Shown here: piece by piece, positions 1 through 64,000 of the stretch
How positions within the stretch are numbered: position 1 is the stretch's first letter
How the letters are laid out: each line of letters begins with the position of its first letter
NCBI GenBank assembly: GCA_028711065.1
Contig: JAQTSY010000001.1
Span: forward strand, 86,610-150,609
DNA: 64,000 nt
Reading direction: 5' to 3'
Source of the DNA: Minisyncoccota bacterium
GTDB lineage: Bacteria; Patescibacteriota; Minisyncoccia; Phycocordibacterales; JAQTLZ01
Notes under the pieces: generated by a model
Told to the model about the DNA's origin: nothing
Databases searched by the model: none
Seen by the model: the letters and a program-made list of their open reading frames with translations, nothing else
Made by a program: the position numbers and the translations under genes

Positions 1-812
1 ACAAAGTTGAGCACGATCCTGTAAATCTTCCAATCTGGGGAACCTATTACAATCTGGCGAAACCAAGTATCTATCCGATAAAAACATACATTGATTTTCG
101 AATGCACGAAAATCCGAAGGAGGAATACAAAATCGAGCCGATGACTCCGCTTCTTGAGTATTTGGGCTCAATGAAAAAAGGAGAAACGGTTTGGATTCAA
201 GTACTTTTCCAATGCCATAGGAAACAGGGACTCAAAGAAGGTTTTCTCTACAAACAGCCATTTTGGTCTGATGCCGGAAAAGCAGAAGTAAATAAGATCA
301 TGAAGCGCGATCCAGAAACTAAGGGGCCAGACGTAGTTTCGGAGACAGGATTTCCAATTCACCCTGTGATGAGCGAAGGAGACAAGAATGCAATTACCGC
401 GATCGAACGCAATATCGCGAAATATCCTTTCGAAACAACCATCCGTGCCTTTTACATCGCAAAAGCGGAGGCTTACAATCCAATATCGAACACGGGTATC
501 ATCGGGATCTTCAACCAATTCAATTCGAAAGAATTAAATGAAATTAAGCTCGCGTGGTTTACCGATTTCGATTACCCATGGCAGGACTGGAGGCGGATCC
601 GAAGAAACAGAATGGAAAAGCAGATGCTCGACGCGTACAAGAAGCGTTCGTTCTTCCAAGGTCCCTATCACCATTTCCGAGAAGCCGGTTTCATCATGAA
701 CGCAGAAAGCCTCGCCTCTATTTACCACTTCCCAGGAGAGGCGGCGACAACGCCATCATTCACCAGAATTCCTTCAAAGAAAGTGGAACCTCCTTCGAAT
801 TTGCCAACTTGA
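1..812 (+). CDS. hypothetical protein, 5'-partial (reading frame open to window start)
   Basis: The frame of ORF 102..812 has no stop codon back to nt 3, so the CDS continues upstream of the window. No recognisable motifs. Confidence 0.4.
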   Translation, partial: KVEHDPVNLPIWGTYYNLAKPSIYPIKTYIDFRMHENPKEEYKIEPMTPLLEYLGSMKKGETVWIQVLFQCHRKQGLKEGFLYKQPFWSDAGKAEVNKIMKRDPETKGPDVVSETGFPIHPVMSEGDKNAITAIERNIAKYPFETTIRAFYIAKAEAYNPISNTGIIGIFNQFNSKELNEIKLAWFTDFDYPWQDWRRIRRNRMEKQMLDAYKKRSFFQGPYHHFREAGFIMNAESLASIYHFPGEAATTPSFTRIPSKKVEPPSNLPT

Positions 813-836
813 TTCTAAAGGCGTATTCGAAATTTT

Positions 837-1796
837 ATGCGTTTTCCTAAATATCTTTTGAAAAGAAAAACCATCCTCATCATTGTGGGGTGCACATTGC
901 TGGTCGCTTTTTATTTTTTCACTCTGCCCCCCTCAAGTTTTCCCTCAAACAAAATAGTGATGATCGAATCTGGCAGTTCTTTAAAGGAAGTTGGTTCGTT
1001 TTTGAAAGAGAGGGGAATTATTCGCTCATCTTTTCTTTTTGATAACTTTATGATCTTTCTCAATCACGAGAAAGGAGTTATTTCCGGGGAATATGTCTTC
1101 ACCAAGCCGATTTCTGTTTTCCAAATCGCCAAAAGAGTGAGCGCTGGAGACTTCGGATTTCCCTTGAAGCGGGTTACCCTTCCCGAAGGAACAAATTTGA
1201 AACAGATTGCTTCGCTTATGCCAGCAGATCTTTTCCATTTCAATAAAGATGAGTTCTTGAAACTTACAAAAGACAAAGAGGGATATCTCTTTCCAGATAC
1301 TTACTTTTTTCCGACAAATATAACTACAGCAAATGTTATTAAAACTCTTTCTGATAATTTCGAAAAGAAAACCTCCTCTCTCAAAGCTGACGTTCTTATT
1401 TCAGGAAGATCACTAAAAGACGCGATTACTATGGCTTCGATTGTTGAGGAAGAAGCGCTCACGCCGACAGATAGAAGAATCGTCGCCGGAATTCTCTGGA
1501 AGAGAATCAAAGTGGGTATGCGTCTTCAAGTTGACCCTCCGCTTTCCTACGTAACAGGAAAGACGACATATCAACTTACCACCGCAGATTTAAGATCGAA
1601 ATCGCCATACAACACTTACACTCACGACGGCCTTCCTCCGGGCCCAATCTCAAATCCAGGATTTGATGCGATAGAAGCAACCATTCACCCAACTGAAACA
1701 AAATATTTCTTTTATCTTTCAGGAAGAGACGGGGTAATGCATTATGCCGCAACATACGCAGAACATTTAGCAAACAAGAAAAAATATTTGAATTAA
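837..1796 (+). CDS. mltG: endolytic murein transglycosylase MltG (YceG-like)
   Basis: N-terminal TM helix followed by a YceG-like domain with the conserved 'HDGLPPGPISNPG' region; about 320 aa. Confidence 0.8.
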   Translation: MRFPKYLLKRKTILIIVGCTLLVAFYFFTLPPSSFPSNKIVMIESGSSLKEVGSFLKERGIIRSSFLFDNFMIFLNHEKGVISGEYVFTKPISVFQIAKRVSAGDFGFPLKRVTLPEGTNLKQIASLMPADLFHFNKDEFLKLTKDKEGYLFPDTYFFPTNITTANVIKTLSDNFEKKTSSLKADVLISGRSLKDAITMASIVEEEALTPTDRRIVAGILWKRIKVGMRLQVDPPLSYVTGKTTYQLTTADLRSKSPYNTYTHDGLPPGPISNPGFDAIEATIHPTETKYFFYLSGRDGVMHYAATYAEHLANKKKYLN

Positions 1797-1852
1797 AAAA
1801 AACGGCTCCGCTCGGAACCGTCTTCAGCTAAAATAAATACCACCGGAAGAAC

Positions 1853-2581
1853 TCACGACGCGATCCTCCCTGACACTTTCGCGACTCCTTTTTGGGGAAC
1901 GCGAAGCCCTGAAAGTTTCTCCTCCGGGACCTCGATGAGGAGCCGCGTGCCTGTGAGAATGCTCCGGGAATAACAACCAAGAGCATTGACGTGGCAAATT
2001 GGCACTTCAGAATGGGTTACGTAGATCAGAACCGATCCAGTCGCGTTCGTGTAAATGTTCTGGATCGGGATGTAGTTCCCGCTTTCTTCTGCACCTTTGT
2101 GCCAAATCTTGCTGCGCGTCACCGACCAGAGCACCAGTTGCCGGCATTCGAGCATGAGGTCAAACGCCCGCTTATTGGTCGAGCCGACCATAAGCGCTTT
2201 CCCTTGCGGAAACCCGCGCATCACGATGACAGGCCTGATTTCCTTTCCGTCCGCGAACTTGGGCTCATTCTTCGCGGGGAAAAGCTCATCCCTCTCCACG
2301 CAACAAAGCGGCATTAATTCATCTGCTGACGGCTTCACTACCGACACCAAAAGCGAATTTCCTTCGCAGTTGATAGCGACGCCGCTGACCAAAAGCTTTC
2401 TCTCGCAGACCTTCAACGTTCCAGTACGAAGCATCCCGAAGAACCGGTTTCGGTTCAAGTACACGAGATCTATCACAATCCCGTTTCCCTCGATCTGTAC
2501 GATTGCGGGAATTGTCTCGAACGGACGATCTGGACGCTGTCTGAAATCCGGAATCAGGATCTCCTTTAGACCAGTGGGCAT
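1853..2581 (-). CDS. hypothetical protein (GC-rich, likely horizontally acquired)
   Basis: 242-aa ORF with an AAGGAG-type RBS on the minus strand. Local GC is clearly higher (about 53%) than flanking mltG and mnmA. No confident family assignment. Confidence 0.5.
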   Translation of the reverse strand: MPTGLKEILIPDFRQRPDRPFETIPAIVQIEGNGIVIDLVYLNRNRFFGMLRTGTLKVCERKLLVSGVAINCEGNSLLVSVVKPSADELMPLCCVERDELFPAKNEPKFADGKEIRPVIVMRGFPQGKALMVGSTNKRAFDLMLECRQLVLWSVTRSKIWHKGAEESGNYIPIQNIYTNATGSVLIYVTHSEVPICHVNALGCYSRSILTGTRLLIEVPEEKLSGLRVPQKGVAKVSGRIAS

Positions 2582-2682
2582 CTTGCATTCTCCTTAAACA
2601 GAGGCTAAAAGAAACGATCAACTTCCGCCGAAAATAGTATACATTTCTCAAAGCTTGTCAATTGTGGCATACTGTGTTCGAA

Positions 2683-3768
2683 ATGGCCGAAAATAAGAGG
2701 AAAAAAAAGGTATATGTTGGACTTTCGGGGGGAGTAGACTCCTCTGTTTCTGCCGCACTCCTTAAAAAGGCTGGGTACGACGTAACCGGGGTTTTTATCA
2801 AAGTCTGGCAGGCAGATTTTCTGCCATGCAACTGGAAAGAAGAACGGCTTGATGCAATGCGAATTTGTGCTCGCCTTGGTATTCCATTTCTCACCTTCGA
2901 CCTTCAAAAAGAATACAAAAGGGAGGTTGTGGATTATATGATCCGCGAATACAAGGCCGGACGGACTCCGAATCCCGATGTGATGTGCAACCGCCATGTG
3001 AAATTCCGCGCGTTTTTTGATAAGGCCCGTAAAATGGGAGCTGATTATGTTGCCACTGGGCATTATGCTCAAGTTGCGAAGACAAAAAGCGGAAAATTTG
3101 AAATGAAAGCTGGAACTGACGCGAACAAAGACCAGAGTTATTTTTTGTGGACTTTAACACAAAAAGAACTTTCAAAAACATTTTTTCCTGTTGGAAATAT
3201 CGAGAAACCAGAAGTGCGAAAGCTTGCAGAAAAGTTCAACCTTCATACAGCAACAAAAAAAGACAGCCAGGGGCTTTGTTTTATCGGCAAAGTAGACCTG
3301 AAAGTTTTCCTTAGCCATTTTGTGAAAGAAAAACCTGGAAAAGTCCTCGATGAATCCGGAAAGACGATAGGGAAGCACGAAGGTGCATTTTTCTACACCT
3401 TGGGACAGAGACACGGGTTCACCATAACCAAAAAAACTCCTCACGACACTCCATATTACATTGTGAAAAAAGATATCAAGAAAAATATCCTCATTGTTTC
3501 AGAGAAAAAACCAGAAAATAATTTCCTCAAAGACACTCGCATTGTAAAAATAGAGGATACCAATTGGATTTCAGAAATTCCTCAAAAAGGAAAGCTGTTC
3601 TGCGCCCGGGTGAGATACCGCCAACCTCTCGAAAAATGCACAATCCAAATAAAAAGTAAAAAAACAGCCATAGTAACCTTTGAAAAGCCGATTCAGGCAG
3701 TCACTTCGGGGCAATCTCTAGTCGTATACGACAAAGATGTTTGCTTGGGCGGTGGAGTCATCTCCTAG
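2683..3768 (+). CDS. mnmA: tRNA-specific 2-thiouridylase MnmA
   Basis: PP-loop 'VGLSGGVDSS', conserved Cys residues, and overall MnmA-like layout. Start taken at 'MAENKRKKKVYVGL'. Confidence 0.85.
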   Translation: MAENKRKKKVYVGLSGGVDSSVSAALLKKAGYDVTGVFIKVWQADFLPCNWKEERLDAMRICARLGIPFLTFDLQKEYKREVVDYMIREYKAGRTPNPDVMCNRHVKFRAFFDKARKMGADYVATGHYAQVAKTKSGKFEMKAGTDANKDQSYFLWTLTQKELSKTFFPVGNIEKPEVRKLAEKFNLHTATKKDSQGLCFIGKVDLKVFLSHFVKEKPGKVLDESGKTIGKHEGAFFYTLGQRHGFTITKKTPHDTPYYIVKKDIKKNILIVSEKKPENNFLKDTRIVKIEDTNWISEIPQKGKLFCARVRYRQPLEKCTIQIKSKKTAIVTFEKPIQAVTSGQSLVVYDKDVCLGGGVIS

Positions 3769-3827
3769 CGGGAAAGTTTCGGGTGCGATAAAATAAAGCC
3801 ACATTAATTAATCCAATTTAAAATTAC

Positions 3828-4310
3828 ATGGATACATTTTTCTCGAATCCGAATACTATTATGTTCTTCCAGCTTCTCCTCGCGCTGGTACTCGGTGGAA
3901 TTTTAGGAATTCAAAGAAGCCTTTCGCATAAAGGTGCGGGAATGCGAACCTTTTCTCTTGTGGCAATGGGTTCTTGTCTTTTTGTCATGATTTCAGAGAT
4001 CATACATGCTCGGGCGCTTGGGGTAGGCGATGTTATCCCCACACAGATTCCCGGAGCGATCATAACCGGCATCGGATTTCTCGGCGCAGGCCTCATCATT
4101 TTCAAAGATGATAAATTGAAAGGACTTACCACAGCGGCAGGACTTTGGGTCGCCTGCGGAATCGGCATCGCTACTGGATTTCAACTCTACGTACTTTCTA
4201 TTTTCGCAACAGTCCTCACCCTCGTCGTCTTTACTGTCCTTTGGAAAGTAGAGACAGCGATCAAAGAAACTGGTTCTGAATATTCTGAAGAGAGCGGGGA
4301 AATAAAGTAG
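3828..4310 (+). CDS. MgtC/SapB family membrane protein
   Basis: 160 aa with 4-5 TM helices and the MgtC-like 'GIRTFSLVAMGS...GAGLI' pattern. Confidence 0.65.
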   Translation: MDTFFSNPNTIMFFQLLLALVLGGILGIQRSLSHKGAGMRTFSLVAMGSCLFVMISEIIHARALGVGDVIPTQIPGAIITGIGFLGAGLIIFKDDKLKGLTTAAGLWVACGIGIATGFQLYVLSIFATVLTLVVFTVLWKVETAIKETGSEYSEESGEIK

Positions 4311-4318
4311 CATCAAAA

Positions 4319-4570
4319 ATGAAGATGTTTAAGGAAAAAGTATTTGCGGTAGTGGCGAAGATTCCAAAAGGAAAAGTTCTGACGTACAAAGAAGTGGCGG
4401 TACGCGCGAAAAGCCCTCGGGCTTTTCGCGCTGTTGGTTCAATCCTAAAGACTAACTACAACCCGGCAATTCCATGCCACCGAGTGATCCGCTCCGATGG
4501 CAAAATGGGACACTATAACCGCGGGGATATGCGAAAAGTCGCACTTCTCAAAAAAGAAAAAGCAATTTAA
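4319..4570 (+). CDS. MGMT-family DNA-binding domain protein (stand-alone O6-alkylguanine alkyltransferase C-terminal domain)
   Basis: 83 aa with the 'IPCHRVI' active-site motif of Ogt/Ada C-terminal domains. The N-terminal domain is absent. Confidence 0.7.
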   Translation: MKMFKEKVFAVVAKIPKGKVLTYKEVAVRAKSPRAFRAVGSILKTNYNPAIPCHRVIRSDGKMGHYNRGDMRKVALLKKEKAI

Positions 4571-4577
4571 AACAATC

Positions 4578-4853
4578 ATGATAGAAATAGTCGGCATAGC
4601 TGTCAGTATCACGGGTATAGGAATGTCGCTTGCGTATTATCCGCAAGTTTGGAAAATATATAAAAATAAATCCGCCGATGACATCTCGGTGCCCTCATAC
4701 CTTATGTTCTTTTTCGGCACTTCTATTTGGACGCTCTACGGATTTCTCATACGGGATACAAAAATAATTGCGGGATTTGCGCTCGGTGTTATCGGTTCAT
4801 TTCTCATTCTTGTCCTTACTTTTTACTACCGCCGCAAACCGGACATTTCCTAA
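4578..4853 (+). CDS. SemiSWEET / PQ-loop sugar transporter
   Basis: About 91 aa with 3 TM helices and a PQ motif ('YYPQVWKIYKNK'), typical of bacterial SemiSWEETs. Start chosen at ATG 4578, just after the stop of the upstream gene. Confidence 0.65.
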   Translation: MIEIVGIAVSITGIGMSLAYYPQVWKIYKNKSADDISVPSYLMFFFGTSIWTLYGFLIRDTKIIAGFALGVIGSFLILVLTFYYRRKPDIS

Positions 4854-4855
4854 AC

Positions 4856-5449
4856 ATGAGCGACCACACCGCACAGCTCAAAATAATAAAAGACGAGCTT
4901 CTGGCAATGGAAAGTCCGCTTGCCGACGAGCGCCGAAGAAATAAAGTTTTCCCCGTCATCGGAGAAGGGGACCATTACGCAAAAATAATGTTCATCGGTG
5001 AAGCGCCTGGAAAAAATGAGGCAAAAACTGGCAAGCCTTTTTGCGGAGCCTCCGGAAGAATTCTTGACGAACTTTTGGCAAGCGTCGGAATTGACAGAAA
5101 AGGCGTCTATGTAACAAACATCGTCAAGGATAGGCCTACCGACAATCGTGACCCGCTACCATCAGAAATAGACGCTTACGGGCCCTTCCTAGACCGCCAA
5201 ATCATAATTATAGAGCCTAAAATCATAGCTACCCTAGGCAGATTCTCGATGGACTACATTATGAAAAAATTCGGTCTTGGTGCACAACTTCAATCAATAA
5301 GCCAAATGCATGGAAAGACATTTGAAGTAGAAGTTTCCTACGGCACCCTCACGGTCATCCCGCTCTATCACCCCGCCGCCGCAATCTACAATCAGCATCT
5401 CAAAGATACGCTCAAAAAAGATTTTGAGGCTTTAAAAAAATATAAATAG
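4856..5449 (+). CDS. udg: uracil-DNA glycosylase, family 4
   Basis: 'GEGDHYAKIMFIGEAPGKNE...GKPFCGASG' and a C-terminal 'HPAAAIY' motif. Start at MSDHTAQ; the longer ORF start overlaps the upstream gene. Confidence 0.8.
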   Translation: MSDHTAQLKIIKDELLAMESPLADERRRNKVFPVIGEGDHYAKIMFIGEAPGKNEAKTGKPFCGASGRILDELLASVGIDRKGVYVTNIVKDRPTDNRDPLPSEIDAYGPFLDRQIIIIEPKIIATLGRFSMDYIMKKFGLGAQLQSISQMHGKTFEVEVSYGTLTVIPLYHPAAAIYNQHLKDTLKKDFEALKKYK

Positions 5450-5454
5450 AAAGA

Positions 5455-5496
5455 GCCCCACGAAATGGAACCGTGAGGTTCTTTCGTGGGGCTTTG
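5455..5496. terminator. bidirectional intrinsic terminator between convergent genes
   Basis: Hairpin 'gccccacgaaa...tttcgtggggc' flanked by an A-run and a T-run, lying between udg (+) and the small ORF (-). Confidence 0.6.
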
Positions 5497-5513
5497 AATG
5501 CTACTTTTTCGGC

Positions 5514-5735
5514 CTAGTTCGGCTGAATGGACTGAAACGTCAGACACGCGGTGTTAACAATGAAGTACCCATTATCAACCTCGGGACTGACCACTTTAGC
5601 GAGGGTCCCTTCAACTGAGTCCAGGATGCCAACGACCATTGTGGGTTGAAAGCCCGCTTTTTGACCCCTATCTGCTCCTGCCCACTGAAGGAACAGGACG
5701 CGAACAGGTTTTCCGACAAGACTTTGAAGAATCAT
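5514..5735 (-). CDS. small hypothetical protein (73 aa)
   Basis: A perfect AGGAGG sits 7 nt upstream of the internal ATG ('MILQSLVGKPV...'). No family recognised. Confidence 0.45.
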   Translation of the reverse strand: MILQSLVGKPVRVLFLQWAGADRGQKAGFQPTMVVGILDSVEGTLAKVVSPEVDNGYFIVNTACLTFQSIQPN

Positions 5736-5858
5736 GAATCTTCCTCCTGTGATGTTTAAGCTCATTCCAAACCTCTTTGTATTATACACCTTTTTTAGTA
5801 AATGGTCAATAGTCTACAAAACGGCTCAAAATAGGAGCTTTATGCTATAGTATTTTCC

Positions 5859-7631
5859 ATGCAATCCGAAGAAATTCGAAGCCGATTTCTAGAGTTTTTT
5901 AAGAAACGCGGGCATACAATTATTCCGTCGGCATCTCTCGTACCGGAGAATGACTCGTCCGTCCTTTTTACCACTGCCGGAATGCATCCGCTTGTGCCAT
6001 ATATTCTCGGAGAGAAACATCCTGGAGGAAAGCGTGTCGCTAATGTTCAGAAATGCGTTCGCACCCAAGATATAGACGAAGTCGGAGATAACACTCACGA
6101 CACTTTTTTTGAAATGCTCGGCAATTGGTCCTTTGGCGATTATTTCAAAAAAGAAGCGATTGGCTTTAGCTACGAATTTCTGACCAGCAAATCTGAAGGG
6201 CTCGGTCTCGATCCAAAGCGGATCTATGTAACTTGTTTCGAAGGCGACGAGAATGCGCCAAAAGATACCGAATCGGCAGAAATCTGGGAATCAATAGGAA
6301 TTCCAAAAGACCGTATCTATTTCCTTCCCGCAAAAAATAATTGGTGGCAAGCAGGGGAGAACGGCCCATGCGGCCCCGACACGGAAGTTTTCTACGACCT
6401 CACCAAAAAAGGTCTGGGTAAAATGACAAAAGAAGAGTACCTCGAAGCTGATAGCAAACAGGAGGTTGTAGAAATCGGCAACGATGTCTTCATGGGTTAT
6501 GAAAAAAAGAACGGGGTTGTGGTTGGAAAACTCAAACAGCAAAATGTGGATTTCGGCGGAGGCTTTGAACGACTCTGTATGGTTTCGCAAGGAGTCACAA
6601 ATGTTTTTGCTACTGACCTTTTTCAGCCGATAATGGCAAAAATAAATGAATTCACAACTTTGGCTGACGAAAAAGCGAAGAGAATTGTCGCGGATCATAT
6701 TCGCACTGCTGTTTTCATGATAGGCGACGGAGTCATTCCATCAAATACAGATGCTGGATACGTTTTACGCCGGCTTCTTCGGCGAGCAGTTCGCTTTGCA
6801 GACAAATTAGAGATGAAGCACGATTCGCTTTCTTGGATTACAGAAACGGTTATCGAAAAATACGGCCACATTTACAAAAATCTTGCGGAGAAAAAAGATG
6901 AAATTAAAAAAGAGATCGATGCGGAAGAGCAGAAATTCAGAAAAACCCTCGCAAGCGGACTGAAATTGTTTGAAAAGATCTCTGAAAAGAATATTTCTGG
7001 AGAAGAAGCCTTCGACCTTTTCTCGAGCCATGGTTTTCCGCTTGAAGTAACTCTGGAGCTTGCAAAAGAAAAGGGTAAGACAGTGGACGTTGCCGGTTTC
7101 AACAAAAGATTCAAGGAACACCAAGAGCTTTCCCGAAAAGGTGCGGAACAGAAATTTAAAGGGGGATTGGCAGGACATTCTGATAAAGAGCTCCAATATC
7201 ATACGGCTACACACCTCTTGAATGCGGCTCTTCATGCAATCCTCGGAGAACACGTGATGCAGAAGGGAAGTAATATCACTCCTGACAGGCTTCGCTTTGA
7301 TTTTGTTCATACGACAAAGATGACTCCGGAAGAGATCAAAAAAGTGGAAGATTTTGTAAATGAAAAAATTACCGAGAAATTACTAGTTTCATTTGAAGAA
7401 ATGCCAATAGAGAAGGCTCGCGAGCTCAAAGCCATCGGAGTCTTTGGCGACAAATACGGCGAATTGGTAAAAGTCTATTCCATCGGCAGTGAAAAAACCG
7501 GCATTGTGAGCATGGAGCTCTGCGGTGGCCCACACGTCACCAACACATCCGAATTAAAGGGAACTTTCAAAATCCAAAAAGAAGAAGCCGTCTCCGCCGG
7601 TGTTCGCCGAATCAAAGCAGTACTCGAGTAA
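5859..7631 (+). CDS. alaS: alanine--tRNA ligase (compact form lacking the C-Ala domain)
   Basis: Class II AlaRS catalytic core with the tRNA-recognition domain, plus the editing-domain motifs 'HTATHLLNAALHAILG' and 'CGGPHV'. Only 590 aa. Confidence 0.85.
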   Translation: MQSEEIRSRFLEFFKKRGHTIIPSASLVPENDSSVLFTTAGMHPLVPYILGEKHPGGKRVANVQKCVRTQDIDEVGDNTHDTFFEMLGNWSFGDYFKKEAIGFSYEFLTSKSEGLGLDPKRIYVTCFEGDENAPKDTESAEIWESIGIPKDRIYFLPAKNNWWQAGENGPCGPDTEVFYDLTKKGLGKMTKEEYLEADSKQEVVEIGNDVFMGYEKKNGVVVGKLKQQNVDFGGGFERLCMVSQGVTNVFATDLFQPIMAKINEFTTLADEKAKRIVADHIRTAVFMIGDGVIPSNTDAGYVLRRLLRRAVRFADKLEMKHDSLSWITETVIEKYGHIYKNLAEKKDEIKKEIDAEEQKFRKTLASGLKLFEKISEKNISGEEAFDLFSSHGFPLEVTLELAKEKGKTVDVAGFNKRFKEHQELSRKGAEQKFKGGLAGHSDKELQYHTATHLLNAALHAILGEHVMQKGSNITPDRLRFDFVHTTKMTPEEIKKVEDFVNEKITEKLLVSFEEMPIEKARELKAIGVFGDKYGELVKVYSIGSEKTGIVSMELCGGPHVTNTSELKGTFKIQKEEAVSAGVRRIKAVLE

Positions 7632-7818
7632 AGGAAGGCGAGTAACAACTTTTATCAAACATCGCGGAAACTCGCGGGCATGGTCTGTCAACGACCCGCC
7701 CTTTGGGGACGGGCTCATTGACAGCCGCGAGTTGAGCGAGAGGAAAGTTTTCCCGCTGGGGAAAACTATTCTGTTTTGAGAAAAGTTGTTAGGAGCCCAT
7801 TTGTGTTATAATTTCAGG

Positions 7819-9027
7819 ATGTTCCTCTCGTCCCTGTTCAAAAAACCAGAGCAAGAAATTTCAGTTCTCTTTGATATAAGCTCTCGCTCGGTCGGCGGAG
7901 CGCTCCTTAAACTTTCTCGCCACGAAAAGCCAAAAATCCTCTACACCGCGAGATTACCGATTCTCTTTCGCAGAACTCCCGATCCGAGAGAACTCGTTAC
8001 TTCTACAATTGCCGCTCTTACAAAAGTGGTCGAGGCGATAGATACAGAGGGAATTGCCCACCTCACATTCACGGAATTCAAAGACCATAAGGTTAAGGAG
8101 ATATTTTTAGTTTTCTCCTCTCCTTGGTATATTTCTCAAACAAAAATCGCCCGCCTAGAAAAAGAGAAACCTTTTGTATTTACAGAAAGTATGCTGAAAG
8201 GGATGCTCGCTCATGAAAAAACGGCTTACGAAAAAGCGGCGGACATTGCACCAGAAAAAGCCGGAAAAAATGCAATTAATCTTCTTGAGCAGAAAGTCAT
8301 ACAAATCAGATTAAACGGTTACGAAACAGCAAAGCCGTTCGGACAAAGCTCCCGCTCGGCGGAAGTAAATATATTTTCAAGTTTCATTGACTCGCTTCTT
8401 CTTGATCGAGTCAAAGACGTTGCGCTCCATTCTTTTCATCCGCAACGTCTCGAGATACACTCTTTTCCAGGAGTGGCATTTTCAGTATTAAGAGACATTT
8501 TCCCTGGTCAAAATGATTTTCTAATCGTCGACGTCGGAGGAGAAGCGACCGAAATCTCTCTTGTGAAAAATGGCGGACTGCTTGAAACTTTTTCCTTCCC
8601 TATGGGACACAATCATGCATTGCGAAAAATATCCGGGGTTTTAGATGTATCACATGAAATCGCTCTCTCTTCGCTCTCTCTTTTCCTCGAGGGAAAAACA
8701 TTCGTGAAAACAAGCGGGAAAATTGAGGGCGTCGTCAAAGATACGCAAAAAGAATGGAATATATTGTTCCAATCTGCACTTGGCAATCTCGGCGAACAAA
8801 CGGCGATCCCGTCTTCTGCATTTGTGATAGCAGAAAGGCCGTTTTCAAACTTTTTTAAAGATGCTATGAAGACCGAAAAGACGGATGAAAAGAATTTTGA
8901 TGAAAAAAATGTCACCCAAATCGAACCTGGACTGCTCGCTCTTCACTACGAAAGAAATGGCATTGGAGAAGGAGATCTTTTTCTTTCCCTTGAAGCTATC
9001 TTTCTTAATAAAGTATTTTCAAAATAG
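7819..9027 (+). CDS. actin-like ATPase, FtsA/PilM-like
   Basis: N-terminal 'VLFDISSRSVGGALL' and 'LIVDVGGEATEISLV' phosphate-binding loops of the ASKHA fold. An alternative upstream ATG at 7786 is possible. Confidence 0.5.
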   Translation: MFLSSLFKKPEQEISVLFDISSRSVGGALLKLSRHEKPKILYTARLPILFRRTPDPRELVTSTIAALTKVVEAIDTEGIAHLTFTEFKDHKVKEIFLVFSSPWYISQTKIARLEKEKPFVFTESMLKGMLAHEKTAYEKAADIAPEKAGKNAINLLEQKVIQIRLNGYETAKPFGQSSRSAEVNIFSSFIDSLLLDRVKDVALHSFHPQRLEIHSFPGVAFSVLRDIFPGQNDFLIVDVGGEATEISLVKNGGLLETFSFPMGHNHALRKISGVLDVSHEIALSSLSLFLEGKTFVKTSGKIEGVVKDTQKEWNILFQSALGNLGEQTAIPSSAFVIAERPFSNFFKDAMKTEKTDEKNFDEKNVTQIEPGLLALHYERNGIGEGDLFLSLEAIFLNKVFSK

Positions 9028-9085
9028 AAAATAGGGGAAATCGCCCTTGGAAAAGCATGCGTGTGGGCGTATAATCATAACCAGT

Positions 9086-10429
9086 ATGGCAAAAGAAATT
9101 TTTCAAGATGTAATACCTCCAGGAAAAAGAAGTATTCGGCGTATTCCATTGAAGGGACAGAAAGTTCCACCACCACCCAAACCCACCCGTGAGAAGGAAC
9201 GACTCGTGGAGACGCCCCCTAAAAGAGAGGTGAGAAGGGAAGAACCTCCTGTGCCTTTCATGAAAGAGACGCATTACTCTTACGAGGCTAAAAGGCGCTT
9301 TCCGAAGGGGCTTCTTTGGGGAGTTGTTGGTATCGTCGTTCTTGCACTCCTTGTTTTTCTCCTAACAACTTTCTCCGCAAGCGCGAAGATTACAATTACT
9401 GCTCGGGAGGCCGACACTTCTCTTGATAGTGATTTCCTAGCGCAGCAAAATCCAAGCAAGGATGCTATCGCGTATCAAATTATTCCTGTTTCAGAAGATG
9501 CAAAAGAGATTGTGAAAGCAAGCGGAACGGAAGACGCTAAAAAGAAAGCATCCGGGACTGTTGTTCTCTACAACAACTTTTCTACTACCCCCCAGAAACT
9601 CATTCGAAATACCAGAATTGCTACCGCTGATGGTCTCATTTACAGAATTGATTCGTCTGTAACAATACCCGGAAAATCAACAGTTGCAGGAAAGTCGGTA
9701 CCTGGTTCAGCAACTGTGCTTGCATACGCAGATTCTGCGGGAGAAGAATATAATGTCGGACTTGTTGATTTCACCATTCCAGGATTTAAAGGGACCACAA
9801 AATACAAAGATTTCTACGGAAGATCCAAAACTCCTATGCAAGGGGGGCTGATTGGGAAAATAAATACTATAACTCTTCAAGAACGCTCCGATGCAATTAA
9901 AAGATTGCAGACGAAAGCGGTAGCAGAACTTATCTCGCAAGCAAATACTCAAAGACAAGATGGTGCTGTGATCTTTTCAAATTCATATACAACAGATTTC
10001 TCAAATCTTCCAGACAGGCAAGCAGAAGGGAATTCCATTGAGGTAGGAGTTCATGCGAATCTCAAAGCGATCGCATTTGACGAGGCTGCCCTTGGAGCTC
10101 TCATAGCAGAGAAAACAATAAAAGATTTTGATCAGAGTCCAGTTGTTGTCTTAAATATGGATAGTCTTGCTTACGAAGCCAAGAAGGCTGATCCGAAACA
10201 CCCATTTGATCCTGGGGCAATTCCATTTCACTTAAAAGGCCAGCCAAAAATCCAATGGATTTTCGATTCCGCAAAAATTAAATCTGACGTTGCAGGGAAG
10301 CCACGCGGCGATCTCCAAAATATCCTTGCAGCATACCACGGAATAGAAAAAGCCGAGGTAGTCGTCAAACCATTCTGGCTTCGTTCTTTCCCCTCTGATA
10401 CCTCAAAAATCGCTATCGAACAGCACTAA
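9086..10429 (+). CDS. membrane-anchored hypothetical protein
   Basis: Pro/Lys-rich N-terminus, a single TM helix ('LLWGVVGIVVLALLVFLL') and a large extracytoplasmic domain. Sits downstream of the FtsA-like gene. Confidence 0.5.
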   Translation: MAKEIFQDVIPPGKRSIRRIPLKGQKVPPPPKPTREKERLVETPPKREVRREEPPVPFMKETHYSYEAKRRFPKGLLWGVVGIVVLALLVFLLTTFSASAKITITAREADTSLDSDFLAQQNPSKDAIAYQIIPVSEDAKEIVKASGTEDAKKKASGTVVLYNNFSTTPQKLIRNTRIATADGLIYRIDSSVTIPGKSTVAGKSVPGSATVLAYADSAGEEYNVGLVDFTIPGFKGTTKYKDFYGRSKTPMQGGLIGKINTITLQERSDAIKRLQTKAVAELISQANTQRQDGAVIFSNSYTTDFSNLPDRQAEGNSIEVGVHANLKAIAFDEAALGALIAEKTIKDFDQSPVVVLNMDSLAYEAKKADPKHPFDPGAIPFHLKGQPKIQWIFDSAKIKSDVAGKPRGDLQNILAAYHGIEKAEVVVKPFWLRSFPSDTSKIAIEQH

Positions 10430-10519
10430 TTTTGGCCAAACGCCCGAAAAACCCCTTAGGGTGTTGACTTTTTGCCCATTCTTTTGCTAGTATTGTGAAG
10501 CTCAAAGTTTTAAAAGGAG

Positions 10520-10738
10520 ATGCAGAACCCACAACAGAGACCCGAATCCGTGCTCGGTATAGTTACCGAAGCACTTCCAAATGCTCTTTTTAAGGTCAAA
10601 ATTGAAGGGAAAGATGAGTTGCTCACGTACCTTTCAGGCAAAATGCGCCTGAATCGAATTCGAGTACTCATCGGCGACAAAGTAGAAGTTGAGCTCGAAC
10701 CTTACGGAGGAAAGGGAAGGATCATCAGACGTTTGTAA
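10520..10738 (+). CDS. infA: translation initiation factor IF-1
   Basis: 72-aa S1-like fold; '[23 protein letters not shown]' is diagnostic of IF-1. Confidence 0.9.
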
Positions 10739-10801
10739 AATTTAATGTCCGGTAGATTTGCCGGAGCAGAAACAGTTACATACTGTTTTTCTTGTATTTA
10801 A

Positions 10802-10918
10802 ATGAAGGTAAAATCATCAGTTAAAAAAATGTGTCCGCAATGCAAAGTAGTCCGACGAAAGGGCTATGTTTATGTCATTTGCAAAAGCGACCCGCGGCAC
10901 AAACAGCGACAAGGCTAA
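10802..10918 (+). CDS. rpmJ: 50S ribosomal protein L36
   Basis: 38-aa '[38 protein letters not shown]'. Below the ORF-track length cutoff; found by manual translation. Confidence 0.85.
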
Positions 10919-10939
10919 TTTTAATAAAAATTATTTATC

Positions 10940-11320
10940 ATGCGAATCGTAGGAATCACAATACCAGACAATAAGAGACTCGAAATCGGACTTACCTCCC
11001 TCTATGGTATTGCGCGCTCACGTGCTCAAAGCATTCTCGACGAAGCAAAGATCGAACACGGACGAAAAGCGAAAGATTTGAAACCTGAAGAAGAAAACGA
11101 GATCCGAAAGATCATCGAAAAGATGAAGATCGAAGGAGATTTGAAACGAGAAGTCGGCGCAAACATTAAGCGTTTGAAAGACATCAAAGCATACCGAGGA
11201 ATCCGACATCTTCGAAGCCTTCCATCACGAGGCCAGCGAACAAAGACCAATTCCCGAACACGACGAGGAAACGTACGAAAGACTATGGGTACCGGACGAC
11301 GAAAAGAAACAAAGACATAA
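10940..11320 (+). CDS. rpsM: 30S ribosomal protein S13
   Basis: 'MRIVGITIPDNKRLEIGLTSLYGIARSRA' and an Arg/Lys-rich C-terminus. Confidence 0.9.
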   Translation: MRIVGITIPDNKRLEIGLTSLYGIARSRAQSILDEAKIEHGRKAKDLKPEEENEIRKIIEKMKIEGDLKREVGANIKRLKDIKAYRGIRHLRSLPSRGQRTKTNSRTRRGNVRKTMGTGRRKETKT

Positions 11321-11330
11321 AATAATTTAA

Positions 11331-11765
11331 ATGGGAAAGAAAAGAATCACAACAGAAGCGGGAGCCAGTGGAAGTGCTGCGAAAACAGACGCTTCTTCGC
11401 GCGCTTCAACAAAAAAGAAGTACGACCGAGGAATTCTCCACGTTGAATCTACGTACAACAACACTAAGCTCCTCCTCACAGACGAGAAGGGAAATGCCCT
11501 CTGCGCTTCTTCATCCGGTTCTATCGGTTTTGCGGGTGCAAAGAAGGGAACTCCTTTCGCAGCTGCAAAGATCGGCGAAACCCTTGCAGCAAAGGCCGCA
11601 GTTTTGGGCATCAAAGAAGTATCTGTCGTTGTAAAAGGTGTCGGTTCAGGGCGAGAATCAGCGATCAGAGGATTTATTTCAAAAGGAATCAATTTGCTCG
11701 AAATTTCAGACCGAACACCGGTTCCGCATAACGGCCCAAAGCCTCCAAAACCTCGACGCGTATAA
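11331..11765 (+). CDS. rpsK: 30S ribosomal protein S11
   Basis: 'GILHVESTYNNTKLLLTDEKGNAL...SSGS' S11 signature. Confidence 0.9.
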   Translation: MGKKRITTEAGASGSAAKTDASSRASTKKKYDRGILHVESTYNNTKLLLTDEKGNALCASSSGSIGFAGAKKGTPFAAAKIGETLAAKAAVLGIKEVSVVVKGVGSGRESAIRGFISKGINLLEISDRTPVPHNGPKPPKPRRV

Positions 11766-11777
11766 TTTTTAATACCT

Positions 11778-12389
11778 ATGAAAATTGGACCACGATACAA
11801 AATAGCACGACGCCTCGGCGCTCCCATCTACGAAAAGACGCAGAATCCTAAATTTGCGATTCGAGAAGCTCGACGCGGAAGAAAGGAATACAAGCACCCA
11901 AAACAGCGCTCTGAATTCGGTATTCAGCTTATCGAAAAGCAGAAAGCTCGACTCACCTACGGAATGGGAGAAAGACAATTCGGCCGATACGTCGAAGAAT
12001 CAATGACAAAGAAAGGAGTAAAGCCTACGGAAGAGCTCTACACCATGCTTGAATCTCGACTCGACAATGTCGTCTATCGAATGGGACTTGCTCCGACACG
12101 AGCCGCTGCACGACAGATGGTAAACCACGGCCATATCAATTTGAATGGAAAAAGAGTTTCTATTCCTTCTGCGCAGACAAAGATTGGCGATGTTATCTCT
12201 ATCCGAGAGCGAAGCGTCAAGAAGCCTCTTTTTGGCCCGCTTGAAGAGAGACTCAAGACCTACACTTGCCCTTCATGGATCAAATTCGACAATGAAAAGA
12301 AGACTGGAACGATACAAGGAGCGCCAAAGGCAGAACCGATAAATACCGTGTTTAATCTGGCAATGGTACTGGAATTTTATAGCAGATAA
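11778..12389 (+). CDS. rpsD: 30S ribosomal protein S4
   Basis: 'RLDNVVYRMGLAPTRAAARQMVNHGHINLNGKRV' S4 domain. Confidence 0.9.
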   Translation: MKIGPRYKIARRLGAPIYEKTQNPKFAIREARRGRKEYKHPKQRSEFGIQLIEKQKARLTYGMGERQFGRYVEESMTKKGVKPTEELYTMLESRLDNVVYRMGLAPTRAAARQMVNHGHINLNGKRVSIPSAQTKIGDVISIRERSVKKPLFGPLEERLKTYTCPSWIKFDNEKKTGTIQGAPKAEPINTVFNLAMVLEFYSR

Positions 12390-12497
12390 TTAAACGGGGG
12401 AATGGTCGCTTTCCTCCAATACAATCCACATTTGCAAAATTGTCAAAAATAAGGTATATTTTTCAAGTCATTTTTTAACTTTTTAACCACAAAAACC

Positions 12498-13466
12498 ATG
12501 TTTGATCCAACAATCGTTCTTCCTTCAAAGCCAAAGATCATCTCCGAAAAAGAATTCGACGGAGTCTATGAAATAGACGGTTTTTATCCTGGATACGGAC
12601 ACACCATCGGCAACTCCCTCCGCCGAATCATCCTTTCGTCTCTCCCCGGCGCAGCCATCACCTCTGTGAAGATCAGCGGAGTAAGCCATGAATTTTCAAC
12701 TATCGCTGGCGTGAAGGAAGATGTTGTTACGATAATCCTCAATTTGAAACGAGTTCGGATCAAAATGCTCACCAACGAGCCTCAAACCCTTACCCTGAAA
12801 GTAAAAGGCGCGAAGGAAGTGACTGCAGAAGACATCAAAGCTTCCGGACAAGTTGAAATTTTGAACCCTGAACTTCACCTCGCAAGCATTACAGAAAAAA
12901 ATACCGAGCTTGAAATTGAGCTCAAGGTTGAAAAAGGTCTCGGATACATTCCAAAGGAAATTCTTATGAAAGAGCGAGTAGACATCGGAGCAATTACTCT
13001 TGATGCTATTTTCTCTCCCATCCGACGTGTAAACTACGAAGTAGAAAATATGCGAGTCGGCGACCGAACAGATTTCAACCGAATCAAGCTCTTCATTCAG
13101 ACTGACGGCACTATCACTCCAAAAGAAGCTCTCGAGAAATCGATCGAGATCATGATCCATCAATTGAAAGCCATCGTCGGCTTCAAGGAAGAAGAGGTGA
13201 AGAATGAAAAAGCTGATTCAAAAGAAGAGGCTGGAGCAGAAGGCAAGCCAAAGAAAGAGCTTGATGCAGAATTCTTGAAGACTCGAATCGAAACTTTGAA
13301 TCTCTCTCCTCGTACCCTCAACGCTCTCGCAAGCGCAAACATCCGAACTGTCGGAGGCCTTGTACGAAAGAAAGAAGAGGATATTTTGGATATCGACGGT
13401 CTTGGCAACAAGGGCGTTCAGGAGATCAAGAAAGCTTTGAGTAATTTCGGAATCGCGCTTAAATAA
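12498..13466 (+). CDS. rpoA: DNA-directed RNA polymerase subunit alpha
   Basis: 'GYGHTIGNSLRRILLSS' N-terminal domain and a C-terminal alphaCTD region. Confidence 0.9.
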   Translation: MFDPTIVLPSKPKIISEKEFDGVYEIDGFYPGYGHTIGNSLRRIILSSLPGAAITSVKISGVSHEFSTIAGVKEDVVTIILNLKRVRIKMLTNEPQTLTLKVKGAKEVTAEDIKASGQVEILNPELHLASITEKNTELEIELKVEKGLGYIPKEILMKERVDIGAITLDAIFSPIRRVNYEVENMRVGDRTDFNRIKLFIQTDGTITPKEALEKSIEIMIHQLKAIVGFKEEEVKNEKADSKEEAGAEGKPKKELDAEFLKTRIETLNLSPRTLNALASANIRTVGGLVRKKEEDILDIDGLGNKGVQEIKKALSNFGIALK

Positions 13467-13476
13467 TTACACTTCG

Positions 13477-13827
13477 ATGCGTCACCATAATTCAAACAGA
13501 AAATTCGGACGAGAAACAGATCAGAGACGAGCTCTCATGCGATCTTTGGCGTATTCTCTCATCAAGCACGGCCACATCACTACAACCGAAGCAAAAGCAA
13601 AGGAACTCCGACCATACATGGAGAAGCTTGTTACCGCGTCTCGAGTAGACAACCGCGAAGCAATCCGACTTGTACAAGCAAAGCTTCCTATGAAATCCGC
13701 TGTAAACACGCTTTTCAAAACCATTTCACCAAAGTATAAAGATCGAAAAGGAGGCTACACACGAATCGTCAAGCTCCCACAGCGACTAAGCGACGGTGCG
13801 CGAATGGCAATGATCGCATTTGTATAA
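13477..13827 (+). CDS. rplQ: 50S ribosomal protein L17
   Basis: 'MRHHNSNRKFGRETDQRRALMRSLA...TTTEAKAKELRP'. Confidence 0.9.
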   Translation: MRHHNSNRKFGRETDQRRALMRSLAYSLIKHGHITTTEAKAKELRPYMEKLVTASRVDNREAIRLVQAKLPMKSAVNTLFKTISPKYKDRKGGYTRIVKLPQRLSDGARMAMIAFV

Positions 13828-13835
13828 ACACCATC

Positions 13836-14180
13836 ATGAAATACACAATTGACGCAACAAATCAGAAACTCGGCCGACTTGCTAGTAAGACAGCGAGCCT
13901 TCTTATGGGCAAGAACGAAGCGAGCTACACAAAGAACGCAATGCCTGAAGTGAAAGTGGAAATCACCAACGCTTCAAAAGTTTCTGTTACCGAGAAAAAG
14001 CTTACAGAAAAGATCTACAAGCAGTATTCCGGCTATCCGGGAGGTTTGAAATCAAAGAGTATGAAGCAGGTTGTCGCAAAGCTCGGCCATCAAGAAATTA
14101 TTTCTGACGCAGTCTACGGAATGCTTCCAAAGAACAAGCTCCAGAGAAAAATGATGAAGAACCTAACTATCACCGCATAA
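13836..14180 (+). CDS. rplM: 50S ribosomal protein L13
   Basis: 'GRLASKTASLLMGK...YSGYPGG' L13 pattern. Confidence 0.85.
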   Translation: MKYTIDATNQKLGRLASKTASLLMGKNEASYTKNAMPEVKVEITNASKVSVTEKKLTEKIYKQYSGYPGGLKSKSMKQVVAKLGHQEIISDAVYGMLPKNKLQRKMMKNLTITA

Positions 14181-14185
14181 ACAAA

Positions 14186-14599
14186 ATGACACCAACAGAT
14201 ACAAAAGAAGGACGATATATTGAATGCGTAGGACGACGAAAGACCGCGATTGCGCGAGTGCGAATGACTCCGTCTGCAAAAGGTTCTTTCACCGTAAACA
14301 ACAAAGATCTTCAGAGCTACTTTGGAACAAACGAGCTCCGCGTGTCAGTCATGAATCCGCTCACAGAAGCAAAGCTCGCAGGTAAATTCAAAATTACAGC
14401 AATGGTCAAAGGTGGGGGAATCACCGGTCAAGCAGAAGCGCTCCGACACGGAGTAGCCCGAGCACTCGTAGAACACGATGCAGAACTGCGAAAATCAATG
14501 AAAAAACTCGGTTTCCTAAAACGAGATCCAAGAGCAAAAGAAAGACGAAAATTCGGATTGAAAAAGGCCCGCAAATCTCCACAGTGGTCGAAGAGATAA
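14186..14599 (+). CDS. rpsI: 30S ribosomal protein S9
   Basis: 'GRRKTAIARV' and a C-terminal 'RDPRAKERRKFGLKKARKSPQWSKR'. Confidence 0.9.
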   Translation: MTPTDTKEGRYIECVGRRKTAIARVRMTPSAKGSFTVNNKDLQSYFGTNELRVSVMNPLTEAKLAGKFKITAMVKGGGITGQAEALRHGVARALVEHDAELRKSMKKLGFLKRDPRAKERRKFGLKKARKSPQWSKR

Positions 14600-14605
14600 C
14601 AAACA

Positions 14606-14632
14606 AAGCCCCCCTGCGGGGCTTTTTTGTAT
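14606..14632 (+). terminator. intrinsic terminator of the ribosomal-protein operon
   Basis: 'aagcccccctgcggggcttttttgt'. Confidence 0.7.
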
Positions 14633-14777
14633 CTCTTTGACGGCCGGAGCGATGTTTCGTCAGTAGGCGAAACCGCGAGGCGGGCTCGCGAGTACTTACG
14701 TCCGCGCAACCTTGCGAAGACAAGGTGAGCAGACTTAGTAACTTGTGAGGTAAACGATAATTCTGTATCCTATCTGC

Positions 14778-15014
14778 ATGAAGTTGAAATTCTCCGTACA
14801 TTTCAAATTCCGTCTTGCAGAACGAGGTATCGACATAGATTATATAAAACGAGTAATACAGAGCCCTGACCAGACGTCTCATTCTCTAGAAGGACAGACA
14901 GTGGCTATTAAGGCTATATCGAGCAGAAAATTGAAGGTTGTTTATGCGAGAAAACTCGATAGAAAAGGAAGTATTGAATATATAATCATTTCAGCGTATT
15001 ATTTAGATAAATAG
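14778..15014 (+). CDS. DUF4258-family putative toxin
   Basis: 78 aa with 'HFKFRLAERGIDIDYIKRVI' resembling DUF4258. Separated by 1 nt from the downstream DUF2283 gene. Confidence 0.5.
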   Translation: MKLKFSVHFKFRLAERGIDIDYIKRVIQSPDQTSHSLEGQTVAIKAISSRKLKVVYARKLDRKGSIEYIIISAYYLDK

Positions 15015-15015
15015 G

Positions 15016-15240
15016 ATGAAAATAACATACGACAAATTAGCTGATGCAATGTATATCTATTTCCGAAAGGGAAAGATAAAAAAGACTGTTGAAATGAACA
15101 GGAATTTTATTGCTGATATGGATACAAAGGGTAATGTTTTAGGATTAGAAATTCTCAATGCGTCTTCACAGTTGCCTAAAAATCAGATTGCAAAAAGTAT
15201 TAAAACTGGGATTCCTCTTGTTCCAGCATTGGCGAGATAG
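15016..15240 (+). CDS. DUF2283-family putative antitoxin
   Basis: 'MKITYDKLADAMYIYF' is the characteristic DUF2283 N-terminus. 74 aa. Confidence 0.6.
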   Translation: MKITYDKLADAMYIYFRKGKIKKTVEMNRNFIADMDTKGNVLGLEILNASSQLPKNQIAKSIKTGIPLVPALAR

Positions 15241-15352
15241 TTTGTTTTAGTAAATTAAAGGTACCTGACCCCTTTATCCTTTATCTTTGGGAAAGATTGA
15301 AATTAGCATAACTAGCAAGGATCGTCTTTACCAAAGTAAAGAGAAAACATTT

Positions 15353-16060
15353 ATGAAACTCCATATCGTCATGCATGAAAGTTTTGAATCGCCAGCGGCG
15401 ATCGAAAACTGGGCCAAGAAAAAAGGCAGCGACATCACGTACACAAGACTGTATGCAGGAGACACATTTCCAGAAAAATTGGATTTTGATTTTCTAGTAG
15501 TGATGGGCGGGCCACAATCTCCGCACACCACGCTTGAAGAATGTCCGCATTTTGATGCAAAGAGAGAACTCGCTTTTATAAAGAAAACTATCGACAAGAA
15601 AAAGATCGTATTGGGGGTGTGTCTTGGAGCCCAATTTATTGGAGAAGCTTTTGGTGCTAGAGTAGAACATAGTCCAACCAGAGAAATTGGAATTTTTCCG
15701 ATTACACTTACCGAAGAGGGAAAGAAGGACCCGATATTTTCCAAATTTCCCGAAACATTCTCAATCGGCCATTGGCACGGAGATATGCCCGGACTCACGG
15801 CAAAATCGAAAGTGCTTGCGACAAGCAAGGGCTGTCCGAGGCAGATAGTCCACTACGCGCCTAAGGTTTATGGCTTTCAGTGTCATTTTGAGTTTACGCC
15901 CGAGGCTATGGAGGGAATGATAGAAAATAACTCGGAAGAACTCAAGAAATACAAAGGACTGCCATACATAGAAACAGCCGAACAACTACGCACGCATGAT
16001 TATACGGAAATGAACAAACTCCTGTTCGGCTTTTTGGATAAAATAACTAATCAAAATTAA
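15353..16060 (+). CDS. class I glutamine amidotransferase-like protein
   Basis: 'LVVMGGPQS', nucleophile elbow 'GVCLGAQ' and 'HF' GATase1 motifs. Start taken at MKLHIVMHE. Confidence 0.65.
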   Translation: MKLHIVMHESFESPAAIENWAKKKGSDITYTRLYAGDTFPEKLDFDFLVVMGGPQSPHTTLEECPHFDAKRELAFIKKTIDKKKIVLGVCLGAQFIGEAFGARVEHSPTREIGIFPITLTEEGKKDPIFSKFPETFSIGHWHGDMPGLTAKSKVLATSKGCPRQIVHYAPKVYGFQCHFEFTPEAMEGMIENNSEELKKYKGLPYIETAEQLRTHDYTEMNKLLFGFLDKITNQN

Positions 16061-16139
16061 GAACTGGCAAGGACTTTCCTTACTACTTGCCAAAACAAAA
16101 AAATCGCCAAATTAGGGATTTTTTGTTATATTTACTGAC

Positions 16140-16709
16140 ATGGAAAATTCTACAATCAGGTCAGTAAAAAAACCATTTTACAAAAGATGGTGGTTTTGGG
16201 CTGTCATTATCATTATAATCTACATTTTTTTTAGCTTTTTTCACACAATATATCCGTATGAAAGTATAGATGGTTCAATAAATTACAACCTCAGTGATGC
16301 AAATTTCAATTTGAAGCAAGCAACACCAACATTTAATTTGAAGATGGGTGTTCTTACGCAGCATAAAATTGTTTTCTTGGGTAAACTTGAAGATGCGGGA
16401 GGAAGTCTTTGGAGCGGTTTTTTATACAAGCCAGTCGTATACGCAACTATCAGTGATTCCTATGTAATCGAGTCTAAAGATTGCGAACTCAATTATCTGG
16501 GTAACGCTAATTCATTGCGAGTAGATGCTCCTACCAGTGAATCTTTATACCAATTGAAATGTTCTGACGTAGAACCCCAAGATAAATACGTAAAAGATAC
16601 TTACTATAGCAATCAGCTTTCCTCAGAAGAAGTAGATGCTCTTTCAAAAAACGGATACCAAATGCCCACAAAAGATGCTCCAACAGTGAAAATTACTCCG
16701 AGGATTTAG
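16140..16709 (+). CDS. membrane-anchored hypothetical protein
   Basis: N-terminal TM helix 'WWFWAVIIIIIYIFF'. AT-rich; no motifs. Confidence 0.4.
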   Translation: MENSTIRSVKKPFYKRWWFWAVIIIIIYIFFSFFHTIYPYESIDGSINYNLSDANFNLKQATPTFNLKMGVLTQHKIVFLGKLEDAGGSLWSGFLYKPVVYATISDSYVIESKDCELNYLGNANSLRVDAPTSESLYQLKCSDVEPQDKYVKDTYYSNQLSSEEVDALSKNGYQMPTKDAPTVKITPRI

Positions 16710-16766
16710 ATTAATTTTTCTTATCTCAAAAATCTGCTATAATGCTGTTTCAAACAGTAATTTTCT

Positions 16767-17348
16767 ATGAATACCGACGACCAAAATACAAAAAAAGAGC
16801 CTGAAATCGAGGTTGAAAAGGACGATGTCGTCATCGAAAACATCGAAGAAGGGGAGAATCCTGCCGCTGCTTTGAAAAAGCTTCGGGAAAAGCTCAAGAC
16901 CGCTGTGGCTGAAAAACAACAGTATCTCGATGGCTGGCAGAGGACACAGGCTGACTTTTCCAATTACAAAAAGCGGGAGAAAGAGGAGCGGGAAAATCTT
17001 ATCAAATTTTCAAACGAGCAAATCATCCTCGACCTCATTCCTGCACTCGACAGCTTCGATATGGCAATGGCGAATAAAGAGGCTTGGAATGCTGCACCAG
17101 AGAACTGGCGAAAAGGCGTAGAGTATATATACTCGCAAATACTTTCCGTACTCGAGGGATACGGCGTGAAGCAGGTCAATCCGATAGGCGAGGAGTACAA
17201 TCACCTTCATCACGAGCCGTCTGTCATGACGCCAGTTGAAGAGGGAGAGAAAGATGGCAAAATTATTGCAGTGCTTCAGAAGGGATATTTGCTGAATGGA
17301 AAGGTGATTCGACCTTCAAAAGTGAACGTGGGGGAATTGAAGAAATAA
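16767..17348 (+). CDS. grpE: nucleotide exchange factor GrpE
   Basis: Coiled-coil N-terminus and GrpE C-terminal beta domain ('QGYLLNGKVIRPSKVNV'). An extended -10 'TGcTATAAT' lies at about 16727. Confidence 0.85.
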   Translation: MNTDDQNTKKEPEIEVEKDDVVIENIEEGENPAAALKKLREKLKTAVAEKQQYLDGWQRTQADFSNYKKREKEERENLIKFSNEQIILDLIPALDSFDMAMANKEAWNAAPENWRKGVEYIYSQILSVLEGYGVKQVNPIGEEYNHLHHEPSVMTPVEEGEKDGKIIAVLQKGYLLNGKVIRPSKVNVGELKK

Positions 17349-17355
17349 TAAATTT

Positions 17356-17949
17356 ATGAAAAAACAAATTTCTTTACTTTTAATCGGTGTGGTTGTAATC
17401 ATTCTGTTGAGTCTTGTCCCCTCCAATAAAAATGGAAGCACAAAAATTTCTTCTGAAACTCCATACTCTTCTCCTGCAATATTGGAAGAAAAAGTACCGG
17501 GGACAGAAAGCTGGAAAACCTACAAAAATGATACATATGGGTTTGAGTTTAAATATCCCGCAGAATTTGGAGACCCAAATCCTCATCAATTTGGCGACCC
17601 GAAAGAATTCCCAGTAGATACTTTGAAGAGTTGCGTTCACTCAGAATACTCGGACATGGGTCTGGTATCTTTTAAAAACATCGATGTTGGTCTTGCCTGT
17701 CCCGGTGTTCTGGAGAATAGATATAAAGGCGGAAAGGAATTTTTTCTTGTGGATGGTAAAACAGCTTATCTTTTTGATTACATATCTCCTGTAGGCTTTT
17801 CAAACAAAGAAGCATACATACCACTTTCAAACGGTGCCTACTACTTATCAATTGTCCATACGACGTATGAAGGAGGTCGCCCTGAAAAATATTTAGAATT
17901 GTCAAACGATGAATTCAGAAAAATTCTTTCCACTCTCAAATTCAAATAG
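17356..17949 (+). CDS. hypothetical secreted/membrane-anchored protein
   Basis: Signal/TM segment 'LLLIGVVVIILLSLV'. Inserted between grpE and dnaK. Confidence 0.45.
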   Translation: MKKQISLLLIGVVVIILLSLVPSNKNGSTKISSETPYSSPAILEEKVPGTESWKTYKNDTYGFEFKYPAEFGDPNPHQFGDPKEFPVDTLKSCVHSEYSDMGLVSFKNIDVGLACPGVLENRYKGGKEFFLVDGKTAYLFDYISPVGFSNKEAYIPLSNGAYYLSIVHTTYEGGRPEKYLELSNDEFRKILSTLKFK

Positions 17950-17954
17950 AAAAA

Positions 17955-18287
17955 ATGAAAACAATACAGCAAAAAAATAATCATATAGTTAAATTCTTCA
18001 CTGTCGACAAGGGAACGTCGGTGGTGATTTATGCTGTCGCTTTTCGCAAAGAGGGGAGCGAGCTTATTGCCGTTTCTGAACCTCGGATTGTACGAATCAT
18101 TGCAAAGGAACAGACGGTGCTCAAAGGGGAGGTTTCGAGCGGAAATTTTTCCTTGCCAGGAAAAATTTCCGCTTCCGTCCGACGACTTACGAAAACCCTT
18201 CCCGTCCTTTCACCATTTTTTAATACCTCAATTTTTCAAACTGGAATGATCGCGCAAATCGGCGCAAGACCTCCGTGCTTGCAATAA
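17955..18287 (+). CDS. hypothetical protein
   Basis: 110-aa ORF with no motifs, between grpE and dnaK. Confidence 0.35.
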   Translation: MKTIQQKNNHIVKFFTVDKGTSVVIYAVAFRKEGSELIAVSEPRIVRIIAKEQTVLKGEVSSGNFSLPGKISASVRRLTKTLPVLSPFFNTSIFQTGMIAQIGARPPCLQ

Positions 18288-18301
18288 GCGCGATAAATCC
18301 G

Positions 18302-18402
18302 AAGCACTAAATTTCGAAATCCGAAAAAAGCATTAATTTTAAAAATTTTAGATATTTGAATTTAGATATTGTTTCGGATTTCGATATTCGAATTTCGTGC
18401 TT
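18302..18402. promoter_or_regulatory. long-range imperfect inverted repeat with CIRCE-like half-sites upstream of dnaK
   Basis: Arm 1 'aagcactaaatttcgaaatccgaaa' and arm 2 'tttcggatttcgatattcgaatttcgtgctt' are reverse complements. The AGCACT/GTGCT cores resemble the CIRCE consensus TTAGCACTC-N9-GAGTGCTAA, but the spacer is about 45 nt. The direct repeat 'tttagatatt' occurs twice in between. Confidence 0.4.
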
Positions 18403-18439
18403 ATTTAAACTTATTAATTTCTAACTTGAAAACAAACAT

Positions 18440-20362
18440 ATGAGCAAAGTAATCGGTATAGATTTGGGCACTACATATTCCGCTGTCGCTGTCATGGAAG
18501 GAGGCGAGCCGAAAATTCTCGAAAATGCAGAAGGAGTGCGAACCACGCCTTCGATAGTAGCAAAAGCAAAGACCGGAGAGACGCTCGCGGGCCTTCTCGC
18601 GCGCCGACAAGCAGTGACCAACCCAAAGAACACGATCTATCAGATCAAGCGTTTTATGGGCCACCAGTTCGACGAAGAAGCGGTGCAGAAAGACAAAGCA
18701 TCTGTGCCCTACGAAGTCGTAAAAGGGACAAACGGAGGAGTGGAAGTGAAAATGGGAGATAAGAATTATCGTCCAGAGGAAATTTCCGCCATCTTTCTTC
18801 AGAAATTGAAAGCTGACGCAGAAGCAAAGCTCGGAGAAAAAGTGACCGAGGCAATCATCACCGTTCCCGCATACTTCAATGACTCGCAGAGACAGGCGAC
18901 AAAGAACGCCGGAGAAATCGCAGGACTCACCGTGCTTCGTGTATTACCAGAGCCGACAGCAGCTGCTCTCGCCTATGGTTTTAACAAAAAGAAAAATGAA
19001 AAGCTCGTCGTCTTCGACTTCGGAGGCGGTACGTTCGATATTTCCGTGCTTGAAACAGGAGATGATGTTATCGAAGTGAAATCAACCGACGGAGACTCGC
19101 ACCTCGGAGGAAAGGACATCGACCAGAAGATCATGAACTACCTCGCAGATGCATTCATGAAAGAGAATCCGGGAATTGATCTGCGAAAAGACCCGCTTGC
19201 AAAACAGCGACTCGACGAAGCGGCAGAAAAGGCAAAGATCGAGCTCTCGACCGCAACACAAAGTGAGATAAACATTCCGTTCATTTCATCCGGAGCAAAC
19301 GGCCCGCTTCACCTCGTTCAGACGCTCACACGAGCAAAATTGGAGGAATTGTCGGCAGAGTTCATCGACCGAGCAATGGCAATCACCAAGCGAGCGATGG
19401 AAGCATCTCCATTCAAAGTAAATGAGATAAACGAAGTGGTGCTCGTCGGAGGCCAGACTCGAATGCCAAAGATGCAGGAAGTGGTGAAGGCATATTTCGG
19501 AAAAGAATTGAACCGCACAATCAACCCCGATGAAGTGGTAGCGCTCGGTGCGGCGATTCAAGGAGGCATCATCAAAGGAGATGTAAAAGATGTGCTTCTT
19601 CTTGATGTCATTCCGCTTTCTCTTGGTATCGAGACGATGGGACAGGTTGCAACAAAGCTCATCGACAAAAACACAACTATTCCAACATCAAAATCGCAAA
19701 CATTCTCAACAGCGAGCGACAATCAGACTTCAGTAGAGATCCACGTCGTACAAGGAGAGCGAGCAATGGCAAAAGACAATAAGTCGCTCGGTAAATTCAT
19801 TCTTGATGGAATCCCACCAGCACCGCGAGGCATGCCACAGGTAGAAGTAACTTTTGATGTGGATACGAACGGAATCCTCACCGTGAAAGCAAAAGAAAAG
19901 ACTACAGGAAAGGAGCAGTCGATCAAAGTGACCGGCTCAAGCGGTCTTTCAAAAGAGGAGATCGAGAAGATGAAAAAAGAGGCGGAAGTAAATGCCGCAG
20001 AAGATCAGAAGCAGAAAGATATGGTGGATGCGAAGAACTTCGCAGAACAGCTCGTCTACACGTCAGAAAAGGCATTGAAAGACGGAGGCGATAAAGTGCC
20101 AGCGGATCTCAAGAAAAGTATTGAAGATAAAATCGCAACAGTAAAAAAGGAACGAGAAAGCGGTACGCTCGAATCACTCAAGAAAGTGACGGAAGAACTT
20201 TCGACCGAACTCTCAAAGATCGGCGAAATAATGCAAAAAGCAGCGGGCGCACAGAGCGCGCCAGGAGCAGGTCCTGCTGGAGCGGAGGCTAAGTCGGAAG
20301 AAAAGGTACGGGATGCGGATTTTAAAGAGGGGGACGCGAAAAAGGACGAAGGAGCGAAGTAA
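18440..20362 (+). CDS. dnaK: molecular chaperone DnaK (Hsp70)
   Basis: '[14 protein letters not shown]', 'DLGGGTFD' and full Hsp70 architecture; 640 aa. Confidence 0.95.
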
Positions 20363-20372
20363 TGAAGAAGCG

Positions 20373-20400
20373 AAAAAGTTGCCTTGCAAGGCAACTTTTT
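20373..20400 (+). terminator. dnaK intrinsic terminator
   Basis: 'aaaaagttgccttgcaaggcaacttttt'. A second hairpin, 'agccacagaaa..tttctgtggct' at 20416-20444, serves the convergent minus-strand gene. Confidence 0.7.
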
Positions 20401-20462
20401 CGCGCACAAACAGAAAGCCACAGAAAATGTGACTTTCTGTGGCTGAAAACTTCTCAAACCAC

Positions 20463-20939
20463 TCAAACCCCCCTTCCTCTTGGACCCCCCATCGGCCAAG
20501 GCTTTGCTTGAGAGGTGAGTAGAAGCTTGGGAGGACAAGGCTGTCCATCCTTCTCTTCTCCCTTGATGAATAGCTTTGCTGAATCAACGCGCACGAGAGC
20601 GATGTCAACCCCTGCAACCCCCATCTCCCGATTAATCTCCTCGAGGAGTATTTTGAGTTTATCATCCGGGAAAAAATCTCTGCCTTCGCGAATGACTGCA
20701 GGATACCTCTGCGCTTTCACATAAAGAAGTGCGTGCAGCCTCGTTGCGAATTTCACTGGATCAAACCCCCCCACCGGATTGGAATCTCCGGACGGGCTGA
20801 TCACCATGTGGAAGTGAAATGCACACTGATCCGCACTCTCCACGTAGAAAATGTGCGAGATGTGCTTCTTTCGCCGAAGAAGAGAAACTACTGCAACAAT
20901 GACGCCAACAACGATCGCAACTACGCCAGCGTAGAACAT
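20463..20939 (-). CDS. membrane-anchored hypothetical protein
   Basis: N-terminal TM helix 'FYAGVVAIVVGVIVAVVSLL' with a downstream hairpin. Sits between dnaK and dnaJ on the opposite strand. A weak resemblance to Zn peptidase motifs is unconfirmed. Confidence 0.4.
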   Translation of the reverse strand: MFYAGVVAIVVGVIVAVVSLLRRKKHISHIFYVESADQCAFHFHMVISPSGDSNPVGGFDPVKFATRLHALLYVKAQRYPAVIREGRDFFPDDKLKILLEEINREMGVAGVDIALVRVDSAKLFIKGEEKDGQPCPPKLLLTSQAKPWPMGGPRGRGV

Positions 20940-21086
20940 GATTGACCCCCTTCGTTTGGGTTAAATTAAAAAGGAAGAGATCCACGAGGATCAATCCTGA
21001 CTTGCCAGACTACTTTATACCGCCATAAAGTATGTTTGTCAAGGAGAATCCTTGCACTATTTCCTGGGCGGTGTAATATAGTTTTC

Positions 21087-22163
21087 ATGGCAAAAGATTA
21101 CTATCAAATTCTCGGCGTAGAAAAGGGCGCTTCGACGGACGAAATCAAAAAAGCGTTCCGTACGCTCGCGCACAAACATCATCCTGACAAAAAAGGAGGC
21201 GATGCAGCAAAATTCAAAGAAGCGAGCGAGGCATACTCGGTGCTTTCCGACGAAAAGAAGCGCGCGGAATACGACACCTACGGACGAGTGTTCAGCGAAG
21301 GCGGAAATACCGGAGGAGGGAACGCGAGCGGATTCGAAGGATTTGATTTCTCACAATTTACTCAAGGTGGGGAAGGATTTGGAGGCTTTGATTTCGGCGA
21401 TATTTTCGGAGATTTCTTTGGAGGCAGAAATTCGAGAACAAAACGAGGCCGTGATATTTCGATTGACCTTGAACTTAGCTTTGCGGAATCAATTTTTGGT
21501 TCTGATAGGAAAGTACTTCTGACAAAAACAAGCGCTTGCGAACACTGCAAAGGAAGCGGAGCGGAAACTGGCTCGGAGATGATCACTTGTTCCACCTGTA
21601 ACGGAAAAGGAAAGATTCGCGAAACTAAGCGTTCGCTTCTCGGCTCGTTTATGGTTGAGAAAACCTGCGAGACCTGTCTCGGAAAAGGAAAAGTGCCGAA
21701 AGAAAAATGCCATGTCTGCCGAGGCGCTGGTGTGACGCGAAAAGAACAGGAGATCGAAGTCAAAATTCCTGTTGGAGTTGATGACGGAGAAATGGTGCGC
21801 CTCACTGGAATGGGAGAAGCTGTGGCTGGAGGGGTTTCTGGAGACCTCTACATCAAGCTTCACGTGCACCGACATCCGCTTTTCAAGAAAGAAGGAAATA
21901 ATCTTGTTACTGATCTTAAAATTAAATTGACTGACGCGCTTCTCGGGACTGAATACACTTTGCAGACGCTCGATGGAGAAATTAAGGTGAAAGTGCCAGC
22001 AGGAGTGACTTTCGGCGAAGTGCTGCGAGTGAAAGGAAAAGGCGTTCCGATGGAGAAAAATCACCGTGGAGACCTCCTTATCCGACTTCATATCCAATTA
22101 CCGACAAAGCTATCTCGCGAGGCACAGAAGGCATTGGAGGCTCTTAAAAAGGAAGGGCTCTAG
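21087..22163 (+). CDS. dnaJ: molecular chaperone DnaJ
   Basis: J-domain 'YYQILGV...HPDK', a G/F region and four CxxCxGxG zinc-finger repeats. Start at MAKDYY. Confidence 0.9.
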   Translation: MAKDYYQILGVEKGASTDEIKKAFRTLAHKHHPDKKGGDAAKFKEASEAYSVLSDEKKRAEYDTYGRVFSEGGNTGGGNASGFEGFDFSQFTQGGEGFGGFDFGDIFGDFFGGRNSRTKRGRDISIDLELSFAESIFGSDRKVLLTKTSACEHCKGSGAETGSEMITCSTCNGKGKIRETKRSLLGSFMVEKTCETCLGKGKVPKEKCHVCRGAGVTRKEQEIEVKIPVGVDDGEMVRLTGMGEAVAGGVSGDLYIKLHVHRHPLFKKEGNNLVTDLKIKLTDALLGTEYTLQTLDGEIKVKVPAGVTFGEVLRVKGKGVPMEKNHRGDLLIRLHIQLPTKLSREAQKALEALKKEGL

Positions 22164-22179
22164 ACTGAAAACAACAAAC

Positions 22180-22215
22180 AGCCCCCCACAAAAGCTTTTG
22201 TGGGGGGCTGTTTGC
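22180..22215 (+). terminator. dnaJ intrinsic terminator
   Basis: 'cagccccccacaaaagcttttgtggggggctgtttg'. Confidence 0.75.
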
Positions 22216-22297
22216 ATAATACCCCCAATATTGCTTAAATAGCCTAGGAATGAACGTTTCGAGCCCACGAGAGAGGCTTACACCCAAGGAGGTCGCA

Positions 22298-22681
22298 ATG
22301 TTCGAGAAATTGCTGAAAAATCTGACCCCTTGGCCAAAAGCCAAATGGGTCGCAGGAAGAAAGAAGAGCGTGTTCAAAGATGATCTGGACGAGTGCCGTT
22401 ACCTCGTTGGTAAATTGAGGGTCTGCTTCTTCGGCGGATGGAGTGCTGAAATGCAGGCCCAAAAAATCATTGCCATGGTCAAGGATGGCAAAGTAACTTG
22501 GAAAGCACTTCTTACAGACGAGGAAGAAATCAAGGAACTTGTCGTTAAGGCCAGAGAAAAAGAAGCGCGCGAAACTCTTCCATCGCCAAAGCGATGCGAA
22601 CAAGTCTTCAGCTACATCGGCCCGCCAAGAGTAAAAAAGGTGGAACCGCCCAAGTGGGTTCCACCTGGAGAGCGTAAATAG
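22298..22681 (+). CDS. hypothetical protein
   Basis: AGGAGG lies 7 nt upstream of 'MFEKLLKNL'. Followed by its own terminator at 22681-22716. Confidence 0.5.
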   Translation: MFEKLLKNLTPWPKAKWVAGRKKSVFKDDLDECRYLVGKLRVCFFGGWSAEMQAQKIIAMVKDGKVTWKALLTDEEEIKELVVKAREKEARETLPSPKRCEQVFSYIGPPRVKKVEPPKWVPPGERK

Positions 22682-22716
22682 CGGATTGGTTCACCCAATT
22701 CCGCTTTTTGTTTTTA
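22681..22716 (+). terminator. intrinsic terminator (member of a repeated hairpin family)
   Basis: 'gcggattggttcacccaattccgctttttgttttt'. A near-copy follows hisE at 23280-23316. Confidence 0.65.
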
Positions 22717-22951
22717 CATTATTGATAAAGGTTTGACTTTGATATAGAAATATTGTTATAGTGCAATCATGAATAACGGACTTCAGAAATCAATCCATCA
22801 TCGCAACTCAACCAAACTTGGCGAGGGGTTGTCTTGATATTTCTTCAAATTTCATATAAAGAAAACCCCTTCTCAAGTTTGAGAGGGGGTTTTCTTTTGT
22901 CTACCCGCATTCCGCAAAATGGCAAAATAGTTCTTTGAGAGGAGAGTCCCC

Positions 22952-23272
22952 ATGAGTGGAACCATTCGTGCACTTGAACTTCGAATAAGGAAACGGGCGA
23001 AATCTTCGCCGGATATTTCGTATACGCGAAAACTTCTCAACACAGGCACCCAAGGATGTGCTAAGAAATTTGGCGAGGAGGCTGTTGAGCTCATTATTGC
23101 AAGTTCATGCGAAGATGACCGAAGAGTCATTTCCGAGAGCGCAGACGTGATATACCACTTGTTGGTCTTGCTCAAATCGCGCGAGGTATCCTTCTCGGCA
23201 ATCAAGAAAGAATTGAAACGCCGCGAAAGTCAGTCCGGACTTGCAGAAAAAGCGGGACGCGAAAGGAAATGA
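22952..23272 (+). CDS. hisE: phosphoribosyl-ATP pyrophosphohydrolase-like (HisE/MazG-type NTP pyrophosphatase)
   Basis: 'PDISYTRKLLNTGTQGCAKKFGEEAVELIIAS...ADVIYHLLVLL' matches the HisE fold. No other his genes are nearby. Confidence 0.7.
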   Translation: MSGTIRALELRIRKRAKSSPDISYTRKLLNTGTQGCAKKFGEEAVELIIASSCEDDRRVISESADVIYHLLVLLKSREVSFSAIKKELKRRESQSGLAEKAGRERK

Positions 23273-23279
23273 GCAAACA

Positions 23280-23316
23280 GCGGATAGGTTCAAACCGATT
23301 CCGCTTTTTTATTTTT
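23280..23316 (+). terminator. intrinsic terminator (second copy of the hairpin family)
   Basis: 'gcggataggttcaaaccgattccgcttttttattttt'. Confidence 0.65.
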
Positions 23317-23378
23317 AAAATCCACAAGAAAAATCAATGGTTTCCTCACCTTCACCATAGTGCTAGAATGCTAGCGTT

Positions 23379-23864
23379 ATGGAAACCAAAGACCCAAAGG
23401 CAGCATTTCATTGGATTATCGGCATCCTCCAAAAGCACAAAGTCCCATTTCAAATAGAGGGGGGTCTTGCAGCCCGTGCATACGGTTCAAAAAGGGAACT
23501 CGCAGATATCGATATTGTCTTCCCCGATGACAGATTTGATGAATTGCTTCCTGAATTAAAAAAATACATTACATTCGGGCCCGCGCGGGATAAAGATGAA
23601 GCCTGGGCCTATACGCTGATGACTCTGGAACATAGCGGTCAAAAAATTGATATTGCAGGATCGTCTGGACAAGAATACTTTGATAAAACGAGGAAGCAAT
23701 GGATACCTTATTCTTCTGATTTTTCAGATTGCGAGTATAGAGAGATATATGGTCTCAAAGTCCCGGTCATCTCAAAAAAGAAATTGATAGCGTACAAAAT
23801 GAAACTCGGAAGGGAAGTAGATTTAGAAGATATTCAATTTCTCACAGGAAAAGATGTAAAGTAA
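23379..23864 (+). CDS. Lnu/ANT-family nucleotidyltransferase (lincosamide/aminoglycoside nucleotidyltransferase-like)
   Basis: 161 aa. 'IEGGLAARAYGSKRELADIDIVFPDD' carries the GG..G / hD[ILV]D minimal nucleotidyltransferase signature, and the C-terminal 'KVPVISKKKLIAYKMKLGREVDLEDIQFL' resembles the Lnu(A)/ANT(2'') C-terminus. Confidence 0.6.
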   Translation: METKDPKAAFHWIIGILQKHKVPFQIEGGLAARAYGSKRELADIDIVFPDDRFDELLPELKKYITFGPARDKDEAWAYTLMTLEHSGQKIDIAGSSGQEYFDKTRKQWIPYSSDFSDCEYREIYGLKVPVISKKKLIAYKMKLGREVDLEDIQFLTGKDVK

Positions 23865-23939
23865 AAATCATGAAAACAAAAAGCTTAGGAGAATATCCTA
23901 GCAAAAGAATTAAAAAAGTATATTATATTATACAAGCAT

Positions 23940-24329
23940 ATGACCCGAACAAACATATCATCAGGTTCTTCTTTCGAAAAACCCATAGGATTTTCGCGAG
24001 CAGTTCGAATTGGAAATACCATAGCCGTAGCTGGAACTGCCCCGATTGGTCCTGATGGTAAAACAGCCCATCCAGGAGATGCCTATTTGCAGACAAAACG
24101 CTGTTTTGAAATTATAAAAATTGCCATTGAAAAAGCCGGCGGAAAACTGGAAGATGTAATCCGAACAAGAGTAATGCTTACAGATATATCAAAATGGAAA
24201 GATGCTGCGAAAGCACATGGAGAATTTTTTAGCGAAATACGTCCAGCTTGTACTTTTGTTGGAGTAAAAAGACTTATCGAATCTGATTGGTTGGTAGAAA
24301 TCGAAGTCGATTGCATATTAGAGGACTAA
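23940..24329 (+). CDS. ridA: RidA/YjgF family reactive-intermediate deaminase
   Basis: 'IGFSRAVRIGNTIAVAGT...' and a C-terminal 'FVGVKRL...VEIEV' of the YjgF/L-PSP fold. Confidence 0.75.
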   Translation: MTRTNISSGSSFEKPIGFSRAVRIGNTIAVAGTAPIGPDGKTAHPGDAYLQTKRCFEIIKIAIEKAGGKLEDVIRTRVMLTDISKWKDAAKAHGEFFSEIRPACTFVGVKRLIESDWLVEIEVDCILED

Positions 24330-24479
24330 ATCCCTTACTATCTTGAGCGAAGTAACAAGAATCGTTCTGGCTAAAAATTTAACCCTTATGTTTTGTGGCA
24401 AGTTTCTTTTTTGCATGCTAACATTCTTTCATTCATATTTTTATTGTTTCAATAAATCTGCTTTCACTTAAATACATAT

Positions 24480-24550
24480 CGGGGTGTGGTGTAACGGTAG
24501 CATCCATGATTTGGGATCATGTAGTCAGAGTTCGAATCTCTGCACCCCGA
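24480..24550 (+). tRNA. tRNA-Pro (anticodon TGG)
   Basis: Manual fold: acceptor cggggtg/caccccg, D-arm gtgt..gcat, anticodon stem catga/tcatg with loop tttGGGa (anticodon TGG), T-arm cagag-ttcgaat-ctctg, discriminator A. No encoded CCA. Confidence 0.8.
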
Positions 24551-24618
24551 CAAATAAAAACCTCGCATTACTTATCTTTATAAAATAAAGAGTAGAGATG
24601 CGAGGCTGTTGTTATGTT

Positions 24619-26355
24619 TTAGAATCTGTTGATTACGTCCTCCAAACCCAGTTCAGTAACCTCCTGGGTTCTGCGATTTCGCAATTCAACGATGCCTTCG
24701 GCAGCACGCCGGCCGACAGTTATTCGCCAAGGACAACCAATGAGGTCCGCGTCTTTAAACTTCGCACCTCCTTGCAGACTTTCACGATCGTCGAGGAGTA
24801 CCGGTATCCCTCGTCCAGCCAGACGCTCATAAAGCGTATCTGATACCTTTCGCTGGTCTGGGTTGTCATACTTGACCGGTATAATCTCGACCCTGAATGG
24901 GGCGACTGATACGGGCCAGATGATTCCATCTTTGTCCCGATTTTGTTCCACGATTGCCTGCATAAGGCGGGTTGTTCCGATACCGTAGCAACCCATCCAG
25001 AGAGGGTGTGGCTTGCCATCCTCGCCTTTGTATGTTGCTCCCATCTTATCTGTATAAAGGCTTTGAAGCATAAAGATGTGCCCCACTTCAATGCCGTGAC
25101 TTTCCTGTAACAAGCCCATTTTGCATTCAGGGCATGTATGGCCAGCCACTGCGAGGTGAAGGTCAAAATAGCACTCCGGCGCGGCGAAATCACGTCCCGG
25201 TACCACATCAAGGAAGTGGTGCTCGGTCTTGTTTCCGCCGCATAGGATGTTGATCAGTCCTTCGACCGAACGGTCGAAGAGAATGGCGCGCACGTTCTGA
25301 AGTCCGATCGGGCCTGCAAAGCCAACGTCAGCGCCCGTGACAGCGCGTACGACGTCCGGTTTTGCCGGTTCCACCGATTGCGCGCTGAGCGCGTTTTTGA
25401 GTTTGATGATATTGATTTCCAGATCGCCTCGGATGCAGACCGCGACTTGGTACGATTGGCTTGGGCCAAGTTCCTCGTCGGCGGTGAGAATAATGGTCTT
25501 CACCATACGAGTTGCATCAAGGTCCGGAAACAGCTTGACCAGATCTTCCACGGTGCGTGTATTCGGCGTGTATTCAAGACGCATTGTCGCCGAGGGCTTG
25601 CTTTGCGGTGTGGGCGTCGGAACAACACTCGTTGCCTTTTCGGCATTTGCTCCATAATTGCAAGTGGGGCAGGTCAGGAGTATGTCTTCCCCACCCTCTT
25701 CCGAAACCGCCATAAATTCCGAGGAACCTTTTCCCCCGATGGCGCCTGAATCCGCTTGCACGTTGATGCAATTGGTCAGTCCGACCCGCTGAAATATCTC
25801 CGTATAGATTAGGCGGAAGAGATCGAAACTCTTCTGCATACCAGCTTGGTCGCGATCGAACGAGTAGGCGTCCGACATATCGAATTCGCGACACCGAAGC
25901 AGTCCGTGCCGAGGCCGGATTTCATCTCTGAATTTCCATCCGATTTGATGCCAAATGACCGGCAAATCGCGGTAACTGTCAATCGTTTCTGCCGCGAGTT
26001 GTGTTACCACTTCTTCTGCGGTTGGAGCCAGGCCAAACTTCGCGCCAGTGTGCCGTTCGGTGGTCTCGAACATCACCTTTGTGCCGGTATACTTATCCCA
26101 GCGTTCGGTTTTCAGCCAAAGTTCTTGCGGTTGCAAAATCGGCAACTGCAAGTTTTGCACATCGTGGCTTTCCATCACGTCCCAGACGATCGCCTGGATT
26201 TGTCTCCAGACGCGAAAGCCGAGTGGCAACAGAATGTAAGATCCCGGTGCCAATTGCTTAATGAAGCCTGCCTTCAGGAGGAAGGAGTGGGCCGCTGTCA
26301 TCGCCGCACCGACCTCGCCGTAGCGAGTTCGGGGAAACAATTTGGTCATTCTCAT
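24619..26355 (-). CDS. proS: proline--tRNA ligase (bacterial type with editing insertion)
   Basis: 578-aa class II ProRS with motif-2/3 regions and an INS domain. GC content is markedly higher than genome background. Confidence 0.9.
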   Translation of the reverse strand: MRMTKLFPRTRYGEVGAAMTAAHSFLLKAGFIKQLAPGSYILLPLGFRVWRQIQAIVWDVMESHDVQNLQLPILQPQELWLKTERWDKYTGTKVMFETTERHTGAKFGLAPTAEEVVTQLAAETIDSYRDLPVIWHQIGWKFRDEIRPRHGLLRCREFDMSDAYSFDRDQAGMQKSFDLFRLIYTEIFQRVGLTNCINVQADSGAIGGKGSSEFMAVSEEGGEDILLTCPTCNYGANAEKATSVVPTPTPQSKPSATMRLEYTPNTRTVEDLVKLFPDLDATRMVKTIILTADEELGPSQSYQVAVCIRGDLEINIIKLKNALSAQSVEPAKPDVVRAVTGADVGFAGPIGLQNVRAILFDRSVEGLINILCGGNKTEHHFLDVVPGRDFAAPECYFDLHLAVAGHTCPECKMGLLQESHGIEVGHIFMLQSLYTDKMGATYKGEDGKPHPLWMGCYGIGTTRLMQAIVEQNRDKDGIIWPVSVAPFRVEIIPVKYDNPDQRKVSDTLYERLAGRGIPVLLDDRESLQGGAKFKDADLIGCPWRITVGRRAAEGIVELRNRRTQEVTELGLEDVINRF

Positions 26356-26482
26356 GGTTTTTGCCCTTTCTGTGGCTTGTGTTACTCTAAAGAACGGCTT
26401 TCCATCACAAGTTTTAGCTTAATATTGAAGCCGTCCTCTTGTCAAATGCGATTAAAATGGGTATTCTGCGCTAATAAATATA

Positions 26483-27303
26483 TGGATACAAAAACAAAAA
26501 CGACAACTATCGGTATCTTGGGCTATGGAAATATGGGTCAAGCAATTGTAGCACAACTCCAGACCATGAAAGCGTCAAAGATGAATATTGAGATTGTCAT
26601 TCATTCTTTGGGAGTGAGTAATGTTCCAGGCGCTCGCTGTGTCGAATCCTCCATTGATTTATTTGAAGCTAGTGATTTTGTATTTGTTTGCGTAAAGCCT
26701 CAGGATTTTTACCAGCTCAAGACGCTAACTATAAAAAATGCCAAACATTTGATTGTTGTTTCAATTATGGCCGGTGTTCGTATAGTCAATATTCAGAAAG
26801 TATTTCCTGGAGCTAAAGTCGTGCGAGTAATGCCAAATTTACCGCTCCAAATCGGGCAAGGCGTCATTGGCTGGTATTTGAAAAAAGATTCTTTGACTTC
26901 AGACGAGCAAGCTTTTCTTGAAAAAGTCTTTTCAGTATTTGGCTTGAGTGTCCCGTTGCAAGAGGAAAAAATGCTCGATGCATTGACGGCTGTCTCCGGT
27001 TCAGGTCCTGCTTATGTTTTTCTCTTTGCAAACGCTCTTATAAAGTCAGCACGAGAACTTGGATTTAGCCAAGATGTTGCCGAAAAGATTGTGATAAAAG
27101 CAATTACCGGTTCGATTGCCTATGCTGTTTCGAAAGAGCATCCTGATTTTGAGCGCCTTATTCAGATGGTGCAGTCAAAAGGAGGGACAACGGAAGCGGC
27201 GCTTAACACTTTGGATGTTGAAAATTATTATACAGAGTGGCAAAAGGCAATTAAAAAAGCCTACGAGCGCGCTCAAGAAATTTCTTCTCATGACAGCAAA
27301 TGA
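26483..27303 (+). CDS. proC: pyrroline-5-carboxylate reductase
   Basis: Rossmann 'IGILGYGNMGQAI' and a C-terminal 'SKGGTTEAAL' ProC signature. The longer 25846 ORF start is antisense to proS and was rejected. Confidence 0.85.
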
Positions 27304-28555
27304 ACTTAAAAAAAATATAGCTGACGCTAAAAGAGCAAGTACTTCTTTGCTCATTTTAACTGCGCTTGAACGACGAGAGGTTTTACTAAAACTTGCGGAG
27401 CTTCTCGAACGAAATAGCGGACGAATCATCGTTTTGAACCAGAAGGATATTTCTATCGCAAAACAAAATGGTAAAGCAGATAGTTTTATCGAACGGTTGT
27501 CTCTTGATAAGAATAAAATTATAGCGATGGCGAATGCAACTCGTGCAGTCGCAAAACAGCAAGATATTCTTTTTAAAACTCTAGAACAACGTCGACGGCC
27601 GAACGGACTTCTCATTAAAAAGGTTCGCTTCCCTCTTGGGCTTGTTGCTATGATTTACGAATCACGCCCGAATGTGACCATCGACGCTTTCACACTTTCT
27701 TTTAAAAGTGGTAATGCGCTTTTGTTGAAAGGAGGAAAAGAAATTCTGTTTACAAACAAGATTCTTGTCAGGCTTATTCACGAAGCGCTTGCGACGCGAC
27801 ATATTGACACGAATGTTGTTAAAAATCTAAGCGGATTGGATAAAAAATTCGTCATTGAATTAATGAGTAATCCTTCGATTGATTGTCTCATTCCGCGTGG
27901 GGGGAAAAACTTGATTGATTTTGTGAGAAAATACGCTCGCGTCCCGGTTATTGTCACTGGCGCTTCAGTTGTACACACCTATGTTGACTCCGATGCGAAC
28001 ATTGAAAGCGCCACACGAATTATTTTGAATGCAAAGATGCGACGTGTTTCTATCTGTAACGCGCTTGATGTCGTCCTTTTGCATCGAAAGGTATATGCGC
28101 AAATGTTACGAAAACTTGGGCCTGATTTGGCGGAAAAGCGCGTTCAAATTCGCGCCGACCGGCGGAGTTTCGACGTGCTCAAGAAATCCCGTTACCCATA
28201 TTTGAAACATGCTCTTGCGAAAGATTTCGATACTGAATTCCTTGATTATGTGCTTGCAATAAAAGTCGTCAACAATTTTGAAGAGGCGCTTCAGCATATT
28301 TCGGAGCATAGCTTAGGCCATAGCGAAGCCATTATCACTCGCTCGAAAAAGCATGCTGAAGTATTCTTTCGTACGATCGATGCGGCTTGTCTCTATCTCA
28401 ATACCTCAACTCAATTCAGCGATGGCGGAGAATTCGGAATGGGAGGAGAGATTGGCATTAGTACCCAGAAACTTCATGCTCGGGGGCCTTTTAGCGCGCT
28501 TGAACTCACGACATATAAATATCTCGTGAAGAGCGACGGAGCAATCAGGAAATAA
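27290..28555 (+). CDS. proA: gamma-glutamyl phosphate reductase
   Basis: Aldehyde-dehydrogenase-type ProA with a 'CNALDVVLLH' catalytic Cys region. Overlaps the proC stop by 14 nt. Confidence 0.85.
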   Translation: MTANELKKNIADAKRASTSLLILTALERREVLLKLAELLERNSGRIIVLNQKDISIAKQNGKADSFIERLSLDKNKIIAMANATRAVAKQQDILFKTLEQRRRPNGLLIKKVRFPLGLVAMIYESRPNVTIDAFTLSFKSGNALLLKGGKEILFTNKILVRLIHEALATRHIDTNVVKNLSGLDKKFVIELMSNPSIDCLIPRGGKNLIDFVRKYARVPVIVTGASVVHTYVDSDANIESATRIILNAKMRRVSICNALDVVLLHRKVYAQMLRKLGPDLAEKRVQIRADRRSFDVLKKSRYPYLKHALAKDFDTEFLDYVLAIKVVNNFEEALQHISEHSLGHSEAIITRSKKHAEVFFRTIDAACLYLNTSTQFSDGGEFGMGGEIGISTQKLHARGPFSALELTTYKYLVKSDGAIRK

Positions 28556-28630
28556 CACATTGCGTTTTCTGTCCGCAAAAGAAAAAACCTTCTGTCGCGG
28601 TGAAGCGAAAGAAGGTCTCATGCGTGTTAA

Positions 28631-29782
28631 TTATTTGGCGAAGACAAAGTCGTTGGCATGGATGGCGATGACCGCCGCTCCCCGCAATTGCTCCTTTTCG
28701 GCTTCTGGCAATATGCGGTACTTGTCGACTTTTTCTCGCAACTCATGGCTGGTGTGGCGGGTCAGTCCGCGTCCGAGGAGAATGCCGTCGTCATCAATAA
28801 TTTCGACGACGTCTCTTTTCCCGAACTCGCCCCTAACCTCTTCGATGCCGGCCAAGAGAACCGAAGGGGTTCTCCGCTCGCTTTTGTTCTGAGTTCCGCC
28901 TTCGCGAAGCCTGTCAGCTAGATAAGTTGAGACCACAATTTTTCCCGCTCCGACTGCCGCTGTGAGAAGCCAGCTTTTCAAGGCCTCTTCTTTTTCGGCT
29001 GTTGTGGGGAAGAATGTGCCGAGCTTCTCGCCCCCGATAATCCGCATAAGCGGTGTTTTCTCGGTTCCGGCGGCAATATGCATAGGAATGCCGAGCGAAG
29101 TTACTTTCTCGGCACAGAGGAGCTTGCTCTGAATGCCTCCCTTGCCGGTGTGTTTCCCCGCCTCAAATGTTTCCATAAAGGTGGAGACATCGGCAATTTC
29201 CGGTATAAGTTTGGCGCCCTCTTCCTGTGGCGGACGATCATACACTCCTGCCACGTTGGTGAGGAGGATGAGTTCGTCAGCCGATATCATCGCTGCAATA
29301 ACAAGCGCGAGCTGGTCATTGTCGCTGAAATCCAGTTCTTCCGGCGAGAGCACATCGTTCTCGTTGAAGATTGGAATAACGCCGTATCGGAGGAGTTCTC
29401 CGGTAACGACGCGCAAGCTCAAGTAGAACCTGCGATCAGCGAAGTCGGATCTTGTCGTCAGGAGTTGCCCGCAGCTCAAGTTATGTTTGGCGAATTCTTC
29501 GCTATACAACGCCATGAGCTTCGGTTGGCCTACAGACGCGAGAATTTGCTCCCGAAGAAGCCTCGAGTCATACCGGTCTGGCGCATTGACGGCGAACGTT
29601 GGGTTCGCGAATTGCGAGACGGTTTTCCCCAGGATGACTGCCCCCGAGGAGATAATGACGACTTGATGGCCTTGCTTTACGAGTCCGGCAACGTCTTCCA
29701 CGAGGTTTGCGATAACCTCGTGCTTGATGCCGTCCGGCCCGGAAAGCACAGCGGAACCGATTTTTACTGCGATGCGTTTCAT
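28631..29782 (-). CDS. proB: glutamate 5-kinase (with PUA domain)
   Basis: 'IAVKIGSAVL' amino-acid kinase N-terminus and a C-terminal PUA domain. GC-rich like proS. Confidence 0.85.
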   Translation of the reverse strand: MKRIAVKIGSAVLSGPDGIKHEVIANLVEDVAGLVKQGHQVVIISSGAVILGKTVSQFANPTFAVNAPDRYDSRLLREQILASVGQPKLMALYSEEFAKHNLSCGQLLTTRSDFADRRFYLSLRVVTGELLRYGVIPIFNENDVLSPEELDFSDNDQLALVIAAMISADELILLTNVAGVYDRPPQEEGAKLIPEIADVSTFMETFEAGKHTGKGGIQSKLLCAEKVTSLGIPMHIAAGTEKTPLMRIIGGEKLGTFFPTTAEKEEALKSWLLTAAVGAGKIVVSTYLADRLREGGTQNKSERRTPSVLLAGIEEVRGEFGKRDVVEIIDDDGILLGRGLTRHTSHELREKVDKYRILPEAEKEQLRGAAVIAIHANDFVFAK

Positions 29783-29831
29783 GTGGATGTTCCTCCTAAA
29801 AGGGTTACGCGGCAACAACAAAAGTCAAACT

Positions 29832-30167
29832 TCACTGATAGAGATGAATTTCCGCTGACCGCTCCTTCAACTCTTTTTCCGATAAATGTTTACCGGTGCG
29901 CGTATCATAAAAACGTTCTTCTCCCGACTTAAGCTTGCACCAGATTACCGTTCCCTCAACTGAAGGACAAAACAGATCGACAGGTGAGCCGCCCTCGATT
30001 GAAATTACCACATCAGGTGGCTCTCCTTTCTTAGCTTTAGTGCCAAACAGCACAAGCAGGGCATTACAGTTAGTATTGGTTTTGATGAAGCATGATAGAA
30101 CTGTCCCTTTATGCATCGCCACAATTTCCGACATTGCCCCTTTCCGGGAAGCTTTGGCTTTTTTCAT
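29832..30167 (-). CDS. hypothetical protein co-transcribed upstream of proB
   Basis: AAGGAG lies 8 nt before the ATG on the minus strand. 111 aa; no motifs. Confidence 0.45.
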   Translation of the reverse strand: MKKAKASRKGAMSEIVAMHKGTVLSCFIKTNTNCNALLVLFGTKAKKGEPPDVVISIEGGSPVDLFCPSVEGTVIWCKLKSGEERFYDTRTGKHLSEKELKERSAEIHLYQ

Positions 30168-30403
30168 CTGAATTCTCCTTCTTCGAGGTCGTCAAAGTTG
30201 ACAGAGGACGTCTTAACAGCACAGTCTTCAGCTTAAATCGAAGTCATTGTTTTGTCAAATCTATTCAACACCCCCTTTGATACTGAAATATAATCAAAAT
30301 AATGCTAAAATAAACCACCGACAAACTTGTTTTTCTTGCCAAACCTCCTGTGCATAAGAAACTCCCTTTTTCCCGCTATTTTGATAGAATAAAGCCTAAT
30401 AAA

Positions 30404-30886
30404 ATGGAAAAAATCATAAAAATTACGAAGGGTTCTGGGATGGGAGAGACAAAATTATCCGCTTTTGACGCCGCATTATTTGACGCGGGAATTGCTAACT
30501 ATAATTTGATTCGCCTTTCTTCAATTATGCCCGAGGGATACGAACCGAAAGTAGAGAAAATAAAAATGAATGGATCAACAGACTTTGGCAATAAACTTTA
30601 TGTCGTCTACGCATCACAGATCGAGAACGAAATAGGGAAGGAGGCATGGGCTGGTGTCGGCTGGGTGATGTCAAAAACAGATCCGAAACGGGGCCTCTTT
30701 GTCGAACACGAAGGAGCAGACCGAGCTCAGATCGAACGGCTCATCAGCGAAAGTCTCACAAGCATGGTCAAATACCGCAAAGAAGAATACGGAGAGATCA
30801 GGAGCGAAATCTGCGGAATAAAATGCGAGTCAAAACCAGTTTGCGCCCTTGTTGCTGCGGTTTACAAATCTGAAGGATGGGAGTAG
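30404..30886 (+). CDS. pdaD: pyruvoyl-dependent arginine decarboxylase (archaeal PdaD / AaxB type)
   Basis: 'GETKLSAFDAALFDAGIANYNLIRLSSIMP' is nearly identical in pattern to the PdaD self-cleavage region (the Ser-Ser pyruvoyl site). Confidence 0.85.
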   Translation: MEKIIKITKGSGMGETKLSAFDAALFDAGIANYNLIRLSSIMPEGYEPKVEKIKMNGSTDFGNKLYVVYASQIENEIGKEAWAGVGWVMSKTDPKRGLFVEHEGADRAQIERLISESLTSMVKYRKEEYGEIRSEICGIKCESKPVCALVAAVYKSEGWE

Positions 30887-30914
30887 GGTATTGAATACAT
30901 TTTCTTTTTTATCT

Positions 30915-31823
30915 ATGCACTGGTTTCTCTTTGCTCTTATCAACCCCGTACTCCACGCGGCAGCAAACCATATAGACAAACACCTCATCTCGAAATATTT
31001 TAAGTCGGGAAGCGTTGGTGCTCTTGTCATTTTCACGGCAATTTTCGCGCTCTTTGCGCTTCCTATAATCTGGCTGATCCACCCGGCAATTACCGCAGTC
31101 AGTCCAGTGCACGCGCTTATTCTTGTTTTGAACGGAACACTTGCGTTGGGCTATGTTATTTTATACCTCTATGCTTTGGAAAAAGACGAAGCCTCAATCA
31201 TAGCTCCTTTCTTCCAGATGATTCCAATCTTCGCTTTCATTCTTGGATTTTTTATTTTGAAAGAATTGCCCTCGGCCAAACAAATTGTCGCTGGTCTTCT
31301 TATCATCTGCGGAGCTATCACGTTGTCGCTTGATTTTTCTGGTGCAAAAATAAAATTCAAAAAAGCAGTCGTGCAACTGATGCTTGCTTCATCGCTTCTT
31401 TTGGCCGTAAACGGTGTCATTTTTAAATTCATTGCGCTCAATGAAGGATTTCTGACATCACTTTTCTGGGGAATGCTTGGCCAAATCATTCTAGGAATTC
31501 TCCTCTTTTTGTTTGTAACCTCATACAAAAAACAATTTATACAAGTAGTACGGCAAAATACTTTACCGGTTCTTGGACTTAACTTTCTGAACGGACTGAT
31601 CATTCTCATGGGGGATGTCGCGCTCAATTTCGCAATACTTCTCGCACCAGTCAGTCTTGTCCTCGCAGTAAGCGGTTTCCAGCCTCTCTTCGTATTCATT
31701 TTTGGAATTCTTTTGACTTTTTTTTACCCAGCATTCGGTAAAGAATCGTTCGAGAGAAAAGTACTTGCGCAGAAAATCGCCGGAATAGCCATTATTATTT
31801 TGGGAAGCGTTCTCATAAACTAA
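30915..31823 (+). CDS. EamA/DMT-family transporter
   Basis: About 300 aa with 10 predicted TM helices in a duplicated EamA-like arrangement. Immediately downstream of pdaD. Confidence 0.6.
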   Translation: MHWFLFALINPVLHAAANHIDKHLISKYFKSGSVGALVIFTAIFALFALPIIWLIHPAITAVSPVHALILVLNGTLALGYVILYLYALEKDEASIIAPFFQMIPIFAFILGFFILKELPSAKQIVAGLLIICGAITLSLDFSGAKIKFKKAVVQLMLASSLLLAVNGVIFKFIALNEGFLTSLFWGMLGQIILGILLFLFVTSYKKQFIQVVRQNTLPVLGLNFLNGLIILMGDVALNFAILLAPVSLVLAVSGFQPLFVFIFGILLTFFYPAFGKESFERKVLAQKIAGIAIIILGSVLIN

Positions 31824-31828
31824 AATCT

Positions 31829-32734
31829 ATGATTCCAGAATTTCCAAAATTTAAAAAATTAGAGCTCTCTGACAAAGCGGATGTGGAGGCTTTTACCCAT
31901 AAATACCCGCCATATTCTGATTTTAATTTTACTAGTATGTGGTCCTGGAATATAAAAGATGAGATGAGTATTTCACAGATGAATAATAATTTTGTCGTCC
32001 GTTTTACAGACTACGTCACAGGCAAACCGTTCTTATCATTTCTCGGTACAAATAAAGTAAATGAGACAGCACAGGCACTCTTGGAATTTTCAAAATCTGA
32101 AGGCCTAGAAGAGCAGATGAAATTAATTCCCGAAGATGTAATAAAACATCTCAATAAGGAACAATTTAAAATCCAGGAGGATAGAGATAATCACGATTAC
32201 ATTTTTTCTGTAGAGAAATTAAAGCCGCGGGCCAGTGCGGGAAGAAAATTAAGTACGAGAAGAAAGATCGTAAATAGGCTCCGACAACTCTCTCATTATT
32301 CCGTAACTCCAATTGATTTAAACGACAAAACTGTAAAAGAAAAAATCGAAAAAGTTTCTCTTGTATGGGAAGAGCAAAGGGGTATAGCAGAGAAAGATGC
32401 GAGGCATCTTTCTCGAGCCATGAACCGCATACTCACCATGGAACACTCGAAAAATACTTTATCTTTGGGGGTATTTATTAGAGAACAATTTGTCGGCTAT
32501 TCAATAAATGAAATCGTGAACGATGAGTACGCGATGGGAGATTTTCAACAGGCCGATCTAAAATCTTCTCTGGGAATATATGCCTTTCTCATGGAAGAAA
32601 CGGGTCTCTATTTAGACAAAATCGGCTGTAAATATATAAATCTTGAGCAAGATTTGGGTATTCCGGGACTTAGGAAGTGGAAAATGTCTTATCATCACGA
32701 TTTCTTCCTTAAAAAGTATATTGTAAGCCTGTAG
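31829..32734 (+). CDS. DUF2156 domain protein (MprF C-terminal aminoacyl-transferase-like)
   Basis: N-terminal 'FKKLELSDKADVEAFTHKY..YSDFNFTSMWSW' matches the DUF2156 / LysPG-synthase C-domain pattern (L.LeDk..f..y......s#f.F.n$%.W). Confidence 0.55.
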   Translation: MIPEFPKFKKLELSDKADVEAFTHKYPPYSDFNFTSMWSWNIKDEMSISQMNNNFVVRFTDYVTGKPFLSFLGTNKVNETAQALLEFSKSEGLEEQMKLIPEDVIKHLNKEQFKIQEDRDNHDYIFSVEKLKPRASAGRKLSTRRKIVNRLRQLSHYSVTPIDLNDKTVKEKIEKVSLVWEEQRGIAEKDARHLSRAMNRILTMEHSKNTLSLGVFIREQFVGYSINEIVNDEYAMGDFQQADLKSSLGIYAFLMEETGLYLDKIGCKYINLEQDLGIPGLRKWKMSYHHDFFLKKYIVSL

Positions 32735-32778
32735 ATAAGTGACTCCTCATAAAGTTATCATCTGGTATAATAAATTTC

Positions 32779-33606
32779 ATGAAAGAACACTCTCTCAATA
32801 TGAGAAAAAATAAAGAAATACAAACAGTATTTTCTATTTTTATTATCCTTACACTTTGGAGAGTTGCTTTATTCCTCTTTCATGTAGAAGAGGGCCAGTC
32901 TTGGTCATTTTGGTGGGGAGCAACTTATCAAATTATCGCGCTCTGGGGAGGAATTCGGGGTTTAATGGCATCTCGCGCTTGGGGAGGACACAAGAGCAAA
33001 TTAGGAAGACTTATAATAGCATTCTCGATTGGACTTCTGTTCCAGGTATTTGGTCAGACGGTCTCAAGCTATTTCGTGTACACAACCGGAGATATTCCAT
33101 ATCCCTCATTGGGTGATCTGGGTTTCTTTGGCAGTATTCCTTTCTACATGTATGGAGTTTTCTTGCTGGCTCAAGTATCAGGAGTTTCTTTTTCTCTCAA
33201 GAAAAATATAACAAAACAAACAATAGCCTTCGGGGCATTCTTAGCAATGATATTTGTATCGTATCTCATCTTTCTGAATGGGCAGCAGTTTGATTGGTCT
33301 GATCGCCTCGGGACATTTCTGAATATCGCTTACCCCCTTACGCAAGCAGGATACGTGGCATTGGCAATTCTCACTTATCTGTTGTCGAGAAAATATTTAG
33401 GGGGAATGATGAAAATCCCGATTCTCCTTTTTCTTGCTGCCTTGGTCATAGAATATTTGTCTGATTTCACTTTTCTCTACCAGGCGGTTCACAATTTGTA
33501 TATTCCTGAGGGAATAAACGATTACATGTACTGTGTAGCATACTTTATCATGGCAATTGCCCTCATATCGGTAAGTATTACATTCAACAAAATAAGAGAA
33601 TCATAA
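32779..33606 (+). CDS. polytopic membrane protein, hypothetical
   Basis: About 7 TM helices; no motifs. Lies upstream of a soluble histidine kinase. Confidence 0.45.
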   Translation: MKEHSLNMRKNKEIQTVFSIFIILTLWRVALFLFHVEEGQSWSFWWGATYQIIALWGGIRGLMASRAWGGHKSKLGRLIIAFSIGLLFQVFGQTVSSYFVYTTGDIPYPSLGDLGFFGSIPFYMYGVFLLAQVSGVSFSLKKNITKQTIAFGAFLAMIFVSYLIFLNGQQFDWSDRLGTFLNIAYPLTQAGYVALAILTYLLSRKYLGGMMKIPILLFLAALVIEYLSDFTFLYQAVHNLYIPEGINDYMYCVAYFIMAIALISVSITFNKIRES

Positions 33607-33613
33607 AATTACC

Positions 33614-33889
33614 ATGGCCACCCTCGACCAAATTGCCACAAAGATAATCACGGAGCAGGAGCTTGTTATCGGCCCTCTTGCTTGGAGTGAGGCGGGGAAG
33701 GTCCAGGGATTACAAGTTAGCGATCACCACATTACTTTCAACGATGGGGATCAAAAAGAAGTGGTAAACCGTCTTGTCAGCCAGTATGAACGACTTTTCG
33801 GCAGAGCTTCTCACGAAGTGTGTCGGGAAGCTGTTGCTAGCATGATTGCTGATCTTAAGCCCGAAGAGATTCCCTCCAGCCTAAGATAG
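33614..33889 (+). CDS. small hypothetical protein
   Basis: 91-aa ORF tightly following the membrane protein. Confidence 0.35.
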   Translation: MATLDQIATKIITEQELVIGPLAWSEAGKVQGLQVSDHHITFNDGDQKEVVNRLVSQYERLFGRASHEVCREAVASMIADLKPEEIPSSLR

Positions 33890-34017
33890 GACTTCCGCCT
33901 TTGGCGAACTTCTTCGTTACTTCACTCGTTTGTTCCCGCACTGTATAATAATACAGCTTGGTCACAAGCTCGCTTGCGCCTCGAATTTCATCCAAATGCG
34001 CAAGTCCTTCATGAAAA

Positions 34018-35394
34018 ATGTTTCTTCGAAAAACAAAAACCCAGGCTATACAAAGCCCGTCGTCTCCTAATGACGATGAATTCAAAAAGGCTACGGAAAG
34101 CCTCTACAAGCAAAATCACGAGCTTGCGATAAAAAACAAGACCCTTTCTCTTCTTCGAGAGCTCTATCAAATCAGCATCCAGAATTTTCGGCCCGAAACT
34201 CTTGCGGAAAGATTAACGAAAACAATTCGCGATGCGTTTGAGTATGAATTAGTGGGGCTTTTTTCATATCAGGTTGAAAAAGACACTTTTACTCCGGTTC
34301 GATTTTCAAGATCAGAACGGTGGGATAAAACACGCGCCGAGATGAAGCTCTCTTTTGATTCTCTTACTATTGCGGAAGCTTCACAGGGCATACTTTCTCC
34401 GCTTGTTCGCGAAAAGACAATGGTGCATGTAGAAAATCTTGCCGATATCTGGATAGAAAATCTGCCAGCTAAAGTTATCAAAGAATTTCAGGAGAAAGTG
34501 CACGTAAAAAGTCTCTTGACGTATCCGCTCCTTACAGAGAACAGAATAATAGGAGTACTCGCTATCGGCCTCAACAGAAACTACAACGAGCTGATTCAAT
34601 ACGAAAAAGATTCGATTGCAAGCTTCATTAACGTCATAGCAATCGCGCTCGACAAAGCATATTTGTATAAAGAGTTACAGATCACGAATAAAGAGCTCGC
34701 GGAAGCGAACGAAAGACAAACTACCCTTATCCACTTCATAACCCATCAGGTCAAAGGCTTTCTTACTAATTCACGAAACGTCTTCTCAATGATCCTTGAG
34801 GGAGATTTCGGCGAGATATCTGATGAAGTGCGCAAGATGGCCCAAGGGGGACTTGAATCCGGTACGAAAGGCGTTAATACTGTTCAAGACATCTTGAACG
34901 CGGCAAATATAAAAACAGGGAAAATGGGTTATATTATGGCGTCCATGGATGTCCGCCCATTAGTCGAGAGTACAACTTCAGAATTAAAAGGAGCAGCAGA
35001 GAAAAAAGGACTGAAACTTACACTCAACAATTCTGCTGATTCATACATGATAGAGGGCGACAAAGAACAACTAAAGCATGTCTTCAAAAATCTTATCGAC
35101 AACTCGATCAAGTACACCCCGACAGGCAGCGTAAATGTCTCGCTCGAAAAGAAAGATGGGAAAATACTTTTTGCGGTCAAAGATACGGGAGTCGGAATTA
35201 CAGATGAGGACAAGAAACGCCTCTTTACGGAAGGTGGACATGGAGCAGAGTCACAAACAATCAATGTTGAGTCTACTGGCTTTGGACTTTTTATCGTAAA
35301 AGGAATTGTCGAGGCACACCATGGCCGCGTTTGGGCAGAGTCAGAAGGGAAGGGAAAAGGCTCGCAGTTCTATGCAGAATTCCCAGCTAAGTAA
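34018..35394 (+). CDS. GAF-domain sensor histidine kinase (cytoplasmic)
   Basis: HisKA H-box 'IHFITHQVKG' and HATPase_c N/G boxes ('NLIDNSIKYT', 'DTGVGI', 'GFGLFIVKGIVEAHHG'). No TM segment. No response regulator in the window. Confidence 0.8.
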   Translation: MFLRKTKTQAIQSPSSPNDDEFKKATESLYKQNHELAIKNKTLSLLRELYQISIQNFRPETLAERLTKTIRDAFEYELVGLFSYQVEKDTFTPVRFSRSERWDKTRAEMKLSFDSLTIAEASQGILSPLVREKTMVHVENLADIWIENLPAKVIKEFQEKVHVKSLLTYPLLTENRIIGVLAIGLNRNYNELIQYEKDSIASFINVIAIALDKAYLYKELQITNKELAEANERQTTLIHFITHQVKGFLTNSRNVFSMILEGDFGEISDEVRKMAQGGLESGTKGVNTVQDILNAANIKTGKMGYIMASMDVRPLVESTTSELKGAAEKKGLKLTLNNSADSYMIEGDKEQLKHVFKNLIDNSIKYTPTGSVNVSLEKKDGKILFAVKDTGVGITDEDKKRLFTEGGHGAESQTINVESTGFGLFIVKGIVEAHHGRVWAESEGKGKGSQFYAEFPAK

Positions 35395-35401
35395 GTCGAA
35401 T

Positions 35402-35716
35402 TTGACACTATTTTTACCTCCTGTATAGTAAATACAGATTCTTTACAACTGCAATATCTACGTATAGGTCCCTTGGCTTAGGCTTAAGGGATTGGGCCTA
35501 TGCAGTTCGCGTAAGCGAGCAAGATGATTTCTGCGCAAGTGGAAATCCGGTCTCCTCCGTTACAAGGATAATCGATGTCTGCCGAAAGGCGTATGAGTCG
35601 ATGAGTGGAACAAAAAAGACCCGCTCGGGTATTTTTTGTTCCTGAAACCCAAGGTGGTACCGCGGAAAACCCGCCCTTGATGCATATTTCGATATGCGTC
35701 GAAGGCGGGTTTTTTG
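35402..35716 (+). promoter_or_regulatory. T-box riboswitch leader (probable tRNA-Trp specificity) with its own sigma70-type promoter
   Basis: Promoter TTGACA-N16-TATAGT at 35402-35429. F-box 'CCGTTA' at 35558-35563. T-box sequence 'aaGGTGGTACCGCGG' at 35651-35665 (13 of 14 matches to AGGGUGGNACCGCG). Terminator 'cccgccc..ggcggg' followed by TTTTTT at 35670-35716. Candidate specifier 'UGG-A' lies in 'gcaagUGGAaauc'. Downstream are trpB-trpA-trpS. Confidence 0.75.
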
Positions 35717-35844
35717 CGTGTGATTGTAAAAATGGTTCATTTAAAAAGAGAGATTTCACCAAGTCAACGGAGTTCGCTTCCAATGTGGCAAGCGATCCCG
35801 AAATTACCGAGCGTCACCCGAAGGCGAGTAGAAAGGAAAAAACG

Positions 35845-36039
35845 ATGGAAACAAGAACTGACCGGACAGAGCTCCTTGAGCTTCTCCTCAAGGAACACCT
35901 CACCCCAGAGGAAGAGGCGAAGCTCGCTCAGAACGAGGGCGTGGCCAACGGACTCGTGGATACAATGCGGGGACGTTTGGTGAGTTTTGGTCTCCGCCCC
36001 AAAAACGGCGAGAAAGATCCACGCTGTTGGGCGCAGTAA
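35845..36039 (+). CDS. small GC-rich hypothetical ORF (64 aa) between the T-box leader and trpB
   Basis: RBS-like 'gaaaggaaaaaacgATG'. About 57% GC versus 40% background. Followed by hairpin 'ggcctcgtgcaatcacgacgaggcc' at 36064-36088 with a weak U-tract. Confidence 0.35.
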   Translation: METRTDRTELLELLLKEHLTPEEEAKLAQNEGVANGLVDTMRGRLVSFGLRPKNGEKDPRCWAQ

Positions 36040-36133
36040 CAGAAGTACTCTCTGAGAGATAAGGGCCTCGTGCAATCACGACGAGGCCTTCTATTAAAAT
36101 CAAATGTTTTCAGCTACTATTAGTTAAAATGCA

Positions 36134-37360
36134 ATGAAAAGAAAGGAAAAACAAAAAAATACATACGGCGGAGCATATGTTCCAGAAATGCTCGTTCACG
36201 CACTCAAAGAAATAGAAATTGAATTTGAGAAAGCTTTGAAAGATAAGCGGTTTCAGAAAGAATTTCGAGAACTTCTGCGCTCTTACAGCGGACGGCCAAC
36301 TCCGCTTATTTATGCTGGAAATCTCACCAAACATTTTGGCGGTGGTAAGTTATATCTTAAAAATGAAGGCGCAAACCATACAGGAGCTCATAAAATCACT
36401 CATTGCTTAGGCCAAGCGCTCATCGCAAAAAGACTCGGGAAGAAAGAGCTAATTGCAGAGACTGGGGCAGGCCAGCATGGAGTCGCAACAGCAACTGTTG
36501 CCGCAAAGTTCGGTTTTAAATGCAAAATATTTATGGGAGAAGTTGATATCGCCCGTCAAAGACCGAACGTTTTCTGGATGGAACAACTTGGGGCGGAAGT
36601 CATAAGCGTTTCTTCGGGAAGTAAGACTTTGAAAGATGCCGTGAACGAAGCCCTCAAATATTGGATGGCTCATTCGGATGAGAGTTATTACGTGATTGGT
36701 TCTGTCCTCGGCCCCCATCCATATCCGGAAATGAATAGAACTTTCCAGTCGATTATCGGAGAAGAAATTCGTGAGCAAACAAGAAAAGCAGAAAAAAAGC
36801 TTCCTGATGTAGTTGTCGCCTGCGTGGGAGGCGGAAGCAACGCAATCGGCGCATTTTACGATTTTGTGAAAGAAAAAAATGTCCGACTTATCGGAGTTGA
36901 AGCGGGAGGAATCGGAAAAAGAGTCGGGGAAAATGCCATGCGAAAAGAAAATGGCAGCCTCGGAATCTTTCAGGGATACAAATCACTTTTTCTTCAGACG
37001 AGCGAAGGACATATCGCCCCCACGCATAGCGTAGCGGCAGGATTAGATTATCCGGGAATGGGGCCGGAACTCGCGACACTGTTTCGAGAGAAAAGAGTTG
37101 AACTTCAATCTGCAACTGATAAAGAAGCCGTCGAAGCATGTCTTCTTACGGCAAAACATGAGGGAGTTATTCCCGCACTTGAATCTTCACACGCACTTGC
37201 ATATGCGTATAAAATACTGCCGAAACTCTCGAAAAAAGAAGTGGTGGTGGTAAACGTATCAGGAAGAGGGGATAAAGACCTTTTCAATCTCACCAGATAC
37301 CTAAACCACAAGGAATTTAAAAAGTTTCTCGCAGAAGAAATTCAAAGATATGAAAAATAA
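36134..37360 (+). CDS. trpB: tryptophan synthase beta chain
   Basis: PLP-lysine region 'GGAHKITHCLGQA' and 'GGGSNAIG' motifs. TrpB1 length, 408 aa. Confidence 0.9.
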   Translation: MKRKEKQKNTYGGAYVPEMLVHALKEIEIEFEKALKDKRFQKEFRELLRSYSGRPTPLIYAGNLTKHFGGGKLYLKNEGANHTGAHKITHCLGQALIAKRLGKKELIAETGAGQHGVATATVAAKFGFKCKIFMGEVDIARQRPNVFWMEQLGAEVISVSSGSKTLKDAVNEALKYWMAHSDESYYVIGSVLGPHPYPEMNRTFQSIIGEEIREQTRKAEKKLPDVVVACVGGGSNAIGAFYDFVKEKNVRLIGVEAGGIGKRVGENAMRKENGSLGIFQGYKSLFLQTSEGHIAPTHSVAAGLDYPGMGPELATLFREKRVELQSATDKEAVEACLLTAKHEGVIPALESSHALAYAYKILPKLSKKEVVVVNVSGRGDKDLFNLTRYLNHKEFKKFLAEEIQRYEK

Positions 37361-38138
37361 TCTTGATCACATAATAGAAAAATTTGGCGAGAGAAAAAAG
37401 ACGGCAATTATGGCCCATCTTGTAACGGGATATCCGACTCTTGCTCTCTCGAAAAAAATTGCGCAGTCGCTTGTAGCCGGCGGAGCAGATATTATCGAAA
37501 TCCAGGTCCCTTTTTCTGACCCAATGGCAGACGGACCACTTATCGTTGAAGCTTGTCAGAAGTCCCTCGATAATGGAACCAAAGTAAAAGATAGTTTTGC
37601 GTTGGCTGAATTCGTAGAGGAGACTTTAAAAACTCCGGTGGTGCTTATGACATATGCAAATATTGTTATTCATATGGGTATCGAAAAATTCTGCGATGAG
37701 TGCAGAAAGTATAAAATTTCTGGAGTAATTGTCCCCGATCTTCCTTACGACTCAAAAGAGGGAAGGGAATTAAAGAAGCAGGCCGCGAGAAAAGAAATTC
37801 ATTTGATTTATGTTCTCTCTCCAGCGATAGAAAAAGAGAGGCTTGAGAAAATTTCTAGACAAGCAACTGGCTTTCTCTACTGCACATCGAGGCAGGGAAC
37901 TACCGGAACAGGAAAAAGATTTGCGAATGATTTGCATTCATATCTTAAAAGAGTTAAAAAAAGTTCTCATCTGCCTTTAGCTGTCGGATTTGGAATTTCC
38001 TCTCACAAAGACGTAAAAGAAATAAAACCCGAGGGAGATATTGCAGTCATTGGCAGTGCAATTATTGATCTTATACAAAAAACTCCAACACAAAAAACAT
38101 TGAAGACTATCGAAAAGTTCGTAGAAAGGTTGAAATAG
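37350..38138 (+). CDS. trpA: tryptophan synthase alpha chain
   Basis: TIM-barrel TrpA with 'IEIQVPFSDPMADGP' and a C-terminal 'GFGIS' phosphate-binding loop. Overlaps trpB by 11 nt. Confidence 0.85.
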   Translation: MKNNLDHIIEKFGERKKTAIMAHLVTGYPTLALSKKIAQSLVAGGADIIEIQVPFSDPMADGPLIVEACQKSLDNGTKVKDSFALAEFVEETLKTPVVLMTYANIVIHMGIEKFCDECRKYKISGVIVPDLPYDSKEGRELKKQAARKEIHLIYVLSPAIEKERLEKISRQATGFLYCTSRQGTTGTGKRFANDLHSYLKRVKKSSHLPLAVGFGISSHKDVKEIKPEGDIAVIGSAIIDLIQKTPTQKTLKTIEKFVERLK

Positions 38139-38181
38139 AGTTGGTTATACATAACAGCCTTATTTTGGTATTATTAACGCC

Positions 38182-39126
38182 ATGAAAAAAATCTTGCTTT
38201 CAGGGGTAAAGCCGACTGGCCGGCCTCATATCGGCAATTATTTCGGCGCAATGAAGCAATTTGTGGATCTTCAAGAGAATCACGAGAGCTACATTTTCAT
38301 CGCCGATCTCCACGCGCTCACTACAGTTCAGAATAAAGAAGAGATGAGCGAAAATATTTTGGGCGTTGCGCTTGATTATCTTGCAATCGGACTTGATCCG
38401 AAAAAAGTTACGCTTTACAAACAATCAGATGTCCCGCAAGTGGCCGAGCTTGGCTGGATATTCAACTGTCTTACTACGATGCCGTACCTTTCTCGCGCGC
38501 ACGCCTACAAAGATGCCGAGGCGAAAAATAAGGAGGTAAGCGTTGGTCTCTTTGATTATCCGCTTCTTATGGCGGCTGATATATTGATTCAAGACGCAAA
38601 CGTCGTACCAACAGGCCTCGACCAGAAACAGCATATTGAAATCACACGGGATACTGCGGAGAAATTCAATAGAATTTTCGGAGAAACGTTCAAAATGCCA
38701 GAACCGCTTATTCTCGAATCAGTAAAAGTGGTTCCAGGAATTGATGGCCAGAAAATGTCAAAGAGTTACAACAATACTATTTCACTTTTTGCCACAGACG
38801 AAGAAATCAAAAAAGCTGTAATGGGAATTGTCACGGATTCAAGCGCGGGAGTGCCAACCAATGTATATGCGATTCATTCACTCATCAGAAACAAGACAGC
38901 ACTCGACAAGTTGTATGAAGAGAAAAAAGGAAAGTACAAAGATCTGAAAGACGCGCTTATAGAAGATTTGATTGCGTTCATAAAACCAATGCGAGAAAAA
39001 AGGGAAGCGTTGGCGAAAGACAAAAAAGCAATCATCAAAATTCTGAAAGGAGGGGGCGAGCGAGCCCGCGAGCGAGCCGAAGCAAAGATGCAGATTGTAC
39101 GAGAGAAAATAGGAGTTGCACTCTAG
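38182..39126 (+). CDS. trpS: tryptophan--tRNA ligase
   Basis: 'GVKPTGRPHIGNYFGA' (the HIGH motif), 'KMSKS' and a length of 314 aa typical of TrpRS. Confidence 0.9.
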   Translation: MKKILLSGVKPTGRPHIGNYFGAMKQFVDLQENHESYIFIADLHALTTVQNKEEMSENILGVALDYLAIGLDPKKVTLYKQSDVPQVAELGWIFNCLTTMPYLSRAHAYKDAEAKNKEVSVGLFDYPLLMAADILIQDANVVPTGLDQKQHIEITRDTAEKFNRIFGETFKMPEPLILESVKVVPGIDGQKMSKSYNNTISLFATDEEIKKAVMGIVTDSSAGVPTNVYAIHSLIRNKTALDKLYEEKKGKYKDLKDALIEDLIAFIKPMREKREALAKDKKAIIKILKGGGERARERAEAKMQIVREKIGVAL

Positions 39127-39134
39127 AAGAAAAG

Positions 39135-39356
39135 TGGTATTATTTATCCATGCCAACGACCCGGCTGACACCGGCGAGGATGAAGAAAGAACGGAGTGAA
39201 GCCAAGGCCTAAATCGGCCAAAGCCGATCGGCCAAGTAGATTCTTCCGGGTAAGCCCGATATAGCGAGACAAGAGAAAGAAAGCGAGGTGGCACCGCGAC
39301 ACTCGTTCGCCCTCGCAAAAACAAAATTAATTTTGTTTTTGCGAGGGCGATTTTCT
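39135..39356 (+). promoter_or_regulatory. T-box riboswitch leader (probable tRNA-Asp specificity) upstream of aspS
   Basis: Extended -10 'TGgTATTAT' at 39135-39143. Hairpin 'ccggCUGACAccgg' at 39161-39174 and 'gGAUg' provide Asp-codon specifier candidates. T-box 'GGTGGCACCGCG' at 39287-39298, whose N=C pairs with the G73 of tRNA-Asp. Perfect terminator hairpin 'cgccctcgcaaaaac...gtttttgcgagggcg' plus a U-tract at 39308-39356. Confidence 0.7.
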
Positions 39357-39398
39357 TTTATTAACTAATCTGTACTACGATATATCGTAGTGAAAAAA

Positions 39399-40802
39399 AT
39401 GAAAGGACGAACATACATTGGTGAGTTGAAAGATATGGCAGGAAAAGAGGTGATGATAGCCGGCTGGGTGGATGTTCGGCGCGATCAGGGAAAACTTATC
39501 TTTTTTGATTTCCGCGATATGACGGGAACGGTGCAGGGCGTTATTTTACCGAAAGCAACCGAAGCTCACGCAGTAGGAGAAAAATTGCGTTCAGAATGGG
39601 TTGTCCAGGTCCACGGAAAAGTAAACGCTCGTCCAGAAAAAAATGTTCAAAAAGAGAAACTCAATGGCGCGGTAGAAATTGAAATTCTGTCAATACAAGT
39701 CCTAAACGAAGCGACAACTCCAGCATTTGATGTTGCGGGAGCGGGCTCTGAAATAAACGAGGAAACCCGGCTTAAATATCGATATCTCGACCTCCGTCGT
39801 CCTCGGATGCAGAAAAATGTTCGAGCACGGCACAAAATCCAGCAACTCGTCCGTAATTTCTTTACAGCAGAAAAATTCACCGAAATTGAAACTCCGCTCC
39901 TTTCTGCAACAACTCCGGAAGGTTCGCGAGATTATGTAGTTCCATCACGCCTTGAACCAGGGCATTTCTACGCACTTCCACAATCACCCCAGCAATACAA
40001 ACAGCTTCTTATGTCCGCTGGATTCGAAAAATATTTCCAATTTGCCCGATGTATGCGAGATGAAGATACGAGAGGGGATAGACAGCCGGAATTTACCCAA
40101 CTCGATATGGAGATGAGTTTTGTCGAACGCGATGATGTGATGGCGATAAATGAGAAAGTGCTTATCGAAGTGGTAAAAACGCTCTATCCTGAAAAGAAAA
40201 TCCAACAAATTCCTTTTCCGCGAATGACATATGACGAAGTAATGAAAAAATATGGAGTTGATAAGCCGGATATCCGAGAAAATAAAGAAGATCCGAATCT
40301 TTTGGCATTTCTCTGGGTAATTGATTTTCCGTTCTTTGAGAAAGATGACAAAGGAGGATGGACATTTACTCATAATCCATTTTCACGCCCGCAGAAAGAG
40401 CATACGGAATGGCTTATGGAAAAGAAAAATATCGGCGAAATAAAAACAACGCAGTACGATGTAGTGTTGAACGGCTACGAGATTGGTGGGGGTTCTATCC
40501 GAAATCACGACCCCAAAGCACTCAAAAAAGTGTTTGAAATTATGGGATATTCCGAAGAGAGAATTCAGCATAATTTCGGCCATATGCTCACAGCACTTGG
40601 CTCCGGCACACCCCCGCACGGAGGAATTGCGTGGGGTTTTGATCGATTTCTTATGCTTCTTCATAACGAACCAAATATCCGCGAGGTTATTCCATTCGCG
40701 AAAACTGGAGAGGGAAAGGATCCGATGATGGGCGCGCCGACGACGATTACCGACGAACAACTTCATGAACTCGGCATAAGCATCACCAAAAAGAAAAAAT
40801 AA
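39399..40802 (+). CDS. aspS: aspartate--tRNA ligase (compact, no GAD insertion)
   Basis: OB-fold N-terminus and class II core with the AspRS-specific 'LPQSPQQYKQLLM'. 467-470 aa. An alternative GTG start at 39390 is possible. Confidence 0.85.
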   Translation: MKGRTYIGELKDMAGKEVMIAGWVDVRRDQGKLIFFDFRDMTGTVQGVILPKATEAHAVGEKLRSEWVVQVHGKVNARPEKNVQKEKLNGAVEIEILSIQVLNEATTPAFDVAGAGSEINEETRLKYRYLDLRRPRMQKNVRARHKIQQLVRNFFTAEKFTEIETPLLSATTPEGSRDYVVPSRLEPGHFYALPQSPQQYKQLLMSAGFEKYFQFARCMRDEDTRGDRQPEFTQLDMEMSFVERDDVMAINEKVLIEVVKTLYPEKKIQQIPFPRMTYDEVMKKYGVDKPDIRENKEDPNLLAFLWVIDFPFFEKDDKGGWTFTHNPFSRPQKEHTEWLMEKKNIGEIKTTQYDVVLNGYEIGGGSIRNHDPKALKKVFEIMGYSEERIQHNFGHMLTALGSGTPPHGGIAWGFDRFLMLLHNEPNIREVIPFAKTGEGKDPMMGAPTTITDEQLHELGISITKKKK

Positions 40803-40805
40803 TTC

Positions 40806-41534
40806 GTGGAAAATCAGGGCTACAAAATAAAGACGGAGAAATTCGAGGGACCGCTCGACCTTCTGCTTTCTCTTATCGAAAAGCGCAAACTGCTCATCAA
40901 CGAAATTTCGCTCGCCCAAATCACCGACGATTATATCGGCTATATAAAAAATAACGGCAAGGAGACGTTGGGGGAGAGTGCCAACTTTATTTTAATCGCC
41001 TCCACGCTTCTCCTTATCAAATCCCGCTCGCTGTTGCCCAATCTTTCGCTGTCCGAAGAAGAGGAGCAGTCAATTAATGAGCTCGAACGCCGCCTGAAAA
41101 TCTACAAAGAAATCAAAGAGCTCTCTGTACATATTGCCGAACGTTTCGGAAAAGAGATGATTTTCGCCCCGCAGATGCGGAAATTCGATCCTGTTTTCTC
41201 GCCAGACAAAGATACAACGCTTCCGAATATGCTCTCTGCGATGGAGCGGGTGCTTCAGAGCTTGCCGAAGAAAGAATTTCTACCGAAAGCAGTCGTGAAA
41301 AAAATCATAAGCCTCGAGGAGATGATAGGGAATCTCACGGTACGCATCCAAAAAAGCTTGAAAATCGGCTTTAAAGACCTCGCAAAAGTCGGAAAGGATG
41401 ATAAAATCAATGTCATCGTTAGTTTTCTGGCAATTCTTGAACTGGTAAAACAGGGTGTTGTCTCTGTTGTGCAAGAATCAAAGCATGACGATATTATGAT
41501 CGAATCGAATGATCTCGGAGTACCGAGATACTGA
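40806..41534 (+). CDS. scpA: segregation and condensation protein A
   Basis: 'FEGPLDLLLSLIEKRKL...EISLAQITDDY' ScpA N-terminus. GTG start immediately after the aspS stop. Confidence 0.8.
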   Translation: MENQGYKIKTEKFEGPLDLLLSLIEKRKLLINEISLAQITDDYIGYIKNNGKETLGESANFILIASTLLLIKSRSLLPNLSLSEEEEQSINELERRLKIYKEIKELSVHIAERFGKEMIFAPQMRKFDPVFSPDKDTTLPNMLSAMERVLQSLPKKEFLPKAVVKKIISLEEMIGNLTVRIQKSLKIGFKDLAKVGKDDKINVIVSFLAILELVKQGVVSVVQESKHDDIMIESNDLGVPRY

Positions 41535-41627
41535 GTAAAAAGGCAAAAGGAGAAAGTCGAAAGTCCGAAAATATTAAATATAATTAAATTAACTTTACAC
41601 TTTTCACTTTAAACTTTTAACTATTTT

Positions 41628-42188
41628 ATGGAATTAGACGCAACATTAGAAGCAGTTTTGTTTTTCAAAGGCGAAGCTGTTTCGATAAAAAAACTTTCTC
41701 AAATCCTCGAGAAAAATCCTGCGGAAATCCAGGATGGTTTGAGGGTGCTTGAAGAAAAGTTAAAAACCAGAGGAATCCGGCTTCTGCGTATTGGAGATGA
41801 AGTGGCGCTTGGCACAGCATCGAAAGCAGATGAAATAATAGAAAAACTCACCAAAGAAGAACTTTCAAGGGATATTGGGCGTGCGGGACTTGAGACACTT
41901 TCCATCATTATTTACCGTGGGCCGATTGCAAGAAGGGAAATCGACTACATCCGAGGAGTGAACTCAACCTTTATTCTTCGAAATCTCCTTATTCGCGGAC
42001 TTGTGGAAAAAGTTCAGGCTGAAAAAGATCAGAGAAGCTTCCTCTATAAACCAACGCTTGAACTCCTTTCGCATTTGGGACTCGAAAAGATCGAAGATTT
42101 ACCAGAATATACGAGAGTGAAAGAAGAGATAAAGAAGTTTGAAGAGAGTGAAAAGCAGACAGAAGAGGGGGAAAATGGGACGCACTAA
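41628..42188 (+). CDS. scpB: segregation and condensation protein B
   Basis: Winged-helix ScpB pattern 'LEAVLFFKGEAVSIKKLSQIL'. Confidence 0.8.
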   Translation: MELDATLEAVLFFKGEAVSIKKLSQILEKNPAEIQDGLRVLEEKLKTRGIRLLRIGDEVALGTASKADEIIEKLTKEELSRDIGRAGLETLSIIIYRGPIARREIDYIRGVNSTFILRNLLIRGLVEKVQAEKDQRSFLYKPTLELLSHLGLEKIEDLPEYTRVKEEIKKFEESEKQTEEGENGTH

Positions 42189-42196
42189 AAGAAATT

Positions 42197-44128
42197 ATGA
42201 AGCAAATACTTATTTTTGTTGCTGTTATTATCATCCTCGTTGTTGGAGGATTTTTTTTGCAAAACAAAAATAATCTCGAGAAAGTCCAGAATATAATTAC
42301 GAGAGCAACTCCGACCCCGACACCAACACCCGAAATTGACCCAAGCTCGCTTACCTGGACACAGACAAAAACAAACGCGGAAGGCTGGCCAAAACGCGAC
42401 TCTCATTCGGTATTTGTATTTGATAATAAGATGTGGGTGCTTGGCGGGCTTGATGCCGATAGTTCAAAAATTGCCGGAGTACCTGATTATGAATCAGCAA
42501 TTTATTACAACGATATTTGGAATACTTCAGACGGCGTGAATTGGACGAGAGTAGTGGAACATGCCGATTTTCCTTACATCCGCTCGGCATCGGTCGTCAA
42601 TTTCAAAGGAGTGCTCTATATGTACGGAGGCTGGAGCCCGCATGATGGGCTTGAATATAAAAACGGTATTTGGAGCTCGACTGATGGAATTCATTGGAAA
42701 AAAGTGGTTGAGAAACCGGAATATCCTGAAAGGGAGGGACAAATCGTGCTCGAATGGAATGGGAAACTGTGGCTCGTCGCGGGTGTGGATTATTTTGGGA
42801 GGAAAACGTTCAACGACGTTTGGTCTTCTGACGACGGGATCCACTGGACAGCGGCAACCACAGACGCCCCTTGGCATTCAAGGTGGGACCACGCGCTCGG
42901 TGTATGGAACGGAAAAATGTATATCGCCGGAGGAATGAATTTTCACGGAGTTGGCTACAGCGATGAATGGGTCTCAAGCGATGGCGCTCATTGGGACCTC
43001 GTAAGTCCGAACGCTGCATGGGGAGAAAGGCAAGGACAAGAAATAGTAAATTACCATGGATACATGTGGCTCATTAGTGGGCTTCATTCTGCAAGCAACG
43101 AGGGTAAAGGTGACGCGTGGTATAGCACTGACGGAATTGAATGGAAAAAAGCTTCGGACGATTACCAATGGAAGGGTAGGGAAGACCACGGCGTCATTGT
43201 GTTCAACGATAAAATCTGGGTAATGGGAGGAATGGACAGCGATTGGCACTGGAATGGAGATGTGTGGTCTTCCGGTTTTTTGCCGATGTTTAGCGCACCA
43301 AGAGAAAAAATATCGCCAACACCATCACCAGAACCCACAGTAGATCTTTCAAAGCCGGACGTTTCAGCACTTGAATATTTTTCCATTCTTTTAGATGCGC
43401 AAGGGAAACAGACAATCCTCGCGGAGAAGAATAAAAATATGCCGGTACCAATTGCAAGCATAACCAAACTTATGACAGCAGTGATTGCAAGCGAAGAGCT
43501 GCCTGCAGACAGAAACATAACCGTACCAGCAAGCGCTCTAGCGGGGAAGGGAAGTGCGGGAGAAATAAAGGCTGGAGAAACATTTTCTCTGAATGACCTG
43601 CTTTCTATACTTCTTCTTCCTTCCGATAACGATACTGCGGAACTTTTAGCGCAAACAGTTGGTGAAGAAAAGTTTATTAATCTCATGAATAAGAAGGCCC
43701 AAGAGATCGGAATGACTCACACAAAATACGTAAATGCCATGGGACTTGATAACGGAACTGCAATTGATTCAAATCAGTCTACAGCTGAAGATCTTTCTAA
43801 ATTGGCTATCTATATTATTAAAAATCATCCAAAGATTCTTGCGATAACCGGCACAAAAGAAAAAACTGTTTCAGATACCGCAGGAATACAGCATACGCTC
43901 AAGTCTACAAACCATATGTTTGATATTAAAATGGCGGTTGATGTTCTTGGAGGAAAAACTGGAGAAACGCCACTTGCGAAGAAAAACCTTGTTCTCATCA
44001 CGAACGGATTTTCTCCCCAATCTTCTAGCCCAGATGACCGCATGATTTCGGTTGTTCTCCATTCAGACGATAATTTTTTTGATATGCAAAAACTTATATT
44101 CTGGATAGTAAGCAACTGGAAAAAATAA
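42197..44128 (+). CDS. membrane-anchored beta-propeller / D-alanyl-D-alanine carboxypeptidase (S11, PBP5-like) fusion protein
   Basis: N-terminal TM helix, then five or more ~47-aa repeats with 'W.S.DG..W' and 'GG' (Kelch/Asp-box-like). The C-terminal domain carries 'SITK' (SxxK), 'SDN' and 'KTG' serine-peptidase motifs. Confidence 0.75.
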   Translation: MKQILIFVAVIIILVVGGFFLQNKNNLEKVQNIITRATPTPTPTPEIDPSSLTWTQTKTNAEGWPKRDSHSVFVFDNKMWVLGGLDADSSKIAGVPDYESAIYYNDIWNTSDGVNWTRVVEHADFPYIRSASVVNFKGVLYMYGGWSPHDGLEYKNGIWSSTDGIHWKKVVEKPEYPEREGQIVLEWNGKLWLVAGVDYFGRKTFNDVWSSDDGIHWTAATTDAPWHSRWDHALGVWNGKMYIAGGMNFHGVGYSDEWVSSDGAHWDLVSPNAAWGERQGQEIVNYHGYMWLISGLHSASNEGKGDAWYSTDGIEWKKASDDYQWKGREDHGVIVFNDKIWVMGGMDSDWHWNGDVWSSGFLPMFSAPREKISPTPSPEPTVDLSKPDVSALEYFSILLDAQGKQTILAEKNKNMPVPIASITKLMTAVIASEELPADRNITVPASALAGKGSAGEIKAGETFSLNDLLSILLLPSDNDTAELLAQTVGEEKFINLMNKKAQEIGMTHTKYVNAMGLDNGTAIDSNQSTAEDLSKLAIYIIKNHPKILAITGTKEKTVSDTAGIQHTLKSTNHMFDIKMAVDVLGGKTGETPLAKKNLVLITNGFSPQSSSPDDRMISVVLHSDDNFFDMQKLIFWIVSNWKK

Positions 44129-44153
44129 GCGTTCCACTATATAATCTCCCAAC

Positions 44154-45227
44154 ATGGTCATAGATATCGTAAAAGTTTTTCTACCCTCAACCGTGGCTTT
44201 CTGTATGGGTATTTTCATCACCCCGTTTCTTACAGACTACCTCTACAAACACGAAATGTGGAAGAAAAAAGCGGGCAAAGTTGATATGCAGGGAAATGCT
44301 ACGCCCATTTTTAACTCCCTTCATAAAGAAAAAGAAGTGGGAACTCCAAGAATGGGAGGTATTGTAATTTGGGGAAGCACTATTGTAACAGTGCTCTTTT
44401 TCTTTTTGCTCGCAAGAATTTTCCCGAGCGCCCTTTCGCACAAAATTGATTTTCTTTCCCGAAATCAAACGTGGCTTCCGCTCTCAACCCTTTTTCTCGG
44501 GGCGATCGTAGGACTCATTGATGATTGGCTCGAGATAAAAGGAAGCCGAGATCATATCGCCGGGGGACTTTCTCTGAAAAAAAGACTTACCGCCGTTTTG
44601 GTCATAAGCCTTCTTTGCGCGCTGTGGTTTTATTTCAAACTTGGAGTTTCTTCGATTGGACTTCCGTTTCATTTTGAATTGCCACTCGGACTCCTCTTTA
44701 TTCCGTTTTTTATGGCAGTAACTGTTTTTATTTATTCCGGCGGGGTTATCGATGGGCTGGACGGCCTCGCGGGAGGAGTTTTTGCAAGTATGTTTGCCGC
44801 ATATGCTGGAATCGCTTTTTATCAAAATCAAATAGACCTTGCAGCGCTTTGCGCCACCTTTGTCGGGGGAATAATGGCATTTTTGTGGTTTAACATTCCT
44901 CCGGCTCGATATTATATGTCTGAAACGGGAACAATGGGCCTCACCATCGCTCTTGCCGTAGTGGCATTTCTTACCGATTCACTCGCAGGCGGATATGGCA
45001 TTTTGGTGCTTCCAGTCATTGCATTACCGCTTGTGTTAACAACCCTTTCAAACATTATCCAGGTCCTTTCAAAAAAATACAGAGGGAAGAAAGTGTTTCT
45101 CGTCGCACCGCTCCATCATCATTTCGAAGCCCTCGGCTGGCCGGCATATAAAGTGACGATGCGTTATTGGATCATAGGAATTATTTTTGCAATTTTGGGA
45201 CTCATTTTGGCGTTGATTGGAAAATAG
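44154..45227 (+). CDS. mraY: phospho-N-acetylmuramoyl-pentapeptide transferase
   Basis: 'GLIDDWLEI', 'DGLDGLAGG' and 'PLHHHFE' MraY motifs across 10 TM helices. Confidence 0.9.
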   Translation: MVIDIVKVFLPSTVAFCMGIFITPFLTDYLYKHEMWKKKAGKVDMQGNATPIFNSLHKEKEVGTPRMGGIVIWGSTIVTVLFFFLLARIFPSALSHKIDFLSRNQTWLPLSTLFLGAIVGLIDDWLEIKGSRDHIAGGLSLKKRLTAVLVISLLCALWFYFKLGVSSIGLPFHFELPLGLLFIPFFMAVTVFIYSGGVIDGLDGLAGGVFASMFAAYAGIAFYQNQIDLAALCATFVGGIMAFLWFNIPPARYYMSETGTMGLTIALAVVAFLTDSLAGGYGILVLPVIALPLVLTTLSNIIQVLSKKYRGKKVFLVAPLHHHFEALGWPAYKVTMRYWIIGIIFAILGLILALIGK

Positions 45228-45232
45228 AAAGC

Positions 45233-45405
45233 TCGCCCACACCTTTTGGAAAACAGCCCCACTGGTTCTTTGATTGCGGAATAGTCGGTTTTCTTCACGG
45301 AAAATTGAAAACTCCTCGCGTGGGCTTTGTCAGACAGTTCAATTTTCCTAAAAACCTCCTTTCCGCTGCACAAAGCCCAGTGAGTTTCCCAAAAGGTGTG
45401 GGACT
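45233..45405. repeat. nested long inverted-repeat element (MITE-like or structured RNA)
   Basis: Outer arms 'cccacaccttttggaaaacagcccc' (45236-) and 'cccagtgagtttcccaaaaggtgtggg' (-45402) are reverse complements. Inner palindrome 'ggaaaattgaa...ttcaattttcc' at 45298-45348. Confidence 0.5.
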
Positions 45406-45503
45406 CGCTTGCGTGGTAAAAAATTGACATAACAAAACATAAATTGTAAAGTTTGGTTTGGCTTCATTGACATACAACCAAAACCCCATTCGGAGGTACC
45501 GCC

Positions 45504-47561
45504 ATGAAAAAGGTTTGTTTTTTGGGGGCTTTTGTGGCCCTGATCCTTTGCAGTGTTGATGTCACGATGACCAGAGAAGGCCTCGTGACATGGACAAGCG
45601 TAAATTACGACAGCGATCCGATGTACGTTCACTTCGAAGATGGGCGATCCGTAACCCTCCACAAAGGGCAAAGTCTGATCGTCTCAGAGCCTTGTGTTCT
45701 TCACGTTCATTCGTGCGGTTGGGATAAGATCCCGTTCACCCCGCAGAAATCGATGAGGTTTAGTCCCCGGCAGGCAAGTATGCTTCCCGTAGTACCAATG
45801 TCGAACAACAAGAGGCGGAAAATTATTCTCAATTATCCACCAGTGTCGTCCGTGTGGCATCTGCCGTTCGGAATCGCACAACTCGCCGCGTGTCTCAAAG
45901 AGCGCGGGCACGAAGTGCGTCAGCGATACGGTCACATCATAGGCCTCGAGCATATACTCCGTGAATATGGAGGAGATGAAGCCGAAGGAGCAATCGCCAC
46001 GATTCGAGATCCAAAGAGTGATATTCTGGCACTTTATAATGTCCAGCAATCGCTCAAAAAGATTTCGAAAAGTGTGCCGACAAGGGATAAATTCGTCGTG
46101 TACGGCAACAACGCAAACTATGTTTCAGCCGACAACGACGGAAGCATTGAAGGAATCCTATGTGCTATCGAAAACCGGAAAAGCAATATGTGGTATCGCT
46201 ACTTCGCCGAAGTGGAAATTCCTCTGGCGGAAGATTGTCAGCCGGATATTTACGGCGTGAGCATCGCGGACGAACGTCATCTGGTGCAAGGATTTATTCT
46301 TGCATCGCTTGTGAAGGAAGCCCTGCCCAAGACCCTCGTGGTCATCGGCGGAAATTTCTTCGCACGCACACCGGATGCATTCAAGACGCCTGAGTTTGCA
46401 AAGCTTTTCGACCATTGCGACGCAATCGTCTGGAGCGAAGGCTTCGAGCCGATCTGCAAACTCGCCGACTCACTTGACCCTTCCTCTACACCCGGAACGG
46501 CGTGGAGAAATGGAGACAAAGTAATCGTCAATCCACCGTCGGTAGATGCAACGTCGTTTGAATCACTACCAACTCCCATCTTTGATGGGGGAGCTCGGCA
46601 GTGGTCGCCTGATGACGTGTATCCGCTTTATACGATGTCGAATTGTCCAATGCAATGCGGCTTCTGCGCCATCGCGGCCGGAAGCGACACATTCCTTGGA
46701 CGATCACGAATGATGAGTCCGCAGCGGGTAGCAGAGCATATGCAAAAGCTCGACGGACATCGGTTTGATATCATCAACGAACTCATGCCGGTTCCATACC
46801 AACTCGCTCTCGGGGCTGAACTGAAAAAAATCGGCCACGAAGCGACCTGGCAGTGTTACCTGACTGTCACGAACGACCTCGCCGACCCGGCAAAGTGCAA
46901 GCAATTGTACGATGCGGGTTGCCGTGGCGTTCAGCTCGGTCTCGAAACACTTTCGCGCGAAACGCTTCTCCGCGAGAAAAAGGGGTGGAACCATCCCGAA
47001 CACTACGTGGAGATACTTCGCAATCTGAAAGATGCCGGAATACAAACACACGTGTTCCTGCTTCTCGGATTGCCGGGACAGCCACTTCATCACGATCTGC
47101 GCTGGCTGGCGTTTCTTGAAGAGCACGGCGACCTTATCTTGACTATCAAAAGCGGACGCTACCGGCTCGCGAGGAAAGCGCCGGAAGAACAATTCGGCAC
47201 GCACAGCTCCCTTATCAAAGTTGCAGAGAGCATCAAGCCGCTTCGGCTCAATCGGGACTTCCAGTATACGAGCAAATTCTTGAGCCGGTCCCGAGTCGAG
47301 GCGGTTCGAGACATTCTTGAAGAAGCATGTCGGCGGCACTGGGCATATCAAACCACAACGATTCTCCCTTGGTGGATCAATCGGGGCAGATATTCGTGGA
47401 ATGATTTCTCCGAGATGGCGAAGGTACTGCCGCGAGAAGAGCCAGTCCGACACATCGACGAGGCGGTAAAAAAGATGGAGCGGCTCGTCTTCGACGAGCT
47501 TGGCAGAAAAGAGACCTTTTCGTCATTTGAAGATTTGGTCGCTTTCTCCCACACCATCTAG
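45504..47561 (+). CDS. B12-binding domain / radical SAM protein (GC-rich insertion in the dcw cluster)
   Basis: 'RKIILNYPP' plus 'VVIGGNFFARTP' B12-binding-like N-domain. 'CPMQCGFC' is a CxxxCxxC radical-SAM cluster motif. 685 aa at about 55% GC. The N-terminal ~98 aa is hydrophobic and signal-peptide-like. GGAGG RBS at 45491-45495. An alternative internal start is M99 at 45798. Confidence 0.75.
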   Translation: MKKVCFLGAFVALILCSVDVTMTREGLVTWTSVNYDSDPMYVHFEDGRSVTLHKGQSLIVSEPCVLHVHSCGWDKIPFTPQKSMRFSPRQASMLPVVPMSNNKRRKIILNYPPVSSVWHLPFGIAQLAACLKERGHEVRQRYGHIIGLEHILREYGGDEAEGAIATIRDPKSDILALYNVQQSLKKISKSVPTRDKFVVYGNNANYVSADNDGSIEGILCAIENRKSNMWYRYFAEVEIPLAEDCQPDIYGVSIADERHLVQGFILASLVKEALPKTLVVIGGNFFARTPDAFKTPEFAKLFDHCDAIVWSEGFEPICKLADSLDPSSTPGTAWRNGDKVIVNPPSVDATSFESLPTPIFDGGARQWSPDDVYPLYTMSNCPMQCGFCAIAAGSDTFLGRSRMMSPQRVAEHMQKLDGHRFDIINELMPVPYQLALGAELKKIGHEATWQCYLTVTNDLADPAKCKQLYDAGCRGVQLGLETLSRETLLREKKGWNHPEHYVEILRNLKDAGIQTHVFLLLGLPGQPLHHDLRWLAFLEEHGDLILTIKSGRYRLARKAPEEQFGTHSSLIKVAESIKPLRLNRDFQYTSKFLSRSRVEAVRDILEEACRRHWAYQTTTILPWWINRGRYSWNDFSEMAKVLPREEPVRHIDEAVKKMERLVFDELGRKETFSSFEDLVAFSHTI

Positions 47562-47585
47562 GTTGCATATCAAAAAGTACTTTCT

Positions 47586-47617
47586 GTAGCACTGCGCAAG
47601 CGGTGCTATTTTATTTA
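47586..47617 (+). terminator. intrinsic terminator after the radical SAM gene
   Basis: 'agcactgcgcaagcggtgctattttattt'. Confidence 0.65.
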
Positions 47618-47654
47618 TTGAAAAGTGTTATTGAGTGTGTGTTATAATAATTCG

Positions 47655-48755
47655 ATGAGCCACGCTCGCATAGATAAAGTCCTCCTCGCTTCTTTTGCCA
47701 TCCTCGTCTTTGTGGGATTTTTTATTTTCACTTCCGCCTCTCTAGGACTCCTTACTCGCGGAGAGGGCGTATTTTCTCAAGTCGCGATCAAACAAATATT
47801 GGTGGGGATCATCCTTGGCTCGATCGCTTTTTTTATCACATTAAAAACTGATTATACTCATTGGCGCAAATATGCTTTTTTTATCGCTATTGCTTCCATT
47901 TGCTCTGCCGTACTCGTTTTCATACCGGGAATCGGATTCGCCCACGGCGGAGCGAAACGATGGATAGACATTGCAGGAATCTCTCTCCAGCCAGCAGAAT
48001 TTTTGAAACTGGGACTGATTATCTATTATGCAGCGTGGCTTTCGAAAGTGCGCGAAAAGATTTCCAAACTTCAATACGGTCTTTTTCCGCTTCTTATTGT
48101 TATTTTCATCGCAGCCGTTTTAGTCCTCCTCGAGCCTGACACTGGCACCTTTTTAGTTATTTTCGCAAGTCTTGTTGGAATGTTTATAGCTGCTCACGGA
48201 CGGTGGAGAGATATTCTCATACTTTTCCTTCTTTGTGCCATTGGCATATCTGGACTTTTTTATATGCGGCCATACATTCGCGAGAGATTTCTCACTTTTC
48301 TTGATCCAGCTCGCGACCCGCAAGGTTCCGGATATCAAATTCAACAGTCCCTCATTGCGATAGGCTCCGGTGGCATTTTCGGAAGGGGATTCGGGCAAAG
48401 CGTCCAGAAATTCAATTATCTTCCGGAGCCGATAGGGGATTCCATTTTCGCAGTAGCGGGAGAAGAATTCGGCTTCATTGGGAGTCTTCTTCTTGTCCTT
48501 CTCTACATTTTCTTTGCGCTTCGAGCTCTCCGGATGGCTTCAAAAGTCAATGATCTCTTTGGTAGACTGCTTATCGTAGGAATTGTTATACTAATTGTGT
48601 CCCAATCGTTCCTGAATATCGGCTCTATGCTTGGGATTCTTCCGCTCACCGGCGTTCCGCTTATCTTCGTGAGCCAGGGAGGCACAGCACTTCTTGTCGG
48701 AATGGCAGAAGTCGGTATTCTTCTTAATATTTCACGACGGAGAGCGATTGGATAA
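47655..48755 (+). CDS. ftsW: SEDS-family peptidoglycan glycosyltransferase FtsW
   Basis: About 10 TM helices and the SEDS loop 'GRGFGQSVQKFNYLPEPIGDSIFAVAGEEFGFIGS'. Adjacent to murG. Confidence 0.85.
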   Translation: MSHARIDKVLLASFAILVFVGFFIFTSASLGLLTRGEGVFSQVAIKQILVGIILGSIAFFITLKTDYTHWRKYAFFIAIASICSAVLVFIPGIGFAHGGAKRWIDIAGISLQPAEFLKLGLIIYYAAWLSKVREKISKLQYGLFPLLIVIFIAAVLVLLEPDTGTFLVIFASLVGMFIAAHGRWRDILILFLLCAIGISGLFYMRPYIRERFLTFLDPARDPQGSGYQIQQSLIAIGSGGIFGRGFGQSVQKFNYLPEPIGDSIFAVAGEEFGFIGSLLLVLLYIFFALRALRMASKVNDLFGRLLIVGIVILIVSQSFLNIGSMLGILPLTGVPLIFVSQGGTALLVGMAEVGILLNISRRRAIG

Positions 48756-48768
48756 ATTTAAAATATAA

Positions 48769-49896
48769 ATGAAAATTGTTTTAACAGGAGGAGGCACGGG
48801 TGGGCATTTTTATCCCCTCATAGCCATCGCGGAGGAATTACAAAAGGAAGCGCGGGAAAATAAACTTCTTGACGCAAAATTATATTATATGGCTCCGACT
48901 CCTTACCACGAGGCGCGACTTTTCGATAATGACATTACTTTTGTAAGAATTCCGGCAGGCAAAAGAAGGCTTTATTTTTCAGTCGCGAATTTTTTTGATT
49001 TGTTTATTACCGCACTCGGCATCCTTGTCGCTCTTTGGAAAATGTTTAGTATCTTCCCAGATGTCGTTTTTGCAAAAGGAGGATATGCAAGTTACCCAGC
49101 GCTTTTCGCAGCGAGATTTTTCGGCATACCTGTTGTAATCCATGAGTCAGACAGTGTTCCAGGAAGAGTGAATCTTTGGGCAGGGAAATTCGCCAAAAAA
49201 ATCGCTCTCTCATACCCAAGCGCGGCTGATTATTTTGAGAAGGAGAAGACTGCTTATACAGGAAATCCTGTTAGGAAAGAGCTTATGGTAGTACAGAAAA
49301 GCGGCGCGCATGAATTTCTGAAACTTGAAGAGAATATCCCCGTTCTTTTGATTCTCGGAGGTTCGCTTGGCTCGGAAGTCATCAATGATGTGATTATAGA
49401 TTCGCTTCCAAGACTTCTCCTCAAATATCAAATCATCCATCAGACCGGAAAAGGGAATTTTGCGGAAATTCTCAACACTTCAAAAGTGATATTGAAAGAC
49501 AACGAATTTGCCCATAGATATCATCCGCTCGATTATCTCAATGACCTTGCTATGCAAATGAGCGCCGGTGCAGCGGATCTCATAATTTCTCGCGCGGGTT
49601 CTACCATATTTGAAATTGCAGTATGGGGAATTCCATCAATTCTCATTCCAATCACTGATTCGCAAGGCGATCATCAGAGAAAAAATGCTTATGCATATGC
49701 GAGAAGCGGAGCAGCGGTGATCATCGAAGAGGCGAATCTCAACGCAAATATTCTTTTCGAAGAAATACGGAGACTTATGGAAAATCCTGCCGAACGCGAG
49801 AGAATGAAGGAGGCGGCGAAAGGTTTCGCTCGATTAGATTCTGCGGAGGTGATTGCTAAAGAAATCATTCAAATCGGATTGGGACACGAGAAGTGA
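48769..49896 (+). CDS. murG: UDP-GlcNAc:undecaprenyl-PP-MurNAc-pentapeptide GlcNAc transferase
   Basis: 'LTGGGTGGHFYP' N-terminus and GT28 C-terminal domain. Confidence 0.9.
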   Translation: MKIVLTGGGTGGHFYPLIAIAEELQKEARENKLLDAKLYYMAPTPYHEARLFDNDITFVRIPAGKRRLYFSVANFFDLFITALGILVALWKMFSIFPDVVFAKGGYASYPALFAARFFGIPVVIHESDSVPGRVNLWAGKFAKKIALSYPSAADYFEKEKTAYTGNPVRKELMVVQKSGAHEFLKLEENIPVLLILGGSLGSEVINDVIIDSLPRLLLKYQIIHQTGKGNFAEILNTSKVILKDNEFAHRYHPLDYLNDLAMQMSAGAADLIISRAGSTIFEIAVWGIPSILIPITDSQGDHQRKNAYAYARSGAAVIIEEANLNANILFEEIRRLMENPAERERMKEAAKGFARLDSAEVIAKEIIQIGLGHEK

Positions 49897-49925
49897 CCAC
49901 TCGGAACAGTTTTTGAGAAACCCGG

Positions 49926-49950
49926 AAAAACCGCCAGCGGCGGTTTTTCC
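49926..49950 (+). terminator. murG intrinsic terminator
   Basis: 'aaaaaccgccagcggcggtttttcc'. Confidence 0.65.
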
Positions 49951-50023
49951 TTGCTTTTGTGCTTAAACCATAGACTAAGCCATTAAACAGCATATTTGGA
50001 ATATATGGTAGAATAGAGAGATT

Positions 50024-51358
50024 ATGGCAAACAAACACATTGTTACTCGTTTTGCTCCAAGCCCCACTGGGCTTTTGCATGCGGGGAATTACCGTACTGC
50101 TGTTTTTGCTTATCTTTTTGCTCGTCAAAATAAGGGAAAATTTGTCCTTCGCATTGAGGATACTGATCGAGAGCGCTCAAAGAAAGAATATGAAGAAAAT
50201 GTTATTGAGAGCTTGAAATGGCTTGGGCTTGAATACGATGAATTTTCTCGGCAGTCAGAAAAAGTTGCTGGTCACAAAAAACATCTTCAAAACCTTATTG
50301 AGAAAGGCTTCGCATACATTTCGCACGAAGAAAAAGATGGAAAGCCGAGCGACGTCATTCGTTTCAAAAATCCTGGCACAAAAGTGACATTCAAAGATCT
50401 GATTCGTGGAGAAATAACGATGGATACGACCGACCTTCATGATTTCGTTATTGCTAAAAACTTAGAAGAACCAGTCTGGCATCTGGCAGTTGTTATTGAT
50501 GATTTTGAAATGGGAATTACCCACGTAATTCGTGGGGAAGACCACATTTCGAATACTCCTCGGCAAATCCTCATCCAGAGGGCAATCGGCGCACCAGAGC
50601 CAATATACGCTCATTTACCGCTTGTTTTGGCACCAGACAGGACAAAGCTTTCCAAGCGAAAAGGGGCTTTGGCAATAAGCGAATATCGCGACCGGGGATA
50701 CCTTCCAGAGGCGCTTTTGAATTTTATGGCGCTTCTTGGATGGAACCCCGGGGGAGAGCAGGAAATCTTCAGCCTCAAAGAGTTAGTTGAAAAATTTAAT
50801 ATTGAAAAAATCCAGAAGGGAGGAGCTATTTTCAATGAAGAGAAGCTGAAATGGTTCAATGAAGAATATATGAAAAGATTGCCTGAAAAAGAAATTGGAG
50901 CGCGAGTGTCAGCAGAATTTGAGAAAGCTGGCAAGAAATTTGACCCGCATACAGCCAAAAAAATTCTTCCTCTCATTGTGGACCGAATTTCAACTTTTGG
51001 CGAAGCGAAAGAGATCGCACAGTCGGGAGAATTTGATTTTTTTGAAAACCAACCTGAATACGAAATTGAAAAAGTGCTTGCCAAAAAAGAACCTAGCAAA
51101 ACAAAAACGGCAGAGCGACTTTCAGAAGTTTCAAAACTTCTTGCCGGAGTTTCAGAAGCAGAGTGGAATCAGGCCGAAATTAAAAACGCGGTATGGGACT
51201 ACGCAACGAAAGAGGGGAGAGGGGAGGTGCTTTGGCCTCTTCGCGTCTGTCTTTCGGGACTCGATAAATCTCCGGACCCATTCATCATTGCGGAAATTTT
51301 GGGCAAAACAGAAACGCTCGAAAGAATTAAAGTTGCGATTGAAAAGCTCCACGCTTAA
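50024..51358 (+). CDS. gltX: glutamate--tRNA ligase
   Basis: 'RFAPSPTGLLHAGN' (HIGH motif), 'KLSKRKG' (KMSKS motif); 444 aa. Confidence 0.9.
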   Translation: MANKHIVTRFAPSPTGLLHAGNYRTAVFAYLFARQNKGKFVLRIEDTDRERSKKEYEENVIESLKWLGLEYDEFSRQSEKVAGHKKHLQNLIEKGFAYISHEEKDGKPSDVIRFKNPGTKVTFKDLIRGEITMDTTDLHDFVIAKNLEEPVWHLAVVIDDFEMGITHVIRGEDHISNTPRQILIQRAIGAPEPIYAHLPLVLAPDRTKLSKRKGALAISEYRDRGYLPEALLNFMALLGWNPGGEQEIFSLKELVEKFNIEKIQKGGAIFNEEKLKWFNEEYMKRLPEKEIGARVSAEFEKAGKKFDPHTAKKILPLIVDRISTFGEAKEIAQSGEFDFFENQPEYEIEKVLAKKEPSKTKTAERLSEVSKLLAGVSEAEWNQAEIKNAVWDYATKEGRGEVLWPLRVCLSGLDKSPDPFIIAEILGKTETLERIKVAIEKLHA

Positions 51359-51360
51359 TC

Positions 51361-52650
51361 ATGAATAAATATGTCATATCTTTTCTTTTCATATTTCTCA
51401 CGCTTCTAGGGACTTTTAGCGCTCCCAGAAGCGTTCGCGCCCTGACTACAGCAGAAGAGCTCCGACAAAAAATAGACGAGAGAAATAATCTCATCGCGCA
51501 ACTTGAAGCGGAGATCGCAAAATATTCAACTGTAGTGGGGAAAATCAGCTCCCAAGCGCAGACGCTCAAAAACGCGATAGCGCTTCTTGATACGAGCATA
51601 AAAAAACTGGAGACAGAGATAAAAGCCACTCAAAATAAAATTGCTTCTACCAATCTCACCATTGAATCGCTCCAAGATCAGATTGTCGACAAGAAAACAA
51701 AAATTCAAGATGATCAATCGGCAATACGAGAAACAATACGCCAGCAAGAATATGCGGAATCGAACTCTCTCGTAGAAACAATGCTCAACAATACCAATCT
51801 TTCAGAATATTGGGATGGAATCGCGACTCTGGAAAAATTCCGGGGAACGGTGCGAGACAAGGCAATCGCACTCGCCAACGAGAAAAAAGATTTGGAAGAC
51901 CAGCAAAATCAAGTGGTTTCCAAAAAGAAAACGCTGGTAGACTACCAAACACAACTAGCCGACCAGAAAAAAATCGTAGAGGGCACAAAAACTGATAAAG
52001 CAAAAGTACTCACTCAAACAAAAAGCCAAGAAACTCAATACAAAGCAATTATCAACCAAAAAACAGCACAGAAAAATGCTTTCGAACAAGAGCTCTTTAA
52101 CTTCGAATCACAGCTCAAAGTAGCCATTGATCCAAACAGCCTGCCATCCACTCGCCCAGGCGTTCTTTCGTGGCCACTTGGACACATTGTCATCACCCAG
52201 CTTTTCGGAAAAACAGTAGATTCAAAACGTCTGTACGCATCCGGAACGCATAGCGGAGTTGATTTCGGCACACCAATCGGTACACCCGTGAAAGCGGCTC
52301 TCTCTGGGACTGTCGTCGGGGTTGGGAACAGCGATCTGTATCGAGGATGCCAATCATTCGGCAAATGGATTATGATCGCTCATCCAAATGGTATTTCAAC
52401 CCTTTACGGACACCTTTCACTGATGAAAGTGGCAAAAGGAGATGCTGTTTCAACTGGGCAAATAATCGCCTACAGCGGAAATACCGGCTATTCGACAGGA
52501 CCGCATCTCCATTTCGGGGTATACGCTACGCAAGGAGTGAAAATCCAACCGTATCCTTCTGGTTCATATTGCAAGGGGGCTCTTCTTCCGCTTGCTGCCC
52601 ACGAGGCCTACCTGGATCCGCTTGTCTACCTACCCGAACAGAAGCCTTAA
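51361..52650 (+). CDS. M23-family peptidoglycan DD-endopeptidase with N-terminal coiled coil (EnvC-like)
   Basis: Signal peptide, a long coiled-coil, then LytM motifs 'HSGVDFG' and 'GPHLHFGV'. Confidence 0.85.
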   Translation: MNKYVISFLFIFLTLLGTFSAPRSVRALTTAEELRQKIDERNNLIAQLEAEIAKYSTVVGKISSQAQTLKNAIALLDTSIKKLETEIKATQNKIASTNLTIESLQDQIVDKKTKIQDDQSAIRETIRQQEYAESNSLVETMLNNTNLSEYWDGIATLEKFRGTVRDKAIALANEKKDLEDQQNQVVSKKKTLVDYQTQLADQKKIVEGTKTDKAKVLTQTKSQETQYKAIINQKTAQKNAFEQELFNFESQLKVAIDPNSLPSTRPGVLSWPLGHIVITQLFGKTVDSKRLYASGTHSGVDFGTPIGTPVKAALSGTVVGVGNSDLYRGCQSFGKWIMIAHPNGISTLYGHLSLMKVAKGDAVSTGQIIAYSGNTGYSTGPHLHFGVYATQGVKIQPYPSGSYCKGALLPLAAHEAYLDPLVYLPEQKP

Positions 52651-52699
52651 ACGTGTGGATTACCTTTGAACACTCAAAACTATTCCTGGGGTATAATAA

Positions 52700-52963
52700 A
52701 TGTTAATGAAGAGAGCGAACAACCGCGGATTTATACGCCTTATCATTCTCATCCTCGTGGTGCTTATAGCATTAAGTTACCTCGGCTTTGACGTAAAGAA
52801 AATTATTTACTCTCCCACAGTTACGAAAATTGCTTCACTCGTCTGGAGTGTCCTTGTTTTGGTCTTTAAGTTACTTTTTGCCGTCCTTCAAGCAGCATGG
52901 GGAACAATTAGCCAAGGACTTAAATATACGCTTACTCTGGTTCAAAATATAAAGACGCCTTAG
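52700..52963 (+). CDS. small membrane protein, hypothetical
   Basis: 87 aa with 2 TM helices. Confidence 0.35.
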   Translation: MLMKRANNRGFIRLIILILVVLIALSYLGFDVKKIIYSPTVTKIASLVWSVLVLVFKLLFAVLQAAWGTISQGLKYTLTLVQNIKTP

Positions 52964-53652
52964 TTTGTAAATTTCGCTATTTCTTCGGCGACAATTTTAG
53001 GATGAGTGATGTGGGGGGAATGTTTCGCTCCACCTATCACCACAAGTTTTGAATCTTTAATATTTTTCTGCATAAGGTATGCATCTGAAAGAGGTGTTAT
53101 TTTGTCTTCTTTGCCCCAGAGGATGAGGGTGGGGATGGAAATTTTTGTAAGCTCGGGTGTGAGGTCGCGTGAGATGAGATTTTTCATTGTCTCCCGCATA
53201 TTTTCGCCTGCTCGGCCGTAATCATTGGCACCAATTATTTTATAGAAAATTTTTCGGACGAGGGAAGAGTTGAGAAAAAATTTCCCGATTCGCGCGAGAC
53301 CCCCGAACACCGCACGCTTTGCGCGCAGAGGAAATTCATTGTGAACAATTCCTGCGGAATCTAAAAGGATAAGTTTCCGGATAAGGCTTGGATTTTTGGC
53401 AATAGCTGCAATGGCAATTCTGCCTCCATTTGAATGCCCGAGAAGCGTCACATTTTGTTCACCGACCAGAGCTTTTTCCAGCCAAATAACATACTCGGGA
53501 AGCGTCCACACTTTATCTGATTTCTCTGCGAGTCCAGGAACACGAAGCATAACAGGTTCAAACCCGCGTGAACGAAGTTCTGCGAGACACGGCTCCCAAG
53601 CATCGAGCGTGTATGTCCAGCCGTGAATAATGTGAATCTTTATATTTGCCAT
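52960..53652 (-). CDS. alpha/beta hydrolase
   Basis: Nucleophile elbow 'GHSNGG' with an Asp/His triad arrangement. Last gene of the minus-strand operon. Confidence 0.75.
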   Translation of the reverse strand: MANIKIHIIHGWTYTLDAWEPCLAELRSRGFEPVMLRVPGLAEKSDKVWTLPEYVIWLEKALVGEQNVTLLGHSNGGRIAIAAIAKNPSLIRKLILLDSAGIVHNEFPLRAKRAVFGGLARIGKFFLNSSLVRKIFYKIIGANDYGRAGENMRETMKNLISRDLTPELTKISIPTLILWGKEDKITPLSDAYLMQKNIKDSKLVVIGGAKHSPHITHPKIVAEEIAKFTN

Positions 53653-54974
53653 TTTTTACGTTGATTAACCCAGATTGCTTCCCGACGGCACAGTTTTGAG
53701 GCGTCAGACGGATTCAAGAGAAGTTTTTCTACAACGCCCTCTAAATATCTTGCCCCTTTGAAAAGAATTGTTTCTCCTCCTTTCAATTCTCTTTTGAGAT
53801 ACAAGAGGGCTTCACCGGGCATAAGAAAGGCTATGACTTTTTGAGTTCCTAGATGTTTTACAAGCGGGGGATAGGTATATTTTGTGAGTCTCGGCCCAAC
53901 AAGAATAACCCGCGCAGGGGAGACAGACAAGATGTCTTTTGCAATATCTATGTGCTCTGCCTCCTCGCTCTTGCCTTGTTCAATCATATCTCCGAGGACA
54001 AGCCACTTTTCGCCTATGGCCGGATGGCGACGAGTAAGATCAAGCATCGTCCGCATTCCATCCATTGTTGCATTGTAGGTGCTATCAATAAGCGTCGTGT
54101 TTTCTATTCCCTGAAATACCGAGCTTCTGCCAGGAGGAAGTTCGAAATTTCTAAACGTGGAATCAACTTTAAATCCAAGAGTTTTCACAGCCGTCGAAAC
54201 CGCGACAACCGAGAGGGAAGAGGCGGGTGGAACCAACCGAGGGAGCGAGAAATTCCCGACCAGAGTCTCAATCTCTACGCCCTCGTTTACAATTTTAAAG
54301 CTCCGGATCTCCTTTTCAGAAACTGGAATTACTTTTGATTTTGTCCGTTTTGATTGTTTTGTTATGAAACGATTGTCAGCGTTTAAAATAGAAAACCCCT
54401 TGGTAGTCTCCAGAAAATGGCCAAATTCGTTTGCCATCGCTTCTTTGACTGCCTCGCGATGATTATCTCCGGAAGATGCAACAATGCGATCAAAATTTAT
54501 TCCGTGCGCTTCTTCCAAGGAAAGCCACACAAGCCCTTCGGGCTTTAGAAGTTGCGCCAAGAATTTTCCTTCACCCGGCCGTTCTGCGTCAGCCTCCACT
54601 ACATATAATTTCTCTTTTGGAAGGCCTCGAAATGCTCGAAATGGCGAGAGGAGAGCAAAAAGCGGCCATTCGATTATATTAAAAGATTTCCGCTGAAGCC
54701 CCAGAATATGAAATGGAATCCCAAAAGTGCTGTTTGCGTGGTGCGAATATCGAGCCCTTTCGCCAAGTTCGGCTTCAAATAAATGAAGGAGGGTTGTTTT
54801 CCCACTTGAGCCGATAACCGCTATGATTTTCGGATTCCATCGGCGCAAATAGATTTTTGCCCAAAATCGAAAGTAGCTGGCTACAAAAAAATAAATTTTC
54901 TTTTTTATTGTTCTTAGAATTTTCATATGCCGCGTTTTATTTTTCGTACCGTTTCGACAACAAAATTGATCCAA
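53640..54974 (-). CDS. Mur ligase family protein (MurF-like, short N-terminus)
   Basis: 'IIAVIGSSGKTT' Mur-ligase P-loop and a central/C-terminal Mur ligase fold. Overlaps the neighbouring genes, consistent with an operon. Confidence 0.55.
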   Translation of the reverse strand: MDQFCCRNGTKNKTRHMKILRTIKKKIYFFVASYFRFWAKIYLRRWNPKIIAVIGSSGKTTLLHLFEAELGERARYSHHANSTFGIPFHILGLQRKSFNIIEWPLFALLSPFRAFRGLPKEKLYVVEADAERPGEGKFLAQLLKPEGLVWLSLEEAHGINFDRIVASSGDNHREAVKEAMANEFGHFLETTKGFSILNADNRFITKQSKRTKSKVIPVSEKEIRSFKIVNEGVEIETLVGNFSLPRLVPPASSLSVVAVSTAVKTLGFKVDSTFRNFELPPGRSSVFQGIENTTLIDSTYNATMDGMRTMLDLTRRHPAIGEKWLVLGDMIEQGKSEEAEHIDIAKDILSVSPARVILVGPRLTKYTYPPLVKHLGTQKVIAFLMPGEALLYLKRELKGGETILFKGARYLEGVVEKLLLNPSDASKLCRREAIWVNQRKKWQI

Positions 54975-57187
54975 TATCTCGGGCTTAAAACATAATCCTG
55001 TGCAGGAACATACTTTCCTTCTCCACCGCCGAAACCGCGCTTAAATTGTGACAACCCGTACCACGGATGTTTTTTATCATCTTCAGAAACAATTCCCCAA
55101 AAATTATACGAATCACATCCGCGTTTTTTCGCTTCTTTTATCGCCTCCCATTGCAAAAGCTCCGATGCGGAAATAGAAGGGAAGGGGGTATTTGAAGCTC
55201 CGTGGTGATAAAATCCTGAATTCGAAGTATAGATGATAAATGCCGTTGAAATATATTGGCCTTTGTATTTTCCAAACCACAAAAGCGCCTGATTATTTTC
55301 TAGAAATGTTTTAAATTCATTCTCTAAATATTTTCTTGAAAACGGCGTAAAATTTTGCCGCTTCACCGTGTCCATATAAATTGACCAGAATTTTTCAAAA
55401 TCCTCCATTGATTTTGATGATTCAATCTCGACGCCATCTTTAATAGCCTTACGGACCGCATAACGAGTATTTTTCCTCATTCCAGTTTGAATTTCCTCCT
55501 CTGTTTTCGAAAGAGAGAGAACAGAGGTGTGTTCACTGTGGAGATGAATCGGAGCTTTTTTAAATCCTAGTTCAGTAAAAATTTTAGAATGAGCAGGGGA
55601 GTCCGCGAGTATACTACTGACCCGGATAAAGTGACAATTCTCCTTTCTACCAATCGCGACTGATTCATCTTTCAAGAGTTCGAGAATTTCTGAAGTTTTT
55701 CCCGAGTATGCGGGATCAATCGCTGGACTATGATGCCAAGCAAGAAAAGTCCCCCGGCGAGCGACAATTTTTGTAACACTCGAGGCCGCGACAAGCTTCC
55801 CTTCGTCATACACACCTAGTCTCCAAAGTTTATTTCCCATTTTCTTTTCAAACTCTCCCCAATTCCAAGAAATAAGAAAAGTTGCTGGTTTAACCCGCAT
55901 GAGAAATGACTCGAGCTCTTCTTTTGAATTAATTTCCCTTACTTGCATGAAAGAATCTTTTATTGCATTTGCGATTTTTTTCGCGTCCTGCACCGATATC
56001 TGGATACTAGTCGGCAAATTTATCGATTTTTCTGAAAGTTCTTTCGCGCGAGGATTCTCGGAGAGCGCAAATTGAATTTTTTCATACTGAACTCCTTCTG
56101 GGGCTATCGCGTCCGTATACCAATTACCAAGGCGCACTCCTCGCGTCTTCAAAAACAATGCGAGCTTTGATGGCAGATCGATAAGAATTGTGTAGCGGAG
56201 ATAGATGCTCTTTCTTATTTCATCTTTCACTTTGAGAGGCTTCACGATTCGAGAAATCGAAGCGAGTTCCCGTTCATATACTTCTGCTATCTGGCGGCGA
56301 TGCTCATTAAATGCAGAAAGCTTCGCGAATTGATGAAGTGCAACAAAAGCCAAAATATCTGACATTTTATGAAAGACGAAGCTTGGTTTGCCCCCGGAAA
56401 GTTCTGCCTTCTCAACTGCTTTTGAAAAAAATCCTAGGCGCTTGCAAATTTCGATGAAAATCTTGCCGATATTTGCTACTGAATAAAGAGGTTTTCCCAA
56501 AGCAAAGATGATTGGATGATTGAGTTGTTTCTTCACCCAACCCCATTTTGATTCAGAATATGATGCGTAGAGCGTCCGGACATCGTTTGCGATTCGCGCG
56601 TCTTTCACTAACAGTACACCTCCGAAGACCGAAGAAAGAACTTTATCCCGCCCGAAACTAAAGAAACTCGCATCGCCGAAACTTCCAACCTTTTTACCTT
56701 TATATTCTGCACCAAGCGCATGCGCGCAGTCTTCAATGACAAAAAGATTATGTCTTCGGGCGATAAGAAGCAACTCCTCCAGATGTGCCGGCGTGCCGAA
56801 TGTATGCTGGATGATGAGTACCCTGGCTTTCGAAGTAATTTTTTTCTCGAGATCTTCAGGATTCATCGTAAAGTCATCCAAACTATCGACATAAATAGGC
56901 TTCGCACCCACCCAAAGTATCGGCCCCGGCACTGCAACGCAGGTATAAGCTTGCAAAAGAACCTCATCAGTTGAGGAAAGATTCAGCGCGGATAAAATTG
57001 CAAAAAGAGATGTTCGCCCGCTATCAAAAGCAAAAGCATGGGGAAGGGGAATATAGGTCGAAATCGCATGCTCAAGGCGAGCTCTGGAACCGAGGGTCTT
57101 ATTCCTCGTCCACGGAAAAAATCGCAAACGAATTGCGAGGGAAATATCGTCACGCTCTGTGTTTGGCGAAAGGCTCGTAAAAATCAT
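54923..57187 (-). CDS. DegT/DnrJ/EryC1-family PLP aminotransferase fused to a FemAB-family aminoacyl-tRNA-dependent peptidyltransferase
   Basis: N-terminal half: 'DCAHALGAEYKGKKVGSFGDASFFSFGRDKVL' (DegT PLP-lysine region). C-terminal half: 'MRKNTRYAVRKAIKDGVEI', 'LLQWEAIKEAKKRGCDSYNFWGI' and 'GLSQFKRGFGG' (FemAB PF02388 signatures). A single 754-aa ORF. Confidence 0.8.
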   Translation of the reverse strand: MIFTSLSPNTERDDISLAIRLRFFPWTRNKTLGSRARLEHAISTYIPLPHAFAFDSGRTSLFAILSALNLSSTDEVLLQAYTCVAVPGPILWVGAKPIYVDSLDDFTMNPEDLEKKITSKARVLIIQHTFGTPAHLEELLLIARRHNLFVIEDCAHALGAEYKGKKVGSFGDASFFSFGRDKVLSSVFGGVLLVKDARIANDVRTLYASYSESKWGWVKKQLNHPIIFALGKPLYSVANIGKIFIEICKRLGFFSKAVEKAELSGGKPSFVFHKMSDILAFVALHQFAKLSAFNEHRRQIAEVYERELASISRIVKPLKVKDEIRKSIYLRYTILIDLPSKLALFLKTRGVRLGNWYTDAIAPEGVQYEKIQFALSENPRAKELSEKSINLPTSIQISVQDAKKIANAIKDSFMQVREINSKEELESFLMRVKPATFLISWNWGEFEKKMGNKLWRLGVYDEGKLVAASSVTKIVARRGTFLAWHHSPAIDPAYSGKTSEILELLKDESVAIGRKENCHFIRVSSILADSPAHSKIFTELGFKKAPIHLHSEHTSVLSLSKTEEEIQTGMRKNTRYAVRKAIKDGVEIESSKSMEDFEKFWSIYMDTVKRQNFTPFSRKYLENEFKTFLENNQALLWFGKYKGQYISTAFIIYTSNSGFYHHGASNTPFPSISASELLQWEAIKEAKKRGCDSYNFWGIVSEDDKKHPWYGLSQFKRGFGGGEGKYVPAQDYVLSPRYWINFVVETVRKIKRGI

Positions 57188-57253
57188 AACAGTAGTACTA
57201 GAATATCATATTCCAAATTTTCTTTTTTGATTGAGAGGGAAGGGCCTCCTCTG

Positions 57254-57279
57254 GCTTCATGTCGCACAAGATACATTGT
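57254..57279. promoter_or_regulatory. operator-like perfect palindrome upstream of the DegT-FemAB operon
   Basis: 'TGTCGCACA-N8-TGTGCGACA', about 70-90 nt upstream of the minus-strand start at 57187. Confidence 0.4.
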
Positions 57280-57341
57280 GCGACGTATAGGTACCTCTAG
57301 AAAGGACTCTCCCCTAAAGTTATCCACACCACTAATTCGAA

Positions 57342-57372
57342 CGACAAAGGCCGACCTTTTAAAAGGTCGGCC
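57342..57372. terminator. palindromic terminator-like hairpin
   Basis: 'aaaggccgaccttttaaaaggtcggccttt' followed by a T-rich tract. Confidence 0.5.
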
Positions 57373-57381
57373 TTTGTATTT

Positions 57382-57807
57382 TTATTTCATCGCAAGATAT
57401 GCCGCAGACTTACTCCAACAAGGCTTTGATGCACTCCATGGTGCAGTCCCTTCCTTTTCGTAGAGCACCTTTGCGTACGCGATGTTGCCATCAAGCGTAT
57501 AAAGGTCGAGTCCGAGCTTTTCTGCTTGTTCTGCGTGGTAACCTTCATTGATCTGCATAAGACCAACGTCGTGTTTGTTTACCTCGCCGCGAATGATCTT
57601 TCCATCGGTACCAAACTGTCGAAATTGCGATTCACATCGGGCAACTTCAGCCAAGATCGGAGTATCCTTGAAAACTTCACGAACGTGAGCTTCAAGAGTA
57701 ACCGGCTGATCAACTACAGTACTTGTAAGATTGAGATCAGGAGATACTCCAGGATTTATCGCGCTCACAAGCATCATCATTCCAATACCAGTTGTAAGTC
57801 CTAACAT
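57382..57807 (-). CDS. secreted lytic transglycosylase (SLT) domain protein
   Basis: Signal peptide; 'ARCESQFRQF' carries the catalytic Glu, and 'GLMQINEGYH' carries the SLT 'GLMQ' motif. Confidence 0.65.
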   Translation of the reverse strand: MLGLTTGIGMMMLVSAINPGVSPDLNLTSTVVDQPVTLEAHVREVFKDTPILAEVARCESQFRQFGTDGKIIRGEVNKHDVGLMQINEGYHAEQAEKLGLDLYTLDGNIAYAKVLYEKEGTAPWSASKPCWSKSAAYLAMK

Positions 57808-58103
57808 AATTTTTTTTATTAAAATATCGGCCGTTAAGCCTTTATTTTTAATCCGACCCAGAAGATAGTGCTGACTGATAACTGCATCTTCCTGCCCTTA
57901 AAAGAAAAAATCAGATTGCGTCTGATTTCCTATATACTAACATATTTGATACCCTCCTGTCAAGGGTTAGACAAGGTTTTTCCTCCCCTGTCAACTCAAT
58001 TAAATGGCTCTAAATATAGCTTAAAATGAAAAAAGAGGCCTCTTTTGTTAGACCATAAGTATGACCCTTTTGGCTAGTTGCCGGCCATCCGAGGCCTTTT
58101 TCT

Positions 58104-58712
58104 CTAAATCCAGGGAATTTTGAAGTTTTTGTACTCCGGAAAGAGCGATTTTTCGTAAAAAAGCCTCGAAAACACTTCGGCTTCAAGTTTGGCACCGTTT
58201 ATAGCAACATGTGGCTTCCCTTCTTCAGGCATGCCGACATACACGAGTATGGCGTCCAAATTAAGCGCAGAGCGGTTCTTTTCCATCGGTGGCTCAATCC
58301 CCTTTCTTTTCATATGGAAATAGCATATCGAATGAAGGTCTATCGTCCTGTGGGTCAAAGGCCAATTCAAATGATAACGCTCTACTGTAGCTTTCAAGAA
58401 ATCCCTATCGAAAGAGGGGTTTTGCCCTGCCGTCGTGTGATCAGAACTTTTCAAAGCCCAAGCAAGAAAATGCTCGACGATCTCTTTATCAGTTTGTTTC
58501 TTGCTATCCCCTGCCCCCTCCTTGGTGTAGCCGTTAATTTTCAGAGATTCTTCAGAAATATGGGCGCCCTCAAAGACTCGGCACTCCTCATAAAATTGTC
58601 GGCTTGGATCAAGAAAATCAACCGCTCCGATAGAAAGAATAGAGTTTTTAATTGGATCAACACCCGATGTTTCGATATCTACAACGATCATAGAAATTAA
58701 GGGGTCTGGCAT
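58104..58712 (-). CDS. DEDD-family 3'-5' exonuclease (DnaQ-like)
   Basis: Exo I 'VVDIETSG', plus Exo II/III-like H and D residues. Confidence 0.7.
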   Translation of the reverse strand: MPDPLISMIVVDIETSGVDPIKNSILSIGAVDFLDPSRQFYEECRVFEGAHISEESLKINGYTKEGAGDSKKQTDKEIVEHFLAWALKSSDHTTAGQNPSFDRDFLKATVERYHLNWPLTHRTIDLHSICYFHMKRKGIEPPMEKNRSALNLDAILVYVGMPEEGKPHVAINGAKLEAEVFSRLFYEKSLFPEYKNFKIPWI

Positions 58713-59071
58713 CCCGGGCCAATATGGAGACCGAAGGCTTCGGCTTCTTTTGCTGATGGGAAAGTTATTTTATTTTTTTCTGTAATTCTTTTTGCTCCGC
58801 TGCAAGTCGGGTAGTAATAAGAAGTGCCGGTTTTTGATGCCAAAACCATAGAAGCAGAGAGCCCACTTCCCTGCCCCTCTGCCACGACTTCGCTGGTTGA
58901 ACTTGCAAAATTTTCTATTCGAATTGGTGTCTTCTCCCCTTCGGAAACAGAGAGACGACCGAGTCCGAATGAAGCCGAACCGACCAAAATGATGAGAATT
59001 ACTACAAAAATCCGCTCTTTTGCCGAAGAATCGAGGGTCTTGATTTTTAGAGGAATATCATTTATACTCAT
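58697..59071 (-). CDS. membrane-anchored hypothetical protein with Cys-containing C-terminal motif
   Basis: TM helix '[15 protein letters not shown]'. C-terminus '[12 protein letters not shown]...[18 protein letters not shown]'. Confidence 0.4.
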
Positions 59072-59093
59072 TGAACTTAATTATAGCAATATT

Positions 59094-59366
59094 ATGGCAC
59101 ACACCAAGGCGGGCGGAACAGCTCGCAACCTGACAGATTCAAACGCAAAATATCTCGGTATTAAGCTTTACGGAGGAGAGAAAGCGAAACCGGGGAGCAT
59201 CATCGTCCGACAAAGAGGAACGAAAATTTTGGCTGGCAAAAATGTAAAAATCGGATTGGATCACACTCTCTATGCAATCAAAGCGGGCCTCGTGAAGTAC
59301 GGAAATAAGAGACACATGAACTTCAACGGCAAAACTCAAGTAAAGAAGATTGTGAGTGTAAACTAA
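59094..59366 (+). CDS. rpmA: 50S ribosomal protein L27
   Basis: '[29 protein letters not shown]...IIVRQRGTK'. Start inside the longer spurious ORF 58824. Confidence 0.9.
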
Positions 59367-59367
59367 A

Positions 59368-59400
59368 ACAAAAAAACCGGATGAGTCCGGTTTTTTTGTT
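59368..59400. terminator. bidirectional terminator between rpmA and rplI
   Basis: 'aaaaaaaccggatgagtccggttttttt'. Confidence 0.7.
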
Positions 59401-59416
59401 TTAGTGTTTTTAGAAT

Positions 59417-59860
59417 TTAAGCCGGCTCTACGGAGAGCGCGAACACAGTATTTTTCTGCCCAGCCTTCACTTCAATCTTGTGTTCCCCTACTTCCTTAAT
59501 TGGCTTTTCGAGCGTAATAAAATCAGGAAGAATATCAATTTGGGATTGTGCCTTTACCGCCTTTGCAATTTCTTCTTTATGAATTTGTGCGAAAAGATGG
59601 CCTTTTTCGTTTGCTTTTTCCTTGATAACGATCTTCAAAGCTCCAACCGCCTTCAAATTCTTCTCCAAAAGATTTTCTTGGATTTTCTTATCTTCCACAT
59701 CTCGCATCTTTAAAACCTCAACCTTTTTGAGGCTTCCAGGCGTTGCTACCTCCCCTATCCCCTGCGGAATGAGATGATTCAAAGCGTGCCCGTCAGAGAC
59801 GTCTTTTATGTCGTATTTCTTGCCTATATTCTTTGCGTCTTTCAATAATATGATCTTCAT
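59417..59860 (-). CDS. rplI: 50S ribosomal protein L9
   Basis: 'MKIILLKDAKNIGKKYDIKDVSDGHALNHLIPQG'. Confidence 0.85.
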   Translation of the reverse strand: MKIILLKDAKNIGKKYDIKDVSDGHALNHLIPQGIGEVATPGSLKKVEVLKMRDVEDKKIQENLLEKNLKAVGALKIVIKEKANEKGHLFAQIHKEEIAKAVKAQSQIDILPDFITLEKPIKEVGEHKIEVKAGQKNTVFALSVEPA

Positions 59861-59877
59861 AGACGGCTATCTTATAC

Positions 59878-61110
59878 CTATTCTTGCAATAATTCAACTG
59901 CTTTTTCTAATTGAACATCTTTCCCGCCTTCGGCCTGTTTTGAATCAGTTTTGACTTCCACATCAGGCTTTAATCCCTCTTGCGAGATCGAAATGCCATT
60001 CGGAGTGAGCCAACGAGCGATAGTGATCTTGAGAGATGTGTCTGGCGTGAGAGGAACAAGCTCCTGAACCGAGCCTTTACCGAACGTTTTTGTTCCAACA
60101 AGCTTTGCGACTCCATGCTCCGAAAGCGCGCCGGAAAGAATTTCTGCAGCTGAAGCAGATCCTCCATCAACAAGAATGATCATCTTCAAATCCTTTGTAA
60201 AAATATTGTACCCAGCGCTTCGATATGACTGCTCTGGCATACTTTTGCCAAAATCTTCCGTCACTACCACGTCGCCCTTCGGCAAAAACCAACTTGCCAT
60301 AGAAACCGCCGCTTCAAGATATCCTCCCGGATTTCCTCGAAGATCGAGAATGAGCTTATTGGTATGGGCATCAACAAATTCCTGGAGAGCGTTTTTGAAA
60401 AGTACTGGAGAATTTTCGGTAAAGCTATAAAGTTTGATGACAAAAACGCCATCGGGTCTTTTTTTGGTCTCGAGGGTTGGAATATTAATAACATCGCGGA
60501 CCATCGTAATTTCTATCGGCGTTTTCACTCCCTCGCGAACAAAAGTTACTTTAAGCGAAGTCCCCTTCTTGCCACGAATAAGCTGAACTGCGGCGTCAAC
60601 CGACAGGTCAGCAGTTGATTTGTCGCCAATTTTTACAATTCTATCCCCGGTTTTGACACCAGCACGGTATGCAGGCGTATCTTTAATAGCAGAGATAACA
60701 GTCAAAATTCCATCCTTGATGCCGATTTCCATTCCCACTCCTTCAAAATTTCCTGCGATTTCGCTCTTAAACATCGCCGCATCTTTCGGTGGGAAAAATA
60801 CAGTGTACGGATCGCCAAGAGATTGTGTGAGTCCTGCGATTGCTCCCCAAACCTTGTCTTGATCGGTGACTGGAGTGGTTGAAGTACCGTGAGTCGGCAC
60901 ATATTTGTCATTGAGAAGCACCCACGCTTTCCAAAATGGAGAAAAATCTACGCTAACCGGTTTTGCATCTTCTTTATTCGTAACTGTAGTGACTTTTTCA
61001 ATCGCTGGACGTTTATCGAGAGCAACATAATAGCCAGAGAAAAAAGAAGCGGCCAGAAGAAGAACCCCTCCAATAATCAAATATATTTTTTTGCCAGTGG
61101 GTGAATTCAT
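59878..61110 (-). CDS. ctpA: carboxyl-terminal processing protease (S41)
   Basis: PDZ domain with the motifs 'LDLRGNPGG', 'GGSASAAEI' and 'TFGKGSVQ'. Confidence 0.85.
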   Translation of the reverse strand: MNSPTGKKIYLIIGGVLLLAASFFSGYYVALDKRPAIEKVTTVTNKEDAKPVSVDFSPFWKAWVLLNDKYVPTHGTSTTPVTDQDKVWGAIAGLTQSLGDPYTVFFPPKDAAMFKSEIAGNFEGVGMEIGIKDGILTVISAIKDTPAYRAGVKTGDRIVKIGDKSTADLSVDAAVQLIRGKKGTSLKVTFVREGVKTPIEITMVRDVINIPTLETKKRPDGVFVIKLYSFTENSPVLFKNALQEFVDAHTNKLILDLRGNPGGYLEAAVSMASWFLPKGDVVVTEDFGKSMPEQSYRSAGYNIFTKDLKMIILVDGGSASAAEILSGALSEHGVAKLVGTKTFGKGSVQELVPLTPDTSLKITIARWLTPNGISISQEGLKPDVEVKTDSKQAEGGKDVQLEKAVELLQE

Positions 61111-61204
61111 TCTCTTTATGAAAAGAAGCCGGAAGCTCCCGGCAACTCTTACTTACGTTTCATTATCTCAAATAGAAACTCCTCCGGCAAGAGAGAAGAT
61201 TTCC

Positions 61205-61238
61205 CCCGGCGCCAACTTTTGAAAAAGTTGGCGCCGGG
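61205..61238. promoter_or_regulatory. perfect 34-nt GC-rich palindrome in the ctpA/corA divergent promoter region
   Basis: 'cccggcgccaactttttgaaaaagttggcgccggg' ends 15 nt upstream of the CorA-like ATG. Confidence 0.45.
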
Positions 61239-61252
61239 TTATACTAATTCAT

Positions 61253-62167
61253 ATGAGAAACACATACACATACGACAATGTAACCTGGATCGATCTCGAA
61301 AGGCCGACAAGAGAAGAAATTGTAGAGATCACAAAAACGTACGACATCCATCCTTTTATCGAAAAAGAACTTTCCAGCACATCTCTTAAGCCAAAAGTAG
61401 AATCCTACGATAATTCTCTCTACACCATTCTCCACTTCCCTGCCTTGAAACACGGTCATCCGCAAGAAGAGGCGCAGGAAGTTGATTTCATCATCGGCAA
61501 GGATTTTATTATTACCGTCCGTTACGACAGCGTAGACGCACTCGCTGATTTCGCAAAAGCGTTTGAAGCAAAATCCATCACGGACAAAAAATTCAAAATT
61601 ATCGAGCCGGGCGCTATCTTTATACAAATGATATTGCGTCTCTACCGAGCGGTGGATGAAGAGATTGATATTTTGAACGGCTCTCTCGAACATATCAAAA
61701 AACAAATTTTCAATGAGAAGGAGAGAGATATGGTGATTGCGATATCTCACGCAGACAGAGGACTTTTAAATCTCGAGAAAGGGCTTCTCTTCCACGAAGA
61801 AATCCTTGAATCATTGGGGCGTACCGGCGAGCATTATATGGGAAAGGATTTTATCGTAAGCCTGCATAGCGTCCGGGAAATGCAAAGAAATATCAAGCGC
61901 TCGCTTGAACAGACTGGGCGCTATTTGGGAGAGCTCCGGAAGACAAACGATTCCCTGCTCTCGTTGAAACAAAACGAGATTATGCGGGTCTTTACTGTTA
62001 TGGCATTTATAATCTTTCCGCTTTCGCTTCTCACGGATATTCTGACTATTCAGAGTCCCTCTAATCCATTGTACGGAATCCAAAATGATTTCTGGATTAT
62101 TACCGGAATTGTCGTTTTTGTAGGACTTTTTATGTATCTCTTTTTCAAAGGCAAACGCTGGCTCTAG
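61253..62167 (+). CDS. corA: CorA-family divalent cation transporter (variant signature motif)
   Basis: Cytoplasmic N-domain plus two C-terminal TM helices. The signature loop reads 'YGIQNDF' instead of the canonical 'YGMNF'. Confidence 0.65.
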   Translation: MRNTYTYDNVTWIDLERPTREEIVEITKTYDIHPFIEKELSSTSLKPKVESYDNSLYTILHFPALKHGHPQEEAQEVDFIIGKDFIITVRYDSVDALADFAKAFEAKSITDKKFKIIEPGAIFIQMILRLYRAVDEEIDILNGSLEHIKKQIFNEKERDMVIAISHADRGLLNLEKGLLFHEEILESLGRTGEHYMGKDFIVSLHSVREMQRNIKRSLEQTGRYLGELRKTNDSLLSLKQNEIMRVFTVMAFIIFPLSLLTDILTIQSPSNPLYGIQNDFWIITGIVVFVGLFMYLFFKGKRWL

Positions 62168-62231
62168 GGCAGCTATAAGTCGAGTAGCCTGTTAGCTTGT
62201 AGCTTCAATACAGAAAAAACACAAACTCAAA

Positions 62232-63608
62232 ATGCAATCGCTCAAACTCTTCGATACCCTCTCTGGCGAGAAAAAAGAATTCACTCCCCTCTCGGCGCCC
62301 GAGGTGACTATGTATAATTGTGGGCCCACAGTCTACAACTATCTTCATATTGGAAATTTACGGACATTTGTCACGAATGATATTTTGCGTCGAACGCTTG
62401 AATGGAATAAGTACAAAGTAAAACAGGTGATGAACATCACGGATGTAGATGACAAAACCATTCGCGGAGCGCAAGCAGAAAAAGAGTCACTCGCTGATTT
62501 TACAAAAAAGTATGAAGGATTTTTTCTTGAGGATATAAAGGCATTGAACATAGAAATGCCGTGGAATATGCCACACGCGACTGAATACATAACACAAATC
62601 ATTTCTCTTATCGAAAAACTTATCGCGAGTGGAGCGGGATACAAAACAGATGATGGCATTTATTTCGATGTGACCAAAGCCAAAAATTATGGCGCACTTT
62701 CTCGCCTCGAAAAACGCACTGAAACAAAAAGCAGAATTGCGAAAGATGAGTATGACAAAGAAAACCCGAGCGACTTCGCCCTCTGGAAATTTCATAAAGA
62801 AGAAGATGGAGATGTAAAATGGCCGGCGTCCTTCGGGGAGGGCCGTCCCGGCTGGCACATCGAGTGTTCTGCAATGTCCCAAGCGCTCCTCGGAGACACC
62901 ATCGACATCCACACAGGAGGAATTGATTTGATTTTCCCCCACCACACCAACGAAATCGCTCAATCAGAAACAGCGACAGGAAAGCATCCATTTGTAAGAT
63001 ACTGGCTTCATGGAGCATTCTTGAATGTCGCAGAGGGAAAAATGGCAAAATCGGCCGGCAACTTTATCCGTCTTCGAGATTTGAAAGAAAAAGGTATTCA
63101 TCCCCTTTCCTATCGATACTGGCTTCTAAGAGCACACTACCGTACACCTGTCACCTTTAGCTGGGAAGTACTTCAGGGGGCCCAAACCGGATTTGAAAAT
63201 GTCGTTAGAAAAATCGCCGATTTGAAATCAAAAAGTAATTCAGCAGGAAGTGTGATTCCGAATTTTTTTCATTTTGATGAAATAATCAATGATGACCTCG
63301 ATACACCCCTTGGATTAGGCATACTCCACGGTCTCCTTGTGAATGAATCATATACTCCGGCGGATAGGGTTGCAACAGCTCTTTCAATGGACAAAATTTT
63401 TGGCCTTAATCTTAGCGAATTAAGTGAAGAAATAGTAAAAATTCCAAAAGAAATTTTAGCACTCAATGAGCAACGAGAAATTGCCCGAAAAGAAAAAGAT
63501 TGGAAAAAGTCAGACGAGTTAAGAGCGGAAATTGAAAAGCTCGGCTATAAAGTGCTCGATGGAGCAAAAGAAACTACTATTGAAAGAAACTTGTCTTCGC
63601 TTGTATAA
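62232..63608 (+). CDS. cysS: cysteine--tRNA ligase
   Basis: 'HIGN' (the HIGH motif), 'KMAKS' (the KMSKS motif) and Zn-binding Cys residues; 458 aa. Confidence 0.9.
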
Positions 63609-63668
63609 ATAAAAACACGACCAATCTCTTGGTCGTGCACTGCACTATCCTCCTTCCATGCCAATGAA

Positions 63669-64000
63669 TCAGATGAGTCCGAGCTGGCGGGCCAAGCTCT
63701 TCGGGAGCGAAATGCCAATGCCGGAACCGAAAAGCGAGCCGGGGGCCGCGGGCATCTCATCTTCTGTCTTGTTGCGCCAGCCAATCTGCCAGCCCTTGTA
63801 AACGCCGATCTCCGGCTTCGTGGCGACGACCGGATACTGCACCCGGATGGATTCCCACATCACGGTGTTGATGGTATCGTGCTCCACCGACAGCCGATTA
63901 ATGGCGTCAATCTCGTCCTGGTGACTGCCCATGACTGCGTTGAAATCAAGACCCTTGCCGGCTGCGATCGCGTCGGCGGCCTCGTGCGCCACTTTCGCTT
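63669..64000 (-). CDS. hypothetical protein, 5'-partial (continues beyond window end), GC-rich
   Basis: Minus-strand ORF with no stop codon through nt 64000. About 62% GC, far above background. Confidence 0.35.
   Translation of the reverse strand, partial: AKVAHEAADAIAAGKGLDFNAVMGSHQDEIDAINRLSVEHDTINTVMWESIRVQYPVVATKPEIGVYKGWQIGWRNKTEDEMPAAPGSLFGSGIGISLPKSLARQLGLI

Follow-up and report, generated by a model that had tools for sequence, protein, structure and literature searches.

A radical SAM gene inserted between mraY and ftsW of a Minisyncoccota bacterium, and the palindromic element beside it

Class B, cobalamin-dependent radical SAM (rSAM) methyltransferases (TsrM, TokK, CysS, MgmA, PhpK and PoyC-type enzymes; PF02310 with PF04055) are the closest known systems to the enzyme described here. 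AprD4 (PDB 6fd2) is a rSAM 1,2-diol dehydratase of apramycin biosynthesis, 454 aa in length; to our knowledge it does not use cobalamin, and its Rossmann domain is without cobalamin binding. Small palindromic intergenic repeats of bacteria, MITEs among them, include ERIC/IRU, Correia/NEMIS and RUP. Genomic-island-like variable spots in conserved operons are the nearest likeness for the insertion site.

The window is the whole analysed stretch of 64,000 nucleotides of a Minisyncoccota bacterium. Its rSAM protein is only 13–18% identical to solved class B members, its scores for the curated subfamilies are all far under cut-off, and PF02310 is below threshold. The Rossmann domain differs from class B by its helical insertion. 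The long form of the family adds a signal-peptide-like helix and a beta-sandwich, of which we know no description for class B enzymes. AprD4 is 15% identical, lacks the N-terminal extension and the 145-residue C-terminal domain, and its NCBIfam model (rSAM_AprD4) gives 11.6 bits on the rSAM protein against a cut-off of 500. The mraY-ftsW interval of 2.4 kb is read as two independent additions, a rSAM cassette and a palindromic element, to a hot-spot spacer that is normally tens of bases long (probability roughly 0.7). Coordinates are collected in Table 1.

Table 1. Features of the mraY-ftsW region, in positions of the window
Feature	Position	Strand	Properties
mraY	44154..45227	+	357 aa; left flank of insertion site, conserved; Pfam Glycos_transf_4 1.2e-21
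Imperfect palindrome	45231..45410	.	177-180 nt; folds as a single long hairpin with bulges; centred near 45319
ATTGACATA direct repeat	45423-45431 and 45466-45474	+	100% identical; spacing 43
Promoter-like TTGACA-17 nt-TAAAGT	45424..45452	+	10/12 consensus positions; consensus match only
GGAGG ribosome-binding site	45492..45496	+	7 nt before ATG 45504
Radical SAM ORF	45504..47561	+	685 aa; B12-type Rossmann domain
Signal-peptide or signal-anchor-like segment	45504..45563	+	Residues 1-20; MKK, then 16-residue hydrophobic stretch
Small beta-sandwich	45555..45767	+	Residues 18-88, predicted; long form only; followed by disordered linker 89-101
Rossmann domain, cobalamin-binding type	45816..46538	+	Residues 105-345; helical insertion of ~100 residues
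Radical SAM core	46617..47123	+	Residues 372-540; PF04055 4.5e-15
CX3CX2C	46644-46667	+	Residues 381-388, within radical SAM core
C-terminal domain, family-specific	47124..47558	+	Residues 541-685; confidently modelled
Intrinsic terminator of rSAM gene	47586..47619	+	10-bp stem, 4-nt loop, T-rich tail
TGTTATAAT extended -10 box	47640..47648	+	6 nt before ftsW ATG 47655; similar boxes in relatives
ftsW	47655..48755	+	Right flank, conserved; Pfam FTSW_RODA_SPOVE 9.3e-99; synteny

The gene order ScpB-PBP-MraY-FtsW-MurG-GltX is conserved in 76 related Paceibacteria loci mapped by tblastn. MraY is 61–73% identical to its counterparts in 80 Paceibacteria/Parcubacteria loci. The mraY-ftsW spacer is at most 120 nt long in 57 of the 76 relatives and 166–3132 nt in the remaining 19, where its contents are unrelated: NTP-transferase, MNT/HEPN pair, helicase-like ORF, small ORFs, hairpin-only inserts. 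These unrelated inserts make the junction a hot spot of repeated insertion in the clade. It resembles a variable spot by this cargo, which includes the toxin-antitoxin-like MNT/HEPN pair, and differs from genomic islands in that the inserts are single genes or hairpins, with no integrase, tRNA or att repeats. The rSAM gene is present at the junction in none of the 76 Paceibacteria relatives (tblastn), and, the spacer being mostly short, its insertion between mraY and ftsW is specific to this lineage. An insertion at this place had been proposed in the first-pass annotation, and the synteny comparison that it called for, mraY-ftsW adjacency without the insert, gives the expected result. Its view that murD normally follows mraY and is displaced here is not upheld; relatives have ftsW directly after mraY. 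The ftsW start is most likely ATG 47655 rather than GTG 47625. In relatives, -10-like boxes are located 6–9 nt upstream of the ftsW ATG. The TGTTATAAT box is the native ftsW promoter, and the ftsW transcript is probably leaderless.

Judged by its sequence signals, the rSAM gene is a self-contained monocistronic cassette, with a putative sigma-70-like promoter, a ribosome-binding site, an ORF and a predicted intrinsic terminator. The 685-aa ORF, the promoter, the terminator and the duplicated upstream motif had all been reported earlier and are found as described. The terminator-like stem, 47586–47609, is followed by TTTATTTATT. The first copy of ATTGACATA includes the -35 box; the second, which lacks a -10 partner, may be an operator. 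Upstream regions of the homologues have no common motif beyond generic TTGACA-like boxes. The position of the GGAGG site favours the start that gives 685 aa, not the 664-aa one of NCBI record MDD5050251.1, and GGAGG-type sites are also found upstream of homologues.

Pfam Radical_SAM scores 56.7 bits at residues 377–530 and passes the gathering threshold (cut-off 29.5). The radical-SAM motif of the first-pass annotation is confirmed as SNCPMQCGFC, with C381, C385 and C388 invariant in 24 homologues. Radical SAM membership is indicated alike by the CX3CX2C motif, the Pfam score and a partial TIM-barrel fold. The AF2 model of the protein has a pLDDT of 88. Fold matches are AprD4 (best structural match), TsrM, MgmA, CysS and TokK; the best PDB match by sequence is TokK. 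Matches in NCBIfam are weak and to class B enzymes only. None of PhpK TIGR04479, rSAM_ocin_1 TIGR03975, HpnJ, HpnR, BzaD, ApyD, ladderane rSAM and AprD4 reaches its cut-off; the top scores are 53.2 against 600, 49.9 against 281.85 and 30.2 against 577.6 bits, and others are lower. The cobalamin-binding-like N-domain proposed earlier stands as a B12-type Rossmann fold, not as a Pfam assignment: B12-binding (PF02310) scores 22.1 bits at residues 242–292, below the 32.1 cut-off. From motif, profile and predicted fold the protein is classed as a radical SAM enzyme with a B12-type Rossmann domain. Invariant alignment columns of the C-terminal domain form the motifs ILTIKSGRYR, NRDF.Y, ACR.HW and PWW.NR.R. 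A defence-system role was considered and rejected; the PADLOC match is not significant.

Homologues number 166 matches, with 44–63% identity among the 120 matches listed. Full-length 50%-identity clusters above 500 bits number about 12, against 27,007 superfamily matches. Hosts are mostly Patescibacteria, with a few actinomycetes, and CPR and actinomycete members are ~50% identical. Going by these alignments, the family appears small, compact, highly conserved and patchily distributed. Its members are solo genes, and their neighbours are unrelated from genome to genome; in eleven other homologue loci they include copper homeostasis genes, pentose-phosphate enzymes, TrmB regulators, QueA and GCS2. 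Nothing on the family came up in full-text searches of the literature, and the annotation of second-tier relatives gives no informative names.

The rSAM ORF has a GC content of 0.521, compared with 0.439 in mraY, 0.451 in ftsW, 0.431 in murG and a window mean of 0.441. The gene is thus richer than its flanks, as had been noted, at 52% against 43–45% rather than 55% against 40%. The compositional check proposed with that claim is answered in part. GC3 is 0.577 against 0.433 ± 0.069 in the other ORFs of the window (+2.1 SD); the synonymous codon-usage distance is unremarkable, at rank 33 of 46, and at rank 12 of 23 among genes of at least 350 aa. Three housekeeping genes of the window, ProRS, ProB and a HisI-like gene, are equally GC-rich. 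Composition alone is therefore no proof of foreign origin, and as evidence for transfer it is of moderate rather than great strength. The family has 47–60% GC in CPR hosts with flanking GC from 41% to 62%. The rSAM protein is on a long branch grouping with the long-form proteins P0007 and P0019, the latter from a Patescibacteria contig of 55% GC. The search for a donor lineage recovered homologues, the nearest with 63% identity among the matches listed; since none of these is closer, no donor can be named. Horizontal transfer from a different Patescibacteria lineage of higher GC is the most likely origin of the copy, the donor being inferred.

The N-terminus had been described as a hydrophobic extension of ~98 aa. 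Hydrophobic residues are confined to 4–19, the sole such segment in a Kyte-Doolittle scan, and the predicted beta-sandwich takes up 18–88. The signal-peptide look persists in MKK and the 16 hydrophobic residues, whereas the c-region of this protein, CSVDVT, is atypical for a Sec-type signal peptide. A hydrophobic N-terminus is present in 51 of 53 long-form homologues, and approximately half of the family members have the signal-peptide-like helix and beta-sandwich. Sites of the (V/T/S)-x-A type, like VRA/E, TYA/E and KSA/V, are present in the homologue alignment. The rSAM N-terminus has no twin-arginine motif. Under the positive-inside rule such an N-terminal segment would leave all of the Fe-S enzyme outside the cell, a location difficult to square with radical SAM chemistry; we know of no precedent for an extracytoplasmic radical SAM enzyme. 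The only true puzzle of the locus is that an Fe-S enzyme should have an N-terminus resembling a signal peptide. The signal-anchor-like helix and the beta-sandwich suggest that the long form may act at the membrane. It is very unlikely that the long form is Sec-targeted to or across the membrane as an exported or surface-tethered rSAM/B12-type enzyme of episymbiotic CPR bacteria; if this were true, possible substrates in cell-wall-minimal CPR would be, for example, lipids or glycans of the envelope or derived from the host. A less radical version would be a cytoplasm-facing, membrane-anchored enzyme remodelling scavenged membrane lipids.

The palindrome starts 3–4 nt past the mraY stop, upstream of the rSAM promoter. 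Its 19-nt arms, 45236–45254 and 45384–45402, are 95% complementary, with pairing along the whole length. The minimum free energy of 45229–45410 is -70.9 kcal/mol (z -5.8) on the + strand and -85.5 kcal/mol (z -7.8) on the - strand, and none of 200 shuffles folds as well, which bears out the nested long inverted repeat seen at first pass. ORFs of the palindrome are palindrome-generated frames only, without homologues except P0273. By its general features it is like MITE-type repeats: ~180 nt, small, intergenic, without coding capacity, with terminal inverted repeats and a long imperfect hairpin, polymorphic in presence or absence at a conserved junction, and with more than one sequence context indirectly indicated. 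It differs from them in that a second full copy, a target-site duplication, a cognate transposase and Rfam similarity were not observed. No credible Rfam family is found at the gathering threshold in the whole window or at an E-value threshold in 45100–45600. No second copy is found in the window by a scan with 3 mismatches or by short-word blastn, and no second full copy in 109 loci, JGI metagenomes or viral contigs. In the JGI metagenomes the 19-mer arm gives 15 single-arm matches without further similarity, as by chance. Translated against 5.8 billion proteins, the + frame has no match. The - frame has one partial, diverged match, P0273, on another NCBI contig, which corresponds to 45245–45361 and has different flanks. 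The palindrome borders, ATAGAA/AGCTCG and CTCGCT/TGCGTG, form no direct repeat, and no target-site duplication is found there.

Evidence on copy number comes from assembly breaks. Logan assemblies have k=31, and every 31-mer is distinct by construction (PMC12424806). The Logan contigs L108 and L109 come from two runs and both stop at 45261, and L107 begins at 45381; in independent assemblies of two read sets the breaks are thus 30 nt (k-1) inside each palindrome end. Since contigs of unique flanks reach 30 nt into a repeated node, the repeat unit would be ~45232–45410, which is the palindrome. The palindrome has at most 14 nt exact in common with its own reverse complement and therefore cannot by itself collapse a k=31 graph. 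An invertible-segment reading of the breaks was rejected, because imperfect arms would make the orientations diverge elsewhere than at 45261 and 45381. Among relatives, one (L065) carries a 137-nt element twice, in the mraY-ftsW spacer and again between ftsW and murG, and another (L017) has a hairpin-only insert of ~175 nt at the mraY-ftsW junction. Most probably the palindrome is a dispersed, MITE-like repeat, small and without coding capacity, that does not belong to the rSAM cassette; its multi-copy status we infer from the assembly breaks. The earlier label of MITE-like is kept in part, on the k-1 breaks and the diverged P0273 copy, with no second full copy seen.

Transcription of the palindrome as the mraY 3' end would yield a long hairpin, which could serve to insulate the mraY transcript or to stabilise it. 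An intrinsic terminator is not indicated: the + strand tail is CTCGCTTGCGTGGTAAAAAA, the terminator scan gives no report there, and genuine terminators elsewhere in the window have T-tracts. The hairpin folds 15 kcal/mol better on the - strand. Transition mismatches are split 2:2 between the strands, so no functional strand can be inferred.

Other accounts of the palindrome and the insertion were weighed. It is possible, though doubtful, that the palindrome is a locus-specific RNA element at the mraY 3' end (terminator, insulator, RNase III processing or stabilising hairpin), selected after insertion, which would uncouple mraY from the foreign gene. The location in what would be the mraY 3' UTR, the high stability of the hairpin, the strong hairpins at the junction of several relatives with enlarged spacers and the failure to see a second full copy agree with this; the + strand stem is, however, not followed by a U-tract, unlike the canonical terminators of the window, the breaks, k-1 nt inward of both ends, suggest that the palindrome occurs in at least two sequence contexts, and P0273 has a related core in different flanks. 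Palindrome and gene are adjacent and are both absent at the junction of relatives, as would be expected had they come as one mobile unit with the palindrome as its scar or end. Such a unit is decidedly unlikely, as no matching repeat is located 3' of the rSAM gene, the inferred repeat unit ends at ~45410, before the rSAM promoter, and the locus has neither a transposase or integrase nor a target-site duplication. Nine homologue loci also have no comparable hairpin beside the gene, and on this and on the exclusion of the gene from the repeat unit the first-pass suggestion that the palindrome marks the rSAM insertion is not supported. That the gene was ancestral at the junction and lost in relatives, with no insertion at all, is barely credible: the long branch, the lack of a close donor and the undeviating codon usage would suit it, but it needs loss in all 76 sampled relatives (MraY identity span 61–73%), GC3 is raised by 2.1 SD, and the location of the family differs in every genome examined. 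Two independent additions to a hot-spot spacer remain the preferred reading.

On this preferred reading the cassette encodes an enzyme whose CX3CX2C [4Fe-4S] cluster would reductively cleave SAM to a 5'-deoxyadenosyl radical attacking an unactivated substrate position. A Rossmann domain that binds cobalamin, like those of TsrM, TokK, CysS and MgmA, would make methylation the expected outcome; one that binds none, like that of AprD4, a rearrangement or dehydration. Since the Rossmann domain of AprD4 is without cobalamin, the fold is no proof of B12 use. Methyltransferase activity is likewise unproven, as PF02310 is below threshold and AprD4 is the best structural match. Among the scanned ORFs of the window, none was noticed for cobalamin uptake or salvage.

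Its place beside cell-wall genes seems to be a coincidence for the rSAM gene. Homologues are solo genes with unrelated neighbours, which disfavours both a cell-wall role and a RiPP role on an adjacent precursor; the functional link to cell-wall genes and the RiPP-maturase idea raised earlier accordingly find no support. It is highly improbable that the enzyme is a functional addition to the cell-wall cluster, modifying lipid II, undecaprenyl carriers or peptidoglycan precursors. The gene does adjoin mraY, ftsW and murG on the same strand, and its membrane-anchor-like N-terminal helix would sit near membrane-bound MraY and FtsW; such a role is nevertheless disfavoured by the lack of a conserved dcw position, the gene being absent there in all 76 relatives, by homologues amid unrelated genes in the eleven other loci and not near dcw genes, bar one distant Mur ligase (L001), by its own promoter and terminator, and by the unrelated inserts that the junction gathers in 19 relatives. 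A RiPP-maturing class B C-methyltransferase of the PoyC or rSAM_ocin_1 type, with its peptide encoded elsewhere, is unlikely: NCBIfam scores are far below cut-offs (49.9 bits against 281.85), beside the homologues there is no conserved small ORF resembling a precursor, nor a conserved leader peptidase or transporter, the gaps beside two Actinomadura copies have no common small ORF, and gene neighbours vary.

Neither the rSAM family nor the palindromic repeats bear on any long-standing open question. The family is a compact B12-domain-type rSAM family without assigned function, retained by very small CPR genomes unable to make cobalamin. CPR genomes are usually described as mobile-DNA-poor; if the reading of the palindrome is true, they may hold small palindromic repeats inserting into operon spacers. 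The main value of the finding, if true, would be corrective. The mraY-ftsW junction of Paceibacteria is a landing site for unrelated genes and hairpins, and position in the dcw cluster would therefore be uninformative on function here.

The radical SAM (rSAM) gene between mraY and ftsW is well supported as a lineage-specific insertion. Eighty related loci were recovered with MraY as the probe (61–73% identity), and six window proteins were mapped onto them by tblastn. The conserved order in these loci is ScpB-PBP-MraY-FtsW-MurG-GltX; no rSAM homologue was found in them by tblastn. The mraY-ftsW spacer, taken in 76 loci after extrapolation to stop and start codons, is at most 120 nt long (median about 20) in 57 and 166–3132 nt in the other 19; that of the window, at 45228–47654, is 2427 nt. 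Enlarged spacers contain unrelated ORFs (NTP-transferase, nucleotidyltransferase (MNT)/HEPN-like pair, helicase-like, Obg-like, small ORFs) or strongly folding hairpins alone. The mraY-ftsW junction behaves as an insertion hot spot in Paceibacteria. Since the gene is absent from relatives and unrelated inserts occur in 19 of 76 loci, the insertion proposed by the first-pass annotation is upheld, at a hot-spot-like junction. The accompanying proposal that the gene displaced murD fails: in this clade murD never separates mraY from ftsW, and there was accordingly nothing to displace.

With 44.1% GC and genes that are nearly all housekeeping and on the + strand, the window is typical of Paceibacteria (Candidate Phyla Radiation, CPR) chromosomes. 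All elements described earlier for the mraY-ftsW interval, namely palindrome, promoter, duplicated motif, ORF and terminator, were located as claimed. The rSAM-ftsW joint is confirmed by Logan contig L107, which was assembled independently and matches window positions 45381–48062 at 100% identity.

Elements of the mraY-ftsW interval, in window coordinates
Feature	Position	Remark
mraY	44154–45227	left neighbour of the inserted stretch
Imperfect palindrome	45231–45410	first element after mraY
Promoter-like TTGACA-17-TAAAGT	45424–45452	before the rSAM gene
Second ATTGACATA copy	45466	between promoter-like site and rSAM gene
GGAGG ribosome-binding site		directly ahead of the rSAM ORF
rSAM ORF	45504–47561	685 codons
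Terminator-like stem with T-rich tail	47586–47609	3' of the rSAM ORF

The NCBI record of the protein is MDD5050251.1, from a 153-kb contig and titled 'radical SAM protein [Candidatus Pacebacteria/Paceibacterota bacterium]'. The NCBI start lies 21 codons downstream (45567 vs 45504), giving 664 aa, and the conserved hydrophobic N-terminus is thereby lost. The 685-aa start is favoured because 53 homologues share the conserved extension and GGAGG precedes the upstream ATG.

A -10-like box is located 6–9 nt ahead of the ftsW ATG in relatives, and the window retains TGTTATAAT-N6-ATG at 47640–47657. The insert therefore lies upstream of the native ftsW promoter, which is probably leaderless, with 47655 as the start of ftsW. 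A second TGTTATAAT with an ATG exactly 6 nt further on is present at 7804–7821, ahead of an ORF at 7819. The two sites and the boxes of relatives suggest leaderless mRNAs.

Two fused proteins are encoded elsewhere in the window. Upstream of mraY, at 42197–44128, a D-Ala-D-Ala carboxypeptidase (Peptidase_S11, residues 386–622) carries a Kelch beta-propeller fused at its N-terminal end (66–358) and encoded by locally GC-rich DNA (about 0.50); relatives align over ~200–330 residues only, at 26–37% identity. The 754-aa ORF at 54926–57187 (-) combines a DegT/DnrJ/EryC1 aminotransferase domain with a FemAB/GNAT-type domain and adjoins a Mur-ligase-like gene (53643–54926). The latter fusion is unusual for peptidoglycan side-chain chemistry.

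Composition gives moderate support for insertion of the rSAM gene. The ORF has 52.1% GC and a GC3 of 57.7% (+2.1 SD), and its neighbours 43–45% GC; the contrast reported earlier is thus real in direction, but its figures were somewhat off. The GC3 deviation is not matched by synonymous codon usage, the distance of which is unremarkable, and three housekeeping genes are equally GC-rich. These are ProRS (24622–26355, -), glutamate 5-kinase ProB (28634–29782, -) and a PRA-CH HisI-like gene (1856–2581, -), with GC of 0.53–0.54 and GC3 of 0.59–0.65. Acquisition or replacement is possible for these three genes as well.

The palindrome is statistically solid, ranking sixth of all 190-nt windows by GC-corrected folding energy. 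It matches no Rfam family, is not followed by a U-tract on the + strand and has no evident target-site duplication. Stronger folding is shown by canonical terminator clusters and one multi-stem element at 7643–7791. This element is intergenic, about 150 nt long, located between alaS and an ORF without Pfam match and closed by a 17-nt stem (TAACAACTTTTATCAAA / TTTGAGAAAAGTTGTTA). Its MFE is -79.8 kcal/mol over a 190-nt window, with no Rfam match.

The first-pass annotation took the palindrome as a possible MITE-like mark of the rSAM insertion. Logan contigs carrying this MraY, from two runs, both stop at 45261, and the Logan contig bearing the rSAM gene begins at 45381. Logan assemblies use k=31 with every 31-mer distinct by construction (PMC12424806), and therefore a contig with a unique flank runs on for k-1 = 30 nt inside a repeated node. 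Both breaks with the 30-nt overlap place a repeat at about 45232–45410, the palindrome itself. Against its own reverse complement the longest exact match is 14 nt, so the palindrome is unable to collapse a k=31 graph alone. Translation of its open - frame retrieved one 73-aa ORF (P0273) on an unrelated 1767-bp NCBI contig, 29/41 identical over the equivalent of 45245–45361, with differing flanks.

Structured elements occur at the same junction in relatives. Locus L065 contains a 137-nt element twice (8123–8259 and 9413–9549; 82% identity, inverted orientation), once in the mraY-ftsW and once in the ftsW-murG spacer; this is a case of a small intergenic repeat in a CPR genome. In locus L017 an imperfect hairpin of about 175 nt (8077–8266; MFE -78 kcal/mol, z -6.1), unrelated in sequence to the palindrome, fills the mraY-ftsW spacer without a cargo gene. 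Assembly breaks, the P0273 match and these elements are indirect observations that favour a small dispersed repeat, and a MITE-like nature is plausible. A purely local RNA insulator or processing hairpin is a serious rival: no second full copy was found in the 64-kb window, 109 loci, JGI metagenomes and viral contigs, which, like the missing target-site duplication, speaks against a MITE. As a mark of the rSAM insertion the palindrome fares worse, with no comparable hairpin beside the homologues at nine loci. The inferred repeat unit ends ahead of the rSAM promoter, and therefore palindrome and gene are best seen as two separate insertions.

The rSAM proteins form a compact, strongly conserved family. 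Among 5.8 billion proteins searched, 166 relatives were found, the best 120 of them 44–63% identical to the rSAM protein; organism names among the relatives listed are Patescibacteria, Uhrbacteria, Parcubacteria, Saccharothrix and Actinomadura. In a full HMMER scan of 1.84 billion representatives, about a dozen 50%-identity clusters of full-length proteins score above 500 bits, and lower scores run on continuously through 27,007 superfamily members. Four distant relatives (P0145, P0148, P0156, P0159) are giants of 2000–2300 aa matched by the rSAM profile in 4–6 separate stretches, tandem B12-type radical SAM modules within one polypeptide.

Eleven genomic contexts besides the window were inspected. 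CPR homologues are solo genes with their own upstream spacer and RBS, and their neighbours differ every time. A divergent TrmB regulator is near the homologue in two contexts: upstream of it in L004, and in L006 (6789–13424; Patescibacteria), where three TrmB-family regulators are interleaved with the homologue and with a distinct gene for a 462-aa B12-binding-domain protein. In all three actinomycetes inspected (L005, L105, L106; Saccharothrix, Actinomadura) a GCS2-family carboxylate-amine ligase adjoins the homologue; the two may form a module, a possible hint at the substrate. The closest homologue among the matches listed (63%) is on a non-CPR contig of 65% GC. Family GC is 47–60% in CPR hosts, with flanks of 41% to 62%. 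Neighbour joining puts the window protein on a long branch with two proteins of the long form, which bears an N-terminal extension; one is from a Patescibacteria contig of 55% GC. Solo occurrence, shifting neighbours, GC and tree pattern indicate repeated horizontal transfer, and argue against both a cell-wall role and a RiPP role with an adjacent precursor. The earlier suggestions of a link to cell-wall synthesis and of RiPP maturation are accordingly unsupported. The gene represents a subfamily of B12-domain-type radical SAM enzymes that is uncharacterized and horizontally mobile.

In Pfam, Radical_SAM is over threshold and B12-binding under it. NCBIfam gives weak matches to class B enzymes (PhpK, 53 bits vs cut-off 600; rSAM_ocin_1, 50 vs 282), and by these cut-offs no curated subfamily fits. 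PDB sequence and profile searches retrieve TokK, AprD4 and CysS at E 1e-6 to 4e-4. An AlphaFold2 model from 24 homologues is confident (pLDDT 88.3). Searches and model give an architecture of Rossmann (cobalamin-type) domain, radical SAM barrel (CX3CX2C) and family-specific C-terminal domain. Because AprD4 is the best structural match, cobalamin use is not to be assumed; the shared B12-type fold does not imply it.

The extension of about 100 residues is present in 53 of the best 120 of 166 family members, with a hydrophobic start in 51 of the 53. An n-region rich in K/R is followed by 12–16 hydrophobic residues and, in many cases, by a (V/T/S)-x-A site; a twin-arginine motif is absent from the extension. 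The N-terminus thus resembles a signal peptide of the Sec type or a signal anchor. The hydrophobic extension of ~98 aa described earlier is signal-peptide-like at its start, but hydrophobicity is confined to residues 4–19; a disordered linker comes further along in the AlphaFold2 model, and the protein has no second hydrophobic segment. It is difficult to see why an Fe-S/SAM enzyme would carry a Sec-type signal, and this N-terminus is the sole truly odd feature of the gene. The interest of the locus is modest and lies mainly in the long form with its signal-peptide-like start, then in the hot-spot and repeat observations.

Follow-up and report, generated by a model that had tools for sequence, protein, structure and literature searches.

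The locus described here lies on the minus strand of a 64-kb stretch of DNA (hereafter the window, meaning the whole stretch analyzed). On a judgement which we hold to be evenly balanced, it represents this genome's version of a four-function module of the cell wall which is a signature of the Patescibacteria (CPR) and which would act in the tailoring of peptidoglycan precursors. The four families, an alpha/beta-fold hydrolase, a MurF-like ligase, a DegT-like PLP enzyme and a FemX-like transferase, were identified, and each keeps its catalytic residues. The module genes are packed in tandem, with stop and start codons that overlap. The features of the locus are as follows.

52960..53652, minus strand: alpha/beta-fold serine hydrolase, 230 aa (Abhydrolase_1 match, 4.3e-20; alignment)
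53640..54926, minus strand: MurF-like ATP-dependent ligase, 'type B', 428 aa (HMM, AF2, Foldseek)
54923..57187, minus strand: 754-aa ORF, DegT-like PLP enzyme plus FemX-like transferase (ORF list, Pfam/NCBIfam, exact NCBI match, AF2)
54923..55948, minus strand: FemX-like domain, aa 414-754 (PF02388, PDB profile, FemX start in relatives)
55949..57187, minus strand: DegT/DnrJ/EryC1-like domain, aa 1-413 (PF01041, PDB matches, Foldseek, fusion alignment)
55951..55960, minus strand: junction, AAAGATTCTT versus AAAGATTTCTT in the 97% relative (pairwise and four-way DNA alignments)
57185..57335, minus strand: conserved intergenic block (alignment, nhmmer, identity table)
57259..57286, no strand assigned: dif-like site, 28 bp, of which the minus strand reads ACGTCGCACAA TGTATC TTGTGCGACAT (inverted-repeat search, relatives, skew, geometry)
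57344..57377, minus strand: perfect 17-bp hairpin plus T-run; it terminates the upstream 141-aa gene and delimits the operon on its 5' side

Among species-representative genomes, the DegT-like subfamily was found in at least 589 stretches, from which 80 loci were kept, nearly all titled as Patescibacteria. In a census of 86 related loci, with neighbors counted within 8-kb flanks, the hydrolase, a membrane-anchored MurF-like ligase, DegT and FemX occurred together in 48, and the soluble ligase type present in the window was observed in 6. DegT and FemX genes overlapped or lay at most 100 nt apart in 50 of the 86. While the gene neighborhood is therefore widespread, as a survey of other genomes suggested in a preliminary description of this DNA was meant to establish, the DegT::FemX fusion itself was present in only 2 of the 86 loci. 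About 12 fused clusters, down to 31% identity to the query, were present among the best 150 of 1552 strong matches (E <= 1e-30, in a 50%-identity representative library). One locus (L090) again carries the fusion with ligase and hydrolase, at 47% identity, and two ligase::DegT fusions (P0448, P0498) and one ligase::DegT::FemX triple fusion (P0011) were also found. DegT::FemX fusions of independent origin thus exist in other lineages, and the fusions of all three kinds serve as Rosetta-stone evidence for the module. The link to the cell envelope drawn in the preliminary description was borne out, with the module sitting among division and peptidoglycan genes: the window has MraY, FtsW, MurG and an M23 peptidase no more than 9 kb away, and recurrent neighbors in the census were FtsQ-like (42 loci), PBP2 (19), MurG (10), FtsW (10), MraY (6) and MurA (4) genes.

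The 754-aa ORF was found in the sequence as given, on the minus strand from 57187 to 54923, and the motifs quoted for it earlier (MRKNTRY, LLQWEAIKEAK..YNFWGI and FKRGFGG) are all in its translation. Both halves were recovered by profile searches, DegT_DnrJ_EryC1 (PF01041) in the N-terminal half at 4.2e-60 (204.3 bits versus a cut-off of 19.8) and FemAB (PF02388) in the C-terminal half at 9.9e-31 (107.4 bits versus a cut-off of 24), with Acetyltransf_6 also matching the latter. In the DegT-like domain the PLP lysine, K182 in FSFGRDK, and Asp153 in IEDCAH are invariant in an alignment of 14 fusions. In a PDB sequence search K182 aligned with the lysine of entry 7b0d and sugar aminotransferases matched at 1e-34. 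A Foldseek search with the model gave a TM-score of 0.84 to the GDP-perosamine synthase 3bn1 (E 2.7e-26), and a fold-type I enzyme with both domains is predicted. The perosamine synthase match is a structural one; the K186A mutant entry is 3dr4. The full-length fold (TM-score about 0.8), PLP lysine and aspartate are shared with the NDP-sugar aminotransferases GDP-perosamine synthase, ArnB, PseC, WbpE and QdtB. In contrast to these enzymes, the window protein has SGR for the usual SGT, a conserved insertion of about 55 aa after residue 215, and no keto-sugar-forming partner nearby. With respect to equivalog membership, the models for PseC, LegC, ArnB, WecE, DesI and RfbH were all missed, the best being PseC at 150.8 bits versus a cut-off of 423.5.

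The FemX-like domain matched S. aureus FemX (1.8e-32) and Weissella FemX (1e-20) in profile searches against the PDB, and in the profile alignment residues 41-321 were paired with residues 39-325 of the 335-aa Weissella protein. It thus belongs to the same family as S. aureus FemX/FemA and the FemX of Weissella viridescens (FemX_Wv, the UDP-MurNAc-pentapeptide:L-alanine transferase), with a full-length double-GNAT match, and no coiled-coil arm was found in the domain, as in the Weissella enzyme. Lys305 of FemX_Wv has a catalytic role according to the literature, and its aligned equivalent here is K716 in FKRGFGG (FKxGFGG), invariant in two alignments (A3, A5). The acceptor-binding residues given for FemX_Wv are Lys36, Asn38, Trp39, Tyr103, Thr209, Arg211, Tyr215 and Tyr256. 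Among the seven of these that were mapped, Thr209 and Tyr215 are kept in the alignment and Asn38 and Trp39 probably so. Arg211, which is listed as an acceptor-binding residue of Weissella FemX and whose aligned position in S. aureus FemX is also Arg, aligns with a nearly invariant Phe; Tyr256 aligns with His, and Lys36 probably with an invariant Ser. The changes at Arg211 and probably Lys36 suggest that the acceptor, or its binding mode, differs from that of characterized FemX enzymes. What sets the gene here apart from those of Weissella and S. aureus is its constant pairing, and occasional fusion, with a DegT-like PLP enzyme. A second FemX paralogue is present in three loci (L055, L057, L081), which recalls multi-step bridge synthesis.

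The ligase carries a P-loop, GSSGKTT, at residues 39-45 and a DxxYNA motif. Mur_ligase_C matched at 42.1 bits, above its cut-off of 28.4, and Mur_ligase_M at 23.0 bits, just under its cut-off of 24, while TIGR01143 (murF) was missed at 122 bits versus a family cut-off of 288.6; the membrane-anchored ligases of other CPR lineages score 204-250 bits to this model. By HMM and fold the best family is MurF (UDP-MurNAc-tripeptide:D-Ala-D-Ala ligase, including MurF-Alr), whose central and C-terminal domains are shared, and the top 10 Foldseek hits of the ligase model were all MurF (E 1.7e-22 to 1.8e-17). The N-terminal domain of MurF is described in the literature as binding the UDP-MurNAc-peptide. 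In the AF2 model of the window ligase (pLDDT 92.5) this UDP-binding domain is replaced by a single long helix, residues 2-30, and the truncated N-terminus noted previously, with one predicted helix before the P-loop, is therefore upheld. In the ligases of most other CPR lineages, about 180 aa of multi-pass membrane region occupy this position, and one locus (L019) holds both ligase types, which are therefore not simple replacements for each other. A start at the upstream TTG (54974) was considered and rejected in favor of the ATG at 54926, giving 428 aa; homologues are 416-450 aa long. MurT of MurT/GatD, the lipid II isoglutamine synthase, is also a Mur-type ligase which lacks the N-domain, works with a partner enzyme and tailors the finished precursor at the membrane. 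However, MurT is a far weaker match by fold (TM-score about 0.4) and HMM, and its partner is a glutaminase rather than a PLP enzyme or Fem transferase. In two loci (L087, L088) an alanine racemase lies between FemX and the ligase, and in a third (L089) a glutamate racemase (MurI) follows FemX, two genes beyond the ligase, and is itself followed by MurD and a MurC/E-type ligase. The combination of MurF and Alr in one bifunctional protein is itself an established family (NF008897). Given these neighbors, the ligase resembles a MurF-type enzyme native to the lineage, with a core peptidoglycan function, and not an accessory.

The hydrolase matched PF00561 at 72.9 bits, and its Ser74-Asp183-His211 triad, with the elbow GHS74NGG, was invariant in 57 sequences (the window protein and 56 homologues). 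The fusion stop codon overlaps the ligase ATG (ATGA) and the ligase overlaps the hydrolase gene by 13 nt. The operon structure described earlier is thus present, and translational coupling of the fusion, ligase and hydrolase genes is likely.

For the tailoring of peptidoglycan precursors, the module proteins would act in succession on one precursor and would probably form a complex at or near the membrane. The MurF-like ligase may complete the stem peptide with its terminal D-Ala-D-Ala (or an equivalent), and FemX may transfer an amino acid from aminoacyl-tRNA to an amine of the precursor and so start a side branch. The PLP enzyme could either make the acceptor amine by transamination or remodel the free alpha-amino residue just added by FemX, while the hydrolase might trim or proofread an ester or amide intermediate. 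A more specific version, which we consider rather unlikely, is that a non-canonical peptidoglycan precursor is made in Patescibacteria by MurF-like ligase, DegT-like PLP enzyme and FemX working as an assembly line tethered to the membrane. A side-chain or sugar amine would then be formed on the precursor by transamination and aminoacylated from tRNA at once, or a tRNA-delivered residue would be remodeled by PLP chemistry. If true, a whole bacterial radiation would share a type of cell-wall chemistry for which cultured bacteria offer no example. Several observations were counted against peptidoglycan tailoring. DegT and FemX occur in 19 loci of the 86-locus census with no ligase or hydrolase nearby, and we know of no DegT-family enzyme in peptidoglycan precursor synthesis. 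Also counted were the missed MurF cut-off together with the absent N-domain, the co-occurrence of two ligase types in L019, the FemX changes at Arg211 and probably Lys36, and the fact that conserved synteny in small genomes can outlast any functional link.

Aminoacylation of a newly made amino sugar, as put forward in the preliminary description, is possible and has precedents. In the BD-12 (streptothricin-type) pathway the FemX-like Orf11 aminoacylates an amino-sugar amine from Gly-tRNA, which is the chemistry proposed earlier for the window fusion, although Orf11 stands alone, its antibiotic cluster offering neither a DegT partner nor a Mur ligase. In DhpH (dehydrophos, Streptomyces luridus) an N-terminal PLP domain and a C-terminal FemX-like domain, which aminoacylates from Leu-tRNA, are joined in one polypeptide as in the window fusion. 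The PLP-dependent domain reportedly makes the amine (work attributed to Bougioukou et al., 2013) and, to our knowledge, falls outside the DegT family. DhpH is an enzyme of secondary metabolism with a small phosphonate as substrate, whereas the window module has a core cell-wall neighborhood across a radiation. In this scheme the DegT-like enzyme would make a nucleotide- or lipid-linked amino sugar, FemX would aminoacylate it and the ligase would extend it, giving a non-peptidoglycan glycoconjugate or a peptide on an amino sugar. The full-length structural match to NDP-sugar aminotransferases (0.84 to perosamine synthase; also ArnB, WbpE and PseC) with the PLP lysine kept agrees with such a product, as do the loss of the FemX Arg211 equivalent, which fits a different acceptor, and the ArnT/PMT-like GT-C glycosyltransferases within 8 kb in two neighbor clusters (16 and 9 loci, e.g. 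L002). We nevertheless judge it unlikely. No 4,6-dehydratase, C3-dehydrogenase, other keto-sugar-forming enzyme, flippase or Leloir glycosyltransferase was found among the recurrent neighbors of the 86 loci, so that the proposal has no regular keto-sugar-forming or glycosyltransferase neighbor, and the genes that were inserted are D-amino-acid racemases and Mur ligases. A product aminoacylated on its sugar amine would end in a free amine, while Mur-type ligases need a carboxylate, which is the group activated in Mur ligase chemistry. DegT-family enzymes also use non-sugar ketones (Fic25).

Alternatively, the PLP enzyme and FemX might have the aminoacyl-tRNA in common rather than an acceptor, and D-Ala-D-Ala ligase would be bypassed by a tRNA-dependent route. 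By epimerization, beta-elimination or replacement, the PLP enzyme would change the aminoacyl group on the tRNA or just after transfer, and PLP enzyme, FemX and hydrolase would supply an unusual dipeptide or D-residue for the MurF-like ligase to install. Seryl-tRNA synthetase was found within the 8-kb flanks in 41 of the 86 loci and lysyl-tRNA synthetase in 31, with SerRS directly upstream of the hydrolase in L002, the one locus for which gene calls were listed; such synteny may be historical. PLP enzymes that use aminoacyl-tRNA exist (SepCysS, SelA), but we know of no tRNA-binding member of the DegT fold. Fem-like builders of small peptides are likewise known, namely DhpH-C, DhpK, PacB and the 'aminoacyl-tRNA-dependent peptide synthase' of PDB 9wqw/9wqy. 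No Ddl was present in any locus fetched, counting each locus with its flanks, but the alanine racemase beside the ligase fits the ordinary D-Ala route. As this scheme is inferential throughout, we regard it as very improbable.

The fused protein has an exact NCBI match, MDD5050259.1 ('FemA/FemB family protein', Candidatus Pacebacteria). A literature search brought up no paper on a DegT-FemAB pairing or on the module, so the novelty claimed for the fusion stands as far as publications go, although such fusions were already in public databases under the FemA/FemB name. At 97, 83 and 81% identity, the three nearest relatives encode DegT (416-419 aa) and FemX (341-353 aa) as two genes in different frames with an overlap of about 20 nt. 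The first codon of the window FemX domain is the ancestral FemX start ATG (55948-55946), and the same ATG is used in the relatives. The junction DNA aligns as GA-TTCTTTCATG in the window versus GATTTCTTCCATG in the 97% relative; the window has one T fewer in a TTT run, nine bases 5' of the FemX start codon, which places DegT in frame with FemX. The fused frame thus hangs on one base, at about 55954-55955, and the alignment indicates that the fusion in this genome is the product of one base difference from close relatives. The AF2 model of the 754-aa protein (pLDDT 95.6, pTM 0.81) is confident at the junction, consistent with a defined DegT-FemX interface in the predicted structure.

It is a serious, if doubtful, possibility that the 754-aa fusion is an assembly or sequencing error and that two overlapping genes exist in reality, in which case the module would not be affected. 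In favor of an error, none of the three nearest relatives carries the fusion, and a TTT run shortened by one T accounts for the difference; in addition, a sister MAG of a similar project has about 3.4x coverage according to its contig name (L007), and the ORF was originally picked for being fused, which is a selection bias. Against an error, the indel lies just upstream of or within the overlap of about 20 nt, where a frame change gives a clean fusion and no truncation, and selection would tolerate a clean fusion at a gene overlap. A neighboring substitution, TTCC to TTTC, adjoins the indel and indicates more than a pure homopolymer slip, and no other broken genes were noticed across the 64-kb window. 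Comparable in-frame fusions arose repeatedly in other lineages, and the AF2 prediction is confident through the junction. The fusion by itself is weak evidence, while the pairing of DegT and FemX genes is robust. The fusion, presented earlier as the notable unit, is not the conserved state, given its rarity in the census and the unfused nearest relatives.

Upstream of the module, a perfect inverted repeat of 9 bp with an N8 spacer had been placed in the promoter region. The outer pair is mismatched in that register, and the repeat found was GTCGCACAA-N6-TTGTGCGAC at 57261-57284, in single copy in the window (0.01 expected by chance). It lies within an intergenic block which is 79-93% identical in relatives, equal to or above the adjacent coding DNA. 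The same block contains the DnaA-box-like TGTGGATAA at 57320-57328 and a TATGAT / 3-codon ATGATATTCTAG element at 57198-57209, just 5' of the start codon, and it gave no Rfam family, tRNA or tmRNA. As would be expected of a dif site (28 bp, two inverted 11-bp arms and a 6-bp centre; PMC3025954), the window site spans 28 bp with 11-6-11 geometry, its arms being complementary at 10 of 11 positions, and the core CAxAA-TGTATx-TTxTG resembles E. coli dif, GGTGCGCATAA-TGTATA-TTATGTTAAAT. In 4 relatives the site is conserved, and it recurs in 6 distant CPR loci. The GC skew of 5 of these 6 (L017, L018, L020, L022, L044) reverses right at the motif, with at least 4 kb on each side, while L028, with only 1.2 kb on one side, shows no flip. 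In the window GC skew flips at 51-52 kb, about 5 kb from the site at 57.27 kb. The annotated ORFs of the window include no Xer gene and no tyrosine recombinase.

The repeat could instead serve as an operator for an operon repressor or as an RNA leader hairpin, since it is found 75-100 nt ahead of the start codon within the block conserved in four relatives, and the variant right arms of the distant loci still pair via G-U when read from the opposite strand. However, in the six distant loci the site follows an FtsQ-like gene, and in all four checked (L017, L018, L020, L022) the gene beyond it is convergent, on the opposite strand, which places the site elsewhere than upstream of the module. The absence of an Rfam match, a fold z-score of only -1.8, the dif-like geometry, core and single copy, and the skew changes described above also argue against an operator or leader, which we consider distinctly unlikely. 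The geometry, the dif-like core, the single copy and the nearness to the GC-skew switch favor a dif site, and judged from the DNA the repeat is more likely a chromosomal dif site at the replication terminus than an operator or the promoter element first supposed. A difference from the known dif/Xer site is that the arms of the window site are nearly symmetric, as in single-recombinase systems.

The operon was found to consist of three open reading frames on the minus strand with no gaps between them, the proteins being derived in GenBank from a 153-kb contig of a Candidatus Pacebacteria MAG:

57187..54923, minus strand, DegT::FemX fusion, 754 aa, MDD5050259.1 ('FemA/FemB family')
54926..53640, minus strand, MurF-like ligase, 428 aa, MDD5050258.1 ('cyanophycin synthetase')
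53652..52960, minus strand, alpha/beta hydrolase, 230 aa, MDD5050257.1

The ATG of the ligase shares bases with the TGA of the fusion (ATGA) and the hydrolase and ligase reading frames overlap by 13 nt, in agreement with the overlapping-gene operon proposed in the preliminary description. Both halves proposed for the fusion were recovered with Pfam, the N-terminal half as DegT_DnrJ_EryC1 (4.2e-60) and the C-terminal half as FemAB (9.9e-31) together with Acetyltransf_6, and the motifs cited earlier for this protein were found in it. The ligase matched Mur_ligase_C over the cut-off and Mur_ligase_M slightly under it, while the hydrolase matched Abhydrolase_1 (4.3e-20) and has a Ser74-Asp183-His211 triad which was invariant in an alignment of 57 sequences. 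No characterised equivalog of any of the three proteins was obtained with NCBIfam, the top DegT-type model being PseC (151 bits versus a cut-off of 423) and the top ligase model murF (122 bits versus a cut-off of 288.6). A conserved mini-ORF of three codons (Met-Ile-Phe-stop; minus-strand ATGATATTCTAG, window 57198-57209) was observed 11 nt 5' of the operon start codon; it encodes the same first three residues as DegT (MIF) and is overlapped by a TATGAT -10-like hexamer, and a Shine-Dalgarno sequence ahead of the real start is not obvious.

The DegT-like domain contains the PLP lysine K182 and Asp153, its large domain matched sugar aminotransferases (1e-34), and its model (pLDDT 95.6) aligned with GDP-perosamine synthase, ArnB, WbpE and PseC at a TM-score of ~0.8. 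It differs from sugar aminotransferases in having SGR where SGT is usual; a conserved 55-aa insertion follows residue 215, with W217, H224, P225 and E262 invariant, and Fic25, which belongs to the same family and acts on a non-sugar substrate, was also matched. The FemX domain aligned over its full length with FemX of S. aureus (1.8e-32) and of Weissella (1e-20); it shares with the latter the absence of the coiled-coil arm, and K716 is the equivalent of the catalytic Lys305. Eight acceptor-binding residues are listed for the Weissella enzyme; among these, Thr209 and Tyr215 are retained, whereas Arg211, likewise an Arg in the S. aureus protein, aligned with a near-invariant Phe and Lys36 probably with an invariant Ser, so that the acceptor or its binding mode would differ. 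Modelled with AF2, the fused protein (pTM 0.81) gave high confidence across the junction, a result consistent with a defined DegT-FemX interface.

Analysis of related loci revealed two types of MurF-like ligase. Type A, the ligase of most lineages (450-570 aa), lacks the UDP-binding N-domain and has instead a ~180-aa multi-pass membrane region bearing the conserved motif WQLKEY(H/R)xxRF; it scored 204-250 bits on the murF model, slightly under the cut-off; examples are L013:6428-7999, L083:6622-7983 and L014:6454-7980, with ~60 further loci. Type B, the form in the window, is soluble (428 aa). Its P-loop lies at residues 39-45 and in the AF2 model (pLDDT 92.5) a single helix (2-30) precedes the ATP-binding domain, which bears out the truncated N-terminus described previously; all ten of its top solved-structure matches were MurF. 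Given the peptidoglycan context in the loci, including racemase and Mur neighbours, we read type B as the putative MurF-type enzyme of the window's lineage, with the caveat that both types occur in one genome (L019:6249-7984 and L019:11116-12468). A simple orthologous replacement of one type by the other is unsupported for the same reason. The type A gene of this genome is split by a poly-A-run frameshift that separates the membrane part from the P-loop and is otherwise uninterrupted, and a peptidase S51 gene lies 5' of the soluble copy. Fusions of MurF with alanine racemase are recognised as a family (NF008897).

To define the distribution of the module, one genome per species was scanned with the motifs of the subfamily (FSFGRDK and IEDCAH), which gave at least 589 confirmed stretches. 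The 80 loci retained from these belong to many Patescibacteria lineages (Paceibacterota, Nealson-, Magasanik-, Peregrini-, Gottesman-, Portnoy-, Woyke-, Staskawicz-, Yanofskybacteria and others), and the non-Patescibacteria labels borne by a few of the MAGs we take to be mislabelling. Hydrolase, ligase, DegT and FemX were all present in 48 of 86 loci, mostly in this order, while DegT and FemX alone were present in 19; the ligase type of the window was found in 6. DegT and FemX overlapped or lay no more than 100 nt apart in 50 of the 86 loci. Where they were separated, the inserts were considered as additional module genes and rejected, being unrelated housekeeping genes (among them HPRT, EF-P, Dxr and a Sua5-like gene) that showed no consistent pattern. 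A second, divergent FemX paralogue (~328 aa) was observed between hydrolase and ligase at L055:5314-6303, L057:4357-5343 and L081:5365-6345, in each case on top of the FemX 3' of DegT.

The genes surrounding the module point to peptidoglycan. MraY, FtsW, MurG and an M23 peptidase are encoded 0.3-9 kb from the window operon on the opposite strand, and across the 86 loci an FtsQ-like protein was encoded near the module in 42, PBP2 in 19, MurG in 10, FtsW in 10, M23 in 9, FtsA in 8, MraY in 6 and MurA in 4; GT-C glycosyltransferases formed two clusters (16 and 9 loci). In L087 and L088 the type B ligase and FemX are separated by an inserted alanine racemase gene, and in L089 the ligase B gene is succeeded in turn by those for the hydrolase, DegT, FemX and glutamate racemase, with MurD and a MurC/E-type ligase beyond them. 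Seryl-tRNA synthetase was found near the module in 41 of the 86 loci and lysyl-tRNA synthetase in 31, a recurrence which may hint at the FemX donor or may reflect inherited synteny. Examples of such loci are L002:4314-7196, L060:874-2142 and L045:2860-4329, the seryl-tRNA synthetase of L002 lying immediately 5' of the hydrolase.

The fusion itself was found to depend on one base. The nearest relatives, L001 (97% identity over the DegT part), L003 (83%) and L005 (81%), have the same operon, yet in these DegT (416-419 aa) and FemX (341-353 aa) are encoded by two genes, which are in different frames and share ~20 nt. In the aligned junction DNA, L001 reads AAAGATTTCTTCCATG and the window AAAGA-TTCTTTCATG (fused version GATTCTTTC, unfused version GATTTCTT): the window lacks one T, nine bases 5' of the FemX ATG, and has an adjacent substitution. 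The missing T places DegT and FemX in one frame and the final eight DegT residues (FFHASKGN) are replaced by two (SF). An assembly error would account for this, and we put its chance at about one in three, because the indel falls within the short stretch where a frame shift gives a clean fusion, is not a pure homopolymer slip and is not accompanied by broken genes in the remainder of the window, and because fusions of like kind have evolved repeatedly. Thus in a metagenome-assembled genome one base can decide a striking 'fusion', and the unique fusion protein is a weak hook; the conserved module is a good experimental target.

Fusions were also detected in other lineages. Full-length DegT::FemX proteins with linkers of different length accounted for 15 of the 120 best matches in a 90%-clustered protein collection (36-47% identity), and when the 50%-identity representatives were searched exhaustively, fused proteins made up 12 of the best 150 matches (down to 31% identity), with two ligase::DegT fusions (proteins P0448 and P0498) also among these 150. 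Protein P0011 (1293 aa) is a triple ligase::DegT::FemX fusion. The survey for the same fusion and neighbourhood elsewhere was also positive, locus L090 repeating the architecture of the window (fusion, 428-aa ligase, hydrolase) at 47% identity. Fusion is nevertheless rare, being seen in 2 of 86 related loci, and every one of the 120 top-ranking FemX-only matches was a stand-alone protein. The suggestion that a DegT-FemAB fusion is novel therefore holds for the literature searched, where no description was found, but not for protein collections, in which such fusions recur.

The data show which families the proteins belong to, that their catalytic residues are intact, how far the module is conserved, and its fusions and context; the substrates and the order of steps are inferred. 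With middling confidence, we propose that a single peptidoglycan precursor is tailored or completed by the four proteins, which probably form a complex. In this scheme the ligase would add the terminal dipeptide, FemX would move an amino acid from aminoacyl-tRNA onto an amine of the precursor, the PLP enzyme would either create the amine that FemX uses or remodel the newly added residue, and the hydrolase would edit an intermediate. The preliminary description had instead favored aminoacylation of a newly made amino sugar, a route for which Orf11 and DhpH are precedents; we consider it doubtful, since keto-sugar-forming or glycan-assembly genes were not found among the recurrent neighbours of the loci and the ligase requires a carboxylate. 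Action at the level of tRNA, or formation of a dipeptide, is suggested by the seryl-tRNA synthetase recurring near the module and is to our minds distinctly improbable.

Patescibacteria, which account for a large fraction of bacterial diversity, have tiny genomes in which peptidoglycan synthesis is among the few pathways retained. A set of four genes recurring throughout this radiation, situated among division genes and fused time and again, is probably not dispensable. The product of the module would reveal whether their wall is unusual, which would bear on epibiotic lifestyle, antibiotic sensitivity and host recognition, and would add a new partnership, of a DegT-type PLP enzyme with a Fem transferase and an N-domain-less MurF, to the known extra-ribosomal uses of aminoacyl-tRNA. 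The components are known families, although database names for them are misleading ('cyanophycin synthetase', 'pentaglycine transferase'). In the literature searched, nothing relevant was found on DegT, FemAB or MurF in CPR (Patescibacteria), and the one preprint naming FemAB and Patescibacteria deals with domain-combination phylogeny only; neither the association of a DegT-like enzyme with FemX and a MurF devoid of the N-domain, including its breadth in Patescibacteria, nor the membrane-anchored MurF variant was described there.

The inverted repeat 5' of the operon, previously regarded as a promoter element, was present in a single copy in the window, with a spacer of N6 rather than N8:

57261-57284, inverted repeat GTCGCACAA-N6-TTGTGCGAC
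57259-57286, 28-bp dif-like site, minus-strand reading ACGTCGCACAA-TGTATC-TTGTGCGACAT, 11-6-11 geometry, core like E. coli dif

E. coli dif reads GGTGCGCATAA-TGTATA-TTATGTTAAAT; the centre in L017 is also TGTATA, and one arm in L022 is TTATGCGAC. The site lies in a 150-nt block 79-93% identical in relatives, conservation at least equal to that of neighbouring coding DNA. The same motif was found in Magasanikbacteria and other distant loci (L017, L018, L020, L022, L028, L044), in all six 3' of an FtsQ-like gene; the converging gene beside it encodes an M23-peptidase-like C-terminus in L017, L018 and L020 and is a different gene in L022. GC skew changed sign at the motif in five of the six, all of them loci where 4 kb or more flanks it on either side; no flip was seen in L028, where one flank extends for only 1.2 kb. 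In the window, the skew flips at 51-52 kb, where gene orientation converges as well; this switch (51-53 kb) is ~5 kb from the site, and no Xer gene is present. The position 3' of FtsQ-like genes and at skew flips argues against a promoter element; the repeat is probably a dif site and not an operon operator, the 28-bp site being a likely chromosome dimer resolution site for the Patescibacteria radiation. A chromosome's dif site can pose as a 'promoter palindrome'. A T-box or riboswitch was looked for in the conserved upstream block, because such an element would fit a tRNA-using enzyme, and was rejected, Rfam (at the gathering threshold and at E <= 10) returning terminator-like noise only; ARAGORN found no tRNA or tmRNA in the block, and its fold z-score of -1.8 counts against an RNA element. 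Within this intergenic block, beside the dif-like site, a perfect DnaA-box-like nonamer (TGTGGATAA, minus strand, window 57320-57328) was observed, conserved in all four close relatives; it was dismissed as a replication origin, skew and gene orientation pointing to a terminus instead.

Several other features of the window were recorded. Directly 5' of MraY, a 643-aa protein (42197-44128, plus strand) combines Kelch-type beta-propeller repeats with Peptidase_S11 (D-alanyl-D-alanine carboxypeptidase), and between MraY and FtsW a B12-binding radical SAM protein of 685 aa is encoded (45504-47561, plus strand) by a gene whose G+C (up to 0.52) is unsurpassed elsewhere in the window. Two adjacent, large ORFs of 413 and 460 aa (7786-9027 and 9047-10429, plus strand) are unmatched in Pfam. 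A stand-alone ORF adjoining an EamA transporter (31829-32734, plus strand) matched LPG_synthase_C, the phosphatidylglycerol lysyltransferase C-terminal domain (3e-21), and is a second type of aminoacyl-tRNA-dependent transferase in the window. A proline cluster (24480-29821) comprises tRNA-Pro (24480-24551), prolyl-tRNA synthetase (24619-26355, minus strand), ProC, ProA and ProB, with a G+C of 0.48-0.50 versus a window average of ~0.44.
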